Assembly (NCBI GenBank): GCA_016700315.1
Contig: CP065013.1
Span: 449,449-513,448 of the forward strand
Direction: 5' to 3'
Source: Candidatus Saccharimonadota bacterium
GTDB taxonomy: Bacteria; Patescibacteriota; Saccharimonadia; Saccharimonadales; SZUA-47
DNA length: 64,000 nucleotides
Part shown: positions 1 through 64,000 of the stretch, in pieces
How the letters are laid out: the number at the start of each line of letters is the position of its first letter
How positions within the stretch are numbered: the stretch's first letter is position 1
Translations under genes and position numbers: made by a program
The notes under the pieces: generated by a model
Seen by the model: only the letters and a program-made list of their open reading frames with translations
Database searches by the model: none
What the model was told of the DNA's origin: nothing

Positions 1-1
1 T

Positions 2-478
2 TCGGCAATCTCACTTGCATATGTTGACAAGGGCGAAGTGCTGCTGGGTGGGGTGCTGAACCCTTACAATGGTGATACATACATTGCTGAAAAACACAGA
101 GGTGCTACGCTCAATGGCCAAAATATATCTGTTGGCAATGCCAAGGCTTTTGATATGGGTACGCGTGTCTGTACCTGTAACACGTACGAGGAAAACGATA
201 ACCGAAACATTAGGATGCTTTTGAATTTAGGCAAAACTTGGTTCGACGTCCAAGGCAGTGCGGTGTTGGCGATGTGTGATGCCGCCTGCGGCAAATTTGA
301 TCTGTTCTTTCATGATGGCTTAAAGCCTTGGGACAATGCCGCAGCGTTCTTAATAGCCAAAGAAGCAGGTGCAAAAATAGTAGGTTTAGACGGCCAAGCT
401 GTCGACTGGACAAGCCCAGAGATACTAGTAGGGAATGCTGATTTAGTAGGTCTTTTTGTTTCAAAGAATAAACCTTAA
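2..478 (+). CDS. inositol monophosphatase (IMPase/SuhB) family protein, C-terminal part; 5' end outside window
   Basis: Frame open from nt 2; C-terminal IMPase signature WDNAAAFLIAKEAGAKIVGLDG (WDxAAG motif). Confidence 0.75.
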   Translation, partial: SAISLAYVDKGEVLLGGVLNPYNGDTYIAEKHRGATLNGQNISVGNAKAFDMGTRVCTCNTYEENDNRNIRMLLNLGKTWFDVQGSAVLAMCDAACGKFDLFFHDGLKPWDNAAAFLIAKEAGAKIVGLDGQAVDWTSPEILVGNADLVGLFVSKNKP

Positions 479-490
479 ACAATGTTGCTC

Positions 491-540
491 TTGACTTAAG
501 GGAGGCACGACTGTAGTATATGAATATGAGTTCATATACT
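491..540 (+). promoter_or_regulatory. candidate promoter TTGACT-17nt-TAGTAT overlapping a 10-6-10 inverted repeat (AGTATATGAA N6 TTCATATACT), putative ArsR/SmtB operator
   Basis: Read directly: TTGACT 491-496, TAGTAT 514-519, perfect 10-bp arms at 515-524 and 531-540, spanning both candidate ATGs (520, 526). Confidence 0.45.
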
Positions 541-894
541 ACTGAAGCGTGTATGTCGCAGCAATCACTCGATGAGTTAGTCGCGCTTATGAAACTACTT
601 AGTGATCCTACTCGTCTTAAAGTTTTGCATACCCTAAGGAGTAAAGGACCGCATTGTGTTGGAGACTGCATGTGCCACCTACCTGGTGTTTCACAAAGCC
701 TACTGTCGCACCACATTGCCGACTTACGAGAAGCAGGCTTGGTCGTTTCAGAAAAGAAGGGGCTGAAAGTATATTATTCGCTTTCATCACGCGGCCAAGA
801 ACTAATGGCCATGCTAACCAAACTAAATAAAGGAGAGAAGGACATGGACGGATGCCAATGCAGCGGCTGTACTTGCCAAAGCTGCAAGTGCTAA
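520..894 (+). CDS. ArsR/SmtB family metal-sensing transcriptional regulator with Cys-rich C-terminal tail
   Basis: LSDPTRLKVLHTL...HCVGDCMCHL...VSQSLLSHHIADLREAGLV wHTH pattern; tail CQCSGCTCQSCKC; true start may be ATG 526 (leaderless). Confidence 0.8.
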   Translation: MNMSSYTTEACMSQQSLDELVALMKLLSDPTRLKVLHTLRSKGPHCVGDCMCHLPGVSQSLLSHHIADLREAGLVVSEKKGLKVYYSLSSRGQELMAMLTKLNKGEKDMDGCQCSGCTCQSCKC

Positions 895-904
895 GTAACA
901 AAAA

Positions 905-931
905 TGACCCCTCAAAAAAGGGGTCATTTTA
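905..931 (+). terminator. rho-independent terminator
   Basis: TGACCCCT (905-912) / AGGGGTCA (919-926) 8-bp stem, 6-nt loop, followed by TTTT. Confidence 0.7.
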
Positions 932-1086
932 GTTTCGTAGTGTTTTTATGCAACAAGTCTCTCGGGGGGTTGTATAAAAGAAGATCAATAAAGTGGGGGG
1001 CAACCCTGCTTGCCAATAGCCCTAGCAGTATTTCACTCTGGGAGAGGCCTATTTTGTACCCCGTTTTCTACATGTATAGTAGGGGT

Positions 1087-1599
1087 ATGAATATCGGCGA
1101 TTTTTACGATCAGTATGTAGAGAAAGTTTACAAGTTCTTTTACATAAAAACGCTCAACCGGCACATAGCAGAAGATTTGACCAGCCAAACCTTCGTAGCT
1201 TTGGTTGAGAGTTTAGGTAGTAAAAAAATCGATAATCCCCAGAAGTACCTTTACGGAATTATGCGCAACAACTGGACGGAGTTTCTAAAAGACAAGTACA
1301 AGCAGCAGGTGCAAAGCTTAGAGTCGATTGAAAACTTTGAAGAGTATGCGCAAACTGAAACGCTTGAGTTTGAGCTAGCGGGCAGCACCCATGATCGGCT
1401 GAAGCCCTTCATAGACCGTTTGCCGCCCAAACAGCAAGCCGTGCTAACTTTAAGGATTTTCGATGGCCTAAACGTGCGGCAAACAGCCGAGGCAATCGAC
1501 CGAGACGTCAACTATGTAAAGGTTACTTACCGTCGGGCTATCGCTCGGTTGAGGCAAAATATAAAAAGTCCGTTTTTGGATGGAGAGGAGATAGCATGA
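1087..1599 (+). CDS. ECF-type RNA polymerase sigma-70 family factor
   Basis: Region 2-like AEDLTSQTFVALVE and region 4 PPKQQAVLTLRIFDGLNVRQTAEAIDRDVNYVKVTYRRAIARLR; ATG 1087 preceded by AGGGG; the longer ORF start at 904 would include the terminator hairpin. Confidence 0.8.
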   Translation: MNIGDFYDQYVEKVYKFFYIKTLNRHIAEDLTSQTFVALVESLGSKKIDNPQKYLYGIMRNNWTEFLKDKYKQQVQSLESIENFEEYAQTETLEFELAGSTHDRLKPFIDRLPPKQQAVLTLRIFDGLNVRQTAEAIDRDVNYVKVTYRRAIARLRQNIKSPFLDGEEIA

Positions 1600-2480
1600 A
1601 GAAAATGCCCCGCGACTTAAGGCGTGTAGTCCACGATGATCGCTTGGTGATTAATCCTGCATTTCGTCGAAAACTCAAAAACGAAATATTAAGAATTCAG
1701 GAAGGAAGCGCAATTATGGCAAAAACGAATAAAAAGTCAGCTAACAAGTTATCATTTCTCAAAACGTTAAATACCGTCCCCGGTGTGGCCGCGCTGGCCG
1801 TATTGATTGTCGTAGGCTCGGTGACTGGGGTTCTGGCCTCTAACCACGCCCGTAAGGTTAGCGAGAGAAGCTCGGCGCTACCTAGCAACCTCGAAGGTTT
1901 AGTCAGCATGGAATCCGTACGTGCAACAGCCTTAGCCGAAAATCCAACAGCCCAGATAACTGGCATTGAGTTAGAGAATGAAGAAGGTGTTTTGTACTAT
2001 AAGGTACGTTTCGCTGACGGTAGTTTTAAGCTTTATGATGCCAAAACCGGCCAACTAGTTGTTAAGCCAATTGACGAAACAGCAGAAAAAGATGAGGCAG
2101 TGCCAGCAGACTTTAAACCAGCGGTAACGCTTGATCAGGCTCGCACCACGGCTCAAGCAAAACGACCAGGCCAAACCGTGGTAAAGATCGAGCTAGAAGT
2201 TGAAGACGGAATCGTTGTCTACAGCGTACGTTTTGCGGATGGCAGCCGTGTAGACGTAAACGCTACCGATGGTTCGGTTGTCCGAGTAAAAACCGCTGAT
2301 AGCACTACTAAGACTGAGAGCAGCAGTGACGATTCTAATAACGAAATAGAGACAGAAGATGAAAAGTCTGGCAGCGATTCAGGAAGTAGTGATCAACGAA
2401 GCGGTGATGATTCGCATTCAGGAAGCTCTGGCTCCGGCAGCTCAGATTCAGGCGGCTCTGGCTCTGGCCACGATGATTAG
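1596..2480 (+). CDS. membrane-anchored tandem PepSY-domain protein, possible anti-sigma partner
   Basis: ATGA overlap with sigma gene; one TM helix (VPGVAALAVLIVVGSVTGVLA); two PepSY-like repeats (GIELENEEGVLYYKVRFADGS / KIELEVEDGIVVYSVRFADGS); S/G/D-rich tail. Confidence 0.6.
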   Translation: MKKMPRDLRRVVHDDRLVINPAFRRKLKNEILRIQEGSAIMAKTNKKSANKLSFLKTLNTVPGVAALAVLIVVGSVTGVLASNHARKVSERSSALPSNLEGLVSMESVRATALAENPTAQITGIELENEEGVLYYKVRFADGSFKLYDAKTGQLVVKPIDETAEKDEAVPADFKPAVTLDQARTTAQAKRPGQTVVKIELEVEDGIVVYSVRFADGSRVDVNATDGSVVRVKTADSTTKTESSSDDSNNEIETEDEKSGSDSGSSDQRSGDDSHSGSSGSGSSDSGGSGSGHDD

Positions 2481-2551
2481 CTTAATAAACTCAACCTATT
2501 ACCCAAAACATCAATCAATACGGCGCTTGCTAGAGATGGTAAGATAGACTT

Positions 2552-3112
2552 ATGAGCAAAAAAATATTCGCGGGCCTAATGATGGTGATAGTATTTACTG
2601 GCTTTATATTTTACGTACTTTCAAAAAAAGACAATGAACAGCCCAACATTACCTCTACTACGACAGCCTCCAAAGGCGAGCTTAATAAAGCAGGCCAAAA
2701 TTTGAGCCAGGTATCCTCAGAAATTTACAACCAAACAGATACTATGGTTTTGGTTTTTTCTAACAACAGTCTAAAGAGTCTGCCCAGCGAAATGGGCAGA
2801 ATGGTTAATCTGACTACTCTAAAACTTGACCACAATCAGCTTGAGGGTAGCCTCATAGGCGAGATTAGGCAAATGCAAAATCTCAAAATTCTTGATGCGA
2901 GCTACAATAAGATGACAGGCATACCTGCCGAGATAGGGCAGCTAAAAAACCTCCAAAGTCTTGATTACAGCTACAATCAGATTACTGATCTGCCAAATGA
3001 ACTAGCAAATCTCAAGAATCTAAAGCTGCTAAACCTTACTGCCAACCCAATTTCGACAGACAAAATCCAAAGCCTCAAGGCGGCATTACCGAAAACCAAC
3101 ATTATTTTCTAG
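2552..3112 (+). CDS. membrane-anchored leucine-rich repeat (LRR) protein
   Basis: N-terminal TM helix, then about 5 LRR units (LxxLxLxxNxL: NLTTLKLDHNQL, NLKILDASYNKM, NLQSLDYSYNQI, NLKLLNLTANPI). Confidence 0.8.
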   Translation: MSKKIFAGLMMVIVFTGFIFYVLSKKDNEQPNITSTTTASKGELNKAGQNLSQVSSEIYNQTDTMVLVFSNNSLKSLPSEMGRMVNLTTLKLDHNQLEGSLIGEIRQMQNLKILDASYNKMTGIPAEIGQLKNLQSLDYSYNQITDLPNELANLKNLKLLNLTANPISTDKIQSLKAALPKTNIIF

Positions 3113-3136
3113 AGTCCGTTATGGGATAATGAGATC

Positions 3137-3400
3137 ATGAAAGTAGTGATAATTGACGTACGAGAACCGTTTGAATTTGCCAGCGGTCATATAAATGGCG
3201 CCATCAATATCCCGCCCGAAAAGTTTGTTAGCGGTACGCCGGAAGAGTTAAAAAATGTCGACAAAGAGACGCGGCTAATCGTTTACTGCAGAAGCGGCTC
3301 TCGCAGCAATTCGGCAATTCCATTCTTTAGACAAATGGGGTTTACTAACATCGAGAATGGCATTAATCAAGATCGTTTGAGGGCAAAGTACGGGGTCTAG
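3137..3400 (+). CDS. single-domain rhodanese-like sulfurtransferase
   Basis: VREPFEFASGHINGAINIP and active-site loop YCRSGSRS. Confidence 0.8.
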   Translation: MKVVIIDVREPFEFASGHINGAINIPPEKFVSGTPEELKNVDKETRLIVYCRSGSRSNSAIPFFRQMGFTNIENGINQDRLRAKYGV

Positions 3401-3477
3401 CACAGAGCGGCTAAGCTGGAGTTTGAATCTATTTGCTTGGGTTGGTATTATTTAAGCATTAATTAAGGGGAGTCTAG

Positions 3478-4119
3478 ATGAAGAACAAAATAGTCATGAC
3501 ATTAGTAGCTATAGTGCTTGTTGGTGGTGGTGTATTTTGGTTGATGGGCAAAGACAAGGACGATACCAAATCAACCAACAATTCTACTAGTGCCAATAAT
3601 ACTTCGCAGGAACAAAAGCCAACAGAAGCGGATAATGGCTTAAAACTTATGGCGCAGACAGTTGGTCAACAAGCTGACTGCTCTACCTACAACTTCTCAG
3701 AGCTACAAAAAATATGGGGCGTGCCGTTTGTTGATACAGACATAAATAAGGTCAGCCAGCTTTCAACCAGCGGAGGCAAACTTTATTCTTGCACCTACAA
3801 CGAAACCGACAGCGGCCAAGGCGCAACTTTTGCCATTGAATATCGGGAACACCCTAGCGTTGACTCTGCGAAGCAAAGCATTGCCGACACTCTTAGCACC
3901 GAAAAATATGGTGACAAAGTTTATTACATCAGAGAAGATATAGCGGGTGTTGGTGACCAGGCGTTTCATTTTACCCAAAATACCGACAGCCCTAAGAATC
4001 GACAAATGTTTGTCCGTAAAGGCAACGTGGTTTTTATGCTTTCCGGTGTTAACCTTGCCGGCGCTAGCGCTGACTACAAAGACAAGCTTAAAGCTTCATA
4101 CCTTCTTCACTTTAATTAA
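3478..4119 (+). CDS. hypothetical membrane-anchored or secreted protein
   Basis: N-terminal TM/signal helix, S/T/N-rich linker, strong RBS AAGGGGAG upstream; no family recognised. Confidence 0.5.
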   Translation: MKNKIVMTLVAIVLVGGGVFWLMGKDKDDTKSTNNSTSANNTSQEQKPTEADNGLKLMAQTVGQQADCSTYNFSELQKIWGVPFVDTDINKVSQLSTSGGKLYSCTYNETDSGQGATFAIEYREHPSVDSAKQSIADTLSTEKYGDKVYYIREDIAGVGDQAFHFTQNTDSPKNRQMFVRKGNVVFMLSGVNLAGASADYKDKLKASYLLHFN

Positions 4120-4148
4120 ATTTGTGTAAACCAAACAAGGAGATAACT

Positions 4149-4412
4149 ATGGCCAAACAGTGTCAAAGTTGTGGGATGCCGCTACAAACCAGAAAAGCTG
4201 GAGACTGCCGTGGGTCCGAAGCCGACGGCAGTAAGAGCGAAAAATGGTGCAAATTGTGTTATGAAAGCGGCGCTTTTTTAGGCCCCAATCGTACCATCGA
4301 TGATATGAAAAAGATTGTTGATGATACTTTGGTTGAAAACGGTAGTGGGCGGATTATGCGCTGGCTGGCCCAGAAACAACTCCCCCGCCTTGAACGCTGG
4401 AAAGCTAAGTAA
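4149..4412 (+). CDS. putative zinc-ribbon domain protein
   Basis: CQSCGMPL...CKLCY Cys pairs; ATG 4149 preceded by AAGGAG. Confidence 0.6.
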   Translation: MAKQCQSCGMPLQTRKAGDCRGSEADGSKSEKWCKLCYESGAFLGPNRTIDDMKKIVDDTLVENGSGRIMRWLAQKQLPRLERWKAK

Positions 4413-4413
4413 C

Positions 4414-5478
4414 TTACTCAGACGCAATAGTGAAACTATCTTTAATTTCGCTAGTTTGATTTTGTACGAACTTAGCTACTAGCCTATCGCTACTAACGCT
4501 AATTTGGAGTGCTCCATAAACCGAATCACTGTTACCACCATAGTAAGATTCAAAGAGGTTGAGACTAGCGGAGTTCATATTTATGGGACGTTCCTCCGCG
4601 CCGCCACTTCCAACAATTGCTAAGACACTTCCTTCAGACTTAATGAACTTGCCGTTTTTCGCTGACTTTGCGCAACTTTCGGGGTTAATACTGAGTGGCG
4701 ATATTGTTTTGCAATCATCAGATATTACCAACTGCTTACTGCGCATATAGGCATGTTCGTGACCTTGTAGAATTAAGTCTACTTTCTGGCTGACCAGTAG
4801 GTCGCTAAGATCTTGCCCGATTTCACAGCTTTTTATACCAACGCTTATGCAGTTCTTGTGCATTGCTACGACTACCCATGAAATGTTCTGCTTTTTAGCT
4901 TCTGAGATTGTTTCTTTTAGCCAGGTGTAATCGGGATCATCCTTAGTAAATTTAGCTTTGTGACCACCCACTTCGATATCGGGCGAGATTACGATCATCC
5001 TCGCAAGTTTTTGGTAGTCAAAGTAGTACGAATCAGGGTATGAGCCAACTAAGTTTGGTATACGATTTGGCAGACAAGCCGAAAATTTCTCAATTTTTGC
5101 TAATGGTTCTATATCGTGGTTGCCAGCAACAAGCTGGAACGGGGCATTTACTTTGGCGTTAATCTGATTACACCATTCCTTTTCGCTTGTTTTGCTGTAG
5201 CTAAAGTCACCCAGCGCAAGAACAAAGTGAGGCTTGCCATTGGCTAGGTTGTCGAGAGTCTGACCGAATCTCTCACCGATATCGAAGTCGCCCACAGCAG
5301 AAAAAAATAACTCATTTTTTGCGATCTGGGAGCTAGGTTTGTACGAAGGACTTACGTTTGTGTATATGCTAGAGGTATAGCTTGAAGCAACTAAAAGACC
5401 AGCTGCAAATGTTATCGCACAAACTACAATAAGCACAGAAAAACGTGTAGATTTTATAGCGTCAAAGTTTAACTTCAT
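4414..5478 (-). CDS. membrane-anchored metallophosphoesterase (calcineurin-like)
   Basis: Motifs GDFDIG, LALGDFSY, AGNHD, GHEHAY; N-terminal TM helix. Confidence 0.8.
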   Translation of the reverse strand: MKLNFDAIKSTRFSVLIVVCAITFAAGLLVASSYTSSIYTNVSPSYKPSSQIAKNELFFSAVGDFDIGERFGQTLDNLANGKPHFVLALGDFSYSKTSEKEWCNQINAKVNAPFQLVAGNHDIEPLAKIEKFSACLPNRIPNLVGSYPDSYYFDYQKLARMIVISPDIEVGGHKAKFTKDDPDYTWLKETISEAKKQNISWVVVAMHKNCISVGIKSCEIGQDLSDLLVSQKVDLILQGHEHAYMRSKQLVISDDCKTISPLSINPESCAKSAKNGKFIKSEGSVLAIVGSGGAEERPINMNSASLNLFESYYGGNSDSVYGALQISVSSDRLVAKFVQNQTSEIKDSFTIASE

Positions 5479-5544
5479 TATTGTAATTATAACATTGGAT
5501 CACTAAATGCTTACGTCTGTTATAGGAGTTGCAGAAAGATGAAA

Positions 5545-5823
5545 TTACTTCTTGACCCAAGGTTTTTTGCCAGGTCGATGCGAACAGCCCTGCCAGCAGC
5601 ATGGTCGGCGCATGCCAGAATGCATTTTGGATTTGCCAACTTCAATTCTTCTAGAGCGCGTTTCGGCCTTTTTGGCTTCTTCGACCCAACAAATCCACTC
5701 ATTGCGCGCCAGTGGCGTAATATCTTGCCACATCTCAAGCATTTTTTGATCAGCCAAAATAGCTTTTTTGAGGTCGTTGGGTAAATTGTGTACGGTTCCG
5801 TCAGCTAATTGATGAATATTCAT
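5545..5823 (-). CDS. YdeI/OmpD-associated family protein
   Basis: ITPLARNEWICWVEEAKKAETRSRRIE pattern typical of the family. Confidence 0.6.
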   Translation of the reverse strand: MNIHQLADGTVHNLPNDLKKAILADQKMLEMWQDITPLARNEWICWVEEAKKAETRSRRIEVGKSKMHSGMRRPCCWQGCSHRPGKKPWVKK

Positions 5824-5904
5824 GAACCTATAATACTACAGGGCAAAATATGTTGCTGTTTTGAAAAATGGTAATGGTAGTTAGTAAGAGTGTATTATGT
5901 CTAT

Positions 5905-6321
5905 ATGGCACAACAACTAAAGACTCAGCAGCGTGATGATTCGGTCGAAGACTTCATTCAAAGCTTTCCGGCAGAAGATATCGACGACGCCAAGAGGCTG
6001 TGCGATTTAATGTCAAAATCTACGGGCGAAAAACCAGCTCGATGGGGCAACAAAATCGTTGGCTTTGGCAAATACACCTACAAATACGCCAGTGGACGCA
6101 GTGGCGACTGGCCGCCAGTGGCCTTTGCCCCAAGAAAGGGCGGCATGACGCTATACCTTATGGACGGACAAGATAAGTATAAAGAAGAATTAAGTGGCAT
6201 GACCGTGGCTGGTTCGGGCAAGTCCTGCGTGTACCTAAAACGCCTAAATCAGATTGATCAAACCAAACTTGCAGCAGTTATCAAAAAATCCTACCTCGCG
6301 ATAGTGGCCGCTCATAGCTAA
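5905..6321 (+). CDS. DUF1801 (YdhG-like) domain protein
   Basis: DSVEDFIQSF...WGNKIVGFGKYTYKYASGRSGDWPPVAFAPRKGGMTLYL pattern; ATG 5905 chosen over GTG 5890. Confidence 0.6.
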   Translation: MAQQLKTQQRDDSVEDFIQSFPAEDIDDAKRLCDLMSKSTGEKPARWGNKIVGFGKYTYKYASGRSGDWPPVAFAPRKGGMTLYLMDGQDKYKEELSGMTVAGSGKSCVYLKRLNQIDQTKLAAVIKKSYLAIVAAHS

Positions 6322-6387
6322 TATGCTTTCAGGATGGGTACAACACGACGCGGTATCGTATAGGACAAAAAGCTAGGGTAGTATTGT

Positions 6388-8106
6388 TTAGCTACCAAAA
6401 GTGAATGCGTTGACGGTGACGCCCGATTGAAATGTCAAAGTTAGCATCTGGTTGGACATAAATTTATCTAAGTTCACGATTTTGTATAGGCGAGCGCCGC
6501 TCAGGCTCACTTGTTTTTTTGGGTTAACATCGGCTCCGCCCGGGGAACCCTCACCCTCAACGGATACTTCGACGAGCGATCCGGGTGGACCGCTCATGAC
6601 GAGGTAGACTTCTTTGGCAGAAAAGTTTATTCTTAGCCTTGATTCGCCCGAAAGGCTTTGGCTAGACTCATCGTTTATTTGCCATTGCCCACCCAGCGAC
6701 CACTCGTGTTCTTTTAGTTCACTCGCAAGGGAATAGTCTACGGGTTGATCGCCCATAAACTGGGCGGCATTAGCAAAGCGTTCGGCGCGGTCGTAGCCGA
6801 GGTATGTTTCTGGTGTTTGCTCGCCGGCTGCCGAGCCTGCGCTACGTTCTATTTCAATTTTTTCTGTAATTGATTTTCCGGATTCCTTAAGTAATTCTTG
6901 GATAGTTTTCTCGGTTTCGGCATAGTCGCCCTCACCAAAATGCGTGTACCGAACCTGGCCATCCTTGTCGATCAAGTATTTAGCGGGCCAGAAGCGATTT
7001 TGGTACGCTCGCCAGGTAGCAAAGTCGTTATCCAAAGCTACTGGGTACTTAATGCTCGCTTCAACTACCGCGCGCTTGACGTTTTCGGTAACTTTTTCAA
7101 AAGCAAACTCTGGAGCATGCACGCCAACGATGACAAATCCATCATCTTTGTACTTGTCGTACCAAGTATTTAAGTATGGCTGAGTCCGTTGGCAATTAAT
7201 ACAGGAATACGTCCAGAAGTCTATAAGTACCACTTTTCCTCTTAAGCCTTTAATGCTCAGTGGGTCGCTATTTATCCACTCTGCAATATTTTTTAGCTCC
7301 GGCGCATCATAAGCATCGACATTAAATCTTTCTTTATTTGTGTCGGCAGCGCTATTTGAATGTGACGAATTATCACTTTTTGGAACTAGTTTTTCTTCTA
7401 GTAGCTTTATGTTGATAAAATCTTTTTCCACTAGATAAGTTTGTATTTTTTTGTCTAGCCCAGTTGCAACAAGTATCCCAACCAAAATGAACAAAGCAGC
7501 GATGCCTCTTTGGAACAATCCCCTGGGGTTGCTTGCCCACTTGATACGCTCTAGCAACCTACGACCAAGTAGCGCTATGGCCAACAATGCCGTAGCCACC
7601 CCGAGGACGTAACACGTCAGGTAAAACATCCCGAGTAATGTGCTTGAAGGTAACACGGTGGCAATTACCCAAGCATAGGTTGGGCTACAGCTACTAAAAA
7701 TGGGGCCTAGCGCCGCACCAATGAGAACTGCCGACAATGTGCCATTTTGTTGTTTGTAGGCTTTACCGAGTAAACCTTGAGTCCTGTGTTCAATGCCCAG
7801 CCTTCCGATGATTTGTGCCCATAAATCAGGCAGTAGCATAAAAATACCTAGGATGATTACCAGAATCCCTGAGCCAATCGTCCAGACTTTTGGGTCAATA
7901 CCTATAAATATGGTTGAAGCCTTGAGAAGCAGAGTAAATAGGATAAGTGAAACAACCAGGCTAGCTGTGATGATATATGGCCGCCACTTGTCCTTTTTCT
8001 CTGCCACAAAACTGCCGCCGAGGATGATTGGCAGTAGTGGCAGTACGCACGGGGCTAGAGCCGTCAGCAGCCCCGCAACATATGAAAGTAGTGCCGTTAC
8101 CAGCAT
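6388..8106 (-). CDS. DipZ-like fusion: CcdA/DsbD-type membrane thiol-disulfide transporter + thioredoxin-like (redoxin) domain
   Basis: N-terminal TM domain with LAPCVLPLLP and SSCSPT Cys motifs; periplasmic FWTYSCINCQRT CxxC redoxin domain; C-terminal beta-rich domain. Confidence 0.8.
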   Translation of the reverse strand: MLVTALLSYVAGLLTALAPCVLPLLPIILGGSFVAEKKDKWRPYIITASLVVSLILFTLLLKASTIFIGIDPKVWTIGSGILVIILGIFMLLPDLWAQIIGRLGIEHRTQGLLGKAYKQQNGTLSAVLIGAALGPIFSSCSPTYAWVIATVLPSSTLLGMFYLTCYVLGVATALLAIALLGRRLLERIKWASNPRGLFQRGIAALFILVGILVATGLDKKIQTYLVEKDFINIKLLEEKLVPKSDNSSHSNSAADTNKERFNVDAYDAPELKNIAEWINSDPLSIKGLRGKVVLIDFWTYSCINCQRTQPYLNTWYDKYKDDGFVIVGVHAPEFAFEKVTENVKRAVVEASIKYPVALDNDFATWRAYQNRFWPAKYLIDKDGQVRYTHFGEGDYAETEKTIQELLKESGKSITEKIEIERSAGSAAGEQTPETYLGYDRAERFANAAQFMGDQPVDYSLASELKEHEWSLGGQWQINDESSQSLSGESRLRINFSAKEVYLVMSGPPGSLVEVSVEGEGSPGGADVNPKKQVSLSGARLYKIVNLDKFMSNQMLTLTFQSGVTVNAFTFGS

Positions 8107-8116
8107 ATTTCGTACC

Positions 8117-8665
8117 TTACGACTTTATACTGTCAATGGCTTTAGTAAGCGAAGTTGCAGACCACTGCGCTGTTTCATTGCCATTGGTATCAACCTGCAC
8201 AAATGTGTACTGGGTGGTGACGCCGTATTTTTGGCGTAGGTCGGTCGAGCTGTCAAAATCGGTTTTTATTAGCGTGACACCAGCTGGGATTTTTGTCATA
8301 TCAGCGTTTATTTCTTTATCAATACCTTGGCAGATAGGGCACCAGCTTGCGTGGAAGAAGTAGACTTTCTTTGAATCAGCATATTTACTGGAGTCTTTAT
8401 TGTAGTCAGCAAGCGTTACATACGAGCCGTGCTTGCTCATGGCGTCGCCCTCGGCCATGGCGTCGCCCTCACTCGCCATTTTATCTTTTTCCATAGCGGC
8501 GGCTTCATCTTTTTTCATCATAGCTTCTTCCTCAGTCTTCTTCTCCATCGCCATTTTCTCTTGTTCTTTTTTGTCGTTACGATTATTGTTGTAGGCCATT
8601 ACTCCACCGCCGACCAATAATACTCCGACAATGCTAGCTACAATTACTGATGTTTTCTTGTTCAT
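8117..8665 (-). CDS. membrane-anchored thioredoxin-like protein
   Basis: TM helix, E/K/M/A-rich linker, FFHASWCPICQ CxxC motif. Confidence 0.75.
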   Translation of the reverse strand: MNKKTSVIVASIVGVLLVGGGVMAYNNNRNDKKEQEKMAMEKKTEEEAMMKKDEAAAMEKDKMASEGDAMAEGDAMSKHGSYVTLADYNKDSSKYADSKKVYFFHASWCPICQGIDKEINADMTKIPAGVTLIKTDFDSSTDLRQKYGVTTQYTFVQVDTNGNETAQWSATSLTKAIDSIKS

Positions 8666-8742
8666 GGATACCCCCGCTTTTAGTTAGTTGTATAGAAAAA
8701 GTATAAATTGTAGCAAAGACCTGTGTCAAGTTGACTTTACAG

Positions 8743-9108
8743 TTATCTGCCGTCTTTTGTACGTTGAACGACAATCTTGGTAGCAATCATAGATAGCAGG
8801 GCAACCGGGACAATCGGGTCAAGATCGTGATGTAGGCTTTGAATGACCAGCGCAGCAATCAGTACCAACGAACCCGCAATGTATGCCGACCTACTAGCAA
8901 GTGCCTGGTTCTGTATTTCACGCTCGTCAACTGGTTGCTCACGCCACAAAAAAACTAAAAACATCGCGATAAGCCCGAGGACGACGGTGAGTATTACCAT
9001 CTGAAAACTAGAGGGCATCACAAACTTTTTTGGGGCGACCGCAAGAAGGGAAATGGTAGTGAGGCCAAGCAGAAGGACGACGTCGAGTAATGATTTATAT
9101 TTTTTCAT
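8743..9108 (-). CDS. small integral membrane protein (partner of XRE regulator)
   Basis: Four predicted TM helices; overlaps the upstream HTH gene by 14 nt. Confidence 0.5.
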   Translation of the reverse strand: MKKYKSLLDVVLLLGLTTISLLAVAPKKFVMPSSFQMVILTVVLGLIAMFLVFLWREQPVDEREIQNQALASRSAYIAGSLVLIAALVIQSLHHDLDPIVPVALLSMIATKIVVQRTKDGR

Positions 9109-9319
9109 ATTTAAAGATCTCCTCCACCTTTTTGTTTAGTATAGCGGCTAATCTAAGCGCTAGCAGCACACTTGGCACATAATTGCCTTTTTCGATAGCA
9201 ATGATAGTTTGTCTAGTCGCCTGTACCTTATCGGCCAGCTCGTCTTGGGTAATCTTAAGGGCAGTGCGCGCTTCACGCACTGTATTAACCACCGTGTGTT
9301 CTTTGTCTCTGATAAACAA
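9095..9319 (-). CDS. XRE-family helix-turn-helix transcriptional regulator
   Basis: ITQDELADKVQATRQTIIAIEKGNYVPSVLLALRLAAIL; TTG start. Confidence 0.8.
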   Translation of the reverse strand: MFIRDKEHTVVNTVREARTALKITQDELADKVQATRQTIIAIEKGNYVPSVLLALRLAAILNKKVEEIFKYEKI

Positions 9320-9399
9320 TTAATAGCTCCCGATTTTGTATAGTCAACCGTACATATCATAGCATATCTCCTGAAGATACGAATATCTGGAGCAAGTTG

Positions 9400-9490
9400 G
9401 ACTTTTTGCCTTCTTTATCTGGCTCATAACTCAAACTCCGCCAGTTGGCGGCTGGCAGAAGAGGAAGCTAGAATTGAGAATAAGCAAGAT
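9400..9490. repeat. copy A of a dispersed ~90-nt element with a central palindromic hairpin (CCGCCAGTTGGCGG)
   Basis: Aligns by eye with 17564-17636: GACT..TGGCTCA(T/C)AACTC..CGCCAG(T/C)TGGCGG..GAAG..GA(A/T)TAAGCA(A/C)GAT. Confidence 0.55.
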
Positions 9491-9526
9491 CAAGTAATGT
9501 ATTCGTCTTGAACGTATTAAACCGAC

Positions 9527-10048
9527 TTATTGTTTCTTGGTTTTATACAAGAAATATAGCGGAACACTTATAAGCGGGATCATTAAAAATAATCCTGGAT
9601 ATAGTAGCGGGAGTAGTATGTCGTTTGATGTGTAAGCCTTGTTTCTCAAGATGATTATAGTTACAATAGCGACCCAAGTAACACAGACCAGCATTAATAA
9701 GTGACATATAGCAAAAATCCAATCTACAAATAAATTCGGTTTTTCGGGCCTCTTAAGATAAAACAAATATAGATACACTATTGCGCGAACAATAAAAAAA
9801 GCACCAAATGAAATTAGGGGTATGAACACATTCGTGGCGACATCAACAATTGCAGAGCTGTACAGCCACATGAAGTAATTAATCCCTAGGATCAAAAACG
9901 TGTGGGTGGCCTCCCATGTTGCATGAAGATACTCGCCGCCCTTGTCTAGAGGCTTACCGATGCGCCGCAGTGAAATGTATGTTTCAACTATGAACATGGG
10001 GATATAGGCTAGAATCGGTATAACTACAAACCAAATGGCAGACATCAA
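9527..10048 (-). CDS. polytopic membrane protein coupled to CydA (not recognisable as CydB)
   Basis: 173 aa, about 5 TM helices, 4-nt overlap with cydA stop; half the length of canonical CydB and lacks its N-terminal pattern. Confidence 0.5.
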   Translation of the reverse strand: MMSAIWFVVIPILAYIPMFIVETYISLRRIGKPLDKGGEYLHATWEATHTFLILGINYFMWLYSSAIVDVATNVFIPLISFGAFFIVRAIVYLYLFYLKRPEKPNLFVDWIFAICHLLMLVCVTWVAIVTIIILRNKAYTSNDILLPLLYPGLFLMIPLISVPLYFLYKTKKQ

Positions 10049-11379
10049 TACAAACCTTTCGCAGGTTTTACCTCACCTTGTTTCTTAAACAATATCCATA
10101 ATGCCAGCGAAGTAACCGCAAATAAAATTAGATATAAAATGGGGAAAATGAAACCCCAAGAACCGATTTGCCCAGTAAACGCGTCACTAGTTAGTAGGTA
10201 CCCATTGACGATAAAAGGCTGTCTCCCAAATTCTGCAACCATCCAGCCAAGCTCTACGACGATAATTGCTAGCGGCCCTAGGGGCAAAAGTGCGATTAAT
10301 GTCGGCTTTTTATAACGCCAATCACGATACTTTTGCTTGAGCTTTTTTGAATGTAGTGCCGTAAATAAAACTGTAATCACTGCGCTCGAGCCGACTAATA
10401 AAAGCTTGGCTTCAAAGAGGAAATTTATAAATAGCATTGGCCATGTATCTTTCGGAAAATCCTGTAGACCCTTAACTTCAGTTGATGGGCTATCTCCTAC
10501 TAAAATGCTAAGCATGTTTGGGATTTTTACACCTCCCTCGACTTTGCCGTCTTCATTCCAATGACCGCCAAGAATGTATGGAGCATTTTTTTGTGTTGTC
10601 TCGTTGAGCTCAATTGCTGCGAATTTACGAGGTTGAGATCTTGCCAAATACTGTGTCTGAAAATGTCCAATAATACCTGTAATACCGATAAAAATTACCG
10701 CTGTTGCAGAGAGCCTGAACATAATTTGCCGTACGGCATTTTTGTCGTTGCCCGCTGGCCTAAACTTAAGTGTATAAAATGCGTATATGCCTAGAACACA
10801 CAGTAACGTTGCTAAATAATACCCTGCAATTGAGTGGCCAACCATAAACAATGCAGTTCTTGATAATAAATTAGCAAGAGGATTAGTCGTCTGAACAACG
10901 CCGTCAACTACATTTAATGTCCCCGGATTTTGCATCCACGCATTTCCGAGCGTAATCGCAAAAGCAGATCCTAAGGACCCAAGAGCCACAGGAACTCCGA
11001 GCCACCAATGTTTCCAGCCTTTGATCTTGCCCCAAGTCGAGACATAAAAGGCTAAAAATACAGCTTCCAGCATAAACGCATAACCTTCCCAACCAAACGC
11101 AAGGCCCATAACTCGTCCACCAAACTTAACTAGTCCGGCCCACATAAGTGACATTTGTATGGCGACTATTGTACCTGAAGCAACCCCCGCAATGACCAGA
11201 ATAAGAGTTGCATACGAAAGTCGCTTAGCGTGCTCAATAATTATTGGATTTTTCCTACGTATCGCAAGTTGTTCCATTAAAAGAATTACGGGTGGAAGCC
11301 CTACGCCAAGTAGTGCGAAAATTATATGAAATGCGAGGCTATCAGCCATCAATGCGCGCGCAGCATCTACATTTATCAT
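10045..11379 (-). CDS. cydA: cytochrome bd-type quinol oxidase subunit I
   Basis: 444 aa; N-terminus ARALMADSLAFHIIFALLGVGLP and the GWxxAExGRQP-like motif GWMVAEFGRQPFIV. Confidence 0.85.
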   Translation of the reverse strand: MINVDAARALMADSLAFHIIFALLGVGLPPVILLMEQLAIRRKNPIIIEHAKRLSYATLILVIAGVASGTIVAIQMSLMWAGLVKFGGRVMGLAFGWEGYAFMLEAVFLAFYVSTWGKIKGWKHWWLGVPVALGSLGSAFAITLGNAWMQNPGTLNVVDGVVQTTNPLANLLSRTALFMVGHSIAGYYLATLLCVLGIYAFYTLKFRPAGNDKNAVRQIMFRLSATAVIFIGITGIIGHFQTQYLARSQPRKFAAIELNETTQKNAPYILGGHWNEDGKVEGGVKIPNMLSILVGDSPSTEVKGLQDFPKDTWPMLFINFLFEAKLLLVGSSAVITVLFTALHSKKLKQKYRDWRYKKPTLIALLPLGPLAIIVVELGWMVAEFGRQPFIVNGYLLTSDAFTGQIGSWGFIFPILYLILFAVTSLALWILFKKQGEVKPAKGLY

Positions 11380-11506
11380 TACGCTTATGTTAACAGGGTA
11401 TTTTCGTTAGTGCAAAAAATGCAGCCGAACATCTTCGTGCATATAAATACGAAGTTTTTTTGGTCCCTAAATTTGGGGTACTAAGATGCTTGCATGCTCA
11501 AGTGGC

Positions 11507-11773
11507 TTACCGCAATTTAAATACCTTACCAATAACCATAGCAAATGGCACTACGCCAAAATGCCTGCTATCAGTACTTGCATCAGTGTTATCGCCAACC
11601 ACATAAACACCATCTGACTCGACGGCCGTTATTCTTTTTACTTTTTCGAGTCCGCAATGCTTAACCATGACAATATCGTTCACTTTTGGAACGTAACGCC
11701 AGCGTCTAACATAGATGATTTGTCCAGGCCTGAGGCTTGGAAGCATACTTGCTCCAACTACTCTACGCAACAT
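11507..11773 (-). CDS. sodX: Ni-SOD maturation protease (S26 signal-peptidase family)
   Basis: GASMLPSL catalytic Ser motif and GDNTDASTDSRHFG; directly downstream of sodN; start at ATG 11773 preferred over 11812, which would overlap sodN by 38 nt. Confidence 0.75.
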   Translation of the reverse strand: MLRRVVGASMLPSLRPGQIIYVRRWRYVPKVNDIVMVKHCGLEKVKRITAVESDGVYVVGDNTDASTDSRHFGVVPFAMVIGKVFKLR

Positions 11774-11774
11774 A

Positions 11775-12161
11775 CTAAGATGCTTTTTTTGTCTCCCAGA
11801 ATATTTTGGCAATTTCGTCTATCATTATTAGTAACTTTTTGCCTTCTTCGGGTTCGCTATGGTGCTTGCATTCTCCGGCTTGCTTGGTAGCTCTCCATAT
11901 TTTGTCATGAAGGTCGGGGTATTTTTCCAGATGTGGTGGTTTGAAATAGTCAGTCCACAGAACCCACAGATGATGTTTTACTAGCTCTGCTCTCTGTTCT
12001 TTGATAATAACCGCACGAATTCTATTGTCAGGGTCAAGACCCTCCATTTTCTCTTGTATTGCCAATACACTTTCTGCTTCAATCCTTGCTTGAGCTGGGT
12101 CGTAGATGCCGCAGGGTAGGTCGCAGTGAGCGTAAGCTGGTTTGATGTTGAATAACTTCAT
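11775..12161 (-). CDS. sodN: nickel-containing superoxide dismutase precursor
   Basis: Leader MKLFNIKPAYA followed by the Ni-hook HCDLPCGIYDP. Confidence 0.9.
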   Translation of the reverse strand: MKLFNIKPAYAHCDLPCGIYDPAQARIEAESVLAIQEKMEGLDPDNRIRAVIIKEQRAELVKHHLWVLWTDYFKPPHLEKYPDLHDKIWRATKQAGECKHHSEPEEGKKLLIMIDEIAKIFWETKKAS

Positions 12162-12437
12162 AACTTTAGTATAGCTTACAAGTAAAATATCTGCCTAGCA
12201 GCATCGAAAAGAGCCAGACTTAGTTAAATGAGGCCGTTTAGTCGGAAGACTAATGGGGAATCAAGACGTGGCCTTTGCCAAACGATGCATGCGCATTTTT
12301 TAGTATAAGCTCTGTTTGCGGTCGGATTGGCGAATATTCAGCATGCGTTTTTCTGTCCTTGAACCTATTATCACTATAACGAATAAAGTAGCACATACGC
12401 CTCCTGGATCGTATAGGAGCTGCCGCTAATTGACCAC

Positions 12438-12468
12438 TTGACTTAGAGTACTCTAAGTCATTTATAGT
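12438..12468 (+). promoter_or_regulatory. MerR-type promoter: TTGACT - 19-nt spacer - TATAGT with an 18-bp perfect palindrome operator
   Basis: TTGACT 12438-12443, TATAGT 12463-12468, palindrome ACTTAGAGTACTCTAAGT 12441-12458; the 19-nt spacer is the MerR-family hallmark. Confidence 0.7.
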
Positions 12469-12951
12469 ATGGCTATGGGTCACAAAAGTGATGTTGAGTA
12501 TCCGGTTGAAATACAAGAAGCGTCGCGGCTCAGTGGTTTGAGTGAGCACACGCTTCGTTACTACGAGAAAATCGGTTTACTACGCCCTATCAGCAGAGAC
12601 GCAAACAGCGGGCACCGCCTCTATGGCGCAGATGACGTCGCCACATTGCAATCTTTATCGTATTTGAGCGCCTGTGGTTTTTCTATCTCGGAAATGCGCC
12701 GTTACCTACAGTATATTCGCAGCGTCGACAACTATGCCGTTGAAGCGCTGAAGATGTTTGTCGAGCACGAAAAAGCCTTTGCTCAGAAGCTGAAGACGCT
12801 GAAGTTACAACATGAATACATCCAGACAAAGGTATTGTACTGGCAAGCACGCGTCGAGAACGATGAGACGAAGTTAGATGAAGCTATCACAAAGAACCGC
12901 AAGGTAGCAGAACAACTGCTCAATAGTAATCTGTATAGGAGGCAAAAATGA
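12469..12951 (+). CDS. MerR family transcriptional regulator
   Basis: IQEASRLSGLSEHTLRYYEKIGLLRPISRDANSGHRLYGADDV; likely leaderless from ATG 12475. Confidence 0.85.
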   Translation: MAMGHKSDVEYPVEIQEASRLSGLSEHTLRYYEKIGLLRPISRDANSGHRLYGADDVATLQSLSYLSACGFSISEMRRYLQYIRSVDNYAVEALKMFVEHEKAFAQKLKTLKLQHEYIQTKVLYWQARVENDETKLDEAITKNRKVAEQLLNSNLYRRQK

Positions 12952-13622
12952 AGATAGCAATACTAGGAACAGGCATGGTCGGCAAAGCGCATGCTGGGCG
13001 GCTTGTGGCGCTTGGCCACGAGGTCGCCCTCGGCACGCAAGATGTCGAGGCAACCAAGAAGAGCGATAAGCCCGATAACGCTGGCCAGCTTTTCGCCGAC
13101 TGGCTGGCAAAAAATCAGAGCGTACAACTTATGCCGTTCCACGAAGCGGCCGAGTTCGGCGACATCATCATCAACGCCCTATCCGGCGAAGTGTCGGTGC
13201 TGGTTCTTACGGGTCTCAATCAGCAGATTGGCAAAAAGATAGTTATAGATATTGCCAACCCGCTTGATTTTTCTCATGGCTTTCCGCCAACCCTTTCTGT
13301 TAGTAATACCGACAGCCTTGGCGAGCAACTACAGGCGGCCATACCGAAGGCTAGAGTGGTGAAGGCGTTTAACACGCTCACCGCGGCACTGCAAGTGGAG
13401 CCTAGTCTCATCGCGAGCGGTGAGCATGCACTTTTCATCAGCGGCAATGACGCTGTGGCCAAACAGCAAGTAACGGAGCTCGCCGAGAGCTACGGCTGGC
13501 ACACCATCATCGACCTCGGCGATATTTCGACCGCCCGAGGCAGCGAGATGTATTTGCCGCTGTGGCTTCGCCTGATGGACGCACTCGGTACGCCAATGTT
13601 TAATATAGCAATCATAAAATAA
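12948..13622 (+). CDS. NAD(P)-binding oxidoreductase, F420-dependent NADP reductase-like family
   Basis: MKIAILGTGMVGKAHAGRL Rossmann motif; family-like VVKAFNT segment; ATGA overlap with merR. Confidence 0.7.
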   Translation: MKIAILGTGMVGKAHAGRLVALGHEVALGTQDVEATKKSDKPDNAGQLFADWLAKNQSVQLMPFHEAAEFGDIIINALSGEVSVLVLTGLNQQIGKKIVIDIANPLDFSHGFPPTLSVSNTDSLGEQLQAAIPKARVVKAFNTLTAALQVEPSLIASGEHALFISGNDAVAKQQVTELAESYGWHTIIDLGDISTARGSEMYLPLWLRLMDALGTPMFNIAIIK

Positions 13623-13638
13623 CAAGAGGAGTAAGGTC

Positions 13639-14382
13639 ATGAAATTAACCAATAACACAGTATTAGTAACCGGCGGCGGGTCAGGCATCGGCCAAGGTTT
13701 AGCAGAAATGTTGCACGCACGTGGCAACCGCGTCATCATTGCCGGGCGTAACAAAGCTCGGCTCGACGCAGTCACCGCAACGAACGAAGGCATGCAGTCA
13801 ATCGAGCTCGATATCACCGACAGTGCCTCAATCGACGCTCTAGTCGCGCGGGTCAAGGCAGAGCACCCAAAACTCAATGCCGTTATCTTAAACGCGGGTA
13901 TTATGAGGCCCGAAGAAGTCGGGAATAACGATGTCCAAACCGCCAAAGAGACGATCGCTACCAATCTGACCGGCGTTATCGAGCTCAATTCCAAACTGTT
14001 GCCAGTCATTAGGCCCAATACGAACCCGGTCATTATGACTGTATCATCGGGCCTGGCATTTGTGCCAACATCGATGTTCCCGACCTATTGCGCCACCAAA
14101 GCGGCCATCCATTCTTACACCCAGTCGCTGCGCTCACAACTGAAATCTCAGGGCGTGCAGGTGATTGAACTGGCTCCGCCCTATGTCCAGACCGAGCTCA
14201 CTGGCCCTCAGCAAGCTACCGACCCATCGGCTATGCCGCTGGCTGCATTTATCGAAGAAGTCACGGGCATTCTTGAGGGCAATGATGCGGTTGAAGAAGT
14301 GCTGGTTGAGAACGTCAAATATTTGCGTGAGGCTGAGTCAAGCGGCGAATACGCCACCCGCTACGCCGCCCTAAATCAGTAA
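13639..14382 (+). CDS. SDR family oxidoreductase
   Basis: TGGGSGIG cofactor motif, NAG, catalytic YCATKAA. Confidence 0.85.
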   Translation: MKLTNNTVLVTGGGSGIGQGLAEMLHARGNRVIIAGRNKARLDAVTATNEGMQSIELDITDSASIDALVARVKAEHPKLNAVILNAGIMRPEEVGNNDVQTAKETIATNLTGVIELNSKLLPVIRPNTNPVIMTVSSGLAFVPTSMFPTYCATKAAIHSYTQSLRSQLKSQGVQVIELAPPYVQTELTGPQQATDPSAMPLAAFIEEVTGILEGNDAVEEVLVENVKYLREAESSGEYATRYAALNQ

Positions 14383-14495
14383 GCCAACTAAGGTCGCATC
14401 TGACGCCGTAAATGTGACTTATGAGGTTCGGCTTCGTGCGGGCAGGAAAGGGGTGGTTTGACCTAGGATGGTATGATGCCACTTGGTAAGTCCGT

Positions 14496-14909
14496 CTAAG
14501 GTTGGCATTTATTGCAGTAGCCGTTTAATTCTACCGAATGTTGCTTTAAGGCAAAACCATAGACAGTCTCTAATGCGTGCAAACTACGTTCTAGTTCATC
14601 ACTTTTGATGGCTACACTCGACCCACACCGGCTGCACGTAAAGTGATGATGGTGGGGTGAAAAGTCCTCACTCAGTTCAATTTTACTTTTGAACCCACTC
14701 CACACTCGATGCGCCACACCGGTCTTCTCAAACAACTGTAGCGTACGATATACGCTTACCATATCCACTTCGCTCGATTTTTCAATAATTTGAGCGACAG
14801 TCAGGGCATCATGCGCATCAATCAGTACTTGAAACACAACTGTGCGCGGTCGAGTTACACTATAGCCCTGGTTTTTGAGCAGGGAACTAAGCTTATCTAA
14901 CGGATTCAT
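14496..14909 (-). CDS. zur: Fur family regulator, probably Zur
   Basis: Fur-like wHTH, HHHFTCSRCG...CNKC zinc sites; divergent from znuABC. Confidence 0.8.
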   Translation of the reverse strand: MNPLDKLSSLLKNQGYSVTRPRTVVFQVLIDAHDALTVAQIIEKSSEVDMVSVYRTLQLFEKTGVAHRVWSGFKSKIELSEDFSPHHHHFTCSRCGSSVAIKSDELERSLHALETVYGFALKQHSVELNGYCNKCQP

Positions 14910-14928
14910 CTTGCAAAATTATAGCAAA

Positions 14929-14947
14929 ATTGCAAAAGATTTGCAAT
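14929..14947. promoter_or_regulatory. Fur/Zur-box-like 8-3-8 inverted repeat ATTGCAAAAGATTTGCAAT
   Basis: Read directly in the zur-znuA intergenic region; arms ATTGCAAA / TTTGCAAT are exact reverse complements. Confidence 0.6.
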
Positions 14948-15057
14948 AAATCGCAGGGATCATATATCATTGCTCTATGAGAAATGCCTTGGGTATCAGT
15001 AAAAACAATCGGATATTTGTGAGCACGGGATATTAATTGTTAAAGGAGTTATAAACG

Positions 15058-15990
15058 ATGAAAAATGAACGAAGTTGGAGGTTGGGAGCGGCAATCGCCA
15101 TTGTGGCGGTACTTATTGTGGGAATCCTGGCAGTGACTAAAAACCAAAACAGCAAAACTGATGACAAAGTAAGCGTGGTAGCAAGTTATTACCCACTTTA
15201 TGATTTTGCAAAAAACGTCGGCGGTGACAAGATATCCGTGAAAAACATAACGCCAGTTGGCTCTGAGCCTCATGACTATGAACCCTCCCCGCAGCAGTTA
15301 GTTGAAGCTCAAAAAAGTAATGTGTTTGTTTATAACGGCGGCACAATGGAACCGTGGGTTGACAAGTTTATAGCCGACTATAAGAGCATTGGCGTGCAAG
15401 CAGGCAGCGGCATTGATTTTGTCGAAGGTTCGGACGAAGAAACTGGCGAGCTTTCCGAAGACATTAAAGACCCACATTTTTTGCTTGACCCAGTACTTGC
15501 TCAGCAAATTGTGAACAACATTCGCGATGGACTAATCAAGGCTGACCCTAAAAACAAAGATTATTTTAGCTACCGTGCTAAAGCATATAACAATAAGCTT
15601 GCCCAGCTAGACCAAGATTTCAAAACTGGCCTTGCTACTTGCCAAAGCCGAAGCGCTATTACTTCGCACGCTGCTTTCGGATATTTAGCAAAAAGGTATA
15701 ATTTAGATATTGTTTCAATCGCCGGTATTACTCCGGGTGAAGAACCAAGCGCCGCCAAGCTTGCCGACCTAACAAAGCTTGTCAAAGATAAACAAATTAA
15801 ATATGTTTTCTTTGAAGGCTTAGTGAGTCCTAAACTTGCCGAAACGGTAGCAAGCGAAACAGGTGCAAAAACAGCGGTATTCGATCCCGTAGAAGGAGTT
15901 AGTGATGATGACCAAAAACAAGGCAAAGACTACCTTAGTGTCCAGCGAGAAAACCTTGCCAATCTACGAACAGCCCTCGCATGTCAGTAA
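15058..15990 (+). CDS. znuA: metal (zinc) ABC transporter substrate-binding protein
   Basis: TroA/ZnuA-like pattern: SYYPLYDF, GSEPHDYEPSP, DPHFLLDP, His/Asp/Glu-rich loop. Confidence 0.85.
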   Translation: MKNERSWRLGAAIAIVAVLIVGILAVTKNQNSKTDDKVSVVASYYPLYDFAKNVGGDKISVKNITPVGSEPHDYEPSPQQLVEAQKSNVFVYNGGTMEPWVDKFIADYKSIGVQAGSGIDFVEGSDEETGELSEDIKDPHFLLDPVLAQQIVNNIRDGLIKADPKNKDYFSYRAKAYNNKLAQLDQDFKTGLATCQSRSAITSHAAFGYLAKRYNLDIVSIAGITPGEEPSAAKLADLTKLVKDKQIKYVFFEGLVSPKLAETVASETGAKTAVFDPVEGVSDDDQKQGKDYLSVQRENLANLRTALACQ

Positions 15991-16690
15991 AAAGCTACTA
16001 CTTGATGCCGACAATATTGGCGTGACTATTGGCAGCAACATTATACTGGAAGATATTTCTTTCTGTGTTCACGCTGGCGAGTTTGTCGGCTTAATTGGTC
16101 CAAATGGCGCGGGCAAGACAACTCTGCTGCGTGTTTTGCTTGGACTTATGCTGCCCACGCAAGGGCAGCTATCCATGAAGCCGCAAAATATTGGTTACGT
16201 ACCGCAAAGGGGTTACACGCACGACAACCAAGTACCGCTCTCTGTTTTGGAAGTGGTAAAACTTGGAGCACGTGGCAATAACGAGCGGGCAAAACAAGCA
16301 CTTTTGGAAGTAAACATGCAGAATGCCGCTCATAAGCGCTTTACTGAGTTGTCTGGTGGCCAGCAACAGCGGGTGCTGATTGCTAAAGCTCTAGCTAGCA
16401 ACCCAACGATTCTTATACTCGATGAGCCGACCACTGGCGTAGACAATAATTCTCAGGCTGAGTTTTTTGAAACGATGTTTAGGCTCCATAAGAAAGGTAT
16501 AGCTGTAGTTATGGTCTCTCACGACGTAGATACCGTGCTAAAAGTAGTCACCCGTGTTATGTGTCTCAACCGCAGTATATTGTACGATGGTCCGCCTCAG
16601 CACTTTGAGGAAGACAAGTTTATGCCGCGCCTATACAACCAACAACATGTCTTATTACACCACCAACACCAGGACGCAAAAAATGTTTGA
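15902..16690 (+). CDS. znuC: metal ABC transporter ATP-binding protein (start uncertain)
   Basis: Walker A GPNGAGKTTL, signature LSGGQQQR, Walker B ILILDEP; the only canonical starts give an 89-nt overlap with znuA. Confidence 0.8.
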   Translation: MMMTKNKAKTTLVSSEKTLPIYEQPSHVSKKLLLDADNIGVTIGSNIILEDISFCVHAGEFVGLIGPNGAGKTTLLRVLLGLMLPTQGQLSMKPQNIGYVPQRGYTHDNQVPLSVLEVVKLGARGNNERAKQALLEVNMQNAAHKRFTELSGGQQQRVLIAKALASNPTILILDEPTTGVDNNSQAEFFETMFRLHKKGIAVVMVSHDVDTVLKVVTRVMCLNRSILYDGPPQHFEEDKFMPRLYNQQHVLLHHQHQDAKNV

Positions 16691-17477
16691 GATTTTTCAA
16701 TACTCTTTTATGGTGCGTGCGTTCGTTGCAGGGCTACTAGTGGCTATTACCGTACCGCTTATGGGTAGTTTTCTGGTTGCTCGTCGTTATTCTTTGATAG
16801 CTGATAGTCTAGCTCATGTTAGCCTGGCTGGTATAGGCGCTGGTTTGCTACTGAACACTACGCCAATTTTTCTGGCTATACCCGTAACTATGGCAGGTGG
16901 CTTGGTGATGGAATATTTGCGTCAGAATAAAAAAGTAAGCGGCGAAACGAGTTTAGCAATTTTAATGAGTAGCGGTCTGGCTATTGCCGTAGTGCTTGCA
17001 AACCTAGCTCAAGGAGGGCGCGCAGATTTTAATTCCTATCTTTTTGGCAGCATTGCAACTACCGCCGTAAAAGATATTTATGTGCTTTTAGCCGCAGCAG
17101 CGGTAGTAATTGGGCTGTTGCTCATAAACTATCGAGCATTCTTACACATTGCATTTGACGAAGATAGCGCCCGGATTGCCGGCTATAAAGTAAGCGCCTT
17201 AAATTATTTGTTGGCTGCTATGACAGCTTTGGTGGTGGTCTTAAGCCTGCGCATAGTCGGGGGGCTACTTATCAGTGCGCTCTTGGTTATTCCCGTAATA
17301 GCAGCCAGTCGATTTAGCCAAAGTTTTGGTCAAACGATTTTGTTAGCCACCTTTTTTGCAGTAATTGCCGTTATCGTCGGGTTGTTCATGGCATTTTACG
17401 TAGGAATTGCAGCTGGCGGTGCCATAGTTGTAGCCGCGTTAATCATTTTTTTGTTGGCACTTTTGCTTGGCAAATGA
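16683..17477 (+). CDS. znuB: metal ABC transporter permease
   Basis: ATG 16683 overlaps the znuC stop (ATGTTTGA); polytopic, family-like FMVRAFVAGLLVAI...SLAHVSLAGIG. Confidence 0.85.
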   Translation: MFEIFQYSFMVRAFVAGLLVAITVPLMGSFLVARRYSLIADSLAHVSLAGIGAGLLLNTTPIFLAIPVTMAGGLVMEYLRQNKKVSGETSLAILMSSGLAIAVVLANLAQGGRADFNSYLFGSIATTAVKDIYVLLAAAAVVIGLLLINYRAFLHIAFDEDSARIAGYKVSALNYLLAAMTALVVVLSLRIVGGLLISALLVIPVIAASRFSQSFGQTILLATFFAVIAVIVGLFMAFYVGIAAGGAIVVAALIIFLLALLLGK

Positions 17478-17544
17478 TCAGCTACTAGGGCGAGGCTACT
17501 AGAGTAAAATAAGAGAAATGCATGCTGTAATTTACCAATAAAAT

Positions 17545-17636
17545 AAAATGGCCAGATAATTCTGACTCACTTTCTTTTGGCTCACAACTCCGCCAGCTGG
17601 CGGAAAGGGAAGTTATAATCACGATTAAGCACGATT
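17545..17636. repeat. copy B of the dispersed element, with palindrome TCCGCCAGCTGGCGGA at 17589-17604; left island repeat
   Basis: Direct reading; shares the right part with copy A (9400-9490) and the left 40 nt with 28101-28141. Confidence 0.6.
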
Positions 17637-17661
17637 ATACTTATGCTATACTCTAATCAAT

Positions 17662-18038
17662 GATACGAGTGAGTGGGGAGTTGTAGCCCTTTCCTCTCAC
17701 TCAACTACTGCTTACGCAGTAAATCGTTGAGCGATCCTTCACCTGTCTTTTTCAAGAGGGTGCCGAGTTGCATATCATCACGGACTTTGAAGTCCACGTT
17801 GTATTGCTTCTCGATGGTCTTAACCAATGTGTCACTACGTTTTTGACGTAATGGTCCACTTTGATTACGTGATCTGTACCCAGCCATGCCAGGTGCATCA
17901 GGTGCACGTTTGTTTGCCATAGTGTTTGTTCTCCTTTCTCGTCAGCATTACTATTGGTGGCTGACGTCTGCTGTACCGTCTTGCACCAATACTTACTTCT
18001 TAGAGAGTCGAGAGGAGGTCTCCCCACTCACTCGTATC
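17662..18038. repeat. 19-bp perfect inverted repeats flanking a small ORF
   Basis: GATACGAGTGAGTGGGGAG at 17662-17680; its exact reverse complement CTCCCCACTCACTCGTATC at 18020-18038. Confidence 0.8.
17705..17920 (-). CDS. hypothetical small basic protein (71 aa)
   Basis: Strong RBS (AAAGGAGA 7 nt upstream of ATG); no family recognised. Confidence 0.55.
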   Translation of the reverse strand: MANKRAPDAPGMAGYRSRNQSGPLRQKRSDTLVKTIEKQYNVDFKVRDDMQLGTLLKKTGEGSLNDLLRKQ

Positions 18039-18115
18039 TATGAACTTCTCTATTATAACTCTCAAGCTTTACGCTATATATTGTGTTATTTACATTCAAA
18101 TAAACACTAAATAGC

Positions 18116-19474
18116 TTATGCTTGCAGTCGTGTTAAGCAGCGGTAAATTTCGACCATTGCCAGTGTATCGAGCTTACAGTATTCGATTAGATCGGCGAGA
18201 ATTTGCTCTTTTTGGTCAGCTCGCTTATCGTCAAGTATCGCCTCCATCCAGAGTCGTTGGGCTGAACCACCTTCTTGGATGCCTAGTTCCTGATAAGAAA
18301 GCTCTGGGCAGACTACGGGCAAGACTTGTTTTATGCTTGCACTACCATTAAATCGTGGATCATCGTACCACTTGTTCTTAAATGGGATTATTAGATCAAC
18401 AACTCGGGCATTGATAGCCTCCATTGCTTCTTTGTATTCTGGGAGCATTTCGCCAAGTTCTGTATTTCGACTTTTCTCAAACTTCTCGTACCAAACAAGT
18501 ACTGTGCCTTTCGTTCCAATATCATTTAAGAGCTGTTCGGTGAGAGGGCGTGATGGGTCTGAATTCTCACGATGAAGGTATTCCTTCCACTCAAGTTCGG
18601 CATCTGGAGATTTTATGATGTGTAGTGAATACTGAAACGGAACTTGCTGATACGGGCGGTGGCCATCAAAATAAGGAATAAGGCCTGACATGGTTTCATA
18701 ATCCAGAAAATAGAGTGGATATTGAAGATCACCAAGAAAACGCTTGATCTCATCGTGTTGAATAGCTGGTAATACGTCCTCCTCTTGAGATATTGGTTCT
18801 GATGTTACTACAATGGCGTATATTTTGAGCCAATCATTCTTTGATCCAAGCTTAGCAAGATTAGGATTGGGATCTGGCATATTAGGTCGTTTTGCAATTT
18901 CGAGTGCAAGTGGCATATATTTTGCTGTCAGCTCACTCTTAGCTCGAACAGATTCAGATACATCCTGAATATGAGTAATTCCATCTGCTAATATATCTCC
19001 CTGACGAACATATTGATTATTGACGTGTATAACGTGGATTTTTCGTACATTCAATCCACTACCTTCAAGCACGGCGGTTTGAAACGCAAGGTCAAACTCA
19101 TGTTCCGCCTTTACTTTGGTGCTGGCTTTGACTTCAAATAAATCTACTTTATTCTTACCAACGAAACTGACAATATCGCATATACAGGTGAAGTCCTGCC
19201 ACTCGAAACGAGGTTGGAATAATACCTGATCTCCACGATCAATTGCATCCTGTGTTCGCTTGGGCAGTGTTAGATATTCATTATAGTCAGAGAATCCAAG
19301 CGTTTCTCCCTCTGGGAATAATGACTCAGCGTATGGCTCAAACTGATGCCCAGCATCGAACATTGCTTGAGTGTTTTCGTCAACTGGAGGAATCTTCTTT
19401 GGGTCATTCTTTTTTATCCAAAGCCAAGCTGGGTGCTTCAGGAACAACATGTAGTCTGACTTAGATAGTTGCAC
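18116..19474 (-). CDS. PD-(D/E)XK nuclease-like + DUF2779 domain protein
   Basis: N-terminal CDIVSF...LFEVKAS (D...ExK) motif; C-terminal FLDYETM...PYQQVPFQYSLH typical of DUF2779. Confidence 0.7.
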   Translation of the reverse strand: MQLSKSDYMLFLKHPAWLWIKKNDPKKIPPVDENTQAMFDAGHQFEPYAESLFPEGETLGFSDYNEYLTLPKRTQDAIDRGDQVLFQPRFEWQDFTCICDIVSFVGKNKVDLFEVKASTKVKAEHEFDLAFQTAVLEGSGLNVRKIHVIHVNNQYVRQGDILADGITHIQDVSESVRAKSELTAKYMPLALEIAKRPNMPDPNPNLAKLGSKNDWLKIYAIVVTSEPISQEEDVLPAIQHDEIKRFLGDLQYPLYFLDYETMSGLIPYFDGHRPYQQVPFQYSLHIIKSPDAELEWKEYLHRENSDPSRPLTEQLLNDIGTKGTVLVWYEKFEKSRNTELGEMLPEYKEAMEAINARVVDLIIPFKNKWYDDPRFNGSASIKQVLPVVCPELSYQELGIQEGGSAQRLWMEAILDDKRADQKEQILADLIEYCKLDTLAMVEIYRCLTRLQA

Positions 19475-21192
19475 TAAGATACCTTTTCAAGAATATCTAT
19501 TATTACTTGATTTGCCCTAGCATCTTGGAATAGAGCAAAATCATCAGAAAGCATAGCATTTAGTCCGTCCGCGTTTATGTAGTGATGACGAAGAATTGCT
19601 TCTCGTTGATCTATGTCTATTAGCGCAGGGTCATTGAGATAAATTGATGGTGCTTTGTTACTAATTTTCCGGTTTGTTACATCAGAAATTAGTGTTCTGT
19701 TCAATACACAATTTATTTGACTATCTGTTAGCTTGAGATCGCTATTCTTGTAATGTTTTGCAAGGTAATTTTTTGGGAAGATATGGTGGTCATCGAGCGT
19801 ATGTAATGTAATTGCATCGTCAATTCTAAAGTCCCTAGCACCCTTAAGCGCCGAAAGACACATAACTCCGCTATAAACCGAACTACCAGATCTGCTGGTC
19901 GAGTAGAGCTTATTAAGAAGATACTTGTGGTCGAGGTCCTGGCTAATTCTTGCCAAAACATCACTGTCATTCGATTTGCCCATCAAGTAATCCCTTAGAT
20001 CACGGAAGTCACTTGTCGTAGTAGACTCGACCGCACTTGAATATCTCTCCCCAAAAACAGAGCCCCAGTACCATTTGTCAATGGCTCGAGTACTTGTAGC
20101 GTCTAGTCGCTCTGATTGTGAAATGTGTATTAGGGCACCTAGAGTTACAGCCGTACCTGGATATGGTATCCATTTAGTATCAAATGCACCGTATCCCTGG
20201 GTGCTCTTGATTCTGGCTAATGCTTTATCTAAAGATGTTGCAGCAACAACGAAGTCTGTCTCGAAGTTATCGGCGGATAGATTTATTAGTGTGGATGACT
20301 TAACATCAAGTCCACGGAGTAAGGCTATGATCCTTAGAATAAAGATTGCATAAATGTCTGGGTCTTCATCCGATACATGGCTAATGTTTTCGTGTTGTTG
20401 TCGAGCTTCCCGCCAAAGTTGTCTCAATGCAATATTCGATCTATACAAACGTGCCGTTAAAAGATCAAAGACGGTTAACTTCACGCCCTTGCTATTCATT
20501 TTTTCAAACACAGCACATATTTCTGCAATCCCGTCTGCATCATCGTCTTTCACCTTGTCAATTTGTAATGTTGCCACCGTAAAATTAAAGAAAGGTTGTA
20601 GCTTTGCTTGCCAGGCCAGTACTTCCATGGCTCGTTCGGGCTTTATGGCATCGTCAGCGCTAGACATATATTCGGCTTGCCAAGCGTTCCAATGTGCTTG
20701 AGTGAGTGCAGTGAATGGTACAGTCTTCTTTTCAAACTGCAATTCCTTATTTTCGATCAATCTTCTTACATCTCTCTCGCGCTCACCATATATAGCATTT
20801 TCCAGGTCGTCTTTCATAAGTGCTACTAGATTTAGGAAAAATCGATAAGGGCTAGAAGTGTATTTTAGATTTACATTCTGTGGTGCATAAAGTACGTAAT
20901 GGAGAGTTGTGATACGCTGCTGACCATCAAGAATATATTTCTGTACGGTGTCTTCTGAGGCAATATCTGCGACACCTTCAATTGTTCTGTAAGCAAAAGG
21001 TAAGCTTTTGCTATCTGCATCCTGTAGCAATATAGATCCTATGAAGTAGCCCTTGAAAATAGAGATCAGCAAATCTTTCACATCTGCATATGGCCATACA
21101 AAGCTACGTTGAAATTCAGGTAAAACCAACTGTCCTTTCTGGGCTTTCTCTACTAGCCCAAATAAGCTTTGGTTATCTGGTGTTATTTTCAT
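19474..21192 (-). CDS. GmrSD-like DUF262 + DUF1524 (His-Me finger) enzyme, putative modification-dependent (type IV) restriction enzyme
   Basis: LPEFQRSFVW and LDGQQRITTL (DUF262); C-terminal DDHHIFPKNYL...NRTLIS..TNRKISNK (DUF1524). Confidence 0.8.
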   Translation of the reverse strand: MKITPDNQSLFGLVEKAQKGQLVLPEFQRSFVWPYADVKDLLISIFKGYFIGSILLQDADSKSLPFAYRTIEGVADIASEDTVQKYILDGQQRITTLHYVLYAPQNVNLKYTSSPYRFFLNLVALMKDDLENAIYGERERDVRRLIENKELQFEKKTVPFTALTQAHWNAWQAEYMSSADDAIKPERAMEVLAWQAKLQPFFNFTVATLQIDKVKDDDADGIAEICAVFEKMNSKGVKLTVFDLLTARLYRSNIALRQLWREARQQHENISHVSDEDPDIYAIFILRIIALLRGLDVKSSTLINLSADNFETDFVVAATSLDKALARIKSTQGYGAFDTKWIPYPGTAVTLGALIHISQSERLDATSTRAIDKWYWGSVFGERYSSAVESTTTSDFRDLRDYLMGKSNDSDVLARISQDLDHKYLLNKLYSTSRSGSSVYSGVMCLSALKGARDFRIDDAITLHTLDDHHIFPKNYLAKHYKNSDLKLTDSQINCVLNRTLISDVTNRKISNKAPSIYLNDPALIDIDQREAILRHHYINADGLNAMLSDDFALFQDARANQVIIDILEKVS

Positions 21193-22634
21193 ACTTTAAT
21201 TTCTCCTTCTACTACAGCTTTTTTCATAAAATCAACAATATCTGGGTCTACTATCACATCATAGCGCTTAACTGGCGAATCTAAATATAACCCTTCTAGT
21301 GAGACGCATCTACTCAATGCAACGTAGGTTTGTCCATGTGCAAATGCACCATCACTTAGGTCGACTGCTACGGATTGATACGTCTGACCCTGTGATTTAT
21401 GTATTGTTATTGCCCACGCTAAACGTATTGGAAGTTGCTTGAAAGAGCTGATAACTTTCTTATCGAGCTTTCGTTCATCGGGGTCATATTCATATTGGAT
21501 TTTATCCCAACTCGCAGGTGCAATAGTGTGCTCAACACCATCTATATTTACCCTTACAATGTCTTGATTCAATTTTGTTACTACGCCAAGTGTTCCGTTT
21601 ACCCAACGACGTGGCTTTTCAGTATCATTCTTTAGCATCATGACCTGTGCTCCGACTTTTAGCTTTAGTAGCTTTTCTGTGGGGAATGAACTTTGTGTTA
21701 TATTTCCCCAAATCTCCGCTTCGTAAGTTCTTTCTTCGCCAGATAACTCTGCAAGCTTTTTATGATTTATATATGAAACCGTAGAATTATGACCCGCAAG
21801 AGTAATAAACCCGCCCTCTGGCTTTTCTGCCTTGGTACGTTCATTTAGTTCTTTCAGCTGATCTTCTTTGATCTTTCCATATCTTATAGAATTTAGTATT
21901 GCTTTGAAATCAGCATCTTTTTGTCGGAATATCTTATTTAATTCGTAGATACTTAGGTTTGAATTTTTGATCGAGGGGGCATTGAAGAAATAGACTCCGC
22001 CAAAGTTATGTTTGAAGTACCTATCTAATTCTCCGTCCGTAACTACTGGCGGTAGCTGATACAAATCACCAAACATTACCATCTGAATACCGCCAAACGG
22101 CTCATCGTTTTTGCGTGCTATTTGTAGCTTTTCACTGATTGCTTCCATAAGATCAACACGAACCATCGAGATCTCATCGATAACAACCGTATCTATATTT
22201 CGAAGCAACTCACGTAATTTGTAGTCTACCTTTAGATCATCAAAATCAATATCAAATGGCATTTTGAAGAACGAATGTATAGTCTGACCACCGACATTAA
22301 GTGCAGCAACTCCAGTAGGCGCTACTACTACAACTCGCTTGCCACTATTTTCAACAAAATATTGGAGGAGAATAGACTTACCAGTACCAGCTTTGCCAGT
22401 TATATAGTAATTATCATTTGTCGTCTCGATGAGATTAAAAATGTTTGCTTGCTCATCGCTAAGCGTGATGCTTGATATGTCTACTTGCTTTATGTTGAGC
22501 TTTGGTTTCGGCTGAAGTCGGGGACTAGGAGTCGGTTTTTGATATGTGCTTTGGCTCGTATTTTTATTACCAGAAGCTTCACCCACGAAGTAGGCTATAG
22601 CACCTACTAAGCCAATGACTATTAGCCACTCCAC
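21189..22634 (-). CDS. Pif1/RecD-like SF1 helicase with N-terminal transmembrane helix
   Basis: GKAGTGKS, VVIDEISMV, GDLYQLPPV, TIHKSQGQTY, YVALSRC; N-terminus MEWLIVIGLVGAIAYFVGEA is hydrophobic. Confidence 0.8.
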   Translation of the reverse strand: MEWLIVIGLVGAIAYFVGEASGNKNTSQSTYQKPTPSPRLQPKPKLNIKQVDISSITLSDEQANIFNLIETTNDNYYITGKAGTGKSILLQYFVENSGKRVVVVAPTGVAALNVGGQTIHSFFKMPFDIDFDDLKVDYKLRELLRNIDTVVIDEISMVRVDLMEAISEKLQIARKNDEPFGGIQMVMFGDLYQLPPVVTDGELDRYFKHNFGGVYFFNAPSIKNSNLSIYELNKIFRQKDADFKAILNSIRYGKIKEDQLKELNERTKAEKPEGGFITLAGHNSTVSYINHKKLAELSGEERTYEAEIWGNITQSSFPTEKLLKLKVGAQVMMLKNDTEKPRRWVNGTLGVVTKLNQDIVRVNIDGVEHTIAPASWDKIQYEYDPDERKLDKKVISSFKQLPIRLAWAITIHKSQGQTYQSVAVDLSDGAFAHGQTYVALSRCVSLEGLYLDSPVKRYDVIVDPDIVDFMKKAVVEGEIKV

Positions 22635-22637
22635 GGC

Positions 22638-25600
22638 TTAGGTATCTTTCTCGCTAAAATCAAGCTTCGGCAGGTTACTAACAATGTCTACTGTCTGTAC
22701 GCTTACATTGATGACACTTAACAGTAGATCAAGTATATATCTAGGGTTCCCAACCTCTTTTGCCCAATCATTCGGGTCATTTGTGATGCCTGTCTTCTTG
22801 TCGGTTCTTACTTGATACCTATCAATAATCCACTCTATTGCACTCTTGCCATTTACTACATACTCATACGCTTTTTCAGGAATATCATCGATTGTTATCT
22901 GGGCATTGTATATTATCTTATCCTTGTGCTCCTTATTCGGGAATTTCATCTTCTGGACAATATAATTATTGTGTTGGGTACCGGTCACCTTAACGCCTTC
23001 ATAAGGCAGAACGTCTTCATAATTTACATGTATGTCAGCGAGCTTTCGGCCAGCCTTACTGAATTCCCAGAATTCTTCGGGTTTTTCTACTAGTGGCAAT
23101 CTTGGTAGCATTTTTGATAAGTCATTTGCGAATTCATGCCGATAATCAGTGCTATGAAGTAAGCCATACACATAGTAGAATATATCCTCTTTAGAAATAT
23201 TCTGGTTAGGGTACTGGTCATTAGCTGTCCGTAAGACGTAATCGCTGATACCGTCTTTTCTCACATAATCATCGTTAGTTTCGCCAAATAATGACGGCAT
23301 TGAGTTATTTATCTTTTCATAAAGATGTAGCGGGTAGCACTGTGAATTCTGCATAACTTGGTAGTCTGAGACAAGATTAGTCATAAGTGAGGAAAACTCC
23401 TTTGAACCACCAATGCCAGTAACACAAATCGTGTAGTTCTCATTTGTGCCTACTGAAATGTCATTCCATTTACCAGGGCGGTAAATTGTAGGTTTTGATC
23501 TCACCATGAACTGCTTAAAGAACGGTCTATAAACCACCGTGTCCAGGATGTCTTTTTTAACTCGATTTTCAACCCAATAGTCATTAGATATTTTTGAATT
23601 GTATACCTTTGCATCACCTTTGCTTTGTATGCCCATTGACTTTACATTGAACACAGATTTGTCCTCGTCGTTTTCTTGCAGGGGCAGAAATTTCTTGAAG
23701 GAATCGTTTCTTAGATTAACCCAATCTGCATGTTCATTTGGATGTATAGTCTGCCAGCTCATTACAGATTCTACAGTTCTAAATTCACTAATCGTTTTTA
23801 ATTTCTGGTCTTGTGATAAATAATCGCCAATATCGAGGTAGTATATTTTAGCTTTATCGCTTTGATTTTCTTGGTCTTTAACCAATAATGTAATTGATAT
23901 TGGCGTTCTCGTACCAGCACCAAAAACGTTGCCAGCTTCACGCCTACGCTGTTCACCACTAGTGCGTGCATTACCTCTAAGATTAAAGACGTATATGCTA
24001 GTAAATTCCTCTTCTAGACTTTTCCTGAAACCAGACATAGCTGAGTTCTCAAGCCAAGCACCATTGCTTACGAAACCAACTACGCCACCCTCATCACCTA
24101 AGCGATCTGAAGCCCAGCGGTACGCCTTAATGTAAGAATCGTATAACTTATTTTTGTTATTCGTATCAACACTTTTTGCATAGGTTTTTTCTATTCTTTT
24201 TTCTAGCTTAGGGTATTTCTGATTCTGTGCATTGTCATCAGTAGATTTTTGCCCTGCAGAATATGGAGGGTTACCGATGATTACCCTTAGTGGAGACTTC
24301 TTTTGGCGTTGTAGGCGTTCTGAGTTCTCTGCGAGGGCTTCACTGAACAATTTAGCATTGTCATCTTCTTCATAGAGCTGGAATGTATCTGTAAGTACTA
24401 CGCCTTCGAAGCTATCATACTCGTCTTTTTCTAGTAAATCATGGTAGGCGTTCTCGATATTCACTGCCGCAATATAGTAAGCAAGCAGTACGATTTCATT
24501 TGCGAATATTTCTTGTTTATATTTTCTCTCTAGGTCTCTAGGTTCGATAACGCCACTTTGGAGTAATCTCGTAATGAATGTACCCGTGCCTGTAAATGGG
24601 TCTAAGATATTTACATTTTCATCACTTAAGCTTCTGCCGAACTCTTTCTTGAGCACATCATTTACTGAATGAATGATAAAGTCCACAACCTCAATAGGCG
24701 TATAAACAATTCCTAATTGTTCTACCATTTTAGGAAATGCAGTCTTAAAGAATTTGTCGTATAGCTCAACAATGATTCGTTGCTTACCCTCAGAGTTGTC
24801 TATGCCTTCGGCACGCTTACGAACTGACTTATAGAACCCTTCTAATAGTTCTGCGTCAACATCTTCAATTGCTTTAGCTTCAATGGCATCTAAAGCTTTT
24901 TGCATAGAGATTGATACAGCATTGTTTTGCACAAACGAGTAACCCTCAAACAAAGCCTCAAAAACTGGTTTAGTAATAATGTGCTGAGAAAGCATTTCAA
25001 TAGCTTGCTGTTCTGTAATGGAAGGATTGATATTTTTTTGTAGACCCTTAACAAACTGGCGGAATGCCATGTGTGCTTCGTCATCTTCGTCAACAATTTT
25101 TGTAATCCGAATTATTTGACGTTCTGCAATATCTGCTACATTTTTAGCCCAGTTCTCCCAATACTGACGATCACCAACTTTCTGCACCATCTTTGCGTAT
25201 ATTGCTGTTTGTAGTGCATCAAATTGCAGACCGAGCTGAGTGTTTTTAACTTGTGCCTGTGCTGATTCAAGATCGTTGAAGGGGTCACCATCACCATCTG
25301 GATCTGGACGACCAACTAATATTTGATCTGGACGGTTTTTATTTAGATCAATCTTGTTGACGGTCGCGTTAAAACGGTCGTCGTGAGCTCGCAATGCATT
25401 AAGTACGGTCCAGACAACTTTATATCTTTCATTATCATCGAGGGCTTTTTCTGGCTCGACATCCGTTGGCACTACAATTGGTATAACTATGTAACCATAT
25501 TTTTTTCCAGGACTTTTACGCATTACACGCCCAACAGACTGTACTACATCTACTTGTGAATTTCGTGCAGACAGGAACATTACGGCGTCTAGAGACGGAA

Positions 25601-27329
25601 CATCTACACCTTCACTAAGACAACGCACGTTAGTCAATACCCGTGCTTCTTGTTGATTTTCAAGCTCTTCCTTAAGCCATGACATTAGTTCGTCTCGTTG
25701 TGTAGCTGACATAGCACCATCGATATGCTTTGAATTGAGCTGGACGAGTGTTTCTCGTTTTAACTCTGGAACAGATTCTGAGTAGGTGTCACTAATAGCA
25801 TTGAAAGAGTCGGTTATTTTTTTAGAGGTCTTAATATTTGAAGTAAAAGCTACTGCTCGTCTCATAGGTTCAGGATCATAAATATGAACCGTGCCTTTTT
25901 CACCCAATATTTGCTTGGACATAGCATTGATACAACCAATAAGCTTTGATGCGTCGTCAACGCTAATTTCGTGTTCTGGATTTTGTATGACTTTTTGGAC
26001 TTCTGGGGTTACATCGTTTTCTGAAAGAGTGAGGATTAAAACCTTATAGTCTGACAAAAGATCATGTTCTACAGCCTCTCCAAAGCCTATACGATAGATC
26101 TCTTTTCCGTACAATGCCTCGTCATCCATAGAGCAAATAACTGCTGAGGAATCTTCAGCTTTACGCTTTGATTCCTCGCCATACAAGCGAGGGGTAGCTG
26201 TCATGTAGATACGCTTGTCAGCATTTATGAATGCATTGTCATGAATTTTTACAAAAGCAGATTCATCATTACCTGCAAGAGTTACTCCAGTAGTTCTATG
26301 TGCTTCATCGCATATTACTAGATCAAATTTTTCGTACTTACTACCTATGCTCTCAAGTCGTTTTTGTGCTTTAGAGATAACATCTATTGACTGATAGGTT
26401 GAGAATACGACAGTCAGCCCCTTCTTATTAGTCATTTCAAAGTATTCAAATTGCTTTAGTATTTGATTGACATTAGTAGAAGCCGGAATAGCTAGATCAA
26501 CAATGCTAAATGTCTGGGCATCTTCATTCTTCTTTTTGTCTTTAGTAATCTCAGAGTCCGAACATATTGCTATCGGGTTTATTTCTTCCTTTGCATCAGC
26601 AGTCCATTCACGCAGTGTCTGACCAAGTAAGGCAATAGATGGGACAAGGAACAACACAACTCCATCTTTTTGCGTTATTTCTTCTGCGATACGTAAACTC
26701 GTAAATGTCTTACCTGTACCGCAAGCCATTATCAATTTTCCTCTACTGTTTCCTTGAGAGAAATAATCCATAGACTTGTGAAGCGCATCACGCTGATGAA
26801 ATCGAAGTTCCTTTTTGGCGGTACGTGCCTTGTCGCCATAGATGCCCTGATCTATCTTTAACCAGTCAACTGGAGCCTCTTCCAGATCATTTAGGCTTAA
26901 CCTAGTAACTGGTGGGTCTTGATGTAGTAAAGTCTCATTTGCCGTAGAAGTCCATTTATTGGTAGTCGATACCCATAAGCGATAGCTAAACTTAATTCGG
27001 TTTTTATCTGCATCTTCAAAACTTTTGCCTGAAGTAGACAGGAATGTATCAACTTCTTCTTTACTAATACCTGAGTCTGCCTGATAGCACTTACATTGGA
27101 TGGCCCAGTATTCACCCTCAGTAGTGAGTGCAACTAAATCTATCCCGACATCTTTTCCGCCGAATGAACTTCTATGTGGAAATTCATTCCAAAGCCATAT
27201 TTTTTCTAGATGCCTATACTTTGGGTCAGTATAAAAGTAGGCTTGAATTAGGCGTTCAAATCTTGTTCCTTTATCTCGTTCCGAGTGAGCTAAATTGCGG
27301 TATTTTTCTAGAATTTTGTTGAATGCCAT
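22638..27329 (-). CDS. Type ISP restriction-modification enzyme (Mrr-like nuclease + SF2 translocase + N6-adenine methyltransferase + target-recognition domain)
   Basis: 1563 aa; GIDLVA...AIQCKCY nuclease core, ACGTGKT / ICDEAH helicase motifs, GNPPYSAGQ methylase motif IV; architecture and size match LlaGI-type enzymes. Confidence 0.85.
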   Translation of the reverse strand: MAFNKILEKYRNLAHSERDKGTRFERLIQAYFYTDPKYRHLEKIWLWNEFPHRSSFGGKDVGIDLVALTTEGEYWAIQCKCYQADSGISKEEVDTFLSTSGKSFEDADKNRIKFSYRLWVSTTNKWTSTANETLLHQDPPVTRLSLNDLEEAPVDWLKIDQGIYGDKARTAKKELRFHQRDALHKSMDYFSQGNSRGKLIMACGTGKTFTSLRIAEEITQKDGVVLFLVPSIALLGQTLREWTADAKEEINPIAICSDSEITKDKKKNEDAQTFSIVDLAIPASTNVNQILKQFEYFEMTNKKGLTVVFSTYQSIDVISKAQKRLESIGSKYEKFDLVICDEAHRTTGVTLAGNDESAFVKIHDNAFINADKRIYMTATPRLYGEESKRKAEDSSAVICSMDDEALYGKEIYRIGFGEAVEHDLLSDYKVLILTLSENDVTPEVQKVIQNPEHEISVDDASKLIGCINAMSKQILGEKGTVHIYDPEPMRRAVAFTSNIKTSKKITDSFNAISDTYSESVPELKRETLVQLNSKHIDGAMSATQRDELMSWLKEELENQQEARVLTNVRCLSEGVDVPSLDAVMFLSARNSQVDVVQSVGRVMRKSPGKKYGYIVIPIVVPTDVEPEKALDDNERYKVVWTVLNALRAHDDRFNATVNKIDLNKNRPDQILVGRPDPDGDGDPFNDLESAQAQVKNTQLGLQFDALQTAIYAKMVQKVGDRQYWENWAKNVADIAERQIIRITKIVDEDDEAHMAFRQFVKGLQKNINPSITEQQAIEMLSQHIITKPVFEALFEGYSFVQNNAVSISMQKALDAIEAKAIEDVDAELLEGFYKSVRKRAEGIDNSEGKQRIIVELYDKFFKTAFPKMVEQLGIVYTPIEVVDFIIHSVNDVLKKEFGRSLSDENVNILDPFTGTGTFITRLLQSGVIEPRDLERKYKQEIFANEIVLLAYYIAAVNIENAYHDLLEKDEYDSFEGVVLTDTFQLYEEDDNAKLFSEALAENSERLQRQKKSPLRVIIGNPPYSAGQKSTDDNAQNQKYPKLEKRIEKTYAKSVDTNNKNKLYDSYIKAYRWASDRLGDEGGVVGFVSNGAWLENSAMSGFRKSLEEEFTSIYVFNLRGNARTSGEQRRREAGNVFGAGTRTPISITLLVKDQENQSDKAKIYYLDIGDYLSQDQKLKTISEFRTVESVMSWQTIHPNEHADWVNLRNDSFKKFLPLQENDEDKSVFNVKSMGIQSKGDAKVYNSKISNDYWVENRVKKDILDTVVYRPFFKQFMVRSKPTIYRPGKWNDISVGTNENYTICVTGIGGSKEFSSLMTNLVSDYQVMQNSQCYPLHLYEKINNSMPSLFGETNDDYVRKDGISDYVLRTANDQYPNQNISKEDIFYYVYGLLHSTDYRHEFANDLSKMLPRLPLVEKPEEFWEFSKAGRKLADIHVNYEDVLPYEGVKVTGTQHNNYIVQKMKFPNKEHKDKIIYNAQITIDDIPEKAYEYVVNGKSAIEWIIDRYQVRTDKKTGITNDPNDWAKEVGNPRYILDLLLSVINVSVQTVDIVSNLPKLDFSEKDT

Positions 27330-27669
27330 ATTATAAACTATTGTATCTTAAAATTACCTCTGTTGGAAACTTGCTTTTTATTGGCCGTAAATGACACGGT
27401 TATGTTTGCAGCAAATAAAATTACTCGTAAATTGCAAGAAAACACGTCCTGACCACTCCAAATGCGTGTCAGTGGGCATCAAATAATCGTTCATCTATTT
27501 GGTAATTATTTGGTTGGGGTATGGCTCACAAATTTTTCGGCCAGATTTTCGACCCTAATCGTCGTTTTTGTATCTAATTTCGGATGGGTTATCTAGCAAA
27601 ATTTTGTTCGATGCTACAAGTTAAGCTACTGAACAGTACGAAAACTAAATGACACTTTGTTGCGACACT

Positions 27670-28008
27670 CTATCGCATAATTTACCCTGGCTGTAAAAGC
27701 CGTATCACAGACTATGACGAATATGTAAAGGGCCTGAAAGCTCGACGAGAGCTATTAGACGACCAGCTCGTTAATTTGGCCCACAATGATAAAGATTCTC
27801 CATTGACCAGTTAGTATCTGTTAGAAATAGCTGCAGAAGCTCCTAAGCTATTCCAAAGTTCAATAGCGGCTCTAAATCCAAGCTTTTACGCTTTTTACTT
27901 TCGTACCTCATAACTCAGGACAAAAAGCTCGTTTTCAATCTAAAAGCACCATTTGATGTAATCTCAGAGTGCTCTCAAAATCAATCTTGGGTCGGGAGGC
28001 CAGATTAA
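27670..28008 (+). pseudogene. remnant of the C-terminal part of a large serine recombinase
   Basis: ITDYDEYVKGLKARRELLDDQL...TS*YLLEIAAEAPKLFQSS. After a frameshift it continues KLLRFLLSYLITQDKKLVFNLKAPFDVI...WVGRPD. One in-frame TAG (27812-27814), at least one frameshift, and no catalytic N-domain upstream. Confidence 0.55.
27989..28008 (-). other. tRNA 3'-end fragment (att-like copy of the 33558-33577 tRNA end)
   Basis: TGGGTCGGGAGGCCAGATT versus tRNA end TGGCTCGGGAGGCCAGATT (one mismatch). Confidence 0.7.
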
Positions 28009-28100
28009 TAATGTATAATCCGCCCGTTTTGTCCGCCGGCTATCGGGCGGGGGATTATCGAACTTCCAGTTCGAACCAGGCATCTTTCGATGTCAAAAAG

Positions 28101-28141
28101 AAAATGAGCCAGATTAATCTGACTCACTTTCTTTTGGCTCA
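28101..28141. repeat. right-hand copy of the ~40-nt island direct repeat
   Basis: See 17545-17584; contains the 12-nt palindrome CAGATTAATCTG. Confidence 0.6.
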
Positions 28142-28170
28142 GCATACAGGTCACGCACTTTTTTCTTCAC

Positions 28171-28455
28171 CTAAATTTCAAGCTCAACTGTAACGTTAAT
28201 GCTTTGATCTACGTCAATGTTCTCTGTTTTTCTGATCTTCGCTGGCAAGGCAATAAATAAAGGGCCATCCTTGATGGGCATTATTGAGCTATTCCATGTT
28301 GTATTATTGATCGTAAAACGCGCTTTAAGTAATGCAGGCCATAAGTCTTTGAGCATAGGTCGTAGGTCCTTGCTAATAATCTCATCTAGCTCGAGATAAT
28401 ACCAGCCATATTGTCCTGAAAAGCGCTGAACTGTGTTACGTACAGTAAACTTCAT
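28171..28455 (-). CDS. DUF1905-like small protein
   Basis: GWYYLELDEIISKDL...PIKDGPLFIALPAKIRK pattern. Confidence 0.5.
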   Translation of the reverse strand: MKFTVRNTVQRFSGQYGWYYLELDEIISKDLRPMLKDLWPALLKARFTINNTTWNSSIMPIKDGPLFIALPAKIRKTENIDVDQSINVTVELEI

Positions 28456-28523
28456 TCAGCCAAATTATACCAAAAATCCAGTAGCGTGAATGCTTACTAG
28501 ATTCTTTGAAAAATATATACTCT

Positions 28524-28551
28524 TGGCTCCGGGGACTGGATTCGAACCAAG
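28524..28551 (-). other. orphan tRNA 3'-end fragment (T-arm + acceptor + CCA) from a different tRNA
   Basis: Minus strand reads CTTGGTTCGAATCCAGTCCCCGGAGCCA; no matching 5' acceptor strand (TCCGGGG) nearby. Confidence 0.55.
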
Positions 28552-28624
28552 TATTTCTACCACCTAAATTTTAGGCTCGCTTTACTTTAGCTTAGCTTTC
28601 GAATTTTCTATAATCAATTAATTA

Positions 28625-29449
28625 TCAAGATAGTTCTGTTCTGTAAAGATGCACAGCCTGTATATGAGAGCACTCCATCGGTTCGTCATAGGGTTCTTTG
28701 CCGTTTGATAACGGACAATCGCAGCTCAAGCCATTCATGGGCCTACAACGGACTAGATGTTCGTTAGTGTTACCCTTAACGGTATATGTGTCTGCCTCAA
28801 CTACACTAATATTACCTTCCAGAAAATACCTGATTGCATTAGTAAATAATTTGTTAAACGATATGAATGAATTTTTGTTTAAGTAGTTGTTGGCGTATTC
28901 TACGACAGCCTTCTGAATTGCTGTAGACAGTTCACTGAATAGATCATTATTATGCAGAGCAATGCTCAATGATTTTTTAATTTGGTTTCTATTCGCTACG
29001 GTTAGTTGAAATAGCACGATGTCATCCCTACCTAAGATATTCTTCGTGAACTCATCACTATAAACGCTCGTAATGGTTGCTAAGAAATCATTCGGAGCGT
29101 CTAGGTAGGTTTCAACGAGTGATCTAAACTCGTTAGAGTAAAGTTGCATTTGGCCTACCTCGTCAAGATACAAAAGCTCGCCAGTCTTTGGATGCGATAA
29201 GCTTCGAGTAAATTGTGCCAAGACTTCTGGGTGAACATAAAAACGCCCGACTTGCAGGCTTGTATGGTTCTGTGTTTGAGCCAAAACTGCACGTAGACCG
29301 TTCATATCCTCTACAACAAACCCTATTCTGTGATGGTCTTTGACAAATTCTTTTGTTATAAAACCACGCCGAGGAGAAACGCCGGCAACTAGCTCGCTTA
29401 ATATGGTGCTCTTTCCGCTTTTTGGTTTGCCGGTAATCAAGAGTTTCAT
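28625..29449 (-). CDS. THEP1-like P-loop NTPase fused to a C-terminal SWIM zinc finger
   Basis: MKLLITGKPKSGKST Walker A, LYLDEVGQMQL Walker B; CDCPLSNG...CSHIQAVHLY (CxC...CxH). Confidence 0.65.
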   Translation of the reverse strand: MKLLITGKPKSGKSTILSELVAGVSPRRGFITKEFVKDHHRIGFVVEDMNGLRAVLAQTQNHTSLQVGRFYVHPEVLAQFTRSLSHPKTGELLYLDEVGQMQLYSNEFRSLVETYLDAPNDFLATITSVYSDEFTKNILGRDDIVLFQLTVANRNQIKKSLSIALHNNDLFSELSTAIQKAVVEYANNYLNKNSFISFNKLFTNAIRYFLEGNISVVEADTYTVKGNTNEHLVRCRPMNGLSCDCPLSNGKEPYDEPMECSHIQAVHLYRTELS

Positions 29450-29500
29450 CTACTCATGGTATCATGCAAATCATCTGTTAGAACGTGATAAAATACCTAA

Positions 29501-30133
29501 ATGATTAATATAACTGCAACAACTGCAAACGAAGCTTGGATCAGCACATTTAAAACTCTTCTTGAAGAAGGAGATGCTACAGGTAATGAAAAGTACCTGC
29601 GTGATGAAACTACGCTCATAGAAATTACTGACCCCGAGGTCATAGGGGCGGACGCACGATTTCCAATGGCCCAAGCTGACCTAGATGTAATCAATAGATA
29701 CATCTATACCGGCGAGAACGAAGACAGTGTCGTTCACGATTGGACAAAACTTTACTACCATCGTGCCTTTGACGAGCCAAATTCACAAATAGAGTTCTTG
29801 ATTGCAAATCTAAATGCAGAACGCCCAGTCGGTGAAGCGCAGATATCAATGTGGGATAAAAACATTGATCAAGGTCAAAAAGTTTCGCCCTGCACCCAAA
29901 TAATCTGGGCGCGCATTAAGCATGGAAAGCTGGAGTTGCACGTTCACGCTAACTCCTCAGATGCATATAAAAAGTTGTTGATGAATATGCTTGAATTTAT
30001 CTCTTTACAACATTACATAGCTGAACGAATAGACAGACCGGTTGGTAACTATTATCATTTCTTAGACTCGTGCCACTTACACCTGAAAGATTCTGAGAAA
30101 ATTGAATTGCTCCAGACACAATTACAAGGTTAA
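29501..30133 (+). CDS. short thymidylate-synthase (ThyA)/pyrimidine-nucleotide hydroxymethylase-like protein
   Basis: 210 aa; aligns by eye to the ThyA core: ISMWD...VSPCTQIIWARIKHGKLELHVHANSSDAY...DSCHLHL versus E. coli SAWN...[29 protein letters not shown]...GDTHLY (catalytic Cys conserved). Confidence 0.65.
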   Translation: MINITATTANEAWISTFKTLLEEGDATGNEKYLRDETTLIEITDPEVIGADARFPMAQADLDVINRYIYTGENEDSVVHDWTKLYYHRAFDEPNSQIEFLIANLNAERPVGEAQISMWDKNIDQGQKVSPCTQIIWARIKHGKLELHVHANSSDAYKKLLMNMLEFISLQHYIAERIDRPVGNYYHFLDSCHLHLKDSEKIELLQTQLQG

Positions 30134-30172
30134 AACTTTGCATTACGCGCTCCAATATGTTATAAATTAGTC

Positions 30173-31384
30173 ATGAGTAGCGAGGTTTTCCTTCCCGGGA
30201 TTGCTGAATTTGATGAACATCCAATTCCTGGCGCTCCCGCAATTAACGATACCTATCGTGAATCTTTAAGCCGCCTCGTGTTATTACAAGATCGAGAAGT
30301 GACCCACTTCTATGGTTGTCAGCTGGACTTAGACGAAGATAAAGATGTGTGGATGAGTCCTGTTGAGGTGGATGACGGAGAAAGCTTTTCCTACTTCCAG
30401 ATACTTTACGTAAATACTACGCCTCAAGAAGCTTTCAATAACCCTAAGCTACCGGTTTCATTGCTTGAGGTTGACGAAGCAAGCTACAAATTAACGCCAG
30501 CTGAGCACCCTGGGTATGAGCAGCTGATGAGCCAGTTCATCGGCGACAGAAAACATGTTCTAATCCGCCAATGCAACACAGGCATGGCCTATTACCCTAG
30601 AAGTATTACCCCTACACGGGATCGTACTAAATCTTCGGAGCACTTAGAGAAAATTATTGCGGTCACGGGATTCCACGAGCCAGAAGTTAGCATTACACTT
30701 TGCAAGCCGTCAGAAAAAGAAGATGTCTCTATTAAAACCAGTATGCTGCAAACAGTTCACGCCCGCAAATATCCTTTTGCGAGCGGCGAAGTGCATTCGT
30801 ACGGCCTAATTCTTGATAATGACCCGTGGAAATATTACGAAATTTTTACCCCTCGACGTATCGAGAAAATGTCAGGCAAAGACCTTCTCGTAAGAATTGA
30901 TTCAGGCTGTGATATCGGCCAAATTTACGATGATAGAGGATGTGACTGTCGTGAGCAGTTGCATACTGCACTTACGGATATCAAAGAGCTAGGCAATGGC
31001 GCTGTAATTCATATACCTTCTCAAGATGGAAGAGGCTTCGGCGCGGCAACTAAAATGGAGACAGAGGGTTTAAAGCGCGGTATTAAAGTTGCCACCAACC
31101 ACAATAATCTTCAAGCAGTTGACACTATCACTGCCGCCCAATTAATTTTGGGCGCAGAGTTTGATATTCGCAGCTATGAAGGCGCAGGAAAACTTTTGGG
31201 CATGATAGGCGTCGAGTCAATCATTCTACAAACAGACAACCGTTTGAAAGCCGAGGGCTTAGCGGCTGGTGGAATAAATGTTACACGTCGGCCAACAAAC
31301 ACCACTGGCGCACGTGGAGCGCTACATCACGTTGAAGCCAAGCACCGACACGGGGACATCTATTACGGCAAGGATGAGGAATAA
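30173..31384 (+). CDS. GTP cyclohydrolase II-like domain protein with unknown ~190-aa N-terminal domain
   Basis: LLVRIDSGCDIGQIYDDRGCDCREQL...SQDGRGFG matches the RibA zinc site (C...CxC) and core; N-terminal half unrecognised, no RibB motifs. Confidence 0.65.
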   Translation: MSSEVFLPGIAEFDEHPIPGAPAINDTYRESLSRLVLLQDREVTHFYGCQLDLDEDKDVWMSPVEVDDGESFSYFQILYVNTTPQEAFNNPKLPVSLLEVDEASYKLTPAEHPGYEQLMSQFIGDRKHVLIRQCNTGMAYYPRSITPTRDRTKSSEHLEKIIAVTGFHEPEVSITLCKPSEKEDVSIKTSMLQTVHARKYPFASGEVHSYGLILDNDPWKYYEIFTPRRIEKMSGKDLLVRIDSGCDIGQIYDDRGCDCREQLHTALTDIKELGNGAVIHIPSQDGRGFGAATKMETEGLKRGIKVATNHNNLQAVDTITAAQLILGAEFDIRSYEGAGKLLGMIGVESIILQTDNRLKAEGLAAGGINVTRRPTNTTGARGALHHVEAKHRHGDIYYGKDEE

Positions 31385-31386
31385 GC

Positions 31387-32277
31387 ATGGAAAGATTAGG
31401 TCCAGGGAGTTTGTATTATGCACCTGCAGCTAGTGGCATAGAAAAGATTCGAAATCGGTGGCTAGAAATTGATTCCATGGCTGGCGTTGGCATTGACCCT
31501 GACGTCAATAAAATTCCTAGCGAGATCTGGGATGAAGTTGGCGGTAGAAGTAACTTAGCAGACGGCATGCTTCTTTTTAATCAGCAGGTCATAGATGCCA
31601 CAGCAGAATATGCAGTGGATTTTAAAGTAAACTCAAATTTCTTCCAGGGTGAATTAGGGCGACGCGCGCTAGCCGGTACTTTCGATTACATAAAAGCAAA
31701 TCATCCCAAAGTTCTTCGGGTGTGTGATGGTAAGTTTGCGGATGTAGGCCACACAGCTGACAAAATTGCTGAAGAGATATTCGGTGAGCTAGATGCTGAC
31801 GCAGTGCTATTGAACCCGTATATGGGCTTAGACGCTATCGAGCCATTCGTGAAATGGAAGAATAAGCTTGTCGTGCTTTGCATAAATACATCAAACCCGT
31901 CAGCTCAAGAAGTCCAAGGACTGACGCTCGCTGACGGTAATCCATTGTGGAGACATATTCTACGAGAAAGCATGGACTCTTGGAACTATAATGGGAACAT
32001 TCTCCCAGTACTCAGCGCTACTCATAAAGACAATCTTTTGGGAGTACGAGAAGTTGTCGGTGACACACCTATTCTGTTAGCAGGTATTGGTACGCAAGGT
32101 GGCAGCCTTGAAGAAAGCGTGCCAATATGTCTCGATACTAATGGCTATGGTCTTATGATAAGCGCATCACGTGCGATACTGTACCCGGAACGATGCGCTG
32201 GCGAGACATTGCAAGACGCATCTCGTCGCTCAATTCAAGACTTGCGTATGAGTATCAATGTAGCCAGGGCAGCCTAA
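31387..32277 (+). CDS. orotidine-5'-phosphate decarboxylase family (type 2-like) protein
   Basis: DPDVNKIP, FKVNSNFF, CDGKFADVGHTA (DxKxxDIxxT-like), LAGIGTQGG phosphate loop. Confidence 0.65.
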   Translation: MERLGPGSLYYAPAASGIEKIRNRWLEIDSMAGVGIDPDVNKIPSEIWDEVGGRSNLADGMLLFNQQVIDATAEYAVDFKVNSNFFQGELGRRALAGTFDYIKANHPKVLRVCDGKFADVGHTADKIAEEIFGELDADAVLLNPYMGLDAIEPFVKWKNKLVVLCINTSNPSAQEVQGLTLADGNPLWRHILRESMDSWNYNGNILPVLSATHKDNLLGVREVVGDTPILLAGIGTQGGSLEESVPICLDTNGYGLMISASRAILYPERCAGETLQDASRRSIQDLRMSINVARAA

Positions 32278-32918
32278 TGAATGAATTCGTATTTTCAGCT
32301 AGCCACCGGCAAGCGGAGATCAATAAGACGTTGCGACGTAATCTTACGAAGAGCCGGCTATTTGTATTGCTGCTCGGGCCATCAGCAACGGGTAAGTCTA
32401 CGTTGATCCAAGAGCTAAACGCCCAGTCCACTGACACTACATTCGAATATGTAAAGCCAATTATCACAAGACCGAACCGGCCTAACGAGTCCGATAAAAT
32501 AAGCGTCTCTGATACCGAGTTCGATACTTTGCAGAGGCAGGGCGAGTTTGTAGTTGTGAACGCCCTTTACGGAGTCCGTTATGGCACACCTTTACAGGGA
32601 ATCACTTCACCGCTAAGCAGAAACAATACGCCTATACTTGATTACCCGCTGGATACGGTACACGCTCTCCAACGTCCTGAGTACGACACACTTAAACTGT
32701 ATATATATCCACCTTCATTGGAAACATGGCGTAGACGAATTGAATCAAGCGGCCGGAATTTGAATGGGAGACTTGAGGCTGGCACTAGAGAACTCGGATC
32801 ATTGGCGATGGCAGGCTTCAATCATCCCGATATTGACATAAGCATAGTTAACGCCGAAGGTGCTGTGGTCGAAGCTGCACATGATATTCTCGACGTTATA
32901 CAACAGGTTGTCGTGTGA
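32277..32918 (+). CDS. guanylate kinase-like nucleoside-monophosphate kinase
   Basis: GPSATGKSTLI P-loop, ITRPNRPNE, ALYGVRYGTP; start ATG overlaps the upstream stop (TAATG). Confidence 0.65.
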   Translation: MNEFVFSASHRQAEINKTLRRNLTKSRLFVLLLGPSATGKSTLIQELNAQSTDTTFEYVKPIITRPNRPNESDKISVSDTEFDTLQRQGEFVVVNALYGVRYGTPLQGITSPLSRNNTPILDYPLDTVHALQRPEYDTLKLYIYPPSLETWRRRIESSGRNLNGRLEAGTRELGSLAMAGFNHPDIDISIVNAEGAVVEAAHDILDVIQQVVV

Positions 32919-32921
32919 TAA

Positions 32922-33302
32922 CTACTGCTCTTGAGATCTAGCTTCAGCTTGCTCGGGGCTACGGTAGGTATGTATAGAACCGGGGATGATTCTGTAAGCT
33001 GCACGATTCTCGGGTTCATATACCATTGGCTTGGCTAGGACATTGGCGCACGCAGTACATGCAAGAGAGCCAGCTTCCTTCACAGTCGCAGAAGTCAGTT
33101 CTGCTCGCTCTTCAACAAGCTCTGGTGGCCAAACGATTCGATCAGCATAACAGCGCAGCAAGCGGCCTGGCCCATCTTTTTGATAGACCATGGCTGGCTC
33201 CTCACAGTTACCGCATGCGATATACAGAAATTTTGACGGACCCCCACGAGATTTCGCGTATCGGTCTTTCTTAGGTTTAAACTTGTCTTGAGGGAATTCC
33301 AT
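32922..33302 (-). CDS. hypothetical CxxC...CxxC zinc-ribbon protein
   Basis: ACGNCEEP ... CTACANV Cys pairs; no family recognised. Confidence 0.45.
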   Translation of the reverse strand: MEFPQDKFKPKKDRYAKSRGGPSKFLYIACGNCEEPAMVYQKDGPGRLLRCYADRIVWPPELVEERAELTSATVKEAGSLACTACANVLAKPMVYEPENRAAYRIIPGSIHTYRSPEQAEARSQEQ

Positions 33303-33388
33303 ATAGTTTTATTATACAATAAAATACTAATTAATCATAATGTCGGTCAAGGAAACAGGTTAGCTTTTGGGGTGCTTGCTCCTTCAGG

Positions 33389-33412
33389 ACGGGAGAGGCT
33401 GGGTTCGAACTG
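33389..33412 (-). other. degenerate additional copy of the tRNA 3' end
   Basis: ACGGGAGAGGCTGGGTTCGAACTG versus TCGGGAGGCCAGATTCGAACTG of the intact tRNA. Confidence 0.4.
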
Positions 33413-33557
33413 AACTACAGGGATGAAATGAAAGAACCATCCTTTCGGACGGTTCTAACGTTTGTAACTTACGAACTGTAAATTAGTATTTCTCTGACCA
33501 AAGAGAGAAGTTAGGCACAGGTCTAGGAACTAGGTCTACGTTCTTCTCTGCTTGGTC

Positions 33558-33861
33558 TGGCTCGGGAGGCCAGATTCGAACTGGCGACCAATTGGTTACA
33601 CTTATTCATTATTTTCATAATGGCGTGGACTATATCATCATCCTTACGGATGTAGGGCGCTATTTGGACGATTATTGTTAGGCTCACATCCTAGTCTCTG
33701 AACCTTCCGAACTCTTTTAGCCTAAGTTCGGCTTGGCTGCTGATTACCATATAGCTTTGATGCTATTTTAGGCTTCCAGCAATTCACCCTATTTTCACTA
33801 CTTGGTTTCCCAAGTAGGCTGCCTCTGACAGCCAACTGCGCTACCGCTGCGCTACTCCCGA
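33558..33861 (-). tRNA. intron-containing tRNA, anticodon GTT (Asn) after splicing; exons 33861..33828 and 33598..33558
   Basis: Joined exons give a canonical cloverleaf. Acceptor is TCGGGAG/CTCCCGA, D arm GCGC-AGCGGTA-GCGC, anticodon stem GTTGG/CCAAT with loop CTGT|TAA. T arm is GCCAG-TTCGAAT-CTGGC, followed by discriminator G and an encoded CCA. Confidence 0.8.
33599..33827 (-). ncRNA. group I intron (IC3-like, 229 nt) in the anticodon loop
   Basis: 5' exon ends in U, pairing as U.G in P1 (exon GGCUGU with intron GCAGCC). P2 hairpin CUACUUGG-GAAA-CCAAGUAG. The core GCCAAGCCGAAC...GUUCGGAAGGUUCAGAGACUAGGAUG resembles the Azoarcus/cyanobacterial tRNA intron core as I recall it. The intron ends in G. 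Confidence 0.7.
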
Positions 33862-34100
33862 ATATGTGTTTTAATGAACTCTCTTCCTCTGTAAGATTTA
33901 AGCTGCTTTTCGCGCTTTAATGCTTCAGAGCGAGTGGCAACTGATTCTTTAAAAATCAATTCCCATTTGCCCTCAAACCTAGATGTAAAACCAGCAAAAG
34001 TGTGAAGATTATGCTCTTTGATACGCTTATCTATATCGCTGGTTTGACCAATATAAACTTTGTCTAATAATCGATTGTAAATCGCATATACAACATACAC
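33852..34100 (-). CDS. small GIY-YIG nuclease family protein
   Basis: VYAIY...VYIGQT...KRIKEHN...EALKREKQLK; GTG start; last 10 nt overlap the tRNA 5' acceptor stem. Confidence 0.8.
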   Translation of the reverse strand: MYVVYAIYNRLLDKVYIGQTSDIDKRIKEHNLHTFAGFTSRFEGKWELIFKESVATRSEALKREKQLKSYRGREFIKTHIRE

Positions 34101-34109
34101 ATTGCAATG

Positions 34110-34157
34110 ATATTACAACGGCGCTACCTCCGCCAGCTGGCGGAGCGCTACTCCCGA
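34110..34157 (-). repeat. pseudo-copy of the tRNA 5' end (acceptor + D arm) with an 18-nt perfect palindrome CTCCGCCAGCTGGCGGAG replacing the D loop
   Basis: Minus strand reads TCGGGAGTAGCGC[TCCGCCAGCTGGCGGAG]GTAGCGCC versus tRNA TCGGGAGTAGCGCAGCGGTAGCGCA; flanked by 9-nt direct repeats ATTGCAATG (34101-34109, 34162-34170). Confidence 0.65.
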
Positions 34158-34473
34158 TTAAATTGCAATGTGCGATTCGGCCGTCAGTTAGCGGATCTCC
34201 GAATACAGATGTAAATTATAGCTGCTACATCTTGTGACGTCAAATGTCGGCGGGCTAGACGCTATGCTACCGAGATAGCCACAGCCAAAGGCAAACAAAC
34301 ACTTTACGGGCTGTGGATAACTGCTTTATTTACAGCAAACATTAGCGGTATACTGTATTTTAGTACATTATCTCGCGGGGGCGTTTATCAAAATACAGAC
34401 AAAAACTACTGTAATAACAGTAATAATCGGCTTCCTGCTCGCGGCGGGTTATTTTGTCCTGCGCCCAAACCGG

Positions 34474-37400
34474 GTGCCGCTACAGGGATTGCTCAGAAAA
34501 GCTGATGGCAAGACAATTGCCCAAGATGGCTACTATGACATGCGCGTAGTGGCGTTCAACCCCGTTAGTGGTCAGCAGATTTTATCTCAGGATTTCCAAG
34601 ATGTGGTTGTCAAAGACGGCCAATACACTCTGCCGGTTAGCATACCCAAGTTCGCAGATACAGGCTCGTCAACTTTTCAGGTATGTCATAGTGGTGACCC
34701 AAGCGCTGCAGAAGATGGGCTAGATGCCGAGGATATCCCAACGGGCTGTAAAGACCCTGTAGTCGAAAAGAAGGTATTTGTAGAAGCTGAGTGTCCTCAG
34801 ACCCTCAATATCAGCTCAAATAATTTTCTTTATCGTTTGATTGGCAATCGAGACGGGTCAATTTCTGGCAATGGCTGTACTTATGTTGACTCGGGCAATA
34901 ACTTCTTTGCACAGACGGACAAACAAGCTCCGACTGTCGTTGGAGTTCAAGGTGCAAAAGGTGATTCAGGCTCAGTTGGCCCACAAGGTCCGGCTGGTCC
35001 GCAGGGCGAAAAAGGTGCTGATGGGGCAGCAGGAGTAAATGGAACTAATGGCACAAATGGCGCCCAGGGCCCGGCGGGAGCTCAAGGGCCGTCCGGCGAT
35101 CCAGCAACCGATGACCAAACACTTAGTTTTGGCGGAGCAAGCATTCTTTCTATTGCCGGCGGTAATTCAGTCGATTTATCTAGCCTTAAAGACAATACTG
35201 ATGTTTTAGCATCACTTGGTTGTACTGCCGGACAGATCGCGCAGTACAATGGTAGCGCTTGGGCGTGTGCTAGTCCTGCTGCTTCGAGTGACAGCCAAAC
35301 TTTGAGCCTCGTAGCCAATACGCTGTCTATTCTAAATGGTAATTCAGTTAGTTTGGCCAGTTACCTAGACAACACCGATGCTCAAAGTATTTCGGTCGCA
35401 TCAAATGTGCTGTCTATTAGCGGTAATGCCAGCACGGTGAATCTGGCCAGTTACCTAGACAACACTGATGCGCAAACACTAAGCTACTCAACAGGCACGC
35501 ACCTTCTGTCCATTAGTGGTGGTAATACTGCTGATCTGTCTAGCCTGCTTGATAACACAGACGCGCAGGGCATTTCGCTTGCCGGCAACACGCTGTCGAT
35601 TAGTGGTAACGCCAGCACGGTGAATCTGGCAGGCTACCTTGATAACACCGACGCGCAGAGCATTTCTTTGGTTGGCGATACGTTGTCTATATCTGGCAGC
35701 GCTGGCACAGTTAGCTTGGCAGGGTATTTGGACAATACAGATGTACTCGCCGGCCTGTCCTGTGGGCTGAACCAAATTGCCAAATGGAACGGTAGTGCCT
35801 GGGCCTGTGCTAGTGACAGCGGGCTAACGAGTGAAGTTGACGGAGTTATTGGCAACGAGGTTACCGATGCAACTGCCGGTGGTGGCCTAACGCGCGCGGG
35901 TCTGGGAACGAATGTGTCGCCGTATACACTCGGCATTGCCGCAGGTGGAGTTACCAATGCCATGCTTTCAAATTCTGCTTTGACAGTTAGCGCTGGCACT
36001 GGCCTTACGGGCGGAGGCTCGGTCTCGCTAGGTGGCACGGTGACGCTTAGCTCAACCCTTGGCACAGACATAGATTCTTCAGAAATCGTCAACGGTACCA
36101 TAGCCACCGCTGACATTGCCGCAAGCGCCATAACTGCAGCCTTAGTTAGCGACGGCACGCTCACAACTGCCGATCTTTCGGCTACGGCTGGTATCACCAA
36201 TGCACAGCTGGCTAACTCCAGCATCACGGTGACAGCTGGAGCTGGTTTATCTGGCGGTGGGGCAGTAGCTTTGGGCAGTTCGGTAACTTTGACATCGACC
36301 CTCGGAACGGCCATCGACACCACGGAGATTACCGACGGCACAATTTTGTTTGCCGACATTGCCCAAAACGGCTGTAGCAACGGTCAAGTACTCAAATACA
36401 ACACTGGCTGGACATGCGCTGCCGACAACGACACCACCTACACCGCTGGAACAGGTATTGCTGTATCGGGTCTCAATGTCATATCTTCTACGCTCGGCAC
36501 CGACATAGATTCTTCAGAAATCGTCGATAGTACTGTCGCGCTGATTGATCTAGCCGCCGATTCAGTTAATTCTTCCAAAATCGTCAATGGTTCAGTTGCT
36601 AATGCTGATCTAGCCAACTCCGCCGTCACCATTACCGCTGGCACTGGTTTATCTGGCGGCGGGGCGGTCACTCTAGGTAGTTCAGTTACCCTAAACCTAG
36701 CCAATGACTTTGGTGCAAGCATTGATTCTAGTGAAATAACTGATGGTACAGTCGCCCTAGCCGATCTAGCTAACAGTTCAGTTAACTCAAGTAAGATAGT
36801 AGACGGTTCAATTGCCACAGTCGATGTTGCTGACGGAGCCATTACGCTAGCCAAACTAGCAAACTGTTCTAGCGACGGCCAAATCCTTAAATACACGGTC
36901 GTCGGTGGCTGGGCCTGTGCGGCTGACAGCGGGCTAACGAGTGAAGTTGACGGAGTTATTGGCAACGAGGTTACAGATGCAACTGTCAGTGGTGGTTTAA
37001 CCAGGTCTGGCAGCGGCACAGGCGTGTCGCCATATACACTAGGGATTGCCGCTGGCGGTGTGACTAATGCAATGCTAACCAATTCGGGTGTCACAGTCAC
37101 TGCTGGAACAGGGCTAACAGGCGGCGGCTCAGTCTCGCTAGGTGGCACAGTTACGCTAAATTCCTCACTCGGAACAGCCATAGATAGTACAGAAATTACC
37201 GATGGTACGATAACTTCGGCTGACCTTTCGGCTACGGCCGGTATTACCAACGCTCAACTGGCCAACAACGCAGTTACAGTTACCGCTGGCTCTGGTTTGT
37301 CGGGCGGCGGGGCAGTTGCACTGGGGAGTTCGGTAACTTTGACTTCTTCTTTAGGCACCGCAATAGATACCAGCGAAATTACTGACGGCACAATTTTGTT

Positions 37401-40335
37401 TGCCGACATTGCCCAGAACGGCTGCTCGACGAATCAGGTTATGCAGTGGAATGGTTCGGCCTGGGCATGTGGCTCTTTAGCGGGGTCACAAAACTTGTTC
37501 GAAACAATTTCTGCACCAGGAGGAACAGCTTCTGTAGCAGACTCGGCTACAGACACATTAGCATTTGCTAACGGTGCCGGCGTCACAATTACGAGTGACG
37601 GAACGACCGATACAATCACCATCGCTGCAACTTTAGGCACGGCGATAGATTCCAGTGAAATTGTCGATGGTACCATCACAACTAGCGACATTTCGGCCAC
37701 CGCCGGTATTACCAACGCTCAACTGGCTAATTCGGCTGTGACTGTAACAGCTGGTACGGGTCTGTCTGGCGGTGGATCGGTATCATTAGGTGGCACAGTT
37801 ACTTTGAACCTTACGAATGATTTTGGGGTAAGCATTGATTCCAGCGAGATTACCAATGGCACTATTACTCTGGCCGACCTTGCCCAGAACTCTTGTGGGG
37901 ATGGGCAGGTTATTAAGTGGAGCAATGGCTCAACAGCCTGGGTATGTGCTAACGACATCGACACCCAGCTTAGCGAGGCCCAAGTCGACACCTACGTAGC
38001 AAACAATGGCTACTTAACTAGTGAAGTTGACGGCTCAACTTCTAACGAAATCCAGGACCTGTCTCTCGCGGGGGATACATTGGCACTAAGCGGCGATGGC
38101 ACAACGGTTGACCTTAGCGCATACATGGACAATACCGATGTTCTGGCCGGGCTGTCCTGTGGGCTGAACCAAATTGCCAAATGGAATGGCAGTGCGTGGG
38201 CCTGCGCGGCCGATGCAGATACCGATACGCAAGACCTATCGCTTGCTGGCAATACGCTCAGCCTGGTGGCGGGCGGCAGCGTCGACCTTACGGCTTTTAT
38301 GGACAACACCGACTCTCAGGACTTATCGCTCGCAGGCAATATTTTGAGCTTGAGTGGCGACGGCACGACCGTAGACCTTAGCGGCTACCTTGACGACACG
38401 GTACTTAGCGAGGCCCAGGTCGATACCTATGTGGCGAACAATGGCTATCTGACCAGTGAAGTCGACGGTAGCACGACCAACGAACTGCAAAATGTCTTTA
38501 CGACGATCGCGACCCCGGATGCTGGCAACCCGGCCGCCGACACGACGACCGACACGCTGACGCTGGCAAACGGCAGCGGCGTTACAATTACCAGCAACGG
38601 CACCACCGACACGATCACGATTGCGGCGGCACTCGGCACCGACATTGACTCGACCGAGATCGTGAACGGAACGATCACCTCAACCGACATTTCTGGTACG
38701 GCTGGCATCACCAACGGCCAGCTGGCCAATTCATCGCTCACGGTTAGCGCGGGTAACGGCTTACTTAACGGTGGTAGCGTTTCGCTTGGCGGCACCACCA
38801 CACTCAACATTGGTGCAGGCAACGGCATTACCGTCAACGCCGATGACATCGCTGTCAGAACAGCAGCTAGTGCCGACGGGCTATCTTCTACGACTAGCTC
38901 CGGCTCGGGTATTGAAGCGCTTGCTACGGGGGTTGCGCTCCTCCAGGGCTGCTCGGATGCTCAGGTCTTAAAATGGAATGAAACGACCGATGTCTGGGCC
39001 TGTGCTGCCGACAATGACACGATTATTTCAGAGGCTACGGTCGAAAGCTACATCTTCGACGCTGATAACACCGGTACGCTCAGTAGCGGCACCTTGGCGC
39101 TAGGTAGCCTTAGTTACACCGGTACACTCAGCGATACACAAATTTCTGACACGCTAACAATTGGCGCCACTAGCACGGTGAGCGACAGCGCCTTGAGCGC
39201 CAACGTCACGAAGCTGGGCAGCGATATTAGCTCTGCCGAAATCGCGAACGGCACGATTGCCGCGGCGGATGTCGCACCCGACGCCCTTGACTTTACCGAA
39301 CTAAACGACACCATGTCGCTCGACGTAGCTACTTCGATTTCGCTCGGAGCCAACAACCTGACCTTTACGGCTGGTGGCGCTGGCAATGTCGTAACAAACC
39401 TATCATCCACCGGCGATTTCATCGTACAAGATAACGGCACCACAGCATTTATTGTTCAAGATAATGGCGGTGTCTACATCGGCGACCCAGCCTCAGCTAT
39501 CGCAACTGGCTCACTTCTGGTGCTCGACAGCATTACTACTGCGCCTGGTAGCCCAGTCAACGGTGCCATGTACTACGATTCTGGCCTGGCCAAGTTTCGC
39601 TGTTACGAATCAAGCACCTGGAAAGACTGTATCTCGGCCCCAGGTAGTCAAAATGACACGGCGGCAACCTACTATTTCTTCAGCGAATTTACGGGTAGTC
39701 CTACGACAACAGGCCAAGACGTATACGCCACAAACAGCGGAACAGGTGCGGCGACGGCTGCGAGTGCCAACGTTGCCGCCAATCGCCCGGGTATTTTCCG
39801 CTCTACCACAGGTACTACCGCTACGGGGCGCACGGCATTTGCTTCAAATCTGACTGCCTTTGCGCTCGGCGGCGGAGCGATGTCGTACGAGACGGCGGTA
39901 AACATTGCCACGCTTTCCACAGGAACGGAGAGATACCAGTTGGTCATCGGTCTGTTTGATACCGCGACCGCAGCTAATCAAGTGGATGCAGTTTCATTTG
40001 TGTACGACGAAGGCGGTGTTTCAACCGGATCGGCTGCGAGCGCCAACTGGCAAATCAGAACAGCCAGCAACTCAACGCGTAGCTGGACCACAACAACAAC
40101 GGCCGTAGCGGCTGCAACCTGGTACAAATTGCGCGTCGAAGTCAATGCCGCCGGTACCTCCGCCACCTTCTACATCAATGGCACTAATGTCGGAACCATC
40201 GCCACCAACATACCAACGGGTACGGCAAGGGCGCTCGGCTTTGGGCATCTGATGATAAAATCCGTCGGCACCACCGCCCGAACCATGGACATCGACTACA
40301 TGAAAGCCGAACAATCATTCACTACATCAAGATAA
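34474..40335 (+). CDS. giant repetitive surface fibre/adhesin-like protein with a collagen-like triplet region and a C-terminal lectin/LamG-like domain
   Basis: 1953 aa. G-X-Y repeats span aa 157-210 (nt 34942-35103). Tandem D-N-T-D-(A/S)-Q...LS(L/I)SG motifs and recurrent C-x3-Q-(I/V)-x-(K/Q)-(W/Y)-N-...-W-x-C motifs. First canonical start is GTG 34474, but an in-frame signal-anchor lies upstream. Confidence 0.8.
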   Translation: MPLQGLLRKADGKTIAQDGYYDMRVVAFNPVSGQQILSQDFQDVVVKDGQYTLPVSIPKFADTGSSTFQVCHSGDPSAAEDGLDAEDIPTGCKDPVVEKKVFVEAECPQTLNISSNNFLYRLIGNRDGSISGNGCTYVDSGNNFFAQTDKQAPTVVGVQGAKGDSGSVGPQGPAGPQGEKGADGAAGVNGTNGTNGAQGPAGAQGPSGDPATDDQTLSFGGASILSIAGGNSVDLSSLKDNTDVLASLGCTAGQIAQYNGSAWACASPAASSDSQTLSLVANTLSILNGNSVSLASYLDNTDAQSISVASNVLSISGNASTVNLASYLDNTDAQTLSYSTGTHLLSISGGNTADLSSLLDNTDAQGISLAGNTLSISGNASTVNLAGYLDNTDAQSISLVGDTLSISGSAGTVSLAGYLDNTDVLAGLSCGLNQIAKWNGSAWACASDSGLTSEVDGVIGNEVTDATAGGGLTRAGLGTNVSPYTLGIAAGGVTNAMLSNSALTVSAGTGLTGGGSVSLGGTVTLSSTLGTDIDSSEIVNGTIATADIAASAITAALVSDGTLTTADLSATAGITNAQLANSSITVTAGAGLSGGGAVALGSSVTLTSTLGTAIDTTEITDGTILFADIAQNGCSNGQVLKYNTGWTCAADNDTTYTAGTGIAVSGLNVISSTLGTDIDSSEIVDSTVALIDLAADSVNSSKIVNGSVANADLANSAVTITAGTGLSGGGAVTLGSSVTLNLANDFGASIDSSEITDGTVALADLANSSVNSSKIVDGSIATVDVADGAITLAKLANCSSDGQILKYTVVGGWACAADSGLTSEVDGVIGNEVTDATVSGGLTRSGSGTGVSPYTLGIAAGGVTNAMLTNSGVTVTAGTGLTGGGSVSLGGTVTLNSSLGTAIDSTEITDGTITSADLSATAGITNAQLANNAVTVTAGSGLSGGGAVALGSSVTLTSSLGTAIDTSEITDGTILFADIAQNGCSTNQVMQWNGSAWACGSLAGSQNLFETISAPGGTASVADSATDTLAFANGAGVTITSDGTTDTITIAATLGTAIDSSEIVDGTITTSDISATAGITNAQLANSAVTVTAGTGLSGGGSVSLGGTVTLNLTNDFGVSIDSSEITNGTITLADLAQNSCGDGQVIKWSNGSTAWVCANDIDTQLSEAQVDTYVANNGYLTSEVDGSTSNEIQDLSLAGDTLALSGDGTTVDLSAYMDNTDVLAGLSCGLNQIAKWNGSAWACAADADTDTQDLSLAGNTLSLVAGGSVDLTAFMDNTDSQDLSLAGNILSLSGDGTTVDLSGYLDDTVLSEAQVDTYVANNGYLTSEVDGSTTNELQNVFTTIATPDAGNPAADTTTDTLTLANGSGVTITSNGTTDTITIAAALGTDIDSTEIVNGTITSTDISGTAGITNGQLANSSLTVSAGNGLLNGGSVSLGGTTTLNIGAGNGITVNADDIAVRTAASADGLSSTTSSGSGIEALATGVALLQGCSDAQVLKWNETTDVWACAADNDTIISEATVESYIFDADNTGTLSSGTLALGSLSYTGTLSDTQISDTLTIGATSTVSDSALSANVTKLGSDISSAEIANGTIAAADVAPDALDFTELNDTMSLDVATSISLGANNLTFTAGGAGNVVTNLSSTGDFIVQDNGTTAFIVQDNGGVYIGDPASAIATGSLLVLDSITTAPGSPVNGAMYYDSGLAKFRCYESSTWKDCISAPGSQNDTAATYYFFSEFTGSPTTTGQDVYATNSGTGAATAASANVAANRPGIFRSTTGTTATGRTAFASNLTAFALGGGAMSYETAVNIATLSTGTERYQLVIGLFDTATAANQVDAVSFVYDEGGVSTGSAASANWQIRTASNSTRSWTTTTTAVAAATWYKLRVEVNAAGTSATFYINGTNVGTIATNIPTGTARALGFGHLMIKSVGTTARTMDIDYMKAEQSFTTSR

Positions 40336-40383
40336 AACATAAACTTTTTGATACAATAGGTTATAAGTAAAGAGGGGAATTTT

Positions 40384-40896
40384 ATGGAAGATATCATAAG
40401 AGTGAATAAAAAAGAAGAGTCATCTGAGAGAGGAAACAAAGTAATGCCAAAACTACCACTAAACAAAAAAGCTGGAAAAATCTTAGTTGTGCTAGTTCTT
40501 GTTGCGCTAGCCGTACTAGCTGGCTGGCTCTACAAGCAAAACCGAGATCTAAAGGCAAACCCAACTGCAGCTCAGCAAGACAAGAACAAAGCCGAGACAG
40601 CACGCGTACTCGACAAACTGAAGGAAGATATCTTAATTCAAGAAACAGAATCACCTACAGTTGCTCGCGTCGAAGATCCTGAAAAACTCAAGAGCTCTAA
40701 CGCAGAATTCTACAAAAACGTTCAAAAGGGTGATTACTTAATAATTTATCCAAAGCGCGCTATGATTTACCGCGAAGCTAACCGACAGATTATCAACATT
40801 GCTCCGATAATAAACACTTCAGAACTCAAGACAAACGGCACCCAACCTGCCGACACAAAGACGCCTACCAATACAACAAATAAAACAACCAAGTAG
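40384..40896 (+). CDS. membrane-anchored hypothetical protein (paralog of 48771..49271)
   Basis: TM helix; shared C-terminal pattern KGDYL(I/V)(I/V)Y...(A)(I/M)(I/L)YR with the 48771 ORF. Confidence 0.5.
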   Translation: MEDIIRVNKKEESSERGNKVMPKLPLNKKAGKILVVLVLVALAVLAGWLYKQNRDLKANPTAAQQDKNKAETARVLDKLKEDILIQETESPTVARVEDPEKLKSSNAEFYKNVQKGDYLIIYPKRAMIYREANRQIINIAPIINTSELKTNGTQPADTKTPTNTTNKTTK

Positions 40897-40910
40897 AAAG
40901 TGACAAAAGA

Positions 40911-42536
40911 GTGGCCGTAAGTCAGCCCTCAGAGGATACGGTCGATGCACAAGCTGAAGATCAGCCGGCCGATGTTGAACTAGATCTAGGATTAGGTAGT
41001 GACCAAACTACTTCAGAGACAGCGTTAGACGTCAGCAGCAGCGAAGCACAGCCGTTAGATGAGATCAAAGCTAGCGCCGAAGATTCAGAAAAACTGTCCG
41101 AGATTGATACCAGTTTTCATCACGAGCCTCTTAGCTATACCGTTCCCGACAAAACTAATGCCTGGACTATCACAGCAGTAGTTCTGACTATATTAATTCT
41201 TTTGGCGGGCGGCGGCCTGGCGGTTTATAGACTTTTGTTACGCCAAGGGTCATTTGGCCAAGTAAAATTGGCAGGCCAAAAAATCGAACGTGCCGAAGAC
41301 AAAAGTAAACTAATTTCAAATCTATACGACAATTTTAACCAAGTCACATTATCGGTCAAAGATAACAACGAAAAAGCATCGCTTTATACACCAGCTGACG
41401 CTGGAATTGAGTTGTTGGCAGAGATAAGCGTCAATAAGGCACTTGAAGCAAAGGAAAAAGGCAGTATTTGGCAACGTCTAAAATGGTGGAAGGTTACTGA
41501 AATCAATGCCGAACTCCAGGTTGATAAAGACAAAATGGCGGCATTTGTAGAAGAAAAAATGACTAAAGTCGAGCAGGCGCCCACCAACGCTACTTTAGTT
41601 ATTGAAAACGGCAATATCCAACTTAGTAAAAGCAGTGTAGGGAGAGGCTTTATTGTCAAAAACGCCGAGGCAAGGGTTACTGAGTCAGCCGCCAAACTCC
41701 AGTCAACAATTTTCACGATGGAGTCCTCGGAGCTTAAGCCTTTCGTTTCCGATGAAGACACTAACTCGATTGCGGCAAGAGTTGCAAACAGTTTAGCTCA
41801 GAAGGTTAGCCTAACGATAGCAGGCAAGACTTTCGAGCCTAGTAGAGCCGAAATCGGGTCGTGGATAAGCCCTATTTCATTAGACGATAAGAAGCCCAAT
41901 CTAGAATTTAACAGTGGTGAAATTGAGGCTTACATCGACAAGATAGCCAAAAATTATGTTAATCCAGCACGAAGCGAGATTATAATGCATAGAGACGATG
42001 GTAGCGAATTAAAGTTAGTTTCTGGTCGTGATGGAACAGACGTTGCCGATAAAGATGCTATCGCGGCCGACATATCTAACAAGTTGCTAGCCGCTGAACC
42101 CGTTGCAGTTCAATTAACAGTTACCAACCAAGCATATGGTAAGGTCTCAGCTGAAGATTACGACAAATGGATAGTTGTCGATCTGACTAACAAATATATG
42201 GACGTGTATGAGAAGGACAAAAAGGTAAAGACTTTTTTGGTCTCCGCAGGCGCTCCCGTTACTCCAACTGTAGTAGGTATGTATAAGATTCTCTACAAAC
42301 TAAAATCTCAAGATATGCGAGGTCAAAACGCCGACGGTACAAGTTATTTTCAGCCAGGCGTTCAATACGTGAACTATTTTTATGGTGGTTATGCAATCCA
42401 CGGAGTTTATTGGCGGCCCGACTGGTGGTTTGGCCAGATTAATAGTAGCCACGGCTGTGTTGGACTGAGGACTTCAGAAGCCAAATGGGTTTACGATTGG
42501 GCACCCGTCGGTACAGTGGTGATTACACATTTGTAA
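40911..42536 (+). CDS. L,D-transpeptidase (YkuD) family protein, membrane-anchored
   Basis: C-terminal YAIHGVYW...SSHGCVGLRTSEAKWVYDW catalytic motif; GTG start. Confidence 0.8.
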   Translation: MAVSQPSEDTVDAQAEDQPADVELDLGLGSDQTTSETALDVSSSEAQPLDEIKASAEDSEKLSEIDTSFHHEPLSYTVPDKTNAWTITAVVLTILILLAGGGLAVYRLLLRQGSFGQVKLAGQKIERAEDKSKLISNLYDNFNQVTLSVKDNNEKASLYTPADAGIELLAEISVNKALEAKEKGSIWQRLKWWKVTEINAELQVDKDKMAAFVEEKMTKVEQAPTNATLVIENGNIQLSKSSVGRGFIVKNAEARVTESAAKLQSTIFTMESSELKPFVSDEDTNSIAARVANSLAQKVSLTIAGKTFEPSRAEIGSWISPISLDDKKPNLEFNSGEIEAYIDKIAKNYVNPARSEIIMHRDDGSELKLVSGRDGTDVADKDAIAADISNKLLAAEPVAVQLTVTNQAYGKVSAEDYDKWIVVDLTNKYMDVYEKDKKVKTFLVSAGAPVTPTVVGMYKILYKLKSQDMRGQNADGTSYFQPGVQYVNYFYGGYAIHGVYWRPDWWFGQINSSHGCVGLRTSEAKWVYDWAPVGTVVITHL

Positions 42537-42552
42537 ACAGTTTGACAGATGA

Positions 42553-43239
42553 TTGAGCTATACTATTAATATGCGTTTTAAGGGGTATTCTTCAGACTTG
42601 GCGGCTCTTATCGCTACAGAGATCGCAACTCAGCTCGATCGGCAATCCAGAGTTTTGTGGTTATGCAGTGGTGGTAGTAACACCCTACTTCAAGTTAAAA
42701 TTATGGATCACTTGGTTGGCTCAGGCGTAAGTCTAGAGGGTCTAACTATTTTGGCTATGGATGAGCGCTTTGGTGAGTCTGGGCATCCTGATTCGAACTT
42801 TCAGCAGTTGAAGCAGGCTGGATTCAAGACAGGCCAGGCCACGTGGATAGACGTTTTAGCCAAGAATTTAGATTTCGATCAAACAGTTCAAAACTACTCC
42901 AATCTCCTAAAAGATCTGACCAAAAAGTCCGACTTTACAATAGCTACTTTTGGGATCGGTGCTGACGGGCATACTGCCGGGATATTACCAGGTTCAGCGG
43001 CAGTTGATGCGCAGCAACCCGTTTATGGCTATGTTTGGCAAGATTATGTACGTATGACCATTACGCCGAACTGGTTGGTGGGTGTTGATAAGGCATTTGT
43101 TGTGGCGCGGGGGCAGGCAAAGCTCGATGCGCTTAGCCGTTTGAAGGCGGCTGCGTCTAGTACCGCGGAGCTTCCAAGCATGTTATTAAATAAAATTAAG
43201 GATGTAGTAGTCTACACAGATATAAAGGAGTTATTGTGA
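42553..43239 (+). CDS. pgl: 6-phosphogluconolactonase
   Basis: FGIGADGHTAGILPGS motif; upstream of gnd and zwf; start uncertain (TTG 42553 or ATG 42571). Confidence 0.75.
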   Translation: MSYTINMRFKGYSSDLAALIATEIATQLDRQSRVLWLCSGGSNTLLQVKIMDHLVGSGVSLEGLTILAMDERFGESGHPDSNFQQLKQAGFKTGQATWIDVLAKNLDFDQTVQNYSNLLKDLTKKSDFTIATFGIGADGHTAGILPGSAAVDAQQPVYGYVWQDYVRMTITPNWLVGVDKAFVVARGQAKLDALSRLKAAASSTAELPSMLLNKIKDVVVYTDIKELL

Positions 43240-44156
43240 AAATAGTGATTCACGGTTTAGGCAGAATGGGTATGCAGATCGCTCGTAAATTAGCTGAAAG
43301 CGGCCAACACCAGGTGATTGCACACAATCGCAGCCTAGAGCCAATTAAGGAAGCAGTTTCATATGGTTGTATTGGCGCTGAGACCAAGCAACAGGTGCTG
43401 GCAAACTTTGGCGATGAGAAAATAATTGTTTGGGTGATGTTGCCAGCTGAGGTGGCCGACGAAGAAATGCTCGCCTGGGCTGAAATATTACCTAAAGGCA
43501 GCGTTATAGTTAGCGGCGGCAACTCCGATTACCGCAAAACTAGGCAGCTAAATGAAAAAATGAAAGCAATTGGCATGGAACTTGTTGACATTGGCGTAAG
43601 TGGCGGTGTTTGGGGTTACCAGAACGGGTTCCCGTTAATGTGCGGTGCCGATAAAACGGAAGCGTTTACTTGTGTGGAGCCAGCTCTAAAAACCCTTATT
43701 TTGCCTGGGGGAGCATACAAACACTTTGGGCCTTCGGGTAGCGGGCACTATGTCAAAATGGTACACAACGCTATTGAATACGGCATGATGCAGTCGCTCG
43801 GCGAGGGATATCGTTTACTCAAAGAAGGACCTTATGAAGCGATTGATCTAGCGGCTGCCGGTGAAGTCTGGCAGCATCACAGCGTCATCACATCATGGCT
43901 TAACGAGCTCAGCCGCGATGCTCTAGCTGAGAACCCAAATATGGACGGAATTTCTGGCTATGTTGCCGAGAGCGGTGAAGCACGTTGGGCGATCGAGACG
44001 GCCAAGCAGTGCGATATCGAGCTACCAGCTATTGGTGCTTCGTTCGATGTGCGCTTGCGTAGTCAAAAAGGAGAGACAAATTTCGCCACTAAAGTTGTCG
44101 CAGCCCAGCGCAATAAATTTGGTAATCACAATCTAAACGGCGAAGGCGCCGCCTAA
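43236..44156 (+). CDS. gnd: 6-phosphogluconate dehydrogenase (short, decarboxylating-like)
   Basis: MKIVIHGLGRMGMQIARKL Rossmann motif, GHYVKMVHNAIEYGMMQ. Confidence 0.8.
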   Translation: MKIVIHGLGRMGMQIARKLAESGQHQVIAHNRSLEPIKEAVSYGCIGAETKQQVLANFGDEKIIVWVMLPAEVADEEMLAWAEILPKGSVIVSGGNSDYRKTRQLNEKMKAIGMELVDIGVSGGVWGYQNGFPLMCGADKTEAFTCVEPALKTLILPGGAYKHFGPSGSGHYVKMVHNAIEYGMMQSLGEGYRLLKEGPYEAIDLAAAGEVWQHHSVITSWLNELSRDALAENPNMDGISGYVAESGEARWAIETAKQCDIELPAIGASFDVRLRSQKGETNFATKVVAAQRNKFGNHNLNGEGAA

Positions 44157-44163
44157 AACTTCG

Positions 44164-45435
44164 ATGAAGACCAAGTTAGTAATTTTTGGAATAACGGGTG
44201 ATCTGGCTAAACGTAAGTTGTTGCCAGCGTTGGAACAGATCGTGGAACGCAAAGTGTTTGATGATCTAGAGATTGTCGGGGTAAGTCGACGTAATGTTAG
44301 CGCTAGCGATGTGGTTGGGCATAAGCTACAAAGTGTCACATCAGTTTATTGCATGGACCTTGCCAATAAGGATGACTATGTAGGTTTGGCCGATTATCTC
44401 GGTAGTAGCGAAAACCAGCAGCTGGTATTCTATCTATCTGTGCCACCTTTGGCAACTGCTCAGATAACGGAGTTCCTGGGGCTGGCCAAAATTAACGGGA
44501 CTAATACTAAAATACTGTTTGAAAAACCCTTTGGTGTTGATTACAAATCTGCAAAAGACATGGTTGAACATGCCGCAAAATACTATAAAGAATCGCAAAT
44601 CTACCGCATCGATCATTACCTAGCAAAAGAAATGGCCCAGAATATCGTGGCATTCCGGAGTGGTAACGCTATGTTTCAGTACGTTTGGGAAAGCGGTGCG
44701 ATCGAACGGATAGAAGTTATAGCCGTGGAAAAGGTTGGGATAGAAGGTCGTGCCAAATTCTATGAGCAAGTAGGTGCTCTGCGTGATCTTGTGCAAGGCC
44801 ATTTGATGCAGCTACTTAGCCTGACTATTCTAACTCTTCCAAAAAGGCTAAATTGGGACGATCTACCCAAGTTAAGGCTGGAAGCACTAAAATCAATTAG
44901 CTCGGCTGACCCGTCGCTAGCAGTTCGAGGTCAGTATGATTCTTATCAGGAGGAAGTCAAGAATTTTGGCAGTCAAACTGAGACTTTTGTTAGCCTTGTG
45001 CTTAAGAGTCGCAACGTTCGCTGGAAAAACGTGCCGCTGCGTTTGACTACTGGCAAGGCCTTCGACAAAAAATCAACCGAGGTAAAGGTTTACTTCAGGT
45101 CAAATAGCGGCGAAGCCTGCAACTGTCTACGTTTTAAGATTCAGCCCGATGAAGGCTTAGAAATTGACCTAAACACTAAAAAGCCAGGCTACGAACTGGA
45201 GTTTGAAACCCAAAAAATGCTATTTAGTTATCCGGAAAACACTGTGCTGCCAGATGCCTACGAACAAGTCATAGTCGATGCCCTAAATTCACGCAAGAGC
45301 CTGTTTGCCAGTAGCGATGAGATTTTAGAAAGTTGGCGTATCCTGCAACCGCTATTGGATACTTGGTCGATGAGTAAGTCAGAGATAATGAAATACAAAA
45401 AGGGCAGCGACTATCACGCAGTCGTTCCAAAATGA
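44164..45435 (+). CDS. zwf: glucose-6-phosphate dehydrogenase
   Basis: IFGITGDLAKRKLLPAL, EKPFG, RIDHYLAKE. Confidence 0.85.
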   Translation: MKTKLVIFGITGDLAKRKLLPALEQIVERKVFDDLEIVGVSRRNVSASDVVGHKLQSVTSVYCMDLANKDDYVGLADYLGSSENQQLVFYLSVPPLATAQITEFLGLAKINGTNTKILFEKPFGVDYKSAKDMVEHAAKYYKESQIYRIDHYLAKEMAQNIVAFRSGNAMFQYVWESGAIERIEVIAVEKVGIEGRAKFYEQVGALRDLVQGHLMQLLSLTILTLPKRLNWDDLPKLRLEALKSISSADPSLAVRGQYDSYQEEVKNFGSQTETFVSLVLKSRNVRWKNVPLRLTTGKAFDKKSTEVKVYFRSNSGEACNCLRFKIQPDEGLEIDLNTKKPGYELEFETQKMLFSYPENTVLPDAYEQVIVDALNSRKSLFASSDEILESWRILQPLLDTWSMSKSEIMKYKKGSDYHAVVPK

Positions 45436-46130
45436 CACAATTTGAGGGTCACAAGTTAATCTCTGATCAAATTGATTCGATCGAACTAACTGTAATCGTA
45501 CGTGAGTTACGCCGTGTATTAGAAGCGCTAGTAGAGGGTGACGCTGTTGAGTTTGGTTGCTTCGTTGGTACTACTAGTTTGTTTCTCCAACGGTCTCTCG
45601 AAACCTTTCCAAGGACTATCCTTGGAAAGCCTAACGAAGAAATAGCTAGCCCAAAACCTTTCCAAGGACTATCCTTGGAAAACTTGGAAAAACCGGAGGA
45701 ACAAACTAAGCTTTTGTGGTTGTATGATAGCTTTGAGGGTTTGCCGGAAAAGTCCAAGCAAGACTCTAGCCCAGCTGGTCTTCAGTTTAAAACTGGTGAG
45801 CTATCTGCATCGAAAAAACAGCTAATCCTAAACTTCAAAAAAGCCGGTCTTCGCCTACCAAAAATTAAAAAAGCTTGGTTCTCCGAGTTGAGCCCTGACG
45901 ATCTACCTGATAAGATCTGCTTTGCTTTTTTGGACGGCGACTATTATGAATCTATAAAAGATAGTCTTAAATTGATCTGGCCAAAACTTTCCAAAGGCTC
46001 AGTAGTAATTGTGGACGACTACACAAACGAAGCGTTGCCCGGTGCTGCAACTGCTGTCAGTGAGTGGCTAGTAGCTCACAAAGCTAGCCTAAAAGTCGAA
46101 AGCAGCCTAGCAATTTTATCTAAAGAATAA
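45432..46130 (+). CDS. TylF/MycF-like class I SAM-dependent methyltransferase
   Basis: LWLYDSFEGLP, FAFLDGDYYES, VVIVDDY. Confidence 0.7.
   Translation: MTQFEGHKLISDQIDSIELTVIVRELRRVLEALVEGDAVEFGCFVGTTSLFLQRSLETFPRTILGKPNEEIASPKPFQGLSLENLEKPEEQTKLLWLYDSFEGLPEKSKQDSSPAGLQFKTGELSASKKQLILNFKKAGLRLPKIKKAWFSELSPDDLPDKICFAFLDGDYYESIKDSLKLIWPKLSKGSVVIVDDYTNEALPGAATAVSEWLVAHKASLKVESSLAILSKE
45601..45681. repeat. two 28-nt direct repeats, each containing a 9-bp-arm palindrome, inside the methyltransferase CDS
   Basis: AAACCTTTCCAAGGACTATCCTTGGAAA at 45601-45628 and 45654-45681 (period 53 nt, so read in two frames); arms TTTCCAAGG/CCTTGGAAA. Confidence 0.85.
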
Positions 46131-46409
46131 AAAATGTGGTTTTTTTGCATACGAAATGAATTTAATTTCTTTGCCAATCGGCTTGATTAAGTGGGTGTGC
46201 TGATGAGCAATCGATTTTGTTATGTCACCGGGTGATCGCCCATAGAAATTGTGCCCACTGGCCTCGTACTCGCTTAGTAATTTGAGAAATTTCGTCTGTT
46301 CAGAATGATTGAAATGACTTACAGAGTCCACGTGCCTAATCGGGATAATCATGATATGTTCTTTGATCTTTTTCATATCCCAAAAATCGTACAGGAACTT
46401 ATTGACCAT
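46116..46409 (-). CDS. HIT family hydrolase-like protein (N-terminus unresolved)
   Basis: HQHTHLI histidine triad and IMIIPIRHV. The HIT-like N-terminal segment NIDCILCED continues in frame upstream to 46547, with no ATG/GTG/TTG. Confidence 0.55.
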   Translation of the reverse strand: MVNKFLYDFWDMKKIKEHIMIIPIRHVDSVSHFNHSEQTKFLKLLSEYEASGHNFYGRSPGDITKSIAHQHTHLIKPIGKEIKFISYAKKPHFLFFR

Positions 46410-46528
46410 AATTTTGAAGAGTTTGGTTGTTCTTAGTATTTGGTTATTTACTGCATTATCTTCACAAAGAATACAGTCGATATTTTGGTATTTATCATTT
46501 GATTTTGTATTTAGAGTTAGTCGATCTC

Positions 46529-46936
46529 TTACGCAATCTGTCTCTCCTTAAAAAAACTGAGGGCCTCATTTGTCAGAGGCATAACAGATAGCCGCGATTC
46601 TCGGACAAGTTTAAAATCTTTGAGGCTTGGCTGAGCTTTTATTTCTTGTAAGGTCAGAGGTTTATCAAAATGTTTTAAGTACCTAAGCTCTACCGCCCAG
46701 CTAGGTCGCGGATCAGCCTTATTCTCAAAAGGCGTATCGGCTACTTCAGCTAGTCCAACCACGGCTTTTTGCTTACCTGAATGGTAAACGAATACTTTGT
46801 CGCCAGGCTTCATCTGCTTTATGAAACCAATAGCGGCGAAGTTGTGAACCCCGTCCCAAATTGTTGTACTGTCGCGCTCAAGATCGTCGATTGAGTAATC
46901 ATGATCAGGATCGGCCTTCACTAAAAAGTAATTCAT
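46529..46936 (-). CDS. EVE (PUA-like) domain protein
   Basis: MNYFLVKADPD...WDGVHNFAA...GDKVFVYHSG...VVGLAEV. Confidence 0.8.
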   Translation of the reverse strand: MNYFLVKADPDHDYSIDDLERDSTTIWDGVHNFAAIGFIKQMKPGDKVFVYHSGKQKAVVGLAEVADTPFENKADPRPSWAVELRYLKHFDKPLTLQEIKAQPSLKDFKLVRESRLSVMPLTNEALSFFKERQIA

Positions 46937-46954
46937 AAGTTATAGTATATCTTA

Positions 46955-47872
46955 GTGATAACAAATTATTTTAGCAATCGGGTAACTCCTTTAAGTGTCA
47001 TCGAAGATGCCAAAGCAGGGTGTCTAGTTTATATCGAAGATCCTTCAGAGGAAGAGCTTACATATTTAGAAGGGCAGGGGCTTGATATAGACTTGCTACG
47101 AGACGGCCTAGACCCAAACGAAGCTCCGCGTATTGAGGATTGGGACAAGCGTACATATATCTATAGCCGTTATGTCTTGCCGGCCACGGCCAAGCAGACC
47201 ACAACCCCAGTGCTAATAGTTTTCGGTGTTGATACGCTGTATGTAGTTACAAAACAACCTTTTGAAGGCTTAATAAAGCTTATTAACAGTGGGCAGATAA
47301 CCACAAGTAAACGTGCGCAAACACTTCTGCAAATCCTAAACATCATTCAACGCAGCTATAAATTGAGTATTTTGGCTATTGCCAAACGTATTTGGCAGAT
47401 TCGATCACAGCTCAACAAGTCGGAGATCAAAAATGAAGATTTCATTAGTTTTATTGACCTCGAAGAGGACCTCAACGACTTCCTTCTGGCGCTTGAGCCG
47501 ATGAATACGCTTCTAAACCACCTGCTTACAGGCAAATCGATTAGATTGTATGAAGATGACCGAGATCTTATGGAGGATCTTGAGCTCGGCAGTGAGGAGC
47601 TGATTAACCAGACTGATTCGCAACTCAAAACCATAAAAAACATTCGTGAAGCTTATAGTACAATTACCGCCAACAACCTCAATAAAGTTTTTAAACTAAT
47701 GACCAGCATTACGATTTTAATGGGTATTTTTACACTAATAACTGGTGTGTACAGTATGAACATCGCGCTGCCGGCGGCCCATAATCCTCAAGCTTTTTGG
47801 ATAATCTTTAGCCTTACTATGGGGCTTATCGGGCTAGCGACTTACTTTTTTAGAAAAAATAAATGGCTTTAG
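46955..47872 (+). CDS. CorA-like divalent cation transporter
   Basis: Two C-terminal TM helices with YSMNI (GMN-like) motif; GTG start. Confidence 0.7.
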   Translation: MITNYFSNRVTPLSVIEDAKAGCLVYIEDPSEEELTYLEGQGLDIDLLRDGLDPNEAPRIEDWDKRTYIYSRYVLPATAKQTTTPVLIVFGVDTLYVVTKQPFEGLIKLINSGQITTSKRAQTLLQILNIIQRSYKLSILAIAKRIWQIRSQLNKSEIKNEDFISFIDLEEDLNDFLLALEPMNTLLNHLLTGKSIRLYEDDRDLMEDLELGSEELINQTDSQLKTIKNIREAYSTITANNLNKVFKLMTSITILMGIFTLITGVYSMNIALPAAHNPQAFWIIFSLTMGLIGLATYFFRKNKWL

Positions 47873-47892
47873 CACTAAAGCGGGGATAAAAC

Positions 47893-48711
47893 ATGTTACT
47901 GATCTTGAAGGCTATTTTCCTAGGGGTGGTCGAAGGGTTAACTGAGTTTTTGCCAATAAGCAGCACGGGGCATTTGATTGTCGCTGAGCGAGTCATTGGC
48001 TTCAAAGATGCGGCTGAGCTTTTTACCGTCGTAGTGCAAATTGGAGCAATTGCAGCCGTAGTTTGGTATTATCGAGTCGATATACTTAGTAAAGTTACCG
48101 GATTATTCAAAAGGGAAGATAAAAGTATAAAGTTTTGGGTAAATCTGATAATTGCGACCATCCCTGCTGGCTTAATTGGGCTAGCTCTAGACAAGACTCT
48201 ACAAAAATATGCTGTGCCTCGAACTGTAGCTTGGGCTTTAATTTTGGGTGGTATGGCGCTTCTGGCAGTAGAGGTTTATCACCGTGCACCTCGTAGCCCG
48301 TCCGCCGCGAGGCTTGATGAGGTGACGCCAAAGCAAGCTCTTGGTGTTGGGTTTGCCCAAGTGATGGCGCTAATCCCGGGTGTTTCTCGATCGGGCGCCA
48401 CGATTGTCGGTGGCTTGCTAGCTGGACTTGATCGAGTAACTGCTACGGCTTTTTCGTTTTATTTGAGTATACCGATCATGGTTTTGGCTAGCGGTTACAA
48501 ACTAGCCAAACATCATAGTGAAATCTCTAGCTTGCCTGGCGGCGCGGCGGCGTTAGCAGCTGGTGTGATTTCGGCGTTTGTGACGGGATTATTTGCGGTA
48601 AGCTGGCTAATAAAGTATATCTCAAAGCACAATTTCAAAGGCTTCGCTTATTACCGTATCGCGTTCGGCTGTTTGATCTTGGCGCTTTTGGCTTTAGGCT
48701 ATCTAAACTAA
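47893..48711 (+). CDS. uppP: undecaprenyl-diphosphate phosphatase
   Basis: GVVEGLTEFLPISSTGHL and PGVSRSGATI motifs. Confidence 0.9.
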   Translation: MLLILKAIFLGVVEGLTEFLPISSTGHLIVAERVIGFKDAAELFTVVVQIGAIAAVVWYYRVDILSKVTGLFKREDKSIKFWVNLIIATIPAGLIGLALDKTLQKYAVPRTVAWALILGGMALLAVEVYHRAPRSPSAARLDEVTPKQALGVGFAQVMALIPGVSRSGATIVGGLLAGLDRVTATAFSFYLSIPIMVLASGYKLAKHHSEISSLPGGAAALAAGVISAFVTGLFAVSWLIKYISKHNFKGFAYYRIAFGCLILALLALGYLN

Positions 48712-48770
48712 CCCGCACAGCGCTAAGCGTTTATGCTATAATTTCAGCATAACGAAGAGGAAAACTAAAT

Positions 48771-49271
48771 ATGGCAAAAATGAAAAATCGAATGTTGATC
48801 GTAAAAACCCTGATTATGCTACTAATTGTCGGTGCTCTTGCCTATGGTGGCTGGCGGATTGTACAGCTGCGAAAAACTGCGGCTAAGCTTGGAGGGCAGC
48901 TGTCTAGTAAGAATGACGAGATTAGCCGGCTCAAAAATGATCTCATTACAGATCCCACCAACACTATAAATAAGATAAAAAATGAATCAACCGCTGGCTA
49001 CATCGAAGATATTGGCAAACTTTATACTCTGCCTAGCAATGAACAACCTAGCCTGACAGCTGTTGTGCAAGATGACGACAAGTCAAAGCCACCACTAGAT
49101 CAACCATTCTTTGTTGATGCCAAAAAGGGTGACTACCTAGTTGTCTACGAAAAATCAGGGCTTGCTATTCTTTATCGTCCAAGCGAAAAAAAGCTAGTCA
49201 AAGTTGGCTCACTAAACGTGCAAAATACTCAATCATCGCAGCCTACAACTCAAACTTCGCCAGCTCCGTAA
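48771..49271 (+). CDS. membrane-anchored hypothetical protein (paralog of 40384..40896)
   Basis: TM helix; KKGDYLVVYEKSGLAILYRP shared pattern. Confidence 0.5.
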   Translation: MAKMKNRMLIVKTLIMLLIVGALAYGGWRIVQLRKTAAKLGGQLSSKNDEISRLKNDLITDPTNTINKIKNESTAGYIEDIGKLYTLPSNEQPSLTAVVQDDDKSKPPLDQPFFVDAKKGDYLVVYEKSGLAILYRPSEKKLVKVGSLNVQNTQSSQPTTQTSPAP

Positions 49272-49286
49272 AACTACGGATAAAAA

Positions 49287-50309
49287 TCAAAACAGTTCGC
49301 CGTGCTTATCGTAGCGGTAAGCTTTACTGGGGTCGGCTTCGGCTAGCAAGCGGATGTGTTCTTCTCCAAAAAAGTTAGCTGATTCAACACTATTGAAACA
49401 GCGAAAATCTGATCCCATGAGTATGAAGGCCGGCTGCGTGTTGAGTTTTGCTACAACTGGGAGAGTCAGAGCTTCGGCAATCGCATCCCCGATGGTCGCA
49501 TTTATCCGCCCGACTGTCTCTGTCTTTTTATCGCCTGATTCTTTGGTCTGGTTGATAGCACCTGGCAGAGCTATCGCAGCTACCATCGGTGGTTTTTTGC
49601 GTATAGATCTTCGGCTTAAATCACCTTCTAGTTCGCTTAAAACATGGTTATTGTAATGCCGGATCCCTATCTTGTGTGCTTTTCTTAGTTCGCCTGTCGA
49701 TGCAGTGCCTGGGATAGTCAGATATTGGCGGTCAAAAATTTTTGATAATATAGCTCGTGCCGCAACTCTACCTTTCGTGTCGGGCGTTACGCCAATGCCT
49801 TCGAGTTTTTGAACTGCAAAATCTTTAAAGTCTCCTAAGTAATTTGTGTCTAGTTCCAAAAAGTCTAGCATTTTACTGCCAACAAAACCCGTGCGGAAAA
49901 TGTGACCTCTAGCTCTAAGTTGATTATTAATTGCAACCGCAGAAGCGGCAAAAGCCACTACGTCCTCACCATGATCAAAGCCCAAAACTACGTTTTGGCC
50001 GCTGTCTATTATTTCGCCCATATCTTCTAGGGCTTTGTTTGTTTCGTTTCTTTGGTTAAGTGCTTTAGAAACAGCACCGAAGGCTGGTCTAACGATACTG
50101 GCAATCATTGCTACATCGGCTAGCTTGTCAGTTGGGCTGCCTTTGGCAACTGCCGAAAACAAAGACTGATTCGGGTGCAGCGCGATATCTAGCTCTTGAG
50201 CCACCAAAAGCCCACCGGAAAGCCCGGCATGTTTGACAGCGCTACGGTGTAAGCCCGTTAGAACTGGTTCTTGGATTTCGTGAATTCTCTCTCTTATCTC
50301 GTCAAACAT
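49287..50309 (-). CDS. hypothetical protein
   Basis: 340-aa ORF with no competing frame; no family recognised. Confidence 0.45.
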   Translation of the reverse strand: MFDEIRERIHEIQEPVLTGLHRSAVKHAGLSGGLLVAQELDIALHPNQSLFSAVAKGSPTDKLADVAMIASIVRPAFGAVSKALNQRNETNKALEDMGEIIDSGQNVVLGFDHGEDVVAFAASAVAINNQLRARGHIFRTGFVGSKMLDFLELDTNYLGDFKDFAVQKLEGIGVTPDTKGRVAARAILSKIFDRQYLTIPGTASTGELRKAHKIGIRHYNNHVLSELEGDLSRRSIRKKPPMVAAIALPGAINQTKESGDKKTETVGRINATIGDAIAEALTLPVVAKLNTQPAFILMGSDFRCFNSVESANFFGEEHIRLLAEADPSKAYRYDKHGELF

Positions 50310-50394
50310 AGTGCATTAATCTTATCAGACAAAGTAAAAAACACAATATCTAGCGTGGGGCATTAGCGTTATACTACTAGTACTTAACAAAAAA

Positions 50395-50470
50395 GATAGC
50401 TGGAATCTCGTGTAATTCGAGAACTGTGCCGCAACGGTAAGCCCAAAAAAGGGACAAGTCCGATCTAGCA
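50395..50470 (+). promoter_or_regulatory. structured leader, candidate riboswitch aptamer with cobalamin-like core (uncertain)
   Basis: GGAA-TCTCG-TGTAATT-CGAGA-ACTGTGCCGCAACGGTAAGCCC-AAAAAA-GGGACAAGTCCGATCTAGC resembles the GGGAA..GGTG.AA..CC..GCTG..CCCGCAAC.GTAA...AAGYCMGGA consensus from memory. Confidence 0.35.
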
Positions 50471-50508
50471 ATAAAATCCCGAGCAGGAAATATTATGGCT
50501 TTTCGTGG

Positions 50509-50541
50509 CCCTCTTTCTTGCTTCAGGGAAAGAGGGTTTTT
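50509..50541 (+). terminator. intrinsic terminator in the leader
   Basis: CCCTCTTTC (50509-50517) / GAAAGAGGG (50528-50536) 9-bp stem followed by TTTTT. Confidence 0.75.
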
Positions 50542-50544
50542 CAA

Positions 50545-52158
50545 TTGGCAGCATCAGCAGGCTTTAATCCGGAAGTATACGAAGGTGAGCGATATTGTGG
50601 CTCTCTTGTGCTTGAAAGAAAGTGGGCAAGATTTCTTATTGCATTGACAGCTAAAAATAGTTTAGTTGATCACTCAGAATTTGCAGCTGCGCAAGAGGCC
50701 AGCTTTGATGATCATATTACTGCCATGGCAGAGAATATTGTCACTTCTGAGGAAGACAAGAGAAGAGACATAGAGTTTGTCTTTGGTGCTCCTAGGAAAA
50801 GGCAAGTGATTGACGCCAAGATTGTATCCAAAGATGGACAATTAATGGAAGACATTCTTACTAGAAGCTTAGAGCATTCACGTAGACTAGCCGAAAGCGA
50901 TCCAACTTATAGGCACCAATCTGATCGTGACGCGGGCGATAAAACACTGCTTGAAATTTTCCAAGGCCTTAAACCCGGGGAAACTGCAAATGCTACCAGC
51001 TTTGTACCAGAAGAGTGGTATGAGGAAACAGAGGGCACTCAACAAGATGGTTTGTGTGACTCGATTGGCTACAGGCAGGGCATGTCGGTTGTCCATATTG
51101 CCTGGCGAGAAGATGAAGATACGATGTTGGTGTGGCCATTTTCCATTAAGCAGTCTGACAAGCATGCGATGTCGCAGGTTTATGATGAAATGTTTGGCAT
51201 GCTCATACCGCCAGACACACACTCCGATTTTTGGATAAATCATGTGCATAAAGCCGAAATGTCTAAAGCTGAAGTCGAACAACTAGGCTGGAAGATTCTA
51301 AGAAGACACAGTGAAATTATAGGATCAGCAACAACTTTTATTCCAGTTGAAGGATTTTTGGACGAAAACATTGTAGAAATAAGGAATCTATTTGACGCGT
51401 ATATGCCGAGGATAGCTGAATCATTGGGGACTGGTAGTAACGACCCTTATATTAAGTCTTTTGCATCTGAGATATTAACTAAAGTAGCTGATAAGCTGAA
51501 AGACGATGTAAAGGATAGATTAAGTAAAATTGCGAGTAGCGATAAGTTTGAGGATGACGATGCTCGACTAATGAAAATAATGCTTCGTTACGCAACTCTC
51601 GAAAAGATCAGACCGAATCTTGCGGGGTATGTTGAAAGATTCATTGCAAGTCAGCAGCCGCCAGAGGAAACACCAATAGTCTACAAAGACTACTACTTCA
51701 TATCACCGCCAATAACTTTTAACCCTGCTGAGATGTATGCTATGAACCGAAGCCTAGCTGCAAGTATTGCTGTTGGCGTTAACGCCAACCGCTCGCCTGG
51801 TGGCTGTTCACCTATATCTCTGACCAAGCAAGATAGCGACCTAGTTTTTGGTTCTTCTCCTCTAAGAAATGATATTTTCAAAAGTATTGAAACAGATCTT
51901 TCAGGGGCCCAAGCTACTGAGCATGACTCTGCTGAAGGTGATGAGGACGGGCCGTATCAGTTTAAATGCCCTAAAGGCCACAATAATGACCGCAGACGTT
52001 CGGAAAGTGGTTGGGTTTACGTTTGTCAAGAACTCGGATGTAAGGAGGACGTAAGTTGCGGGAGGCAGGACCCCACTAAGCAGGTAAGAAAAAAAGCAGC
52101 CAGAGTAATTGCATTTTCTGCCGCCAAAGCCGGCAAGGGGGCGAAATGGGCGGCTTGA
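50545..52158 (+). CDS. large hypothetical protein with C-terminal zinc-ribbon-like Cys/His cluster (start uncertain)
   Basis: Long ORF. The listed start (TTG 50518) lies inside the terminator stem, so a downstream start is more likely (TTG 50545, GTG 50608 or later). C-terminus reads CPKGHNN...CQELGC; no family recognised. Confidence 0.55.
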   Translation: MAASAGFNPEVYEGERYCGSLVLERKWARFLIALTAKNSLVDHSEFAAAQEASFDDHITAMAENIVTSEEDKRRDIEFVFGAPRKRQVIDAKIVSKDGQLMEDILTRSLEHSRRLAESDPTYRHQSDRDAGDKTLLEIFQGLKPGETANATSFVPEEWYEETEGTQQDGLCDSIGYRQGMSVVHIAWREDEDTMLVWPFSIKQSDKHAMSQVYDEMFGMLIPPDTHSDFWINHVHKAEMSKAEVEQLGWKILRRHSEIIGSATTFIPVEGFLDENIVEIRNLFDAYMPRIAESLGTGSNDPYIKSFASEILTKVADKLKDDVKDRLSKIASSDKFEDDDARLMKIMLRYATLEKIRPNLAGYVERFIASQQPPEETPIVYKDYYFISPPITFNPAEMYAMNRSLAASIAVGVNANRSPGGCSPISLTKQDSDLVFGSSPLRNDIFKSIETDLSGAQATEHDSAEGDEDGPYQFKCPKGHNNDRRRSESGWVYVCQELGCKEDVSCGRQDPTKQVRKKAARVIAFSAAKAGKGAKWAA

Positions 52159-52343
52159 CGGAGAAGCAATACGAGGCGCAGAAAGCTAGTTGCGACGGCT
52201 TATGCGACATCACAGATCAGTTGGTTGAGAAACGTGATTACATGGCTTGCGTTAAGTGCCCGTTTTGTCATGAAGTTGTGACGGCTGAGCTTACGCCTAC
52301 CACAATCCATTGCCCAGCATGTAAAATAACAGTGAGGAGATAA
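52146..52343 (+). CDS. small zinc-ribbon protein
   Basis: CVKCPFC...HCPAC; 13-nt overlap with the upstream gene. Confidence 0.5.
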   Translation: MGGLTEKQYEAQKASCDGLCDITDQLVEKRDYMACVKCPFCHEVVTAELTPTTIHCPACKITVRR

Positions 52344-52478
52344 CATACCAACAGAGCGAAGCTAGCAGAAAATAAATAGGTAACAGATAGCAGACGATGA
52401 ATTGTACTTATCAAATCTGCAAAATGAAATCAGCAAAATTTCTGCTCAATGCTCAAGGTTGTCTGCTAAATTATACTT

Positions 52479-52637
52479 ATGAACAAAGAAGAGCAGGCAA
52501 TTTATGAAGAAGTTGTTGCCGAAAAACCACAAGAGCTGTTTTGTGAAGTTTGTGGGTACTACCCGATAAAACCAGTGCATGGTCATTTTGAGTGTCCTGC
52601 TTGCCGCTACAAAACCAAATGCTGCGAGGGCATTTAG
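52479..52637 (+). CDS. small zinc-ribbon protein (52 aa, not in the ORF track)
   Basis: Translated by hand: MNKEEQAIYEEVVAEKPQELFCEVCGYYPIKPVHGHFECPACRYKTKCCEGI; the stop lies 1 nt before the nadD ATG. Confidence 0.45.
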   Translation: MNKEEQAIYEEVVAEKPQELFCEVCGYYPIKPVHGHFECPACRYKTKCCEGI

Positions 52638-52638
52638 G

Positions 52639-53190
52639 ATGGTTGGAGTTTTTAGCGGCACTTTTGACCCCATTCACAATGGGCATCTGGAGTTAGCTAA
52701 GATGGCGTATGAGCAGGCTGGCCTAGTTAAAGTGGTACTGCTTCTCGATTCTACCCCTCGTCGTAAAAATAACGTTACGGATCTCAAGCACAGATTGGCG
52801 ATGTGCCAGTTAGTTGCAAATGAAAACAAATGGCTCGAAGTAATTAGTCTAAATGAGGCGGAATTCACCATTGCCCACACATTACCAGTATTGCAAAGAC
52901 GCTACGGCAAAAACCTTAGTTTCATAATGGGTAGCGATGTTTTTGAACACATCGCCGAGTGGCAGGGCATCAACACACTAGTAAATTATTGTAGTTTCAT
53001 AGTAGGTCTACGCAGCCACGAAGGGGCAATGGTTCAAAAAGTTGCAAAAAGTATAGGAGTCGAAGCCAAGATAATCAAGGGTCTTAGTCCAATCTCGTCA
53101 ACCCAGATACGTGTGGATCAGCAGATCCGTAGCAGAGACACCCCGCCAGCAGTCTCAAACTACATACTTCAAAACAACCTCTACCCCTAA
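52639..53190 (+). CDS. nadD: nicotinate-nucleotide adenylyltransferase
   Basis: MVGVFSGTFDPIHNGHLELA (GxFxPxHxGH) and SSTQIR motifs; ATG 52639 chosen over 52579. Confidence 0.85.
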   Translation: MVGVFSGTFDPIHNGHLELAKMAYEQAGLVKVVLLLDSTPRRKNNVTDLKHRLAMCQLVANENKWLEVISLNEAEFTIAHTLPVLQRRYGKNLSFIMGSDVFEHIAEWQGINTLVNYCSFIVGLRSHEGAMVQKVAKSIGVEAKIIKGLSPISSTQIRVDQQIRSRDTPPAVSNYILQNNLYP

Positions 53191-53225
53191 AGGTCTCCCA
53201 AACTTGCTAAATCCTCAAATCATTT

Positions 53226-53262
53226 AATAACAGGGTCTGACCCTGACATCTGTTATTTTTTG
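53226..53262 (+). terminator. rho-independent terminator after nadD
   Basis: AATAACAG / CTGTTATT outer stem with inner CAGGG-TCTGA-CCCTG, then a T-run. Confidence 0.65.
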
Positions 53263-53322
53263 CAATATAGAAAATTGTAATATCTACTTCTGGTATTTTC
53301 ATTTCGCATTTCTCCAATAATT

Positions 53323-53355
53323 AAAAAGACTTCGCTTTTTTCAGCGAAGCTTTTT
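53323..53355. terminator. bidirectional terminator-like hairpin
   Basis: AAAAA-GACTTCGC-TTTTTTCA-GCGAAGC-TTTTT. Confidence 0.45.
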
Positions 53356-53675
53356 AATTGGACTGTTCTAGCGGTAGTCTAGCTATCCTGTGCTTCGCCA
53401 TTATTGAAACACAGCCCGAGTAGACTGAGGAGGTTTTGGCGATGAACAAAAGTTTCATTAGAAGCTAATCTACACGCAATCAGAAAAGCTTGCCAACAAA
53501 ATAATACTTGTATATTGTCAAAAACTCTGTTAAACTTTCGTTTATGTCAGTACAACACATCTTAGCTTGCTTAGGTAACGACGACCAAAAAATTGGCGAC
53601 TATTTTCTGTTTTCATCTTTTATTCAGGCGGTTGCTCCTCGAACGTATTAAACGACTATAAATAAACTTAAAGAG

Positions 53676-53701
53676 CGACCGCCATGAAGCGGTCGTTTTT
53701 A
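53676..53701 (+). terminator. rho-independent terminator
   Basis: CGACCGC / GCGGTCG 7-bp stem, loop CATGAA, then TTTTT. Confidence 0.65.
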
Positions 53702-53729
53702 ATTAAGTTTAAAAAAATGGAGATAAATC

Positions 53730-53996
53730 ATGTATCAAGAAAATAGTTGTGAGGTAATAAAACCCCGCATAGATCCAGACAATCTGGGTTTACAGATGTA
53801 TATAAATCAGGAAACGATTCGGGCAGGCAGGTTGCTAGTTCGAGAGCTCCAAGCGCAAGATCCAGTAGATCGAGAACGCATCGGGCAAATTCGGATAGAA
53901 GTAAATGCCGCCAGATCGGCCGTCAAAGGTTTAGCTGGTAGAATCAAACAGGCTAAATTAGCGGCACTTAAACCGCAACGGACTTGGCTGAGATAG
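53730..53996 (+). CDS. hypothetical protein
   Basis: 88-aa ORF with GGAGA RBS-like sequence upstream; no family recognised. Confidence 0.45.
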   Translation: MYQENSCEVIKPRIDPDNLGLQMYINQETIRAGRLLVRELQAQDPVDRERIGQIRIEVNAARSAVKGLAGRIKQAKLAALKPQRTWLR

Positions 53997-54022
53997 GAGT
54001 ATAATTAACTTAAGGAGAAAAA

Positions 54023-55060
54023 ATGAAATATCTATTTTATGATGACTATTCAGAAGGCGTAGCGCCACAGATCTTGGATTACATCGCACAGAATAATTTT
54101 GATCAACAGTCAGGTTATTGTAACGATGACTATAGCAAGTTAGCCTCAGATCGAATTAAACAAGCGTTTGGGCTGCCAGATGCGGCTGTGCATTTTTTGC
54201 CAAATGGGACTATAACTAACGTAGTCGGTTTAGTTTCAATGCTTAAGCCGTATGAGGGAGTGATAAGCGTTGTCAGCGGGCACATAAACACTCACGAAGC
54301 TGGAGCAATAGAAGCAACAGGACACAAGATCCTGTGGGTAAGTAGTAGCGACGGCAAACTTACTCCCGAGTTAATCGAGGAGGCAAACTCAAGGCATGAA
54401 GATGAGCACACCGTGATGACAAGGGTGGTCTATGTAACTCAGCCGACCGAGCTTGGTACGTTGTACTCAAAAGCGGAACTCGAATCAGTTGTGCGTAAGG
54501 CCAAAAGTTTAGGACTGTACGTTTTCTTAGACGGAGCAAGGTTAGCTGCGGCTCTGGTTTCACCAGTCTGCGACATTTCAATAATGGACTACGGCAGTCT
54601 GGGCATAGACATGTTTTACCTAGGTGGGACAAAAAACGGCGGTTTGTATGGTGAGGCAATGGTTATAGTAAACAGGCAGTTACAAGAAAACTTCCGTTAC
54701 CATATTAAACAGCGGGGCGCTCTTATGGCCAAAGGCAGGATCATTGGTCAGCAATTTGCGCGGTTTTTTGGTAATGACAGACTATATTTGCAGTTGGCCA
54801 AAAACGCTTATGACTGTGCGAAGAGATTGTCAGACGGTCTGGTAGAACTTGGTGTTGACATATCGCCAACAGGTACAAATCAACTTTTTCCGATTTTAGA
54901 CAACGAGACTATTAGCAAACTTTCAGAGTCTTACGGCTTCTATGTTTGGTCAAAAGTTGACAGCACTCACTCACAAATTCGGCTAGTCACTTCTTGGTCA
55001 TGCACTTTAGGAGTAATAGACGAATTCCTAAAAGATCTAAAAGCTATTTTACAGTCCTAG
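54023..55060 (+). CDS. threonine aldolase / beta-eliminating lyase family PLP-dependent enzyme
   Basis: YDDYSEGVAPQIL, HINTHEAGA, FYLGGTKNGGLYGEA (PLP lysine context). Confidence 0.7.
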   Translation: MKYLFYDDYSEGVAPQILDYIAQNNFDQQSGYCNDDYSKLASDRIKQAFGLPDAAVHFLPNGTITNVVGLVSMLKPYEGVISVVSGHINTHEAGAIEATGHKILWVSSSDGKLTPELIEEANSRHEDEHTVMTRVVYVTQPTELGTLYSKAELESVVRKAKSLGLYVFLDGARLAAALVSPVCDISIMDYGSLGIDMFYLGGTKNGGLYGEAMVIVNRQLQENFRYHIKQRGALMAKGRIIGQQFARFFGNDRLYLQLAKNAYDCAKRLSDGLVELGVDISPTGTNQLFPILDNETISKLSESYGFYVWSKVDSTHSQIRLVTSWSCTLGVIDEFLKDLKAILQS

Positions 55061-55061
55061 A

Positions 55062-56828
55062 CTACTTCTTATTTGGGATTGTTTTGTTGGCGAGCTCGAG
55101 CATCCTATCGAGCATGCCACGGCCTATGATCTTACGCTCGGCTGATTCTTCGCGGCTGGCTTGACTAGCTAGATAGCTTAGGTGTTTGTCTTTGAACTTT
55201 TTGTATTCGCTCTTTTTTAGACCAGATTTCATCAAGAAGTTAGTGATCTTCTCAGTACCAATGTAATGTGGTAAAACTACGTAACTGGCTCCGGCTTCGT
55301 AAAGTTCAGTTGCCTCGACAGCGCTACTTGCAGTTACGATGAAGACGGCTTTTTCGTTGTGCTTCTCTAGCCACTGAGCTAAGTAAAGATCAGTGCCAAG
55401 ATCAGAAATAGTTGACACAACCAACATTGATTTTTCGAGGTTTATTTCTTCTAGCAGTTCAGGGTCAGTAACGTCACCATAAATACAGTGTTCACCATGT
55501 CGCTCGAGGTGGTCGATGATATTTGGGTCGTAGTCTATGACAACGTAGCGCTTTTTCATCTGAGAAAACGAGTCAAGAAATTCGTGGCCTCCTTTTTGAT
55601 AGCCAACTAAAACTAGGTCGTAGATCTCATTTTTTTCTTTGCGTTCTTTGGCGTGTTTGCGCTCAAAGAGCTGCAGGTACTTTTCAAAAACAAAATATAG
55701 TTTATCGGAGTAAAGCATCATATATGTCGAGAAGGCGATCGTGATTAACGCAACGAGTGTTACGAGTGAGACAACTTCTTGACTAATCTGGCCGGTACGA
55801 TTGGCTAGTAGCAGTAGTATAAGTGAGAATTCACTGACCTGAGAGCCAGTTAAGCCGGTGCGGAAACTAGTTTTTTTGGTATAGCCCGAAAGTCCCATAA
55901 CCGTCATTACAATAATAGGATTACCAACCAGAACGGCAAGCGATAGCAGACCGGCTTTAGGCAGCAGTTGGCTGATGTTTGATAGCTCCAAGTGCGATCC
56001 AAGTCCTATGAAAAACAGCACAATGAAAAAATCGCGCAGGATTTTGAGGCGAGACGAGATCTCTTGAGCGTAAGGCAGTGAAGCCATGACTACTCCCGCT
56101 AGCAGTGCACCTATTTCGAGGCTGAAACCAGCTTTTTGAAAAAGAGCTGCCACTCCAAGCGCCCAGCCTATTGCAAACAGGAAAAGAAAGTCCTGACTCT
56201 TGGCGATAATTTGCTTCATGTTGTTGATAACAACCATTCTGACTATTACCATCCCGACAACCAACGCCAAGAATTTGACTATTAGCCCCAAAAAGTCTCC
56301 AACCGAAAGCCCCCCAGCGCTAGATGCTGCCGTTACCAGCAGAGCAAATGTTGCGATGATGTCCTCAATCAACAAGAAACCAATTGAGATTTTGCCGTAT
56401 AGCCTGGTTAGCTCTTTTTTGTCGGCGAGCAGCTTCAATATAATAATTGTTGAGCTGAATGACAAACCAATACCTACAAAAAGTGCATCACGAGTGGCAA
56501 AGCCCATATAATTTGCCAGCACAAAGCCAACTCCCGTAGATACGGCAATTTTTGCAAGTGCGATAGCGGCGGCTATTCTACCAACCTCTCGAATAATACG
56601 CGGGTTTAAGCCGAGACCAACAATAAACAGTAGTAGTGCAATGCCGAACTCTGAGAAGACATCAATTGTTTCTGGAGAATGAATTAAGTTGAGCAGTGTC
56701 GGCCCTACCAAAAGGCCAGTCAAAATGTGACCGATGATCATTGGTTGGCGGATAAGGCGCATAAAAAGCGCCACCAATGTACCAACAACGATGACTAGGC
56801 TCAGTTCAGAAAATAGAGAAGCATGCAT
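55062..56828 (-). CDS. CPA2-type cation:proton antiporter with C-terminal RCK/TrkA-N domain
   Basis: About 12 TM helices (IIGHILTGLLVGP...) followed by LVLVGYQKGGHEF Rossmann-like RCK. Confidence 0.8.
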   Translation of the reverse strand: MHASLFSELSLVIVVGTLVALFMRLIRQPMIIGHILTGLLVGPTLLNLIHSPETIDVFSEFGIALLLFIVGLGLNPRIIREVGRIAAAIALAKIAVSTGVGFVLANYMGFATRDALFVGIGLSFSSTIIILKLLADKKELTRLYGKISIGFLLIEDIIATFALLVTAASSAGGLSVGDFLGLIVKFLALVVGMVIVRMVVINNMKQIIAKSQDFLFLFAIGWALGVAALFQKAGFSLEIGALLAGVVMASLPYAQEISSRLKILRDFFIVLFFIGLGSHLELSNISQLLPKAGLLSLAVLVGNPIIVMTVMGLSGYTKKTSFRTGLTGSQVSEFSLILLLLANRTGQISQEVVSLVTLVALITIAFSTYMMLYSDKLYFVFEKYLQLFERKHAKERKEKNEIYDLVLVGYQKGGHEFLDSFSQMKKRYVVIDYDPNIIDHLERHGEHCIYGDVTDPELLEEINLEKSMLVVSTISDLGTDLYLAQWLEKHNEKAVFIVTASSAVEATELYEAGASYVVLPHYIGTEKITNFLMKSGLKKSEYKKFKDKHLSYLASQASREESAERKIIGRGMLDRMLELANKTIPNKK

Positions 56829-56906
56829 AAATATTTGTTTTAATCTTTATGCTTATAATCTACAGTAAAAGCGTTGCGCCGTCCAGAAGATTGGCTACTT
56901 TTCTGC

Positions 56907-57557
56907 TTAGCTCTTTGGTTTGGCTGCCAAAGCGTCATCGATGGCTTTGGTGAAACTTTCAACAGTTTGAATATCTTTGGTATCAAATTCTTTACCATCA
57001 ATAAAGATGGTTGGAGTACCGCTTAGCTTTTTATCCTGAGCTTCTTTAAGGTCAGCGTTAATGCTATCGTTAACAGCGCTACTTGCAACATCTGACTTGT
57101 ACTTTTCCAAATTAAGACCTATCTGAGAGGCGTATTGCTCAAAAATGGCTGGAGCGTTGTTTGAACTTGACCAGCTAGCCTGATTCTCATACAAGATATC
57201 GTGCATTTCAAAGAATTTATTTTGGTTCGCAGCGGCTTCGGTAGCTCTAGCGGCGGCTCTGGCGTTGGTATGGATACTTTGGAGCGGGAAGTGCTTGAAC
57301 TTAAAGGTGATCTTTTCTTTATTCTGTTCTTTAACCTGCTTAACTATTGGGTAGAAAGAGCCACAGCCAGGACATTGAAAGTCGGCAAATTCTACAACCT
57401 CAACAGGCCCGGTACCGACAGTCCTTTTTGAGATACTCGACGTAGAATTACTTGATGAGTCGCTGCTATTTGGTGTTTGGGTGTCTTTTCTGCCTAAAAT
57501 CAAAAGCGCTGCTACGCCTACTGCTACAATTGCGATAATAGTAAGAAATCTTTTCAT
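56907..57557 (-). CDS. DsbA-family thiol:disulfide oxidoreductase, membrane-anchored
   Basis: VEFADFQCPGCG CxxC motif; SGTPTIFIDGK. Confidence 0.8.
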   Translation of the reverse strand: MKRFLTIIAIVAVGVAALLILGRKDTQTPNSSDSSSNSTSSISKRTVGTGPVEVVEFADFQCPGCGSFYPIVKQVKEQNKEKITFKFKHFPLQSIHTNARAAARATEAAANQNKFFEMHDILYENQASWSSSNNAPAIFEQYASQIGLNLEKYKSDVASSAVNDSINADLKEAQDKKLSGTPTIFIDGKEFDTKDIQTVESFTKAIDDALAAKPKS

Positions 57558-57628
57558 TAAATTCTCCTTTATTTCAGATTATATTCTAGCACACGTGCGC
57601 TGAATGAAAGTCGAGTTATAATAGGTTT

Positions 57629-58597
57629 ATGAATACGAAAATATTGATAGCCTTGAGCGTTTTGTTTGGTCTGGCTAGTATTTTCTTTCGCGCCTTGATC
57701 GTACTCATGGGTAGGGTTGGCCATTATGAATCCAAAAAGGCAGCCCAGTTAAAGCGTAAAGGCGCGCGTACTTTGTATGCAATGCAGCAAGCCGGTTATG
57801 AACCACTAATTGGTTTGGTGATATGGCAGTGGCTGGCAATAATTGGTTTTATACTTGCTTTATCAAAGTTGTTTTCGCTATTGCCGTCAGTTTTGCTGGC
57901 TACATTTGTGTTGACAATTGTCGGCGAGGTATGGGGTGCGCATAGTCTGCCAGCATTCTTGAAGCCCAGAATGGACACATTTGGCAAAATCTTGGGGAAG
58001 ATCCTATTCATCACCAAGCCGTTAAGCTGGCCAGTAGCGAAGCTACTTGATAAACGTTATGGTCGTGCCCAACCGATAATCTATAGTCGGGAACACCTTT
58101 TTGCTATTTTGGATCGCCATGAGCAGTCTCCGATGTCGGATATTGATAAAAGTGAGATTGAGCTTATTCAGCGCGCTTTGAAGTATAAGACCCTGAAGGT
58201 CAGAAAAACCATGACGCCCCTAGAAAAACTGCCCGTTTTAAGCTCTACCACAGAAGTTGGCCCGATTGTGATGGACGAACTCCACAAAACTGGCCAGAAA
58301 TGGTTTCCGATGACTGAAGGAAGCCAAGATCATGTGGCTGGTGTGGTGTCGCTGCCAAGACTAACGACTATGAAAACAGGGGGCAAGGTTAGCAAGGCAG
58401 CGGTGACGGACGTTTCTTTTATCGACGAAGGACTCAGCTTGCTTGAGGTGTTAGATATTTACAGAACTAGCCATGCGCAGGTATTTCTGGTCACAAATCG
58501 CTTCGACGATGTTGTGGGGCTTTTGACGTTGGAGCAGCTAGTAGGTGGGCTGGTCGGCCCAAGCACTGTTCAACCAAGTGAAACAGTGGTAAAATAG
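57629..58597 (+). CDS. CNNM/DUF21 transmembrane domain + CBS-pair protein
   Basis: N-terminal TM domain, then E(I)ELIQRALKYKTLKVRKTMTP and two CBS-like segments. Confidence 0.7.
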   Translation: MNTKILIALSVLFGLASIFFRALIVLMGRVGHYESKKAAQLKRKGARTLYAMQQAGYEPLIGLVIWQWLAIIGFILALSKLFSLLPSVLLATFVLTIVGEVWGAHSLPAFLKPRMDTFGKILGKILFITKPLSWPVAKLLDKRYGRAQPIIYSREHLFAILDRHEQSPMSDIDKSEIELIQRALKYKTLKVRKTMTPLEKLPVLSSTTEVGPIVMDELHKTGQKWFPMTEGSQDHVAGVVSLPRLTTMKTGGKVSKAAVTDVSFIDEGLSLLEVLDIYRTSHAQVFLVTNRFDDVVGLLTLEQLVGGLVGPSTVQPSETVVK

Positions 58598-58722
58598 CTT
58601 AGAAATGAAATTTGTTTTGGTAAATAACGATAGCAATCCACGGGTCGACTAACAACCGGCGAGTTGCTTTAGTTCACGACCCAAAATCAGCCAGACAAAT
58701 TAAGACTAATTTGGAGAATAAT

Positions 58723-60033
58723 ATGGAACGAACATTATCTAACCAATTAAAAACTAAGGTTGGCTCGCAAGCGATTGTCAAAGGTTGGCTGCACAAAAAA
58801 CGCTTACTTGGCGGACTAACATTTATCTCACTGCGTGATCGAGATGGACTAACTCAAATATTGATCGAGAACAAAGACGAAGTAGAAAAACTTCGAGGTT
58901 TGCAGGTAGGCACAGTGCTAGAGGTACGCGGTAATGTCATTGAAGAACCGCGTGCACCAGGCGGCGCTGAGATTCACGAGCCAGTTGTAACAGTGATGGT
59001 GCCGGTGACTTATGAGCCACCGGTCGAAATCGACAAGCCCATTAGCCACGAGGGCGAGGCGCTGGAGACTTTACTAGACCACAGAGTAGTTACCTTAAGA
59101 AACTTGCGCGAAACCGCCGTTTTTAAAATTCAAGACCGTATTATGGAAGCTGCTCGTGAGTACTTCTACCAGAACGGTTTTACGGAGATGAAAACACCAA
59201 AGCTACTTGCCAAGCCAACCGAAGGCGGCGCCGAAGTATTCACGATGGATTACTTTGGTCAAACTGCCTCACTAGCTCAAAGTGCTCAGTTTTATAAGCA
59301 AATTATGGTTGGCGTTTTTGAGCGAGTTTTTGAGATGGGCGGTACTTACCGCGCTGAGCCTTCGGCCACTAGCCGGCACATGACCGAATATGTGACTATC
59401 GATTGTGAAATGGGCTTTATTGATTTCCCGGAACTGCGTGAGTTTGCGCATGGCTTACTCAAATATGTTGTCGACCGAGTTTGGGAACAATGCGCTAATG
59501 AGCTGAAGCTTTGGAACGCTACCAAGCCAATTCTAAGTGAAAATCATGTAGCTATACCAATGCACGAGGTTCATGAGCTTTATACCAAAGCCACTGGAAC
59601 TTCAACTATCGGCGAGGAAGATTTGCGCCCAGACGAAGAACGCTGGATCTGTGAGTGGGCCAAGAAAAACAAGGGTAGCGAAGCCGTGTTTGTGACCGAG
59701 TGGCCAGTTGCCAGCATGAAGTTCTACCACAAAACAGAAGATGGCAATCCTGAAATTGCAGAGCGAAGCGACTTCTTGTTCCGTGGCATCGAGATTATGA
59801 CTTGCCCTATGCGCGAACACCGCTATGACAAACTGGTAGAGCAGATGAAAAAGCAGGGGCTTAACCCAGACGAGGATGGCTATAAGGCGTATCTGTCGGC
59901 ATTTAAGTTTGGTCTGCCACCGCACGGTGGTTTTGGGCTGGGTCTAGAGCGTTTGACTGCTAGAGTCATCGGGCTCAAAAACGTTAAGGAAGCCTCGCTC
60001 TTTCCACGCGACATTAACCGCCTCGCACCGTGA
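58723..60033 (+). CDS. aspS: aspartate--tRNA ligase, archaeal/short type
   Basis: Class II motifs (FRAEPS-like YRAEPSATSRHMTEY; GGFGLGLERL); ATG 58723 preceded by GGAG. Confidence 0.85.
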   Translation: MERTLSNQLKTKVGSQAIVKGWLHKKRLLGGLTFISLRDRDGLTQILIENKDEVEKLRGLQVGTVLEVRGNVIEEPRAPGGAEIHEPVVTVMVPVTYEPPVEIDKPISHEGEALETLLDHRVVTLRNLRETAVFKIQDRIMEAAREYFYQNGFTEMKTPKLLAKPTEGGAEVFTMDYFGQTASLAQSAQFYKQIMVGVFERVFEMGGTYRAEPSATSRHMTEYVTIDCEMGFIDFPELREFAHGLLKYVVDRVWEQCANELKLWNATKPILSENHVAIPMHEVHELYTKATGTSTIGEEDLRPDEERWICEWAKKNKGSEAVFVTEWPVASMKFYHKTEDGNPEIAERSDFLFRGIEIMTCPMREHRYDKLVEQMKKQGLNPDEDGYKAYLSAFKFGLPPHGGFGLGLERLTARVIGLKNVKEASLFPRDINRLAP

Positions 60034-60965
60034 GCGTTTTTGTCACACTAATACTAAAACTTTTACCGATTTACATTGTTATCGGGCTAGGTTTCTGGCT
60101 TACAAGATTACATAAATTAGATAAAGATACTTTAGTCAAAATTCTAATTTATTTAATTGCGCCAGTTGTAATATTTAGCGGGGTATACTCGCTGGATTTG
60201 AGCGGTAAATTACTTTTAGTTCCGTTAATATTCTTTTGTATCAGCTCTTGTTTAGCAACTTTGTCTTTTGTAATAAATAAAAAGTTTAAACCACAAAGTA
60301 TGCGTGGCATATTGGCGTTCACGGCCGGCAGTGGTAATACTGGCTATTTTGGTTTGCCGGTAGCTATTGCTTTATTTGGTGACTCGATAATTGGTTTAGC
60401 AGTGCTTTTGACCTTTGGGTTTGTGATGTACGAAAACACCGTCGGCTTCTTTTTGGCAGCTAGGGGCGGCTACTCTGCTCGGGAAAGCATCAATAAATTA
60501 CTGCATTTGCCGATGCTCTATGCATTTTTACTTGCTCTAATTCTGAATTTCATGAATATAAGTTTAGGTAGTGTATATGAGAATTTTGTTCCGAATTTTA
60601 GGGGTGCGTACGTAATTTTGGGATCTTTTGTAGTTGGGGCTGCTCTGGCAGGTTTTAGGCGGCACCACGTCGATTTGCCAGCCTTGAAACGAGCTTTCAT
60701 ATTTAAATTCATATTGTGGCCAATCGTGGTTGGTTTACTGATAGTGTTAGATAAAAACTATTGGCAAATATTCAATGATATTAACAATCTATATAACGTT
60801 AGTTTCTTGATATCTTTAGTGCCACTAGCCGCTAATACAGTAGCCTATGCCACATTACTAAAAACTGAACCAGAAAAAACTGCGTTTATGGTCTTTATTA
60901 GTACTATCTTTGCAATAATTTACATACCGTTAATGACAACATACGTTTTACCAGCAATAACATGA
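60030..60965 (+). CDS. AEC (auxin efflux carrier) family transporter
   Basis: 10-TM pattern, LLPIYIVIGLGFWL N-terminus, GNTGYFGLP. Confidence 0.7.
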   Translation: MSVFVTLILKLLPIYIVIGLGFWLTRLHKLDKDTLVKILIYLIAPVVIFSGVYSLDLSGKLLLVPLIFFCISSCLATLSFVINKKFKPQSMRGILAFTAGSGNTGYFGLPVAIALFGDSIIGLAVLLTFGFVMYENTVGFFLAARGGYSARESINKLLHLPMLYAFLLALILNFMNISLGSVYENFVPNFRGAYVILGSFVVGAALAGFRRHHVDLPALKRAFIFKFILWPIVVGLLIVLDKNYWQIFNDINNLYNVSFLISLVPLAANTVAYATLLKTEPEKTAFMVFISTIFAIIYIPLMTTYVLPAIT

Positions 60966-61516
60966 AGAATTCACAGGTAACTCAGTTTGGTGAACCAATC
61001 TTACGCCAAAACTCTAACAAGGTTAATCCAAAAGAAATAGAGAGCTCCACTGTTCAAAACTTGATTAGTCTTTTGGCTGCGACATTGGCAGATAAAAAGC
61101 TAGGTGTTGGTTTGGTGGCTCCGCAAATTGGTATTAGCGTGGCAGTTGCTGTGATAAGAATCCACCCTACCAAAATTCGACCAGAGGTCGATGCCTTAGA
61201 TCTAAATATAATTAACCCTAAAGTTACTAAAACTTTTGGGCGTAAAATGCAGATGTGGGAGGGTTGTATTAGCAGTGGCGCCGGCAAGGCTGGGCTGTTT
61301 GCCAAAGTGCCAAGGTATAAAAGAATTGAGCTAGAGTACTATGACGAAAATGCAAAAAAACACACAAAAGCTTTTGAGGGGTTGCCTGCTCATGTTATAC
61401 AGCACGAAGTCGACCATTTAAATGGCATTTTGTTTGTTGACAGGGTGGTTGACTCAAAAACGTACATGACCTATCAAGCATACAAGAAGGCCAAAGTTAA
61501 AAACCTGCTAGACTAG
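60962..61516 (+). CDS. def: peptide deformylase
   Basis: GVGLVAPQIG, EGCIS, HEVDHLNG. Confidence 0.9.
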   Translation: MKNSQVTQFGEPILRQNSNKVNPKEIESSTVQNLISLLAATLADKKLGVGLVAPQIGISVAVAVIRIHPTKIRPEVDALDLNIINPKVTKTFGRKMQMWEGCISSGAGKAGLFAKVPRYKRIELEYYDENAKKHTKAFEGLPAHVIQHEVDHLNGILFVDRVVDSKTYMTYQAYKKAKVKNLLD

Positions 61517-61520
61517 TATA

Positions 61521-62108
61521 ATGATCGACGAGAATTTTATATATCTGGGAGCGATTCTTAATGTGATTGGTACCGGCTCATACGTTATTGAAACCCTGAA
61601 AGGTAGGGCCAAGCCAAATCGAGTAACTTGGTTTCTGTGGGCTCTAGCGCCGTTAATTGCAGCATCTGCACAGTTCCGCGAGGGGGTTGGGCTGATAGCT
61701 CTTAGTACTTTTATGAATGGCTTTATGCCACTTCTAGTGCTTATTGCGTCGCTCATGAACAAAAAGGCTTTCTGGCAAGCATCACGATTCGATTATTTAT
61801 GCGGCAGCGTTTCACTGTTTGCGTTAATTCTCTGGCTATCTACAGGGAAAGGATTATTGGCGATACTTCTGAGTGTGTTGGCTGATCTTATGGCGGCTTT
61901 ACCTACAATAAGTAAGTCTTTTTATCAGCCAGAAACGGAGCATTCCATAACATTCCTACTAGCATTTATCGCGTCGAGCCTGACATTATTAACGATTAAG
62001 GATTGGAAGGCGGAGAATTATGCTTTCGCTCTCTATATTGTTATCGTAACAGCACTGCTTTATGTTCTGATCAAGTTCAAACTGGGGCTTAAGTATAAAC
62101 AAAACTAA
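61521..62108 (+). CDS. integral membrane protein, unknown function
   Basis: About 6 TM helices; no family recognised. Confidence 0.5.
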   Translation: MIDENFIYLGAILNVIGTGSYVIETLKGRAKPNRVTWFLWALAPLIAASAQFREGVGLIALSTFMNGFMPLLVLIASLMNKKAFWQASRFDYLCGSVSLFALILWLSTGKGLLAILLSVLADLMAALPTISKSFYQPETEHSITFLLAFIASSLTLLTIKDWKAENYAFALYIVIVTALLYVLIKFKLGLKYKQN

Positions 62109-62194
62109 TAATACTTCGGACGATAACCTTAAGATTTTTGTACGTGCTGATGTTTTGCAGTACAATGAAGTTACAAACTAAGCGAGGGAAAATT

Positions 62195-62401
62195 ATGGGA
62201 TTTCTAGATTTTTTTAAGAAAAAGAAAACCGATTCAGTGCAAGGTGCAGGTGATTTAGTTGATAAAGTAAAAGATCTTGCTCAAAACAACGCCGAAGAAA
62301 TCAACAGTGTAGTTGATAAGATTCAAGATGCTGTTCCTGGTACCATGGGTGACTCGGTAGTTGACGCAGCACAAGAAAAATTTACTGGCGAAAAGCAGTA
62401 A
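62195..62401 (+). CDS. small Rv0909/MT0933-like (antitoxin-like) protein
   Basis: DLVDKVKDLAQNNAEEINSVVDKIQDA...EKFTGEK pattern; ATG 62195 with GAGGGA RBS. Confidence 0.5.
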   Translation: MGFLDFFKKKKTDSVQGAGDLVDKVKDLAQNNAEEINSVVDKIQDAVPGTMGDSVVDAAQEKFTGEKQ

Positions 62402-62422
62402 TCTTATAAGAAGGGAGGCAGC

Positions 62423-64000
62423 GTGTTTAGGAGGCTCGGCTCAGTTCTGGCGCTTCTATTGCTGCTTTTTCCTGCGGCCGCTTCTGCTCAGGGCGTAAAC
62501 GACGTAAATAATTTCACTATTAAGTCTTTTGAGGCAGACTATTACTTGTCGCGTGATGCTAATAAGACCAGCCAACTTAGAGTCGAGGAGAGGATAGTTG
62601 CCGAATTTCCGAGCTTTGATCAGAATCACGGTATAGAACGGGCGATTCCCGAAGAATATCAGGGTCACACTGTAAGTCTTGTGATTGACTATGTCCGAGA
62701 CCAGAGTGGTGCTGCTTTAGAATTCTCCAGCCTTCACGAGAACAAGAACCTAATTCTTAGAATCGGCAATAAAGATAAATATGTTCACGGCGTAACTACC
62801 TATGTCATTGGTTATAGGCTGAAAAATGTCATCAATTTTCAGGACCAAGACGAGTTTTATTGGGACGTTAATGGCGATCAATGGTCACAGACTTTTGAAC
62901 GAGTAACAGCTCGATTGCATATAGAAGGCGATTTGGTCGGTTTACTTACTGAAGATCAATCTTGTTTTAGTGGACGTTATGGAGCTAATAATCAGTCTGG
63001 CTGTAGTATTGAGCGCGGTGGAGGTGTTGCTGACGTTGTTATTAGTGCTAAAACCCTTGAAAGTTTAAGCGGCGGTCAGACTCTGACGATAGTTGTCGGT
63101 TTTAACAAGGGCAGTTTTGTTATTGGGCCAGAGATTGCCGCCGAGAAGAGGCGTTTGAGAAACATGATCATTGCGGCGCTCACGGCGGTTATAAGTCCTA
63201 TACTAGGTTCAATTTTTTTCATCATCAGGAGATGGCGCACGCAGGGCAGGGATCCAAAGTCACTCAACTCAGTTGTGCCAGAGTACATACCACCAAAAGG
63301 TCTATCGGTGCTTGATAGCGAGCTACTTCTAAACGAGCGTTTGAGGCCGCAAGCAATCACAGCACTGATGCTAGATTGGGCCGTTAAGCACTATGCTGTG
63401 ATCGAGGAGACTAAGATTAAGAAGATTTTCAAAGATAAGCTGGAGTACACCATCAAGGTTGTCCGAGATATGTCAGCTTTGCCACCGGAGGAGCTGGCGG
63501 TGGCACGCGACCTGTTCGGTGGCGAGCCAGTTGTTGGAAGTGCAGTAAAGCTGAACGATCTAACTAACAAACTTTATAAAACAGTTAGCGAGTCAGACAA
63601 AGCAGTGGGCGAGAGTTTGGCTGCTCGGCAGTTTTATGCCCAGGCGCCTCGTGACGCCCGCAAAAATTTCCTCAAAATCGGTGGCCTGATAGTAGTTGTC
63701 TCGTTTGTTGGGTTTTTTATACCGTTACTAAGCTTTCTGACTGCGGGATTTTTTGTGGGAGGAATACTGGTTATGATTTTTAGTGGTATTATGCCCAAAA
63801 GAACAGAGGAGGGCGTGGCTGCGAAACAGTATTTGGAAGGGTTAAAGATGTACATGAAGCTGGCCGAAAAAGAGCGTCTAGAGTTTTCGCAGGGGCTAAA
63901 AACGGCCGAGCGCACACTAGCAGGTCCGGTTAGTGACAATGATAAGATAAAACTTTTCGAAAGATTGCTTCCCTATGCCATACTTTTCGGGCTTGATAAA
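62423..64000 (+). CDS. DUF2207 domain membrane protein, 3' end outside window (not in the ORF track)
   Basis: GTG 62423 five nt after AAGGGAGG. Signal peptide VFRRLGSVLALLLLLFPAAASA; FTIKSFEADYYLSRD...HGIERAIP and C-terminal FERLLPYAILFG patterns. I saw no stop where I translated this frame (N-terminal ~170 codons and the window end); the middle was not checked codon by codon. Confidence 0.75.
   Translation, partial: MFRRLGSVLALLLLLFPAAASAQGVNDVNNFTIKSFEADYYLSRDANKTSQLRVEERIVAEFPSFDQNHGIERAIPEEYQGHTVSLVIDYVRDQSGAALEFSSLHENKNLILRIGNKDKYVHGVTTYVIGYRLKNVINFQDQDEFYWDVNGDQWSQTFERVTARLHIEGDLVGLLTEDQSCFSGRYGANNQSGCSIERGGGVADVVISAKTLESLSGGQTLTIVVGFNKGSFVIGPEIAAEKRRLRNMIIAALTAVISPILGSIFFIIRRWRTQGRDPKSLNSVVPEYIPPKGLSVLDSELLLNERLRPQAITALMLDWAVKHYAVIEETKIKKIFKDKLEYTIKVVRDMSALPPEELAVARDLFGGEPVVGSAVKLNDLTNKLYKTVSESDKAVGESLAARQFYAQAPRDARKNFLKIGGLIVVVSFVGFFIPLLSFLTAGFFVGGILVMIFSGIMPKRTEEGVAAKQYLEGLKMYMKLAEKERLEFSQGLKTAERTLAGPVSDNDKIKLFERLLPYAILFGLDK

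Follow-up and report, generated by a model that had tools for sequence, protein, structure and literature searches.

Our analysis indicates that the defence locus described here is probably one operon of separable modules, in which a mobile island carries a Type ISP-Pif1 unit, a swappable GmrSD-type enzyme and a DUF2779 nuclease as its 3' cap. The window, i.e. the whole 64-kb stretch of DNA that was analysed, comes from a Candidatus Saccharibacteria genome, and its ORF listing contained the run of four minus-strand genes at the positions reported by a first-pass annotation (Table 1). Reading the junctions base by base confirmed the 3-nt gap between the Type ISP and Pif1 genes (TAA-gcc-GTG), the 4-nt overlap of the Pif1 and DUF262 genes (ATGA, with GAAGGAGAA upstream) and the 1-nt overlap of the DUF262 and DUF2779 genes (TAGTG, with GAAAAGG upstream). 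The start codons are considered right because the predicted N-termini (MEWL... and M-x-(I/L)-SKSDYML) agree with the homolog consensus. Domain assignments were confirmed as well: the Type ISP enzyme is of the LlaGI/LlaBIII type, the helicase belongs to the Pif1 family, the GmrSD-type enzyme is divergent and the DUF2779 protein joins a Cas4-like to a DEDDy nuclease domain. The catalytic motifs are intact in all four. Overlaps of 4 nt are common across the whole window, and in 75 related loci a gap of 15 nt or less around DUF2779 was found in 40 of 66 co-directional upstream pairs and in 29 of 59 downstream pairs. Close gene packing is the norm in the compact genomes of these bacteria, and the overlaps therefore speak for co-transcription, not for a common function. 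Since the DUF1905 gene upstream of the operon has its own terminator hairpin (28098-28141) and a terminator scan of the locus gave no significant internal terminators, the four genes very probably form one transcription unit, as had been claimed. The leader, which resembles no protein of the related loci, should hold the operon promoter; a candidate, TTTCCA-18-TACAAT at 27369-27340, was not significant by itself in the promoter scan.

Table 1. Features of the island and its borders in the 64-kb window
Feature	Position	Strand	Remarks
Left repeat copy	17540..17584	.	beside ZnuB end; terminator-like on minus strand
Small basic 71-aa ORF within island	17705..17920	-	own Shine-Dalgarno (GAAAGGAG)
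DUF2779 protein, Cas4-like PD-(D/E)XK N-domain + DEDDy RNase-H-fold exonuclease C-domain	18116-19474	-	452 aa
Divergent GmrSD-type (DUF262 + His-Me/HNH) putative Type IV enzyme	19474-21192	-	572 aa
Pif1-family SF1B helicase	21189-22634	-	481 aa
Pif1 N-terminal hydrophobic segment, residues 3-18, WLIVIGLVGAIAYFVG	22581..22628	-	followed by K/P-rich (basic) linker
Type ISP restriction-modification enzyme (LlaGI/LlaBIII type)	22638-27329	-	1563 aa
Leader within island, ORF-free	27330..28096	-	765 bp; no ORF >=80 aa
Right repeat copy (att-like)	28097..28141	.	overlaps terminator hairpin of upstream DUF1905 gene

The locus is a horizontally acquired mobile defence island of 10.5 kb (about 17585-28096) with housekeeping genes on both sides. 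A 45-nt imperfect direct repeat, whose copies are 84% identical and which is absent elsewhere in the window, flanks these 10.5 kb, and its identical 23-nt core, CTGACTCACTTTCTTTTGGCTCA, is present in only two copies in the 64 kb (0 expected). The GC3 of the island genes is 0.33-0.37 (0.35) versus 0.45 +/- 0.06 for the other genes (Mann-Whitney p = 0.002). Because the repeat brackets the four-gene block and its GC3 differs, we regard the block as one mobile unit, the four genes having been acquired together as a single island. The insertion point is probably the terminator common to the convergent ZnuB and DUF1905 genes; a terminator-like site lies within the left repeat copy at 17566-17551(-), and the right copy is likewise terminator-like, with a partial match to the CsrC 3'-hairpin.

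Within the island, only the pairing of Type ISP and Pif1 recurs as a conserved unit. LlaGI and LlaBIII methylate an asymmetric site and, on unmodified DNA, translocate and cut when two enzymes collide. The first protein of the operon shares with LlaGI and LlaBIII (PDB 5FFJ and 4XQK; 1198 and 1229 bits, respectively) a single polypeptide comprising an Mrr-like nuclease, an SF2 ATPase, a coupler and a gamma-class N6-adenine methyltransferase with TRD, as reflected in its Pfam domains (Mrr_cat_2, ResIII, Helicase_C, ISP_coupler, N6_Mtase and Type_ISP_C) and motifs (GTGKT204, DEAH341, FTGTG912 and NPPY1020). The second protein matched PIF1 (1.5e-35) and Pif1_2B_dom and carries the helicase motifs GKAGTGKS80, DEISM153 and HKSQG412. 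Six independent loci were sampled for this Pif1 clade (the window/L001, L095, L096, L098, L180 and L181; 59-100% identity), and each has a Type ISP gene upstream of Pif1 in the same run. The two genes are adjacent with gaps of 0-3 nt in four of these; L095 and L180 have one or two intervening genes, among them a homologous AAA_13/SMC-like ATPase. The identity matrices of the two proteins are congruent, with 68-80% among four loci and L181 as the outlier in both. By comparison, none of 80 loci of distant Pif1 proteins (39-61% identity) had a Type ISP or DUF2779 gene within 10 kb, and all four of the more distant Type ISP genes examined (51-60% identity) were solitary and unpaired with Pif1. Against a strict pairing stand the intervening genes of L095 and L180 and the case of L018, in which a different SF1 helicase-nuclease accompanies Type ISP in place of Pif1. 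Moreover, the six independent loci are a small sample in which long contigs were favoured, and the actual frequency of the pairing may hence be as low as ~60%.

Type ISP and Pif1 thus appear to constitute a conserved, co-diverging two-gene restriction-modification unit with the helicase as dedicated partner, which sets this subclade apart from classical LlaGI/LlaBIII and the closest non-CPR homologs, all solitary genes. The helicase is further distinguished by a hydrophobic N-terminus (Kyte-Doolittle 19-mer mean of 1.83), which is also hydrophobic in 93 of 120 Pif1 homologs at a strict threshold and begins with a conserved MEW.... This segment is found neither in solved Pif1 structures, whose PDB matches start only from residue ~55 of the window helicase, nor in distant Pif1 relatives; from its hydropathy and conservation we consider it a putative membrane anchor. 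In the literature searched, no paper mentions 'Type ISP' together with 'Pif1'.

The slot between Pif1 and DUF2779, in contrast to the ISP-Pif1 pair, is variable. In the window it is occupied by the GmrSD-type protein, and elsewhere by a 323-aa unknown protein (L096), DUF2130+Ymh (L095), DUF4268 (L044) or nothing (L181). Conversely, GmrSD-type homologs adjoin DUF2779 in L088-L090, where Type ISP and Pif1 are missing, and in L092 and L094, where DUF2779 is missing, they adjoin Type I or Mrr genes; in L090 and L094 they directly follow Type I R-M genes. The GmrSD-type enzyme is therefore an independent, swappable cargo. Combinations of this kind are familiar from the island of plasmid pEFER, in which BREX is joined by BrxU of the GmrSD family, and from Type I R-M loci into which Type IV genes are embedded. 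As in pEFER, a methylation-based system stands beside a modification-dependent DUF262/HNH enzyme with complementary coverage, but here the partner is a Type ISP enzyme, and the DUF262 protein belongs to a distinct clade of ~570 aa with only a weak match to BrxU (7P9K, E = 0.017). It matched GmrSD_N at 4.9e-30, whereas GmrSD_C reached 16.9 bits and so missed the cutoff of 23 that the 66%-identical homolog P0126 passes (25.4 bits); 30 homologs share DGQQR89 and D468-H-H-I-F-P...N494...N498 without exception. The first-pass suggestion that the two arms cover phages escaping either one is a reasonable idea, but it describes a known design principle and is not evidence of a new composite system.

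The fourth protein matched DUF2779 (PF11074, 2.4e-41) and, weakly, Cas4 in PADLOC; D100, E114-x-K116, D258-x-E260 and Y432-x3-D436 are invariant. Its AF2 model was of low confidence and a fold search returned no significant match. Its two-domain build and its conserved D/E/K and D-E-D-D-Y residues are those described for the family, including MMSYN1_0389 of the minimal Mycoplasma JCVI-syn3.0, a longer protein, and RNase-H-like clade F.17 (PMC13621843; PMC3985635); PMC13621843 makes no mention of a position at the 3' end of Patescibacteria defence cassettes. Of 80 species-level loci, at least 35 contain recognisable defence genes within the co-directional run that ends at DUF2779, and 17 lack an upstream defence run. 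The families directly upstream included RT/AbiP2-DRT (7), ResIII (6), GmrSD (3), ThsB_TIR (3), SduA_C (2) and HsdR (2), and the capped cassettes include Type I, MmeI-type, Type III-like, DRT/AbiP2, Thoeris, Shedu-like and Type IV systems. Across Patescibacteria, DUF2779 is thus a conserved cap at the 3' end of defence cassettes of many unrelated kinds and, the upstream systems being so heterogeneous, need not act with them. It follows ISP-Pif1 in four of the six independent loci, represented by at least three clades that are 32-36% identical to one another, and identity comparison revealed no co-divergence with the pair. Genes downstream of DUF2779 are a mixture of housekeeping and unknown genes. 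Thoeris and AbiP2 have no obvious requirement for a DNA exonuclease.

A reading to which we give somewhat less than an even chance is that DUF2779 has no defence role: it and, at the far end, a divergent ParB-N6/N4 methyltransferase would be conserved bookends or backbone genes of an integration hotspot or ICE-like element in which defence genes gather as cargo. SXT ICE hotspot 5 and the P2/P4 hotspots are such defence-cargo hotspots of mobile elements, and they resemble the present loci in having conserved flanks around highly variable defence genes. Wholly different cassettes lie upstream of ~75-80%-identical DUF2779 genes in related genomes, several systems are stacked in places, for instance Thoeris together with Type I or MmeI, and DUF2779 does not co-diverge with ISP-Pif1. 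The divergent methyltransferase was present at the far side in eight loci, adjoining Type ISP in L096, L098 and L181; a large serine recombinase was found in 11 loci and TrbL/T4SS pilin in six, a further likeness to mobile-element hotspots, and the downstream synteny (141 aa, FtsK-like, 482 aa) is conserved in ~8 loci. MMSYN1_0389 is moreover described as quasi-essential (PMC13621843), which hints at a housekeeping role for the family. However, the other backbone genes are all absent from the window, where DUF2779 shares the low GC3 of the island and sits between the direct repeats, and therefore moved with the cassette. The association also covers several deeply divergent, paralogous DUF2779 clades in several CPR phyla, and in L098 an analogous PD-(D/E)XK + RNase_H_2 fusion takes the place of DUF2779 beside ISP-Pif1. 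Unlike the flanks of the SXT, P2 and P4 hotspots, the cap is a nuclease gene, co-directional with the cargo and tightly abutted to it.

For the operon of separable modules, a division of labour can be proposed. The Type ISP enzyme, judging from homology and intact motifs, would methylate an asymmetric site, translocate and cut unmodified DNA upon collision of two enzymes. The putatively membrane-tethered Pif1 might then load onto the nicks or ends so created close to the membrane, the point of entry of foreign DNA, and unwind 5'->3'. Where present, DUF2779, a predicted dual Cas4-like PD-(D/E)XK and DEDDy 3'-5' exonuclease, could digest both strands in a split AddAB-like clean-up, the weakest step of the scheme, and the GmrSD-type enzyme, by homology, may independently attack base-modified phage DNA that evades Type ISP. 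AddAB and RecBCD are helicase-nuclease machines that degrade restricted DNA. The likeness to these and to Cas4 lies in the combination of an SF1 helicase with a PD-(D/E)XK nuclease and in the proposed end-processing after restriction; the differences are that helicase and nuclease are separate genes here, that the nuclease has an extra DEDD exonuclease and that the helicase, as read from its sequence, is apparently membrane-tethered.

It is unlikely that Pif1 and DUF2779 serve the replication, transfer or integration of the island and not restriction. Pif1/RecD-like helicases and RecB/Cas4-like nucleases are frequent in phages and conjugative elements, att-like repeats bound the island, the triad of L181 is surrounded by terminase-like genes, a ParB-methyltransferase and a serine recombinase, and in L095 relaxase-like and T4SS coupling-protein genes lie close by. 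Nevertheless, Pif1 is found downstream of, and co-diverges with, Type ISP and not any recombinase, the window's island contains no recombinase, relaxase or replication gene, and a replicative helicase would not be expected to carry a membrane anchor.

We consider it quite improbable that the four genes make up one obligate, fixed system with helicase and DUF2779 as sensors or effectors common to the Type ISP and GmrSD arms, as the first-pass annotation had envisaged. Translational coupling, four intact motif sets, a single compositional unit within repeat borders and the finding of DUF2779 after close Saccharibacteria GmrSD-type homologs in three of three additional contexts would all fit such a system. 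The exact set, however, was seen only on the near-identical contigs L001-L004 (DUF2779 and DUF262 proteins 100% identical, Pif1 and Type ISP 99.8-99.9%), and a fixed architecture is thus unsupported. ISP-Pif1 with other slot genes or none, and GmrSD-DUF2779 without Type ISP or Pif1, already largely refute it, and PADLOC matched no multi-gene system, only PDC-M55C without its A or B components. The interpretation as first proposed is partly supported: the single transcription unit and the partnership of Pif1 with Type ISP stand, but DUF2779 is not peculiar to this operon and the GmrSD slot varies. That four unrelated defence genes came together by pure chance, with no functional link between any two of them, is hardly credible. 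Defence genes do generally cluster in islands and close packing is usual in these genomes, but for ISP-Pif1 the 6/6 sampled loci versus 0/80 distant Pif1 and the congruent divergence already contradict a chance origin.

Finally, the small 71-aa ORF of the island is annotated as a gene on L001, the identical contig, and was seen only in near-identical strains; a 91-aa frame that overlaps it had no Pfam match.

The first-pass annotation had read four minus-strand genes of the window, encoding a Type ISP restriction-modification enzyme, a Pif1 helicase, a GmrSD-type (DUF262) enzyme and a DUF2779 nuclease, as a fixed composite defence system. The coordinates proposed for the four ORFs proved exact when the ORFs were called and the junctions read base by base, and the N-termini implied by the assigned starts agree with the homolog consensus. 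Family searches bore out the domain assignments of all four proteins, in each of which the catalytic motifs are intact. The fixed set itself did not hold up. The exact four genes were found only on near-identical contigs from four other samples (L001-L004), with 100% identical DUF2779 and DUF262 proteins and Pif1 and ISP proteins at 99.8-99.9%, and gene-centred surveys split the operon into modules. A PADLOC check returned no full multi-component match. Only the DUF262 protein matched a component, PDC-M55C (1.4e-25); ISP, Pif1 and DUF2779 matched none of the PDC-M55 components, leaving the A+B+C set incomplete, and a literature search on PDC-M55 found nothing.

The close spacing of the genes had also been taken as the sign of a single unit. 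It does argue for co-transcription; of a common function it tells little, because short gaps and 4-nt overlaps are common. Around DUF2779 in 75 related loci, gaps of 15 nt or less separate 40 of 66 co-directional upstream pairs and 29 of 59 downstream pairs, and 4-nt overlaps are frequent across the whole window. Since the DUF1905 gene upstream ends in its own terminator hairpin, the operon start must fall in the 765-bp ORF-free leader; promoter and terminator scans gave no signal above shuffle expectation. The best-supported reading is that the four genes form a co-transcribed yet modular defence island.

Positions and arrangement of the features discussed, in the window and in homolog-bearing loci (L numbers) from other genomes or samples
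Feature	Locus	Positions (strand)	Detail
Type ISP gene	window	22638-27329 (-)	
Pif1 gene	window	21189-22634 (-)	
GmrSD-type (DUF262) gene	window	19474-21192 (-)	
DUF2779 gene	window	18116-19474 (-)	
ISP / Pif1 junction	window		TAA-gcc-GTG; 3-nt gap
Pif1 / DUF262 junction	window		ATGA; 4-nt overlap; Shine-Dalgarno-like GAAGGAGAA upstream
DUF262 / DUF2779 junction	window		TAGTG; 1-nt overlap
Imperfect direct repeat, 45 nt	window	17540-17584 and 28097-28141	identical 23-nt core
DUF1905 terminator hairpin	window	28098-28141	
GC-rich palindromes	window	17589-17607; 28033-28052	CCGCCAGCTGGCGG; CCGCCGGCTATCGGGCGG
71-aa ORF	window	17705-17920 (-)	
tRNA 3'-half-like fragment	window	28524-28548 (-)	GGTTCGAATCCAGTCCCCGGAGCCA, encoded CCA
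Interrupted tRNA gene	window	33558-33861 (-)	
Group I intron	window	33606-33839	RF00028, 95 bits
1953-aa ORF	window	34474-40335 (+)	
Gene order	window, L001		ISP→Pif1→GmrSD-type→DUF2779
Gene order	L095		ISP→767 aa→Pif1→DUF2130→Ymh→DUF2779
Gene order	L096		ISP→Pif1→323 aa→DUF2779
Gene order	L098 (Woesebacteria)		ISP→Pif1; divergent PD-(D/E)XK+RNase_H_2 fusion adjoins
Gene order	L180		split ISP→AAA_13→455 aa→Pif1→157 aa→DUF2130
Gene order	L181		ISP→Pif1→DUF2779; gaps 0 and 2 nt
AAA_13/SMC-like ATPases	L095; L180	5695-7998; 5368-7578	
PDDEXK_1 + RNase_H_2 (PF13482) fusion	L098	1547-3043 (-)	498 aa
ParB_N-N6_N4 DNA methyltransferase	L012, L015, L016, L017, L021, L023, L033, L070	~-9.8 to -5.5 kb from DUF2779	~440-470 aa
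ParB_N-N6_N4 DNA methyltransferase beside ISP-Pif1	L096; L098; L181	1557-2873; 1-652; 912-2258	
Thoeris-like trio	L013; L015; L063	8137-9980 (L013)	ThsB TIR, ThsA Macro, ThsB TIR
AbiP2/DRT-type reverse transcriptases	L008; L021; L031; L032; L045; L046; L090	64-1623 (L008); 11267-12625 (L090)	

Judged by its sequence, the 1563-aa Type ISP enzyme is a clear member of its family. It carries all six Pfam domains in the order of the Type ISP architecture, from an N-terminal Mrr-like nuclease through SF2 helicase-like ATPase, coupler and N6-adenine methyltransferase to a C-terminal TRD, aligns over ~1230 residues to the solved LlaBIII (1229 bits) and LlaGI (1198 bits), and retains the ATPase motifs GTGKT204 and DEAH341 and the methyltransferase motifs FTGTG912 and NPPY1020. 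Type ISP enzymes serve as the textbook example of a full restriction-modification system in one polypeptide; LlaGI and LlaBIII are stand-alone enzymes that translocate and then cleave when two of them collide at head-to-head sites. The 481-aa protein is a true Pif1 helicase, with matches to PF05970 (1.5e-35) and PF21530, SF1 motifs (Walker A and B), and E-values of 1e-104 to 1e-50 against solved Pif1 helicases.

The suggestion that this helicase is more than a chance neighbour was upheld. In a Pif1-centred survey, with homologs picked solely by identity and long contigs, a Type ISP gene lay upstream in the same run at all six independent loci (Pif1 identity 59-100%), and the pairwise identity matrices of ISP and Pif1 are congruent. 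As an outgroup we used distant Pif1 relatives (39-61% identity) among the matches listed in a metagenome profile scan, with the close-clade sample left at its size; neither Type ISP nor DUF2779 occurred within 10 kb at any of their 80 loci. A scan of viral contigs found no Pif1 and two Type ISP genes, both solitary (57-60% identity), and Type ISP genes at 51% identity on Treponema and Parabacteroides plasmids are likewise solitary. Among the top matches listed, no plasmid record was shared between Type ISP (219) and Pif1 relatives (25, all at most 44% identity). In locus L018 the gene after a 66%-identical Type ISP encodes another kind of SF1 helicase with a fused DUF559/MTES_1575 nuclease, and DUF2779 comes next. 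The survey of Pif1 and Type ISP neighbourhoods indicates that ISP→Pif1 is a conserved, clade-specific, co-inherited two-gene module. Unlike the stand-alone Type ISP enzymes, members of the window subclade thus appear not to be solitary in genomes, with Pif1 always downstream. Homologous AAA_13/SMC-like ATPases (28% identity, E = 8e-83) stand between ISP and Pif1 in two of the six loci and may belong to the module as an optional third component.

A feature that the first-pass annotation had missed is the N-terminal segment of the helicase. All ISP-linked Pif1 proteins start with a conserved hydrophobic segment, MEWL(I/L)xxGxxxxxxY (Kyte-Doolittle 19-mer mean 1.83), followed by a K/P-rich polar linker and then the helicase core. 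A strict hydropathy threshold was passed by 93 of 120 homologs, with a weaker version of the segment in most others. Alignments to solved Pif1 structures and to distant relatives begin only near residue 55. From the acidic tip of the N-terminus and the basic linker we infer a putative N-out/C-in membrane anchor that leaves the helicase on the cytoplasmic side. Neither a dedicated Pif1 partner of Type ISP enzymes nor its membrane-anchor-like N-terminus was found described in the literature.

The 572-aa GmrSD-type protein matches GmrSD_N/DUF262 at 4.9e-30, its DGQQR89 motif is invariant in 30 homologs, and its C-terminal DHHxFP...N...N motif is invariant as well. For a C-terminal DUF1524 His-Me finger nuclease, its GmrSD_C score is 16.9 bits, under the cutoff of 23; a 66%-identical homolog (P0126) scores 25.4 bits. 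Saccharibacteria homologs at 64-69% identity (L088, L089) lack both ISP and Pif1 and have downstream a DUF2779 gene of a different paralog clade. Locus L090 has the order Type I R-M→YgjP→GmrSD-type→DUF2779→RT, and more distant homologs adjoin Mrr-type or Type I genes without DUF2779. This GmrSD-centred survey indicates an independent, horizontally mobile cargo gene, often landing beside R-M genes, and swappable Type IV cargo is the best-supported reading of its domains and neighbourhoods. That a methylation-based system and a modification-dependent enzyme complement each other is a known principle; BrxU accompanying BREX and Type IV genes embedded in Type I loci are examples.

The borders of the island are marked by a 45-nt imperfect direct repeat, the copies of which enclose the leader, the four genes and a small 71-aa ORF. 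The repeat core occurs twice in the 64-kb window, with no copies expected by chance. Housekeeping genes adjoin the island at both ends: ZnuABC and Fur lie to one side, and DUF1905, an NTPase and genes of nucleotide metabolism to the other. The GC3 of the four genes is 0.33-0.37, against 0.45 +/- 0.06 for the 35 other genes compared (p = 0.002). The locus thus shows both the att-like direct repeats at its borders and the atypical composition looked for in an integrase-mediated genomic island. The repeat overlaps the terminator shared by the convergent ZnuB and DUF1905 genes, apparently the site at which the island integrated. Between the repeats there is neither an ORF for a recombinase or integrase nor a remnant of one, serine recombinases being seen in related loci only. 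A search of the leader for a decayed recombinase found none, and terminal inverted repeats at the island ends were not significant (28 versus 24 +/- 4 in shuffles). GC-rich palindromes lie just within both ends. The basic 71-aa ORF, downstream of DUF2779, has a strong Shine-Dalgarno sequence and no family match, and was seen in near-identical strains only. Just outside the island, between the NTPase and DUF1905 genes, lies an isolated tRNA 3'-half-like fragment, for which the window contains no corresponding full tRNA. As the window has only this one copy of it, the fragment was rejected as an att partner; it may be what is left of an old integration event.

The 452-aa DUF2779 protein matches PF11074 with 141.4 bits (cutoff 23.3), and residues D100, E114, K116, D258, E260, Y432 and D436, which make up a PD-(D/E)XK triad and a DEDDy set, are invariant in 12 homologs. 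The family has been described as a Cas4-like/DEDD fusion (PMC13621843, PMC3985635), and the residue pattern agrees with that description (PMC13621843). A profile search of PDB sequences gave no matches. An AF2 model (mean pLDDT 60, pTM 0.49; input alignments at least 74% identity) was of low confidence and was set aside as evidence; Foldseek gave no match at E <= 0.001, the weak top matches being Cas4, Exo5, lambda exonuclease and RNase H folds.

Across 80 species-level genomes, DUF2779 is nearly always the final gene of a co-directional run, and at least 35 of the 80 runs hold recognisable defence genes upstream. These include Type I HsdR/M/S, MmeI-type enzymes with a DEAD helicase and T5orf172, Type III-like Mod/Res, Type ISP, full GmrSD, AspBHI-type Type IV enzymes, DRT/AbiP2 reverse transcriptases, a complete Thoeris trio and Shedu-like genes. 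At 17 loci there was no upstream run, and several genomes have two DUF2779 copies. The genes directly downstream are a mix of housekeeping and unknown genes, so DUF2779 marks where the variable cassettes end on the 3' side. The best-supported reading of the family is that it generally caps defence cassettes in the CPR. A literature search found no description of a systematic 3'-cap position in Patescibacteria defence cassettes, and nothing on DUF2779 with helicase and restriction genes. The genes upstream were compared for a common C-terminal module that might explain the recurrent start-codon overlap, and proved unrelated. Large serine recombinases, TrbL/T4SS pilin and FtsK-like genes recur near the cassettes. 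At eight loci the far boundary is a divergent ParB_N-N6_N4 methyltransferase, a family that also adjoins ISP in three ISP-Pif1 loci; in L096 and L181 the gene after it encodes a homologous ~130-aa protein, and L181 has a terminase-like 483-aa protein there as well. The methyltransferase gene may serve as a second bookend or belong to the backbone of a mobile element. In three Saccharibacteria genomes a complete Thoeris-like trio is stacked between DUF2779 and an R-M system, and AbiP2/DRT-type reverse transcriptases (PADLOC models, E down to 1e-188) adjoin DUF2779 in at least seven loci.

The cap position has two candidate accounts. DUF2779 may work functionally with the systems upstream, as is suggested by its place inside the repeats with island-like composition, by the absence of other backbone genes from the window, and by L098, where DUF2779 is absent and a nuclease fusion of analogous domain build and a different family stands in its place, divergent beside ISP-Pif1. 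Alternatively, it may be only the bookend of a cargo hotspot. The mechanistic heterogeneity of the upstream systems points that way, as do the lack of co-divergence with ISP-Pif1 (the DUF2779 partners share 32-36% identity between clades, while ISP and Pif1 share 59-80%) and the quasi-essentiality of a family member in a minimal Mycoplasma (PMC13621843).

Domain content and gene linkage are the observed parts of the working that we propose for the island. The Type ISP enzyme would translocate and cleave on collision, as established for LlaGI and LlaBIII; a membrane-tethered 5'-3' Pif1 could then unwind the DNA, DUF2779 might clean up as an exonuclease in two directions, and the GmrSD-type enzyme would attack modified DNA independently. 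A wider proposal, which we consider unlikely though worth stating, is that Patescibacteria possess a modular defence-operon frame: an anchored Pif1 would bring Type ISP restriction to the envelope, the point of entry for foreign DNA or DNA imported by competence, and a DUF2779 dual exonuclease would be the shared downstream effector capping R-M, Type IV, DRT and Thoeris cassettes, degrading the DNA that they expose and possibly recycling nucleotides. Such recycling would possibly serve organisms unable to make nucleotides. A Type ISP subclade with a co-diverging, apparently membrane-tethered Pif1 suggests an unrecognised accessory step, which could be end processing or localisation where DNA enters. 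Bacteria of the Candidate Phyla Radiation are CRISPR-poor and uncultured; DUF2779, which caps dozens of unrelated cassettes across this radiation, is a practical marker for their defence islands, and the 3'-cap pattern gives a testable lead to its function. Saccharibacteria are now genetically tractable via natural competence, so that these ideas of modular defence can be tested.

Two observations concern other parts of the window. A group I intron splits a tRNA gene in the anticodon loop; ARAGORN reported no tRNA there in default mode and one with a 229-nt intron in intron mode, and the anticodon reads as Thr, Tyr or Phe according to where the splice junction is placed. Beyond it, the ORF of 1953 aa lies in a region with a G+C of 0.52-0.57, markedly above the rest of the window.

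Follow-up and report, generated by a model that had tools for sequence, protein, structure and literature searches.

The locus lies on the minus strand of a 64-kb stretch of the genome of Candidatus Saccharimonadota bacterium GCA_016700315.1 (the whole stretch of 64,000 nt that was analysed is called the window), the proteins of which correspond to QQS65374–QQS65400 by exact matches. It comprises a tRNA-Asn gene split by a group I intron, a small nuclease-domain ORF that overlaps its 5' end, and two sequences resembling flanking signals:

34215–34243, minus strand: promoter-like TTGACG-17-TATAAT upstream of the ORF (consensus scan, 11/12 matches, a pattern match only)
33852–34100, minus strand: GIY-YIG nuclease-domain ORF, 82 aa (Pfam PF01541, E 1e-16)
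33861–33828, minus strand: 5' exon of tRNA-Asn(GUU), 34 nt, tRNA positions 1–35, ending in U35
33827–33599, minus strand: group I intron, 229 nt, with the terminal G (omega G) at 33599; supported by Rfam, covariation and published boundaries
33598–33558, minus strand: 3' exon of tRNA-Asn(GUU), 41 nt, from U36 to the encoded CCA
33433–33456, minus strand: terminator-like hairpin about 100 nt downstream of the tRNA 3' end (consensus scan, a pattern match only)

No tRNA was found in the 64-kb window by ARAGORN run without intron mode. The joined exons (75 nt) are called by the same program as tRNA-Asn(gtt), with acceptor, D, anticodon and T stems of 7, 4, 5 (one G.U) and 5 bp, respectively, in agreement with the original prediction of a cloverleaf assembled from 34-nt and 41-nt exons with an encoded CCA. 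The exons carry U1-A72 and G73, and their sequences are of the Patescibacteria type of tRNA-Asn. The intron-mode run of ARAGORN, which had been proposed as a check, bore out an intron of 229 nt but labelled the gene 'tRNA-Thr(tgt) i(33,229)', placing the boundary at 33/34. Metagenome contigs of several distinct samples contain identical copies of the 304-nt locus.

This very locus and the site of its intron have been published already, as have the misannotation problem and the chemistry by which a close relative splices. Nakagawa et al. (mSystems 2026; PMC13011429, Table 1/S3) list the identical 304-nt sequence for GCA_016700315.1 as Asn(GTT) with an intron at 35/36 and genome coordinates of 483047–483275. 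The 5' exon is identical to that annotated in their Table S3, and strand, sequence, boundaries and anticodon are the same as found here, with no difference in annotation. The closest intron-less homologue of the exons is a tRNA-Asn (96% identity), and the complete genome gave 0 tRNA-Asn calls by tRNAscan-SE, ARAGORN and tFind, while Thr tRNAs are present; tFind called Thr for this locus (PMC13011429). A two-base shift of the boundary in tRNA-finder calls has been reported in the literature for this intron class. The class was catalogued, according to its citation in PMC13011429, as 'Asn.4Ug' (tFind; Williams 2020, bioRxiv 10.1101/2020.01.27.920355), and the tRNA-Asn 35/36 introns were described in detail in 2025/2026 (PMC13011429), so that the host and insertion site, which the original prediction had considered unusual, were already known. 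That prediction had also allowed for an intact intron-less tRNA-Asn gene elsewhere, and none appears in the published tRNA counts of the complete genome (PMC13011429). With no second tRNA-Asn gene in the genome, AAC and AAU codons can be decoded only if the intron is spliced out. PMC13011429 gives no secondary structure for the window intron and does not deal with the flanking GIY-YIG ORF or the variable downstream DNA.

The only Rfam match in the 64-kb window was RF00028 (Intron_gpI), with 95.3 bits (E 2.8e-23; gathering score 50), spanning 33839–33606 on the minus strand and the whole model (positions 1–253 of 253). This full-length covariance-model match, the covariation described below and the independent published annotation confirm the proposed 229-nt group I intron between positions 35 and 36 of a GUU tRNA. 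The expected 6-bp P1 with its U.G pair, the GAAA-capped P2 and the terminal G are likewise present, and the intron RNA is assigned the following helices:

33833–33828 (GGCUGU) with 33822–33817 (GCAGCC), minus strand: P1, with the U35.G wobble at the 5' splice site
33816–33799, minus strand: P2 hairpin UACUUGG-GAAA-CCAAGUA, 7 bp with a GAAA cap
33702–33781, minus strand: P4-P5-P6 domain, from the alignment of homologues (P5a from the window sequence)
33781–33776 with 33743–33738, minus strand: P4
33773–33771 with 33748–33746, minus strand: P5
33766–33762 with 33755–33751, minus strand: P5a, from the window's own sequence only
33737–33735 with 33704–33702, minus strand: P6
33731–33726 with 33712–33707, minus strand: P6a
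33628–33791, minus strand: P3-P7-P8 catalytic core with the P3/P7 pseudoknot, from the alignment of homologues
33791–33785 with 33659–33653, minus strand: P3 (98.9% paired, 3 pairs changed on both sides)
33696–33692 (GACUA) with 33632–33628 (UAGUC), minus strand: P7 (invariant in 50/50 homologues)
33666–33691, minus strand: extra P7.1-like hairpin between P7 and P3', stem GGAUG/CGUCC, loop UGAGCCUAACAAUAAU
33652–33648 with 33643–33639, minus strand: P8 (96.4% paired, 3 pairs changed on both sides)
33607–33622, minus strand: P9 hairpin CAUUAU-GAAA-AUAAUG (6/6 pairs change on both sides; 91.6% paired)

The window intron can be aligned over its whole core with members from 49 other species genomes, and it keeps those positions of the core that do not vary within the family. 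In this alignment, made with MAFFT and adequate for the intron core, standard pairs filled 89.0% of the pair cells in 50 homologues vs 71.9% after shuffling, with the P3/P7 pseudoknot scored as separate brackets. The covariation score was 0.457 vs 0.158 in shuffled alignments, none of 500 shuffles reached the observed score, and sliding the pairing partners by 1–3 columns reduced it to 0.13 or less. Covariation was found in P2, P3, P4, P6, P8 and P9. The columns of P4, the base of P5, P6 and P6a are 96–100% paired with compensatory changes, and P3, P4, P6, P6a, P8 and P9 taken together are 92–100% paired, also with compensatory changes. All 7 pairs of P2 change on both sides among the homologues, its inner 4 pairs being 97% paired; pairs 2–6 of P1, the U.G included, are kept in 50/50 homologues; and the omega G column is G in all 50. 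P5a is poorly aligned (44% paired in the global alignment). No homing endonuclease ORF lies inside the 229-nt intron, and the only listed ORF that touches it (33523–33687; 54 aa, with a GTG start) extends beyond it through the 3' exon and the flank; endonuclease genes have been found only in introns longer than 500 bp (PMC13011429).

Taken as a group I intron, this RNA would be removed by the usual two transesterifications. The gene would be transcribed as a precursor, probably from a promoter upstream of the overlapping GIY-YIG ORF, and the intron RNA would fold into P1-P2, P4-P6 and P3-P7-P8-P9, the P3/P7 pseudoknot included. In the first step, the phosphate after U35, which the U.G wobble closing P1 marks out, would be attacked by an external guanosine bound in P7. 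In the second, the terminal G (33599) would occupy the same P7 pocket and the 3'-OH released at U35 would attack the 3' splice site; ligation of ...CUGU to UAA... would restore the GUU anticodon loop. A tRNA-Asn intron of another member of Saccharimonadia, GCA_016700035.1, was spliced in vitro in a GTP-dependent manner, with the ligated junction sequenced at 35/36 and the reaction blocked by changing the omega G to C (PMC13011429). This intron is 234 nt long vs 229 nt in the window and shares 77.5% identity with the window intron over 236 aligned positions, as well as the host tRNA, the 35/36 site and the helices, with compensatory differences between the two in P2, P5a, P6a and P9. It also has a single P7.1-like hairpin, with the loop UGAGCC.AACAAUAAU. 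From this 77.5%-identical relative we infer that the window intron RNA is probably self-splicing as well.

The gene could instead be read as a tRNA-Thr(UGU) with its intron between 33 and 34, running from 33829 to 33601, which is the call of both ARAGORN intron mode and tFind and which would leave the shifted intron still preceded by U and ending in G (33601). A U.G wobble in P1 is a conserved mark of group I 5' splice sites, and here U33 pairs with an A in P1, the wobble being located at U35 in 50/50 homologues. As the exons match an intron-less tRNA-Asn at 96% identity and have U1-A72 and G73, as the genome otherwise has Thr tRNAs and no Asn tRNA, and as the sequenced spliced product of the 77.5%-identical relative is joined at 35/36, a tRNA-Thr gene appears extremely improbable. 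The boundaries at 35/36 are set by the P1 U.G pair together with the omega G. The intron might also be a decayed remnant that no longer splices, making the locus a tRNA pseudogene: no clear P10 was found (no convincing pairing between the 3' exon and the intron 5' region), and the intron has no homing endonuclease gene, so that nothing obvious maintains it as a mobile element. However, the locus is the sole tRNA-Asn gene of a complete genome, all core helices are intact with the family-invariant positions kept, the sequence is identical across several independent metagenomes, and the variants seen at one metagenome locus and in the homologues carry compensatory rather than disruptive changes, all of which make decay a very improbable explanation. 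We conclude, with a probability of about 95%, that the locus is a single-copy tRNA-Asn(GUU) gene with an ORF-less 229-nt group I intron between U35 and U36.

As to subgroup, the original prediction likened a core segment of the intron to the small IC3 tRNA introns of Azoarcus and cyanobacteria, and the intron might be an IC3 member akin to the Azoarcus tRNA-Ile and cyanobacterial tRNA-Leu introns. In favour of this are its small size, its site in a tRNA anticodon loop, the GAAA loops on P2 and P9, and a P6-P7 segment (GCCAAGCC...GAAGGUUCAGAGACUA) resembling the same stretch of the Nostoc PCC 7120 tRNA-Leu IC3 intron. This likeness (GCCAAGCC...GAAGGU.CAGAGACU) is real, but it is common group I core sequence. 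In IC3 introns P7 and P3' are connected by no more than a short joining segment, and extra helices there are a mark of subgroup IA, whereas the window intron has in this place a 30-nt insert (33691–33662) that folds into a 5-bp hairpin. The stem of the hairpin covaries among homologues (GAGAU/AUCUC, GGGAU/AUCCC, CGGAU/GUCCG, GGGAG/CUCCC); it is 53% paired in the global alignment and is supported by single-sequence folds and homologue subsets. Group I classes are partly defined by P7.1/P7.2. In the published covariance-model classification, no Patescibacteria tRNA intron falls in IC, 25 of the 28 introns at site 35/36 are IA, and the cyanobacterial homologues of the 35/36 intron are labelled IA1/IA2 (PMC13011429). 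The hairpin and this classification argue against the IC3 affinity, which we consider unlikely, and the window intron appears from its sequence to be IA-like with a single extra hairpin.

The IC3 introns of Azoarcus tRNA-Ile (CAU) and Anabaena/Nostoc tRNA-Leu (UAA) use the same two-step guanosine-initiated mechanism as that proposed for the window intron, and resemble it in the P6-P7 core sequence and in the GAAA loops on P2 and P9. Their sites differ (36/37 in tRNA-Ile and 34/35 in tRNA-Leu vs 35/36 here), and they lack the hairpin between P7 and P3' and belong to another subgroup and another clade of the published tree. Subgroup IA phage introns such as T4 td and Twort orf142-I2 likewise have extra structure (P7.1/P7.2) between P7 and P3', and their catalytic mechanism is the same; in contrast to the window intron with its one hairpin, they have two extra helices, reside in protein-coding genes and often carry endonuclease ORFs. 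Individual folds of more than 70 homologues showed that the segment from P7 to P3' comes in two architectures. Two hairpins (P7.1 and P7.2) are present in most Patescibacteria members, whereas the window intron has one, a form common to it and to cyanobacterial, Binatia and Nitrospiria members. The loop of the extra hairpin (AGCCUAA) is complementary over 7 bp to UUAGGCU in the P6a loop, vs 4 bp of loop-loop complementarity in the intron of GCA_016700035.1. This L6a-L7.1 pairing is convincing within Saccharimonadia only (7 bp, one compensatory change), and in other single-hairpin members it did not rise above shuffled sequences with a crude extraction of the loops. Judging from this complementarity, an undescribed L6a-L7.1 kissing interaction may hold the single-hairpin variant together.

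The ORF directly upstream of the tRNA (QQS65394.1, named 'GIY-YIG nuclease family protein' at NCBI) is on the same strand and is a neighbour of the intron rather than part of it. Its last 10 nt overlap the tRNA, the TAG stop codon being formed by tRNA positions 8–10. The 82-aa protein consists of an intact GIY-YIG catalytic domain alone, without a DNA-binding domain. No promoter-like site was found by the consensus scan between this ORF and the tRNA, and the promoter-like sequence further upstream, as a pattern match, may drive a shared GIY-YIG/pre-tRNA transcript. In the majority of the related loci that were inspected, relatives of the ORF lie immediately next to tRNA genes. Among the matches listed, a small GIY-YIG ORF lies within 100 nt of the tRNA in 8 of 111 oriented split tRNA-Asn loci, the window included, and these 8 are among 12 GIY-YIG matches in the 111 loci. 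A metagenome search with a two-sequence alignment as query gave 80 loci with GIY-YIG relatives. The gene directly downstream of the relative is an intron-less tRNA-Asn in 42 of these loci, tRNA-Lys in about 10, tRNA-Gln in one and tRNA-Ile in one; an intron-containing tRNA-Asn is adjoined in 4–5.

Since only 4–5 of the 80 loci adjoin an intron-containing tRNA-Asn, the GIY-YIG ORF is linked to tRNA genes and not to the intron. This bears on the idea that the ORF is a free-standing homing endonuclease mobilizing the ORF-less intron in trans ('collaborative homing'), which would fit the intact domain, the overlap with the tRNA 5' end and the positional enrichment (8/12, among the matches listed) next to split tRNA-Asn genes. 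With most relatives flanking intron-less tRNA genes (42/80 at intron-less tRNA-Asn) and with a protein of 82 aa that has no DNA-binding domain, such homing seems improbable. Tentatively, the GIY-YIG ORF and the tRNA might be a module that is conserved and co-transcribed in Patescibacteria at large, occurring at tRNA-Asn genes whether or not they have the intron and also at tRNA-Lys, tRNA-Gln and tRNA-Ile genes, although we would put this below an even chance. The module could be selfish, as a nuclease cassette linked to tRNA genes, or tied to tRNA/DNA maintenance. A limited literature search found nothing relevant on GIY-YIG genes adjacent to tRNA genes, which is weak evidence of absence.

The DNA behind the tRNA contains tandem variable cassettes, provisionally the segments 33557–28141 and 28095–17584. 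The original prediction had regarded the locus as an integration hotspot, and this held in part: GAGCCA followed by the terminator sequence, which lies directly after the tRNA in other strains, recurs in the window at 28140–28096 and 17583–17540, but searches of the window with the terminal 23 or 32 nt of the tRNA, allowing up to 3 mismatches, gave no second copy, and domain scans of 10 ORFs from the 18.1–33.3 kb interval detected no integrase or recombinase domain.

A scan of species-representative genomes for the intron-to-exon junction pattern gave matches in at least 120 species genomes; among the matches listed, 110 genomes allowed both exons of a tRNA-Asn split at 35/36 to be located. 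The family is distributed over Patescibacteria, Oscillatoriales cyanobacteria, Nitrospirota, Bipolaricaulota and other phyla. Like the window intron, the Asn.4Ug/35-36 introns are inserted after the fourth anticodon-loop nucleotide of tRNA-Asn, with a U at -1 and an omega G, and they share with it the core sequences AGAGACUA, AGCGCC and GAUGA.AUAGUCC as well as the intron end ...UG before UAACC. Some members carry HNH endonuclease genes, whereas the window intron has none. A plasmid collection gave no BLAST match to the 304-nt locus. Nor did a phage collection point to a phage origin of the intron, the BLAST matches being only partial (13–63% coverage), confined to group I cores and located in unrelated phage genes.

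These results indicate that tRNA-Asn introns at 35/36 are far more widely distributed than the count of 28 from complete genomes suggests (PMC13011429), and the single-hairpin form ties Saccharimonadia to the members from cyanobacteria, Binatia and Nitrospiria. They also illustrate that an essential single-copy tRNA gene can escape standard tRNA finders, with distorted completeness estimates for reduced genomes as the consequence.

The tRNA-Asn(GUU) gene at 33861-33558 of the window is split between positions 35 and 36 by a group I intron, and its parts are as follows.

33861-33828, minus strand: 5' exon of tRNA-Asn, 34 nt
33827-33599, minus strand: intron, 229 nt, with its terminal G at 33599
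33598-33558, minus strand: 3' exon of tRNA-Asn, 41 nt, with an encoded CCA at the end

As the original prediction proposed, the exons assemble into a paired tRNA(GTT): the joined RNA of 75 nt was assigned to tRNA-Asn(gtt) by ARAGORN, with all four stems paired (one G.U, in the anticodon stem) and with U1-A72 and G73 present. The intron hallmarks it listed were also found in the sequence, namely a P1 of 6 bp whose last pair is U.G (GGCUGU with GCAGCC), a P2 capped by GAAA, the conserved GCCAAGCC...GAAGGUUCAGAGACUA segment and the terminal G. The suggested covariance-model check gave a full-length match of the Rfam group I intron model to 33839-33606 (minus strand; 95.3 bits versus a gathering threshold of 50, E 2.8e-23), the sole Rfam match within the window. 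The main interpretation, a GUU tRNA split by a 229-nt group I intron, is supported.

ARAGORN without intron mode detected no tRNA anywhere in the window, and with intron mode it reported 'tRNA-Thr(tgt) i(33,229)' at the split gene, i.e. a Thr(UGU) tRNA with the intron at 33/34. For genes of this kind ARAGORN and tFind are often two bases off, giving this same result (Nakagawa et al., mSystems 2026, PMC13011429; preprint 2025). Four lines of evidence reject the Thr reading and settle the two-base ambiguity as Asn: where the U.G pair lies, the body of the tRNA, the tRNA set of the genome and the sequenced junction of a spliced relative.

Five window proteins match exactly to NCBI entries in the range QQS65374.1 to QQS65400.1, labelled '[Candidatus Saccharibacteria bacterium]', on a 988,272-bp contig. 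Nakagawa et al. describe 35/36 tRNA-Asn introns in detail, and two stretches of the intron were searched against their supplementary tables. The full 304-nt sequence is present in Table S3, where it is entered as GCA_016700315.1, Saccharimonadia, minus strand, Asn (GTT), 35/36 (tRNA 483006-483309; intron 483047-483275), with Thr (TGT) 33/34 given by both ARAGORN and tFind and a tRNA-Asn as the closest intron-less homologue (96% identity over 72 nt); their Table 1 lists the genome too. By these coordinates, the window begins near genome position 449,449. The window intron is therefore already known, down to the exact locus. In Table S2 the tRNA-Asn count of the complete genome is 0 by all three tools, with one extra 'Thr' by ARAGORN, so the split gene is the only tRNA-Asn gene of the genome; an intact intron-less copy elsewhere, which would have spoken against the reading, is absent according to this table, and the reading stands.

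These authors found 28 introns at 35/36 among 4,934 complete genomes surveyed (Patescibacteria 19, Cyanobacteriota 3, Nitrospirota 3, and single cases elsewhere), and cite the Williams 2020 tFind preprint, which raised the split-tRNA types from four classical ones to 21, for the older class name 'Asn.4Ug'. With GTP, transcripts of two such genes spliced themselves in vitro; sequencing of the ligated tRNA showed a 35/36 junction, and changing omega G to C halted the reaction past the first step (PMC13011429). The intron spliced in vitro from the Saccharimonadia genome GCA_016700035.1 is 77.5% identical to the window intron and has the same single-hairpin architecture (see below). We also scanned one genome per prokaryotic species for the J8/7-P7 core GATGANATAGTCC followed, after a gap of 15-45 nt, by the intron/3'-exon junction TGTAACCRAT. 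This pattern was present in at least 120 species genomes, and in 110 of the matches listed a tRNA-Asn(GTT) interrupted after CUGU could be mapped with its two exons, the introns being 194-640 nt long. With the site published and so many genomes matching, host and site can no longer be called unusual, as they had been in the original prediction. Patescibacteria-type tRNA-Asn exons with a 35/36 intron also occur in a Methanosarcinales archaeon MAG (L039) and in many 'uncultured Gammaproteobacteria' MAGs (e.g. L032, L038, L052 and L064); these taxon names probably reflect mistakes in binning or naming and not archaeal or gammaproteobacterial hosts.

The window intron was aligned with 49 distinct introns, each of at most 282 nt, and pairs were counted on a structure drawn by hand, in which the P3/P7 pseudoknot had brackets of its own. 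In these 50 introns, standard pairs filled 89.0% of the pair cells versus 71.9% after shuffling, and the covariation score was 0.457 versus 0.158, a value matched by none of 500 shuffles; with the 3' partners displaced by 1-3 columns the score fell to 0.13 or less. Two-sided changes with 92-100% pairing were seen in P2, P3, P4, the P5 base, P6, P6a, P8 and P9, while P1 (with the splice-site U.G) and P7 (GACUA/UAGUC) were unchanged in 50/50, showing the fold and its conservation. P5a (44% paired) and the insert after P7 (53%) were both badly aligned in the global alignment. In one Saccharibacteria homologue (L093:345-632, minus strand), the P8 loop includes about 35 nt (alignment columns about 367-405; CTCGGCCTGGATTCGAATCCCAGCTCCCGAGCT) that resemble a copy of part of that homologue's tRNA-Asn, namely its T arm and 3' acceptor strand.

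When the inserts were folded one by one, the region between P7 and P3' took either of two forms. In most Patescibacteria members it contains two hairpins, P7.1 and P7.2 (A-UCCC-GAAA-GGGA-GUA, then a second stem), whereas the window intron has one, with stem GGAUG/CGUCC and conserved loop UGAGCCUAACAAUAAU. The single-hairpin form is common to the window, other Saccharimonadia, Oscillatoriales cyanobacteria, Binatia, Nitrospiria and others, and its stem covaries (GAGAU/AUCUC, GGGAU/AUCCC, CGGAU/GUCCG, GGGAG/CUCCC). The likeness to IC3 introns noted in the original prediction does not hold as a subgroup assignment, since there is a hairpin between P7 and P3' and the published survey places 25 of the 28 introns at 35/36 in IA and none of the Patescibacteria tRNA introns in IC (PMC13011429). 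AGCCUAA in the extra-hairpin loop (33666-33691) is perfectly complementary over 7 nt to UUAGGCU in the P6a loop (33707-33731), an extent attained by just 6 of 500 shuffles, and in GCA_016700015.1 (AGCCCAA/UUGGGUU) a U-to-C change in one loop is offset by A-to-G in the other, keeping 7 bp. These sequence matches suggest that the two loops may form a kissing-loop tertiary contact, but the signal is weak outside Saccharimonadia, so the contact is regarded as no more than probable.

The analysis shows the fold, its conservation, the exon-intron boundaries and the single-copy status of the gene. Established group I chemistry combined with this anatomy gives a likely course of splicing, in which catalysis by the RNA of this gene and its transcription are inferred. 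Transcription would start at a promoter-like site (34243-34215), pass the overlapping GIY-YIG ORF and end at a terminator-like hairpin (33456-33433). The precursor would fold with the last six exon nucleotides paired to the internal guide GCAGCC, and an external guanosine bound in P7 would cut just behind U35, which forms the U.G wobble; the same site would next be filled by the terminal G, and exon ligation would restore CUGUUAA. For Asn codons to be read in the cell, the precursor has to be spliced.

The ORF that overlaps the 5' end of the tRNA gene is the following.

33852-34100, minus strand: ORF of 82 aa, GIY-YIG domain only (Pfam E 1e-16)

Its stop codon TAG lies inside the tRNA, at positions 8-10 (U8-A9-G10). 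The identical protein is encoded in eight metagenome contigs, together with the split tRNA wherever the contig reaches far enough. Of 111 oriented split tRNA-Asn loci (window included), 8 have a small GIY-YIG ORF no more than 100 nt from the tRNA, and in 5 of these the ORF runs 10-22 nt into the 5' end of the tRNA. These 8 loci suggested a free-standing homing endonuclease, but among 80 loci from a metagenome scan for relatives, the ORF was directly upstream of an intron-less tRNA-Asn in 42 and of an intron-containing one in only 4-5, with about 10 upstream of tRNA-Lys, one of tRNA-Gln and one of tRNA-Ile. Relatives on Patescibacteria-type contigs mostly adjoin a same-strand tRNA gene, and the same syntenic slot holds tRNA-Asn genes both with and without an intron. 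From these neighbours, the ORF is tied to tRNA genes and not to the intron, a pairing for which no description was found in a limited literature search. The metagenome contig L006 (ENA ERZ15186089, about 800-965), which ends within the intron, shares the GIY-YIG protein, 5' exon and P1-P2 with the window, and its P3 to P6 match the GCA_016700035.1 intron, with compensatory changes in P3, P4 and P6a; this mosaic suggests recombination between intron variants. Farther upstream, a 1953-aa ORF (34474-40335, plus strand) carries collagen triple-helix repeats and an SO2946-like C-terminal domain, with internal repeats of about 90-nt period around 35.35-35.75 kb (BLAST of related contigs) and a GC content of up to 56% at 38-40 kb.

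Strain-to-strain DNA identity ends exactly at the tRNA CCA, past which three unrelated sequences were found: that of the window, that of metagenome contig L001, and that of the group L002/L003/L004/L007. In L003 and L007 a terminator-like palindrome directly follows the tRNA; the same palindrome lies in the window at 28140-28096, 5.4 kb from the tRNA, with a second copy at 17583-17540. Since each copy comes after GAGCCA, the hexamer with which the tRNA ends (33558-33563), two tandem cassettes can be delimited behind the tRNA.

33557-28141: cassette 1, 5.4 kb, bounded by the tRNA end and the first GAGCCA-palindrome; genes at 28625-33302 for an NTPase (PF03266) and thymidylate-synthase-like, GTP-cyclohydrolase-II-like, OMP-decarboxylase-like and guanylate-kinase-like proteins
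28095-17584: cassette 2, 10.5 kb, between the two GAGCCA-palindrome copies; genes at 18116-27329 for a 1563-aa Type ISP restriction-modification enzyme, a PIF1-like helicase, a GmrSD N-terminal-domain protein and a DUF2779 protein

Cassette 2 is a defence cassette, and its GmrSD N-terminal-domain protein has the candidate systems PDC-M55C and HEC-05/06 as best PADLOC matches. The genes of cassette 1 had no PADLOC match, and it includes a 126-aa ORF without Pfam match; judged from its gene content, the cluster may serve base modification or be a defence system not yet described. The proposal of an integration hotspot is partly supported, by the identity break at CCA and by the tandem cassettes and their GAGCCA borders, but no integrase was found in the 10 ORFs scanned in the two cassettes (18.1-33.3 kb). 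Three leads remain at this locus: the pairing of GIY-YIG ORF and tRNA, the one-hairpin form of the intron and the kissing contact that it may make, and the variable cassettes behind the tRNA.
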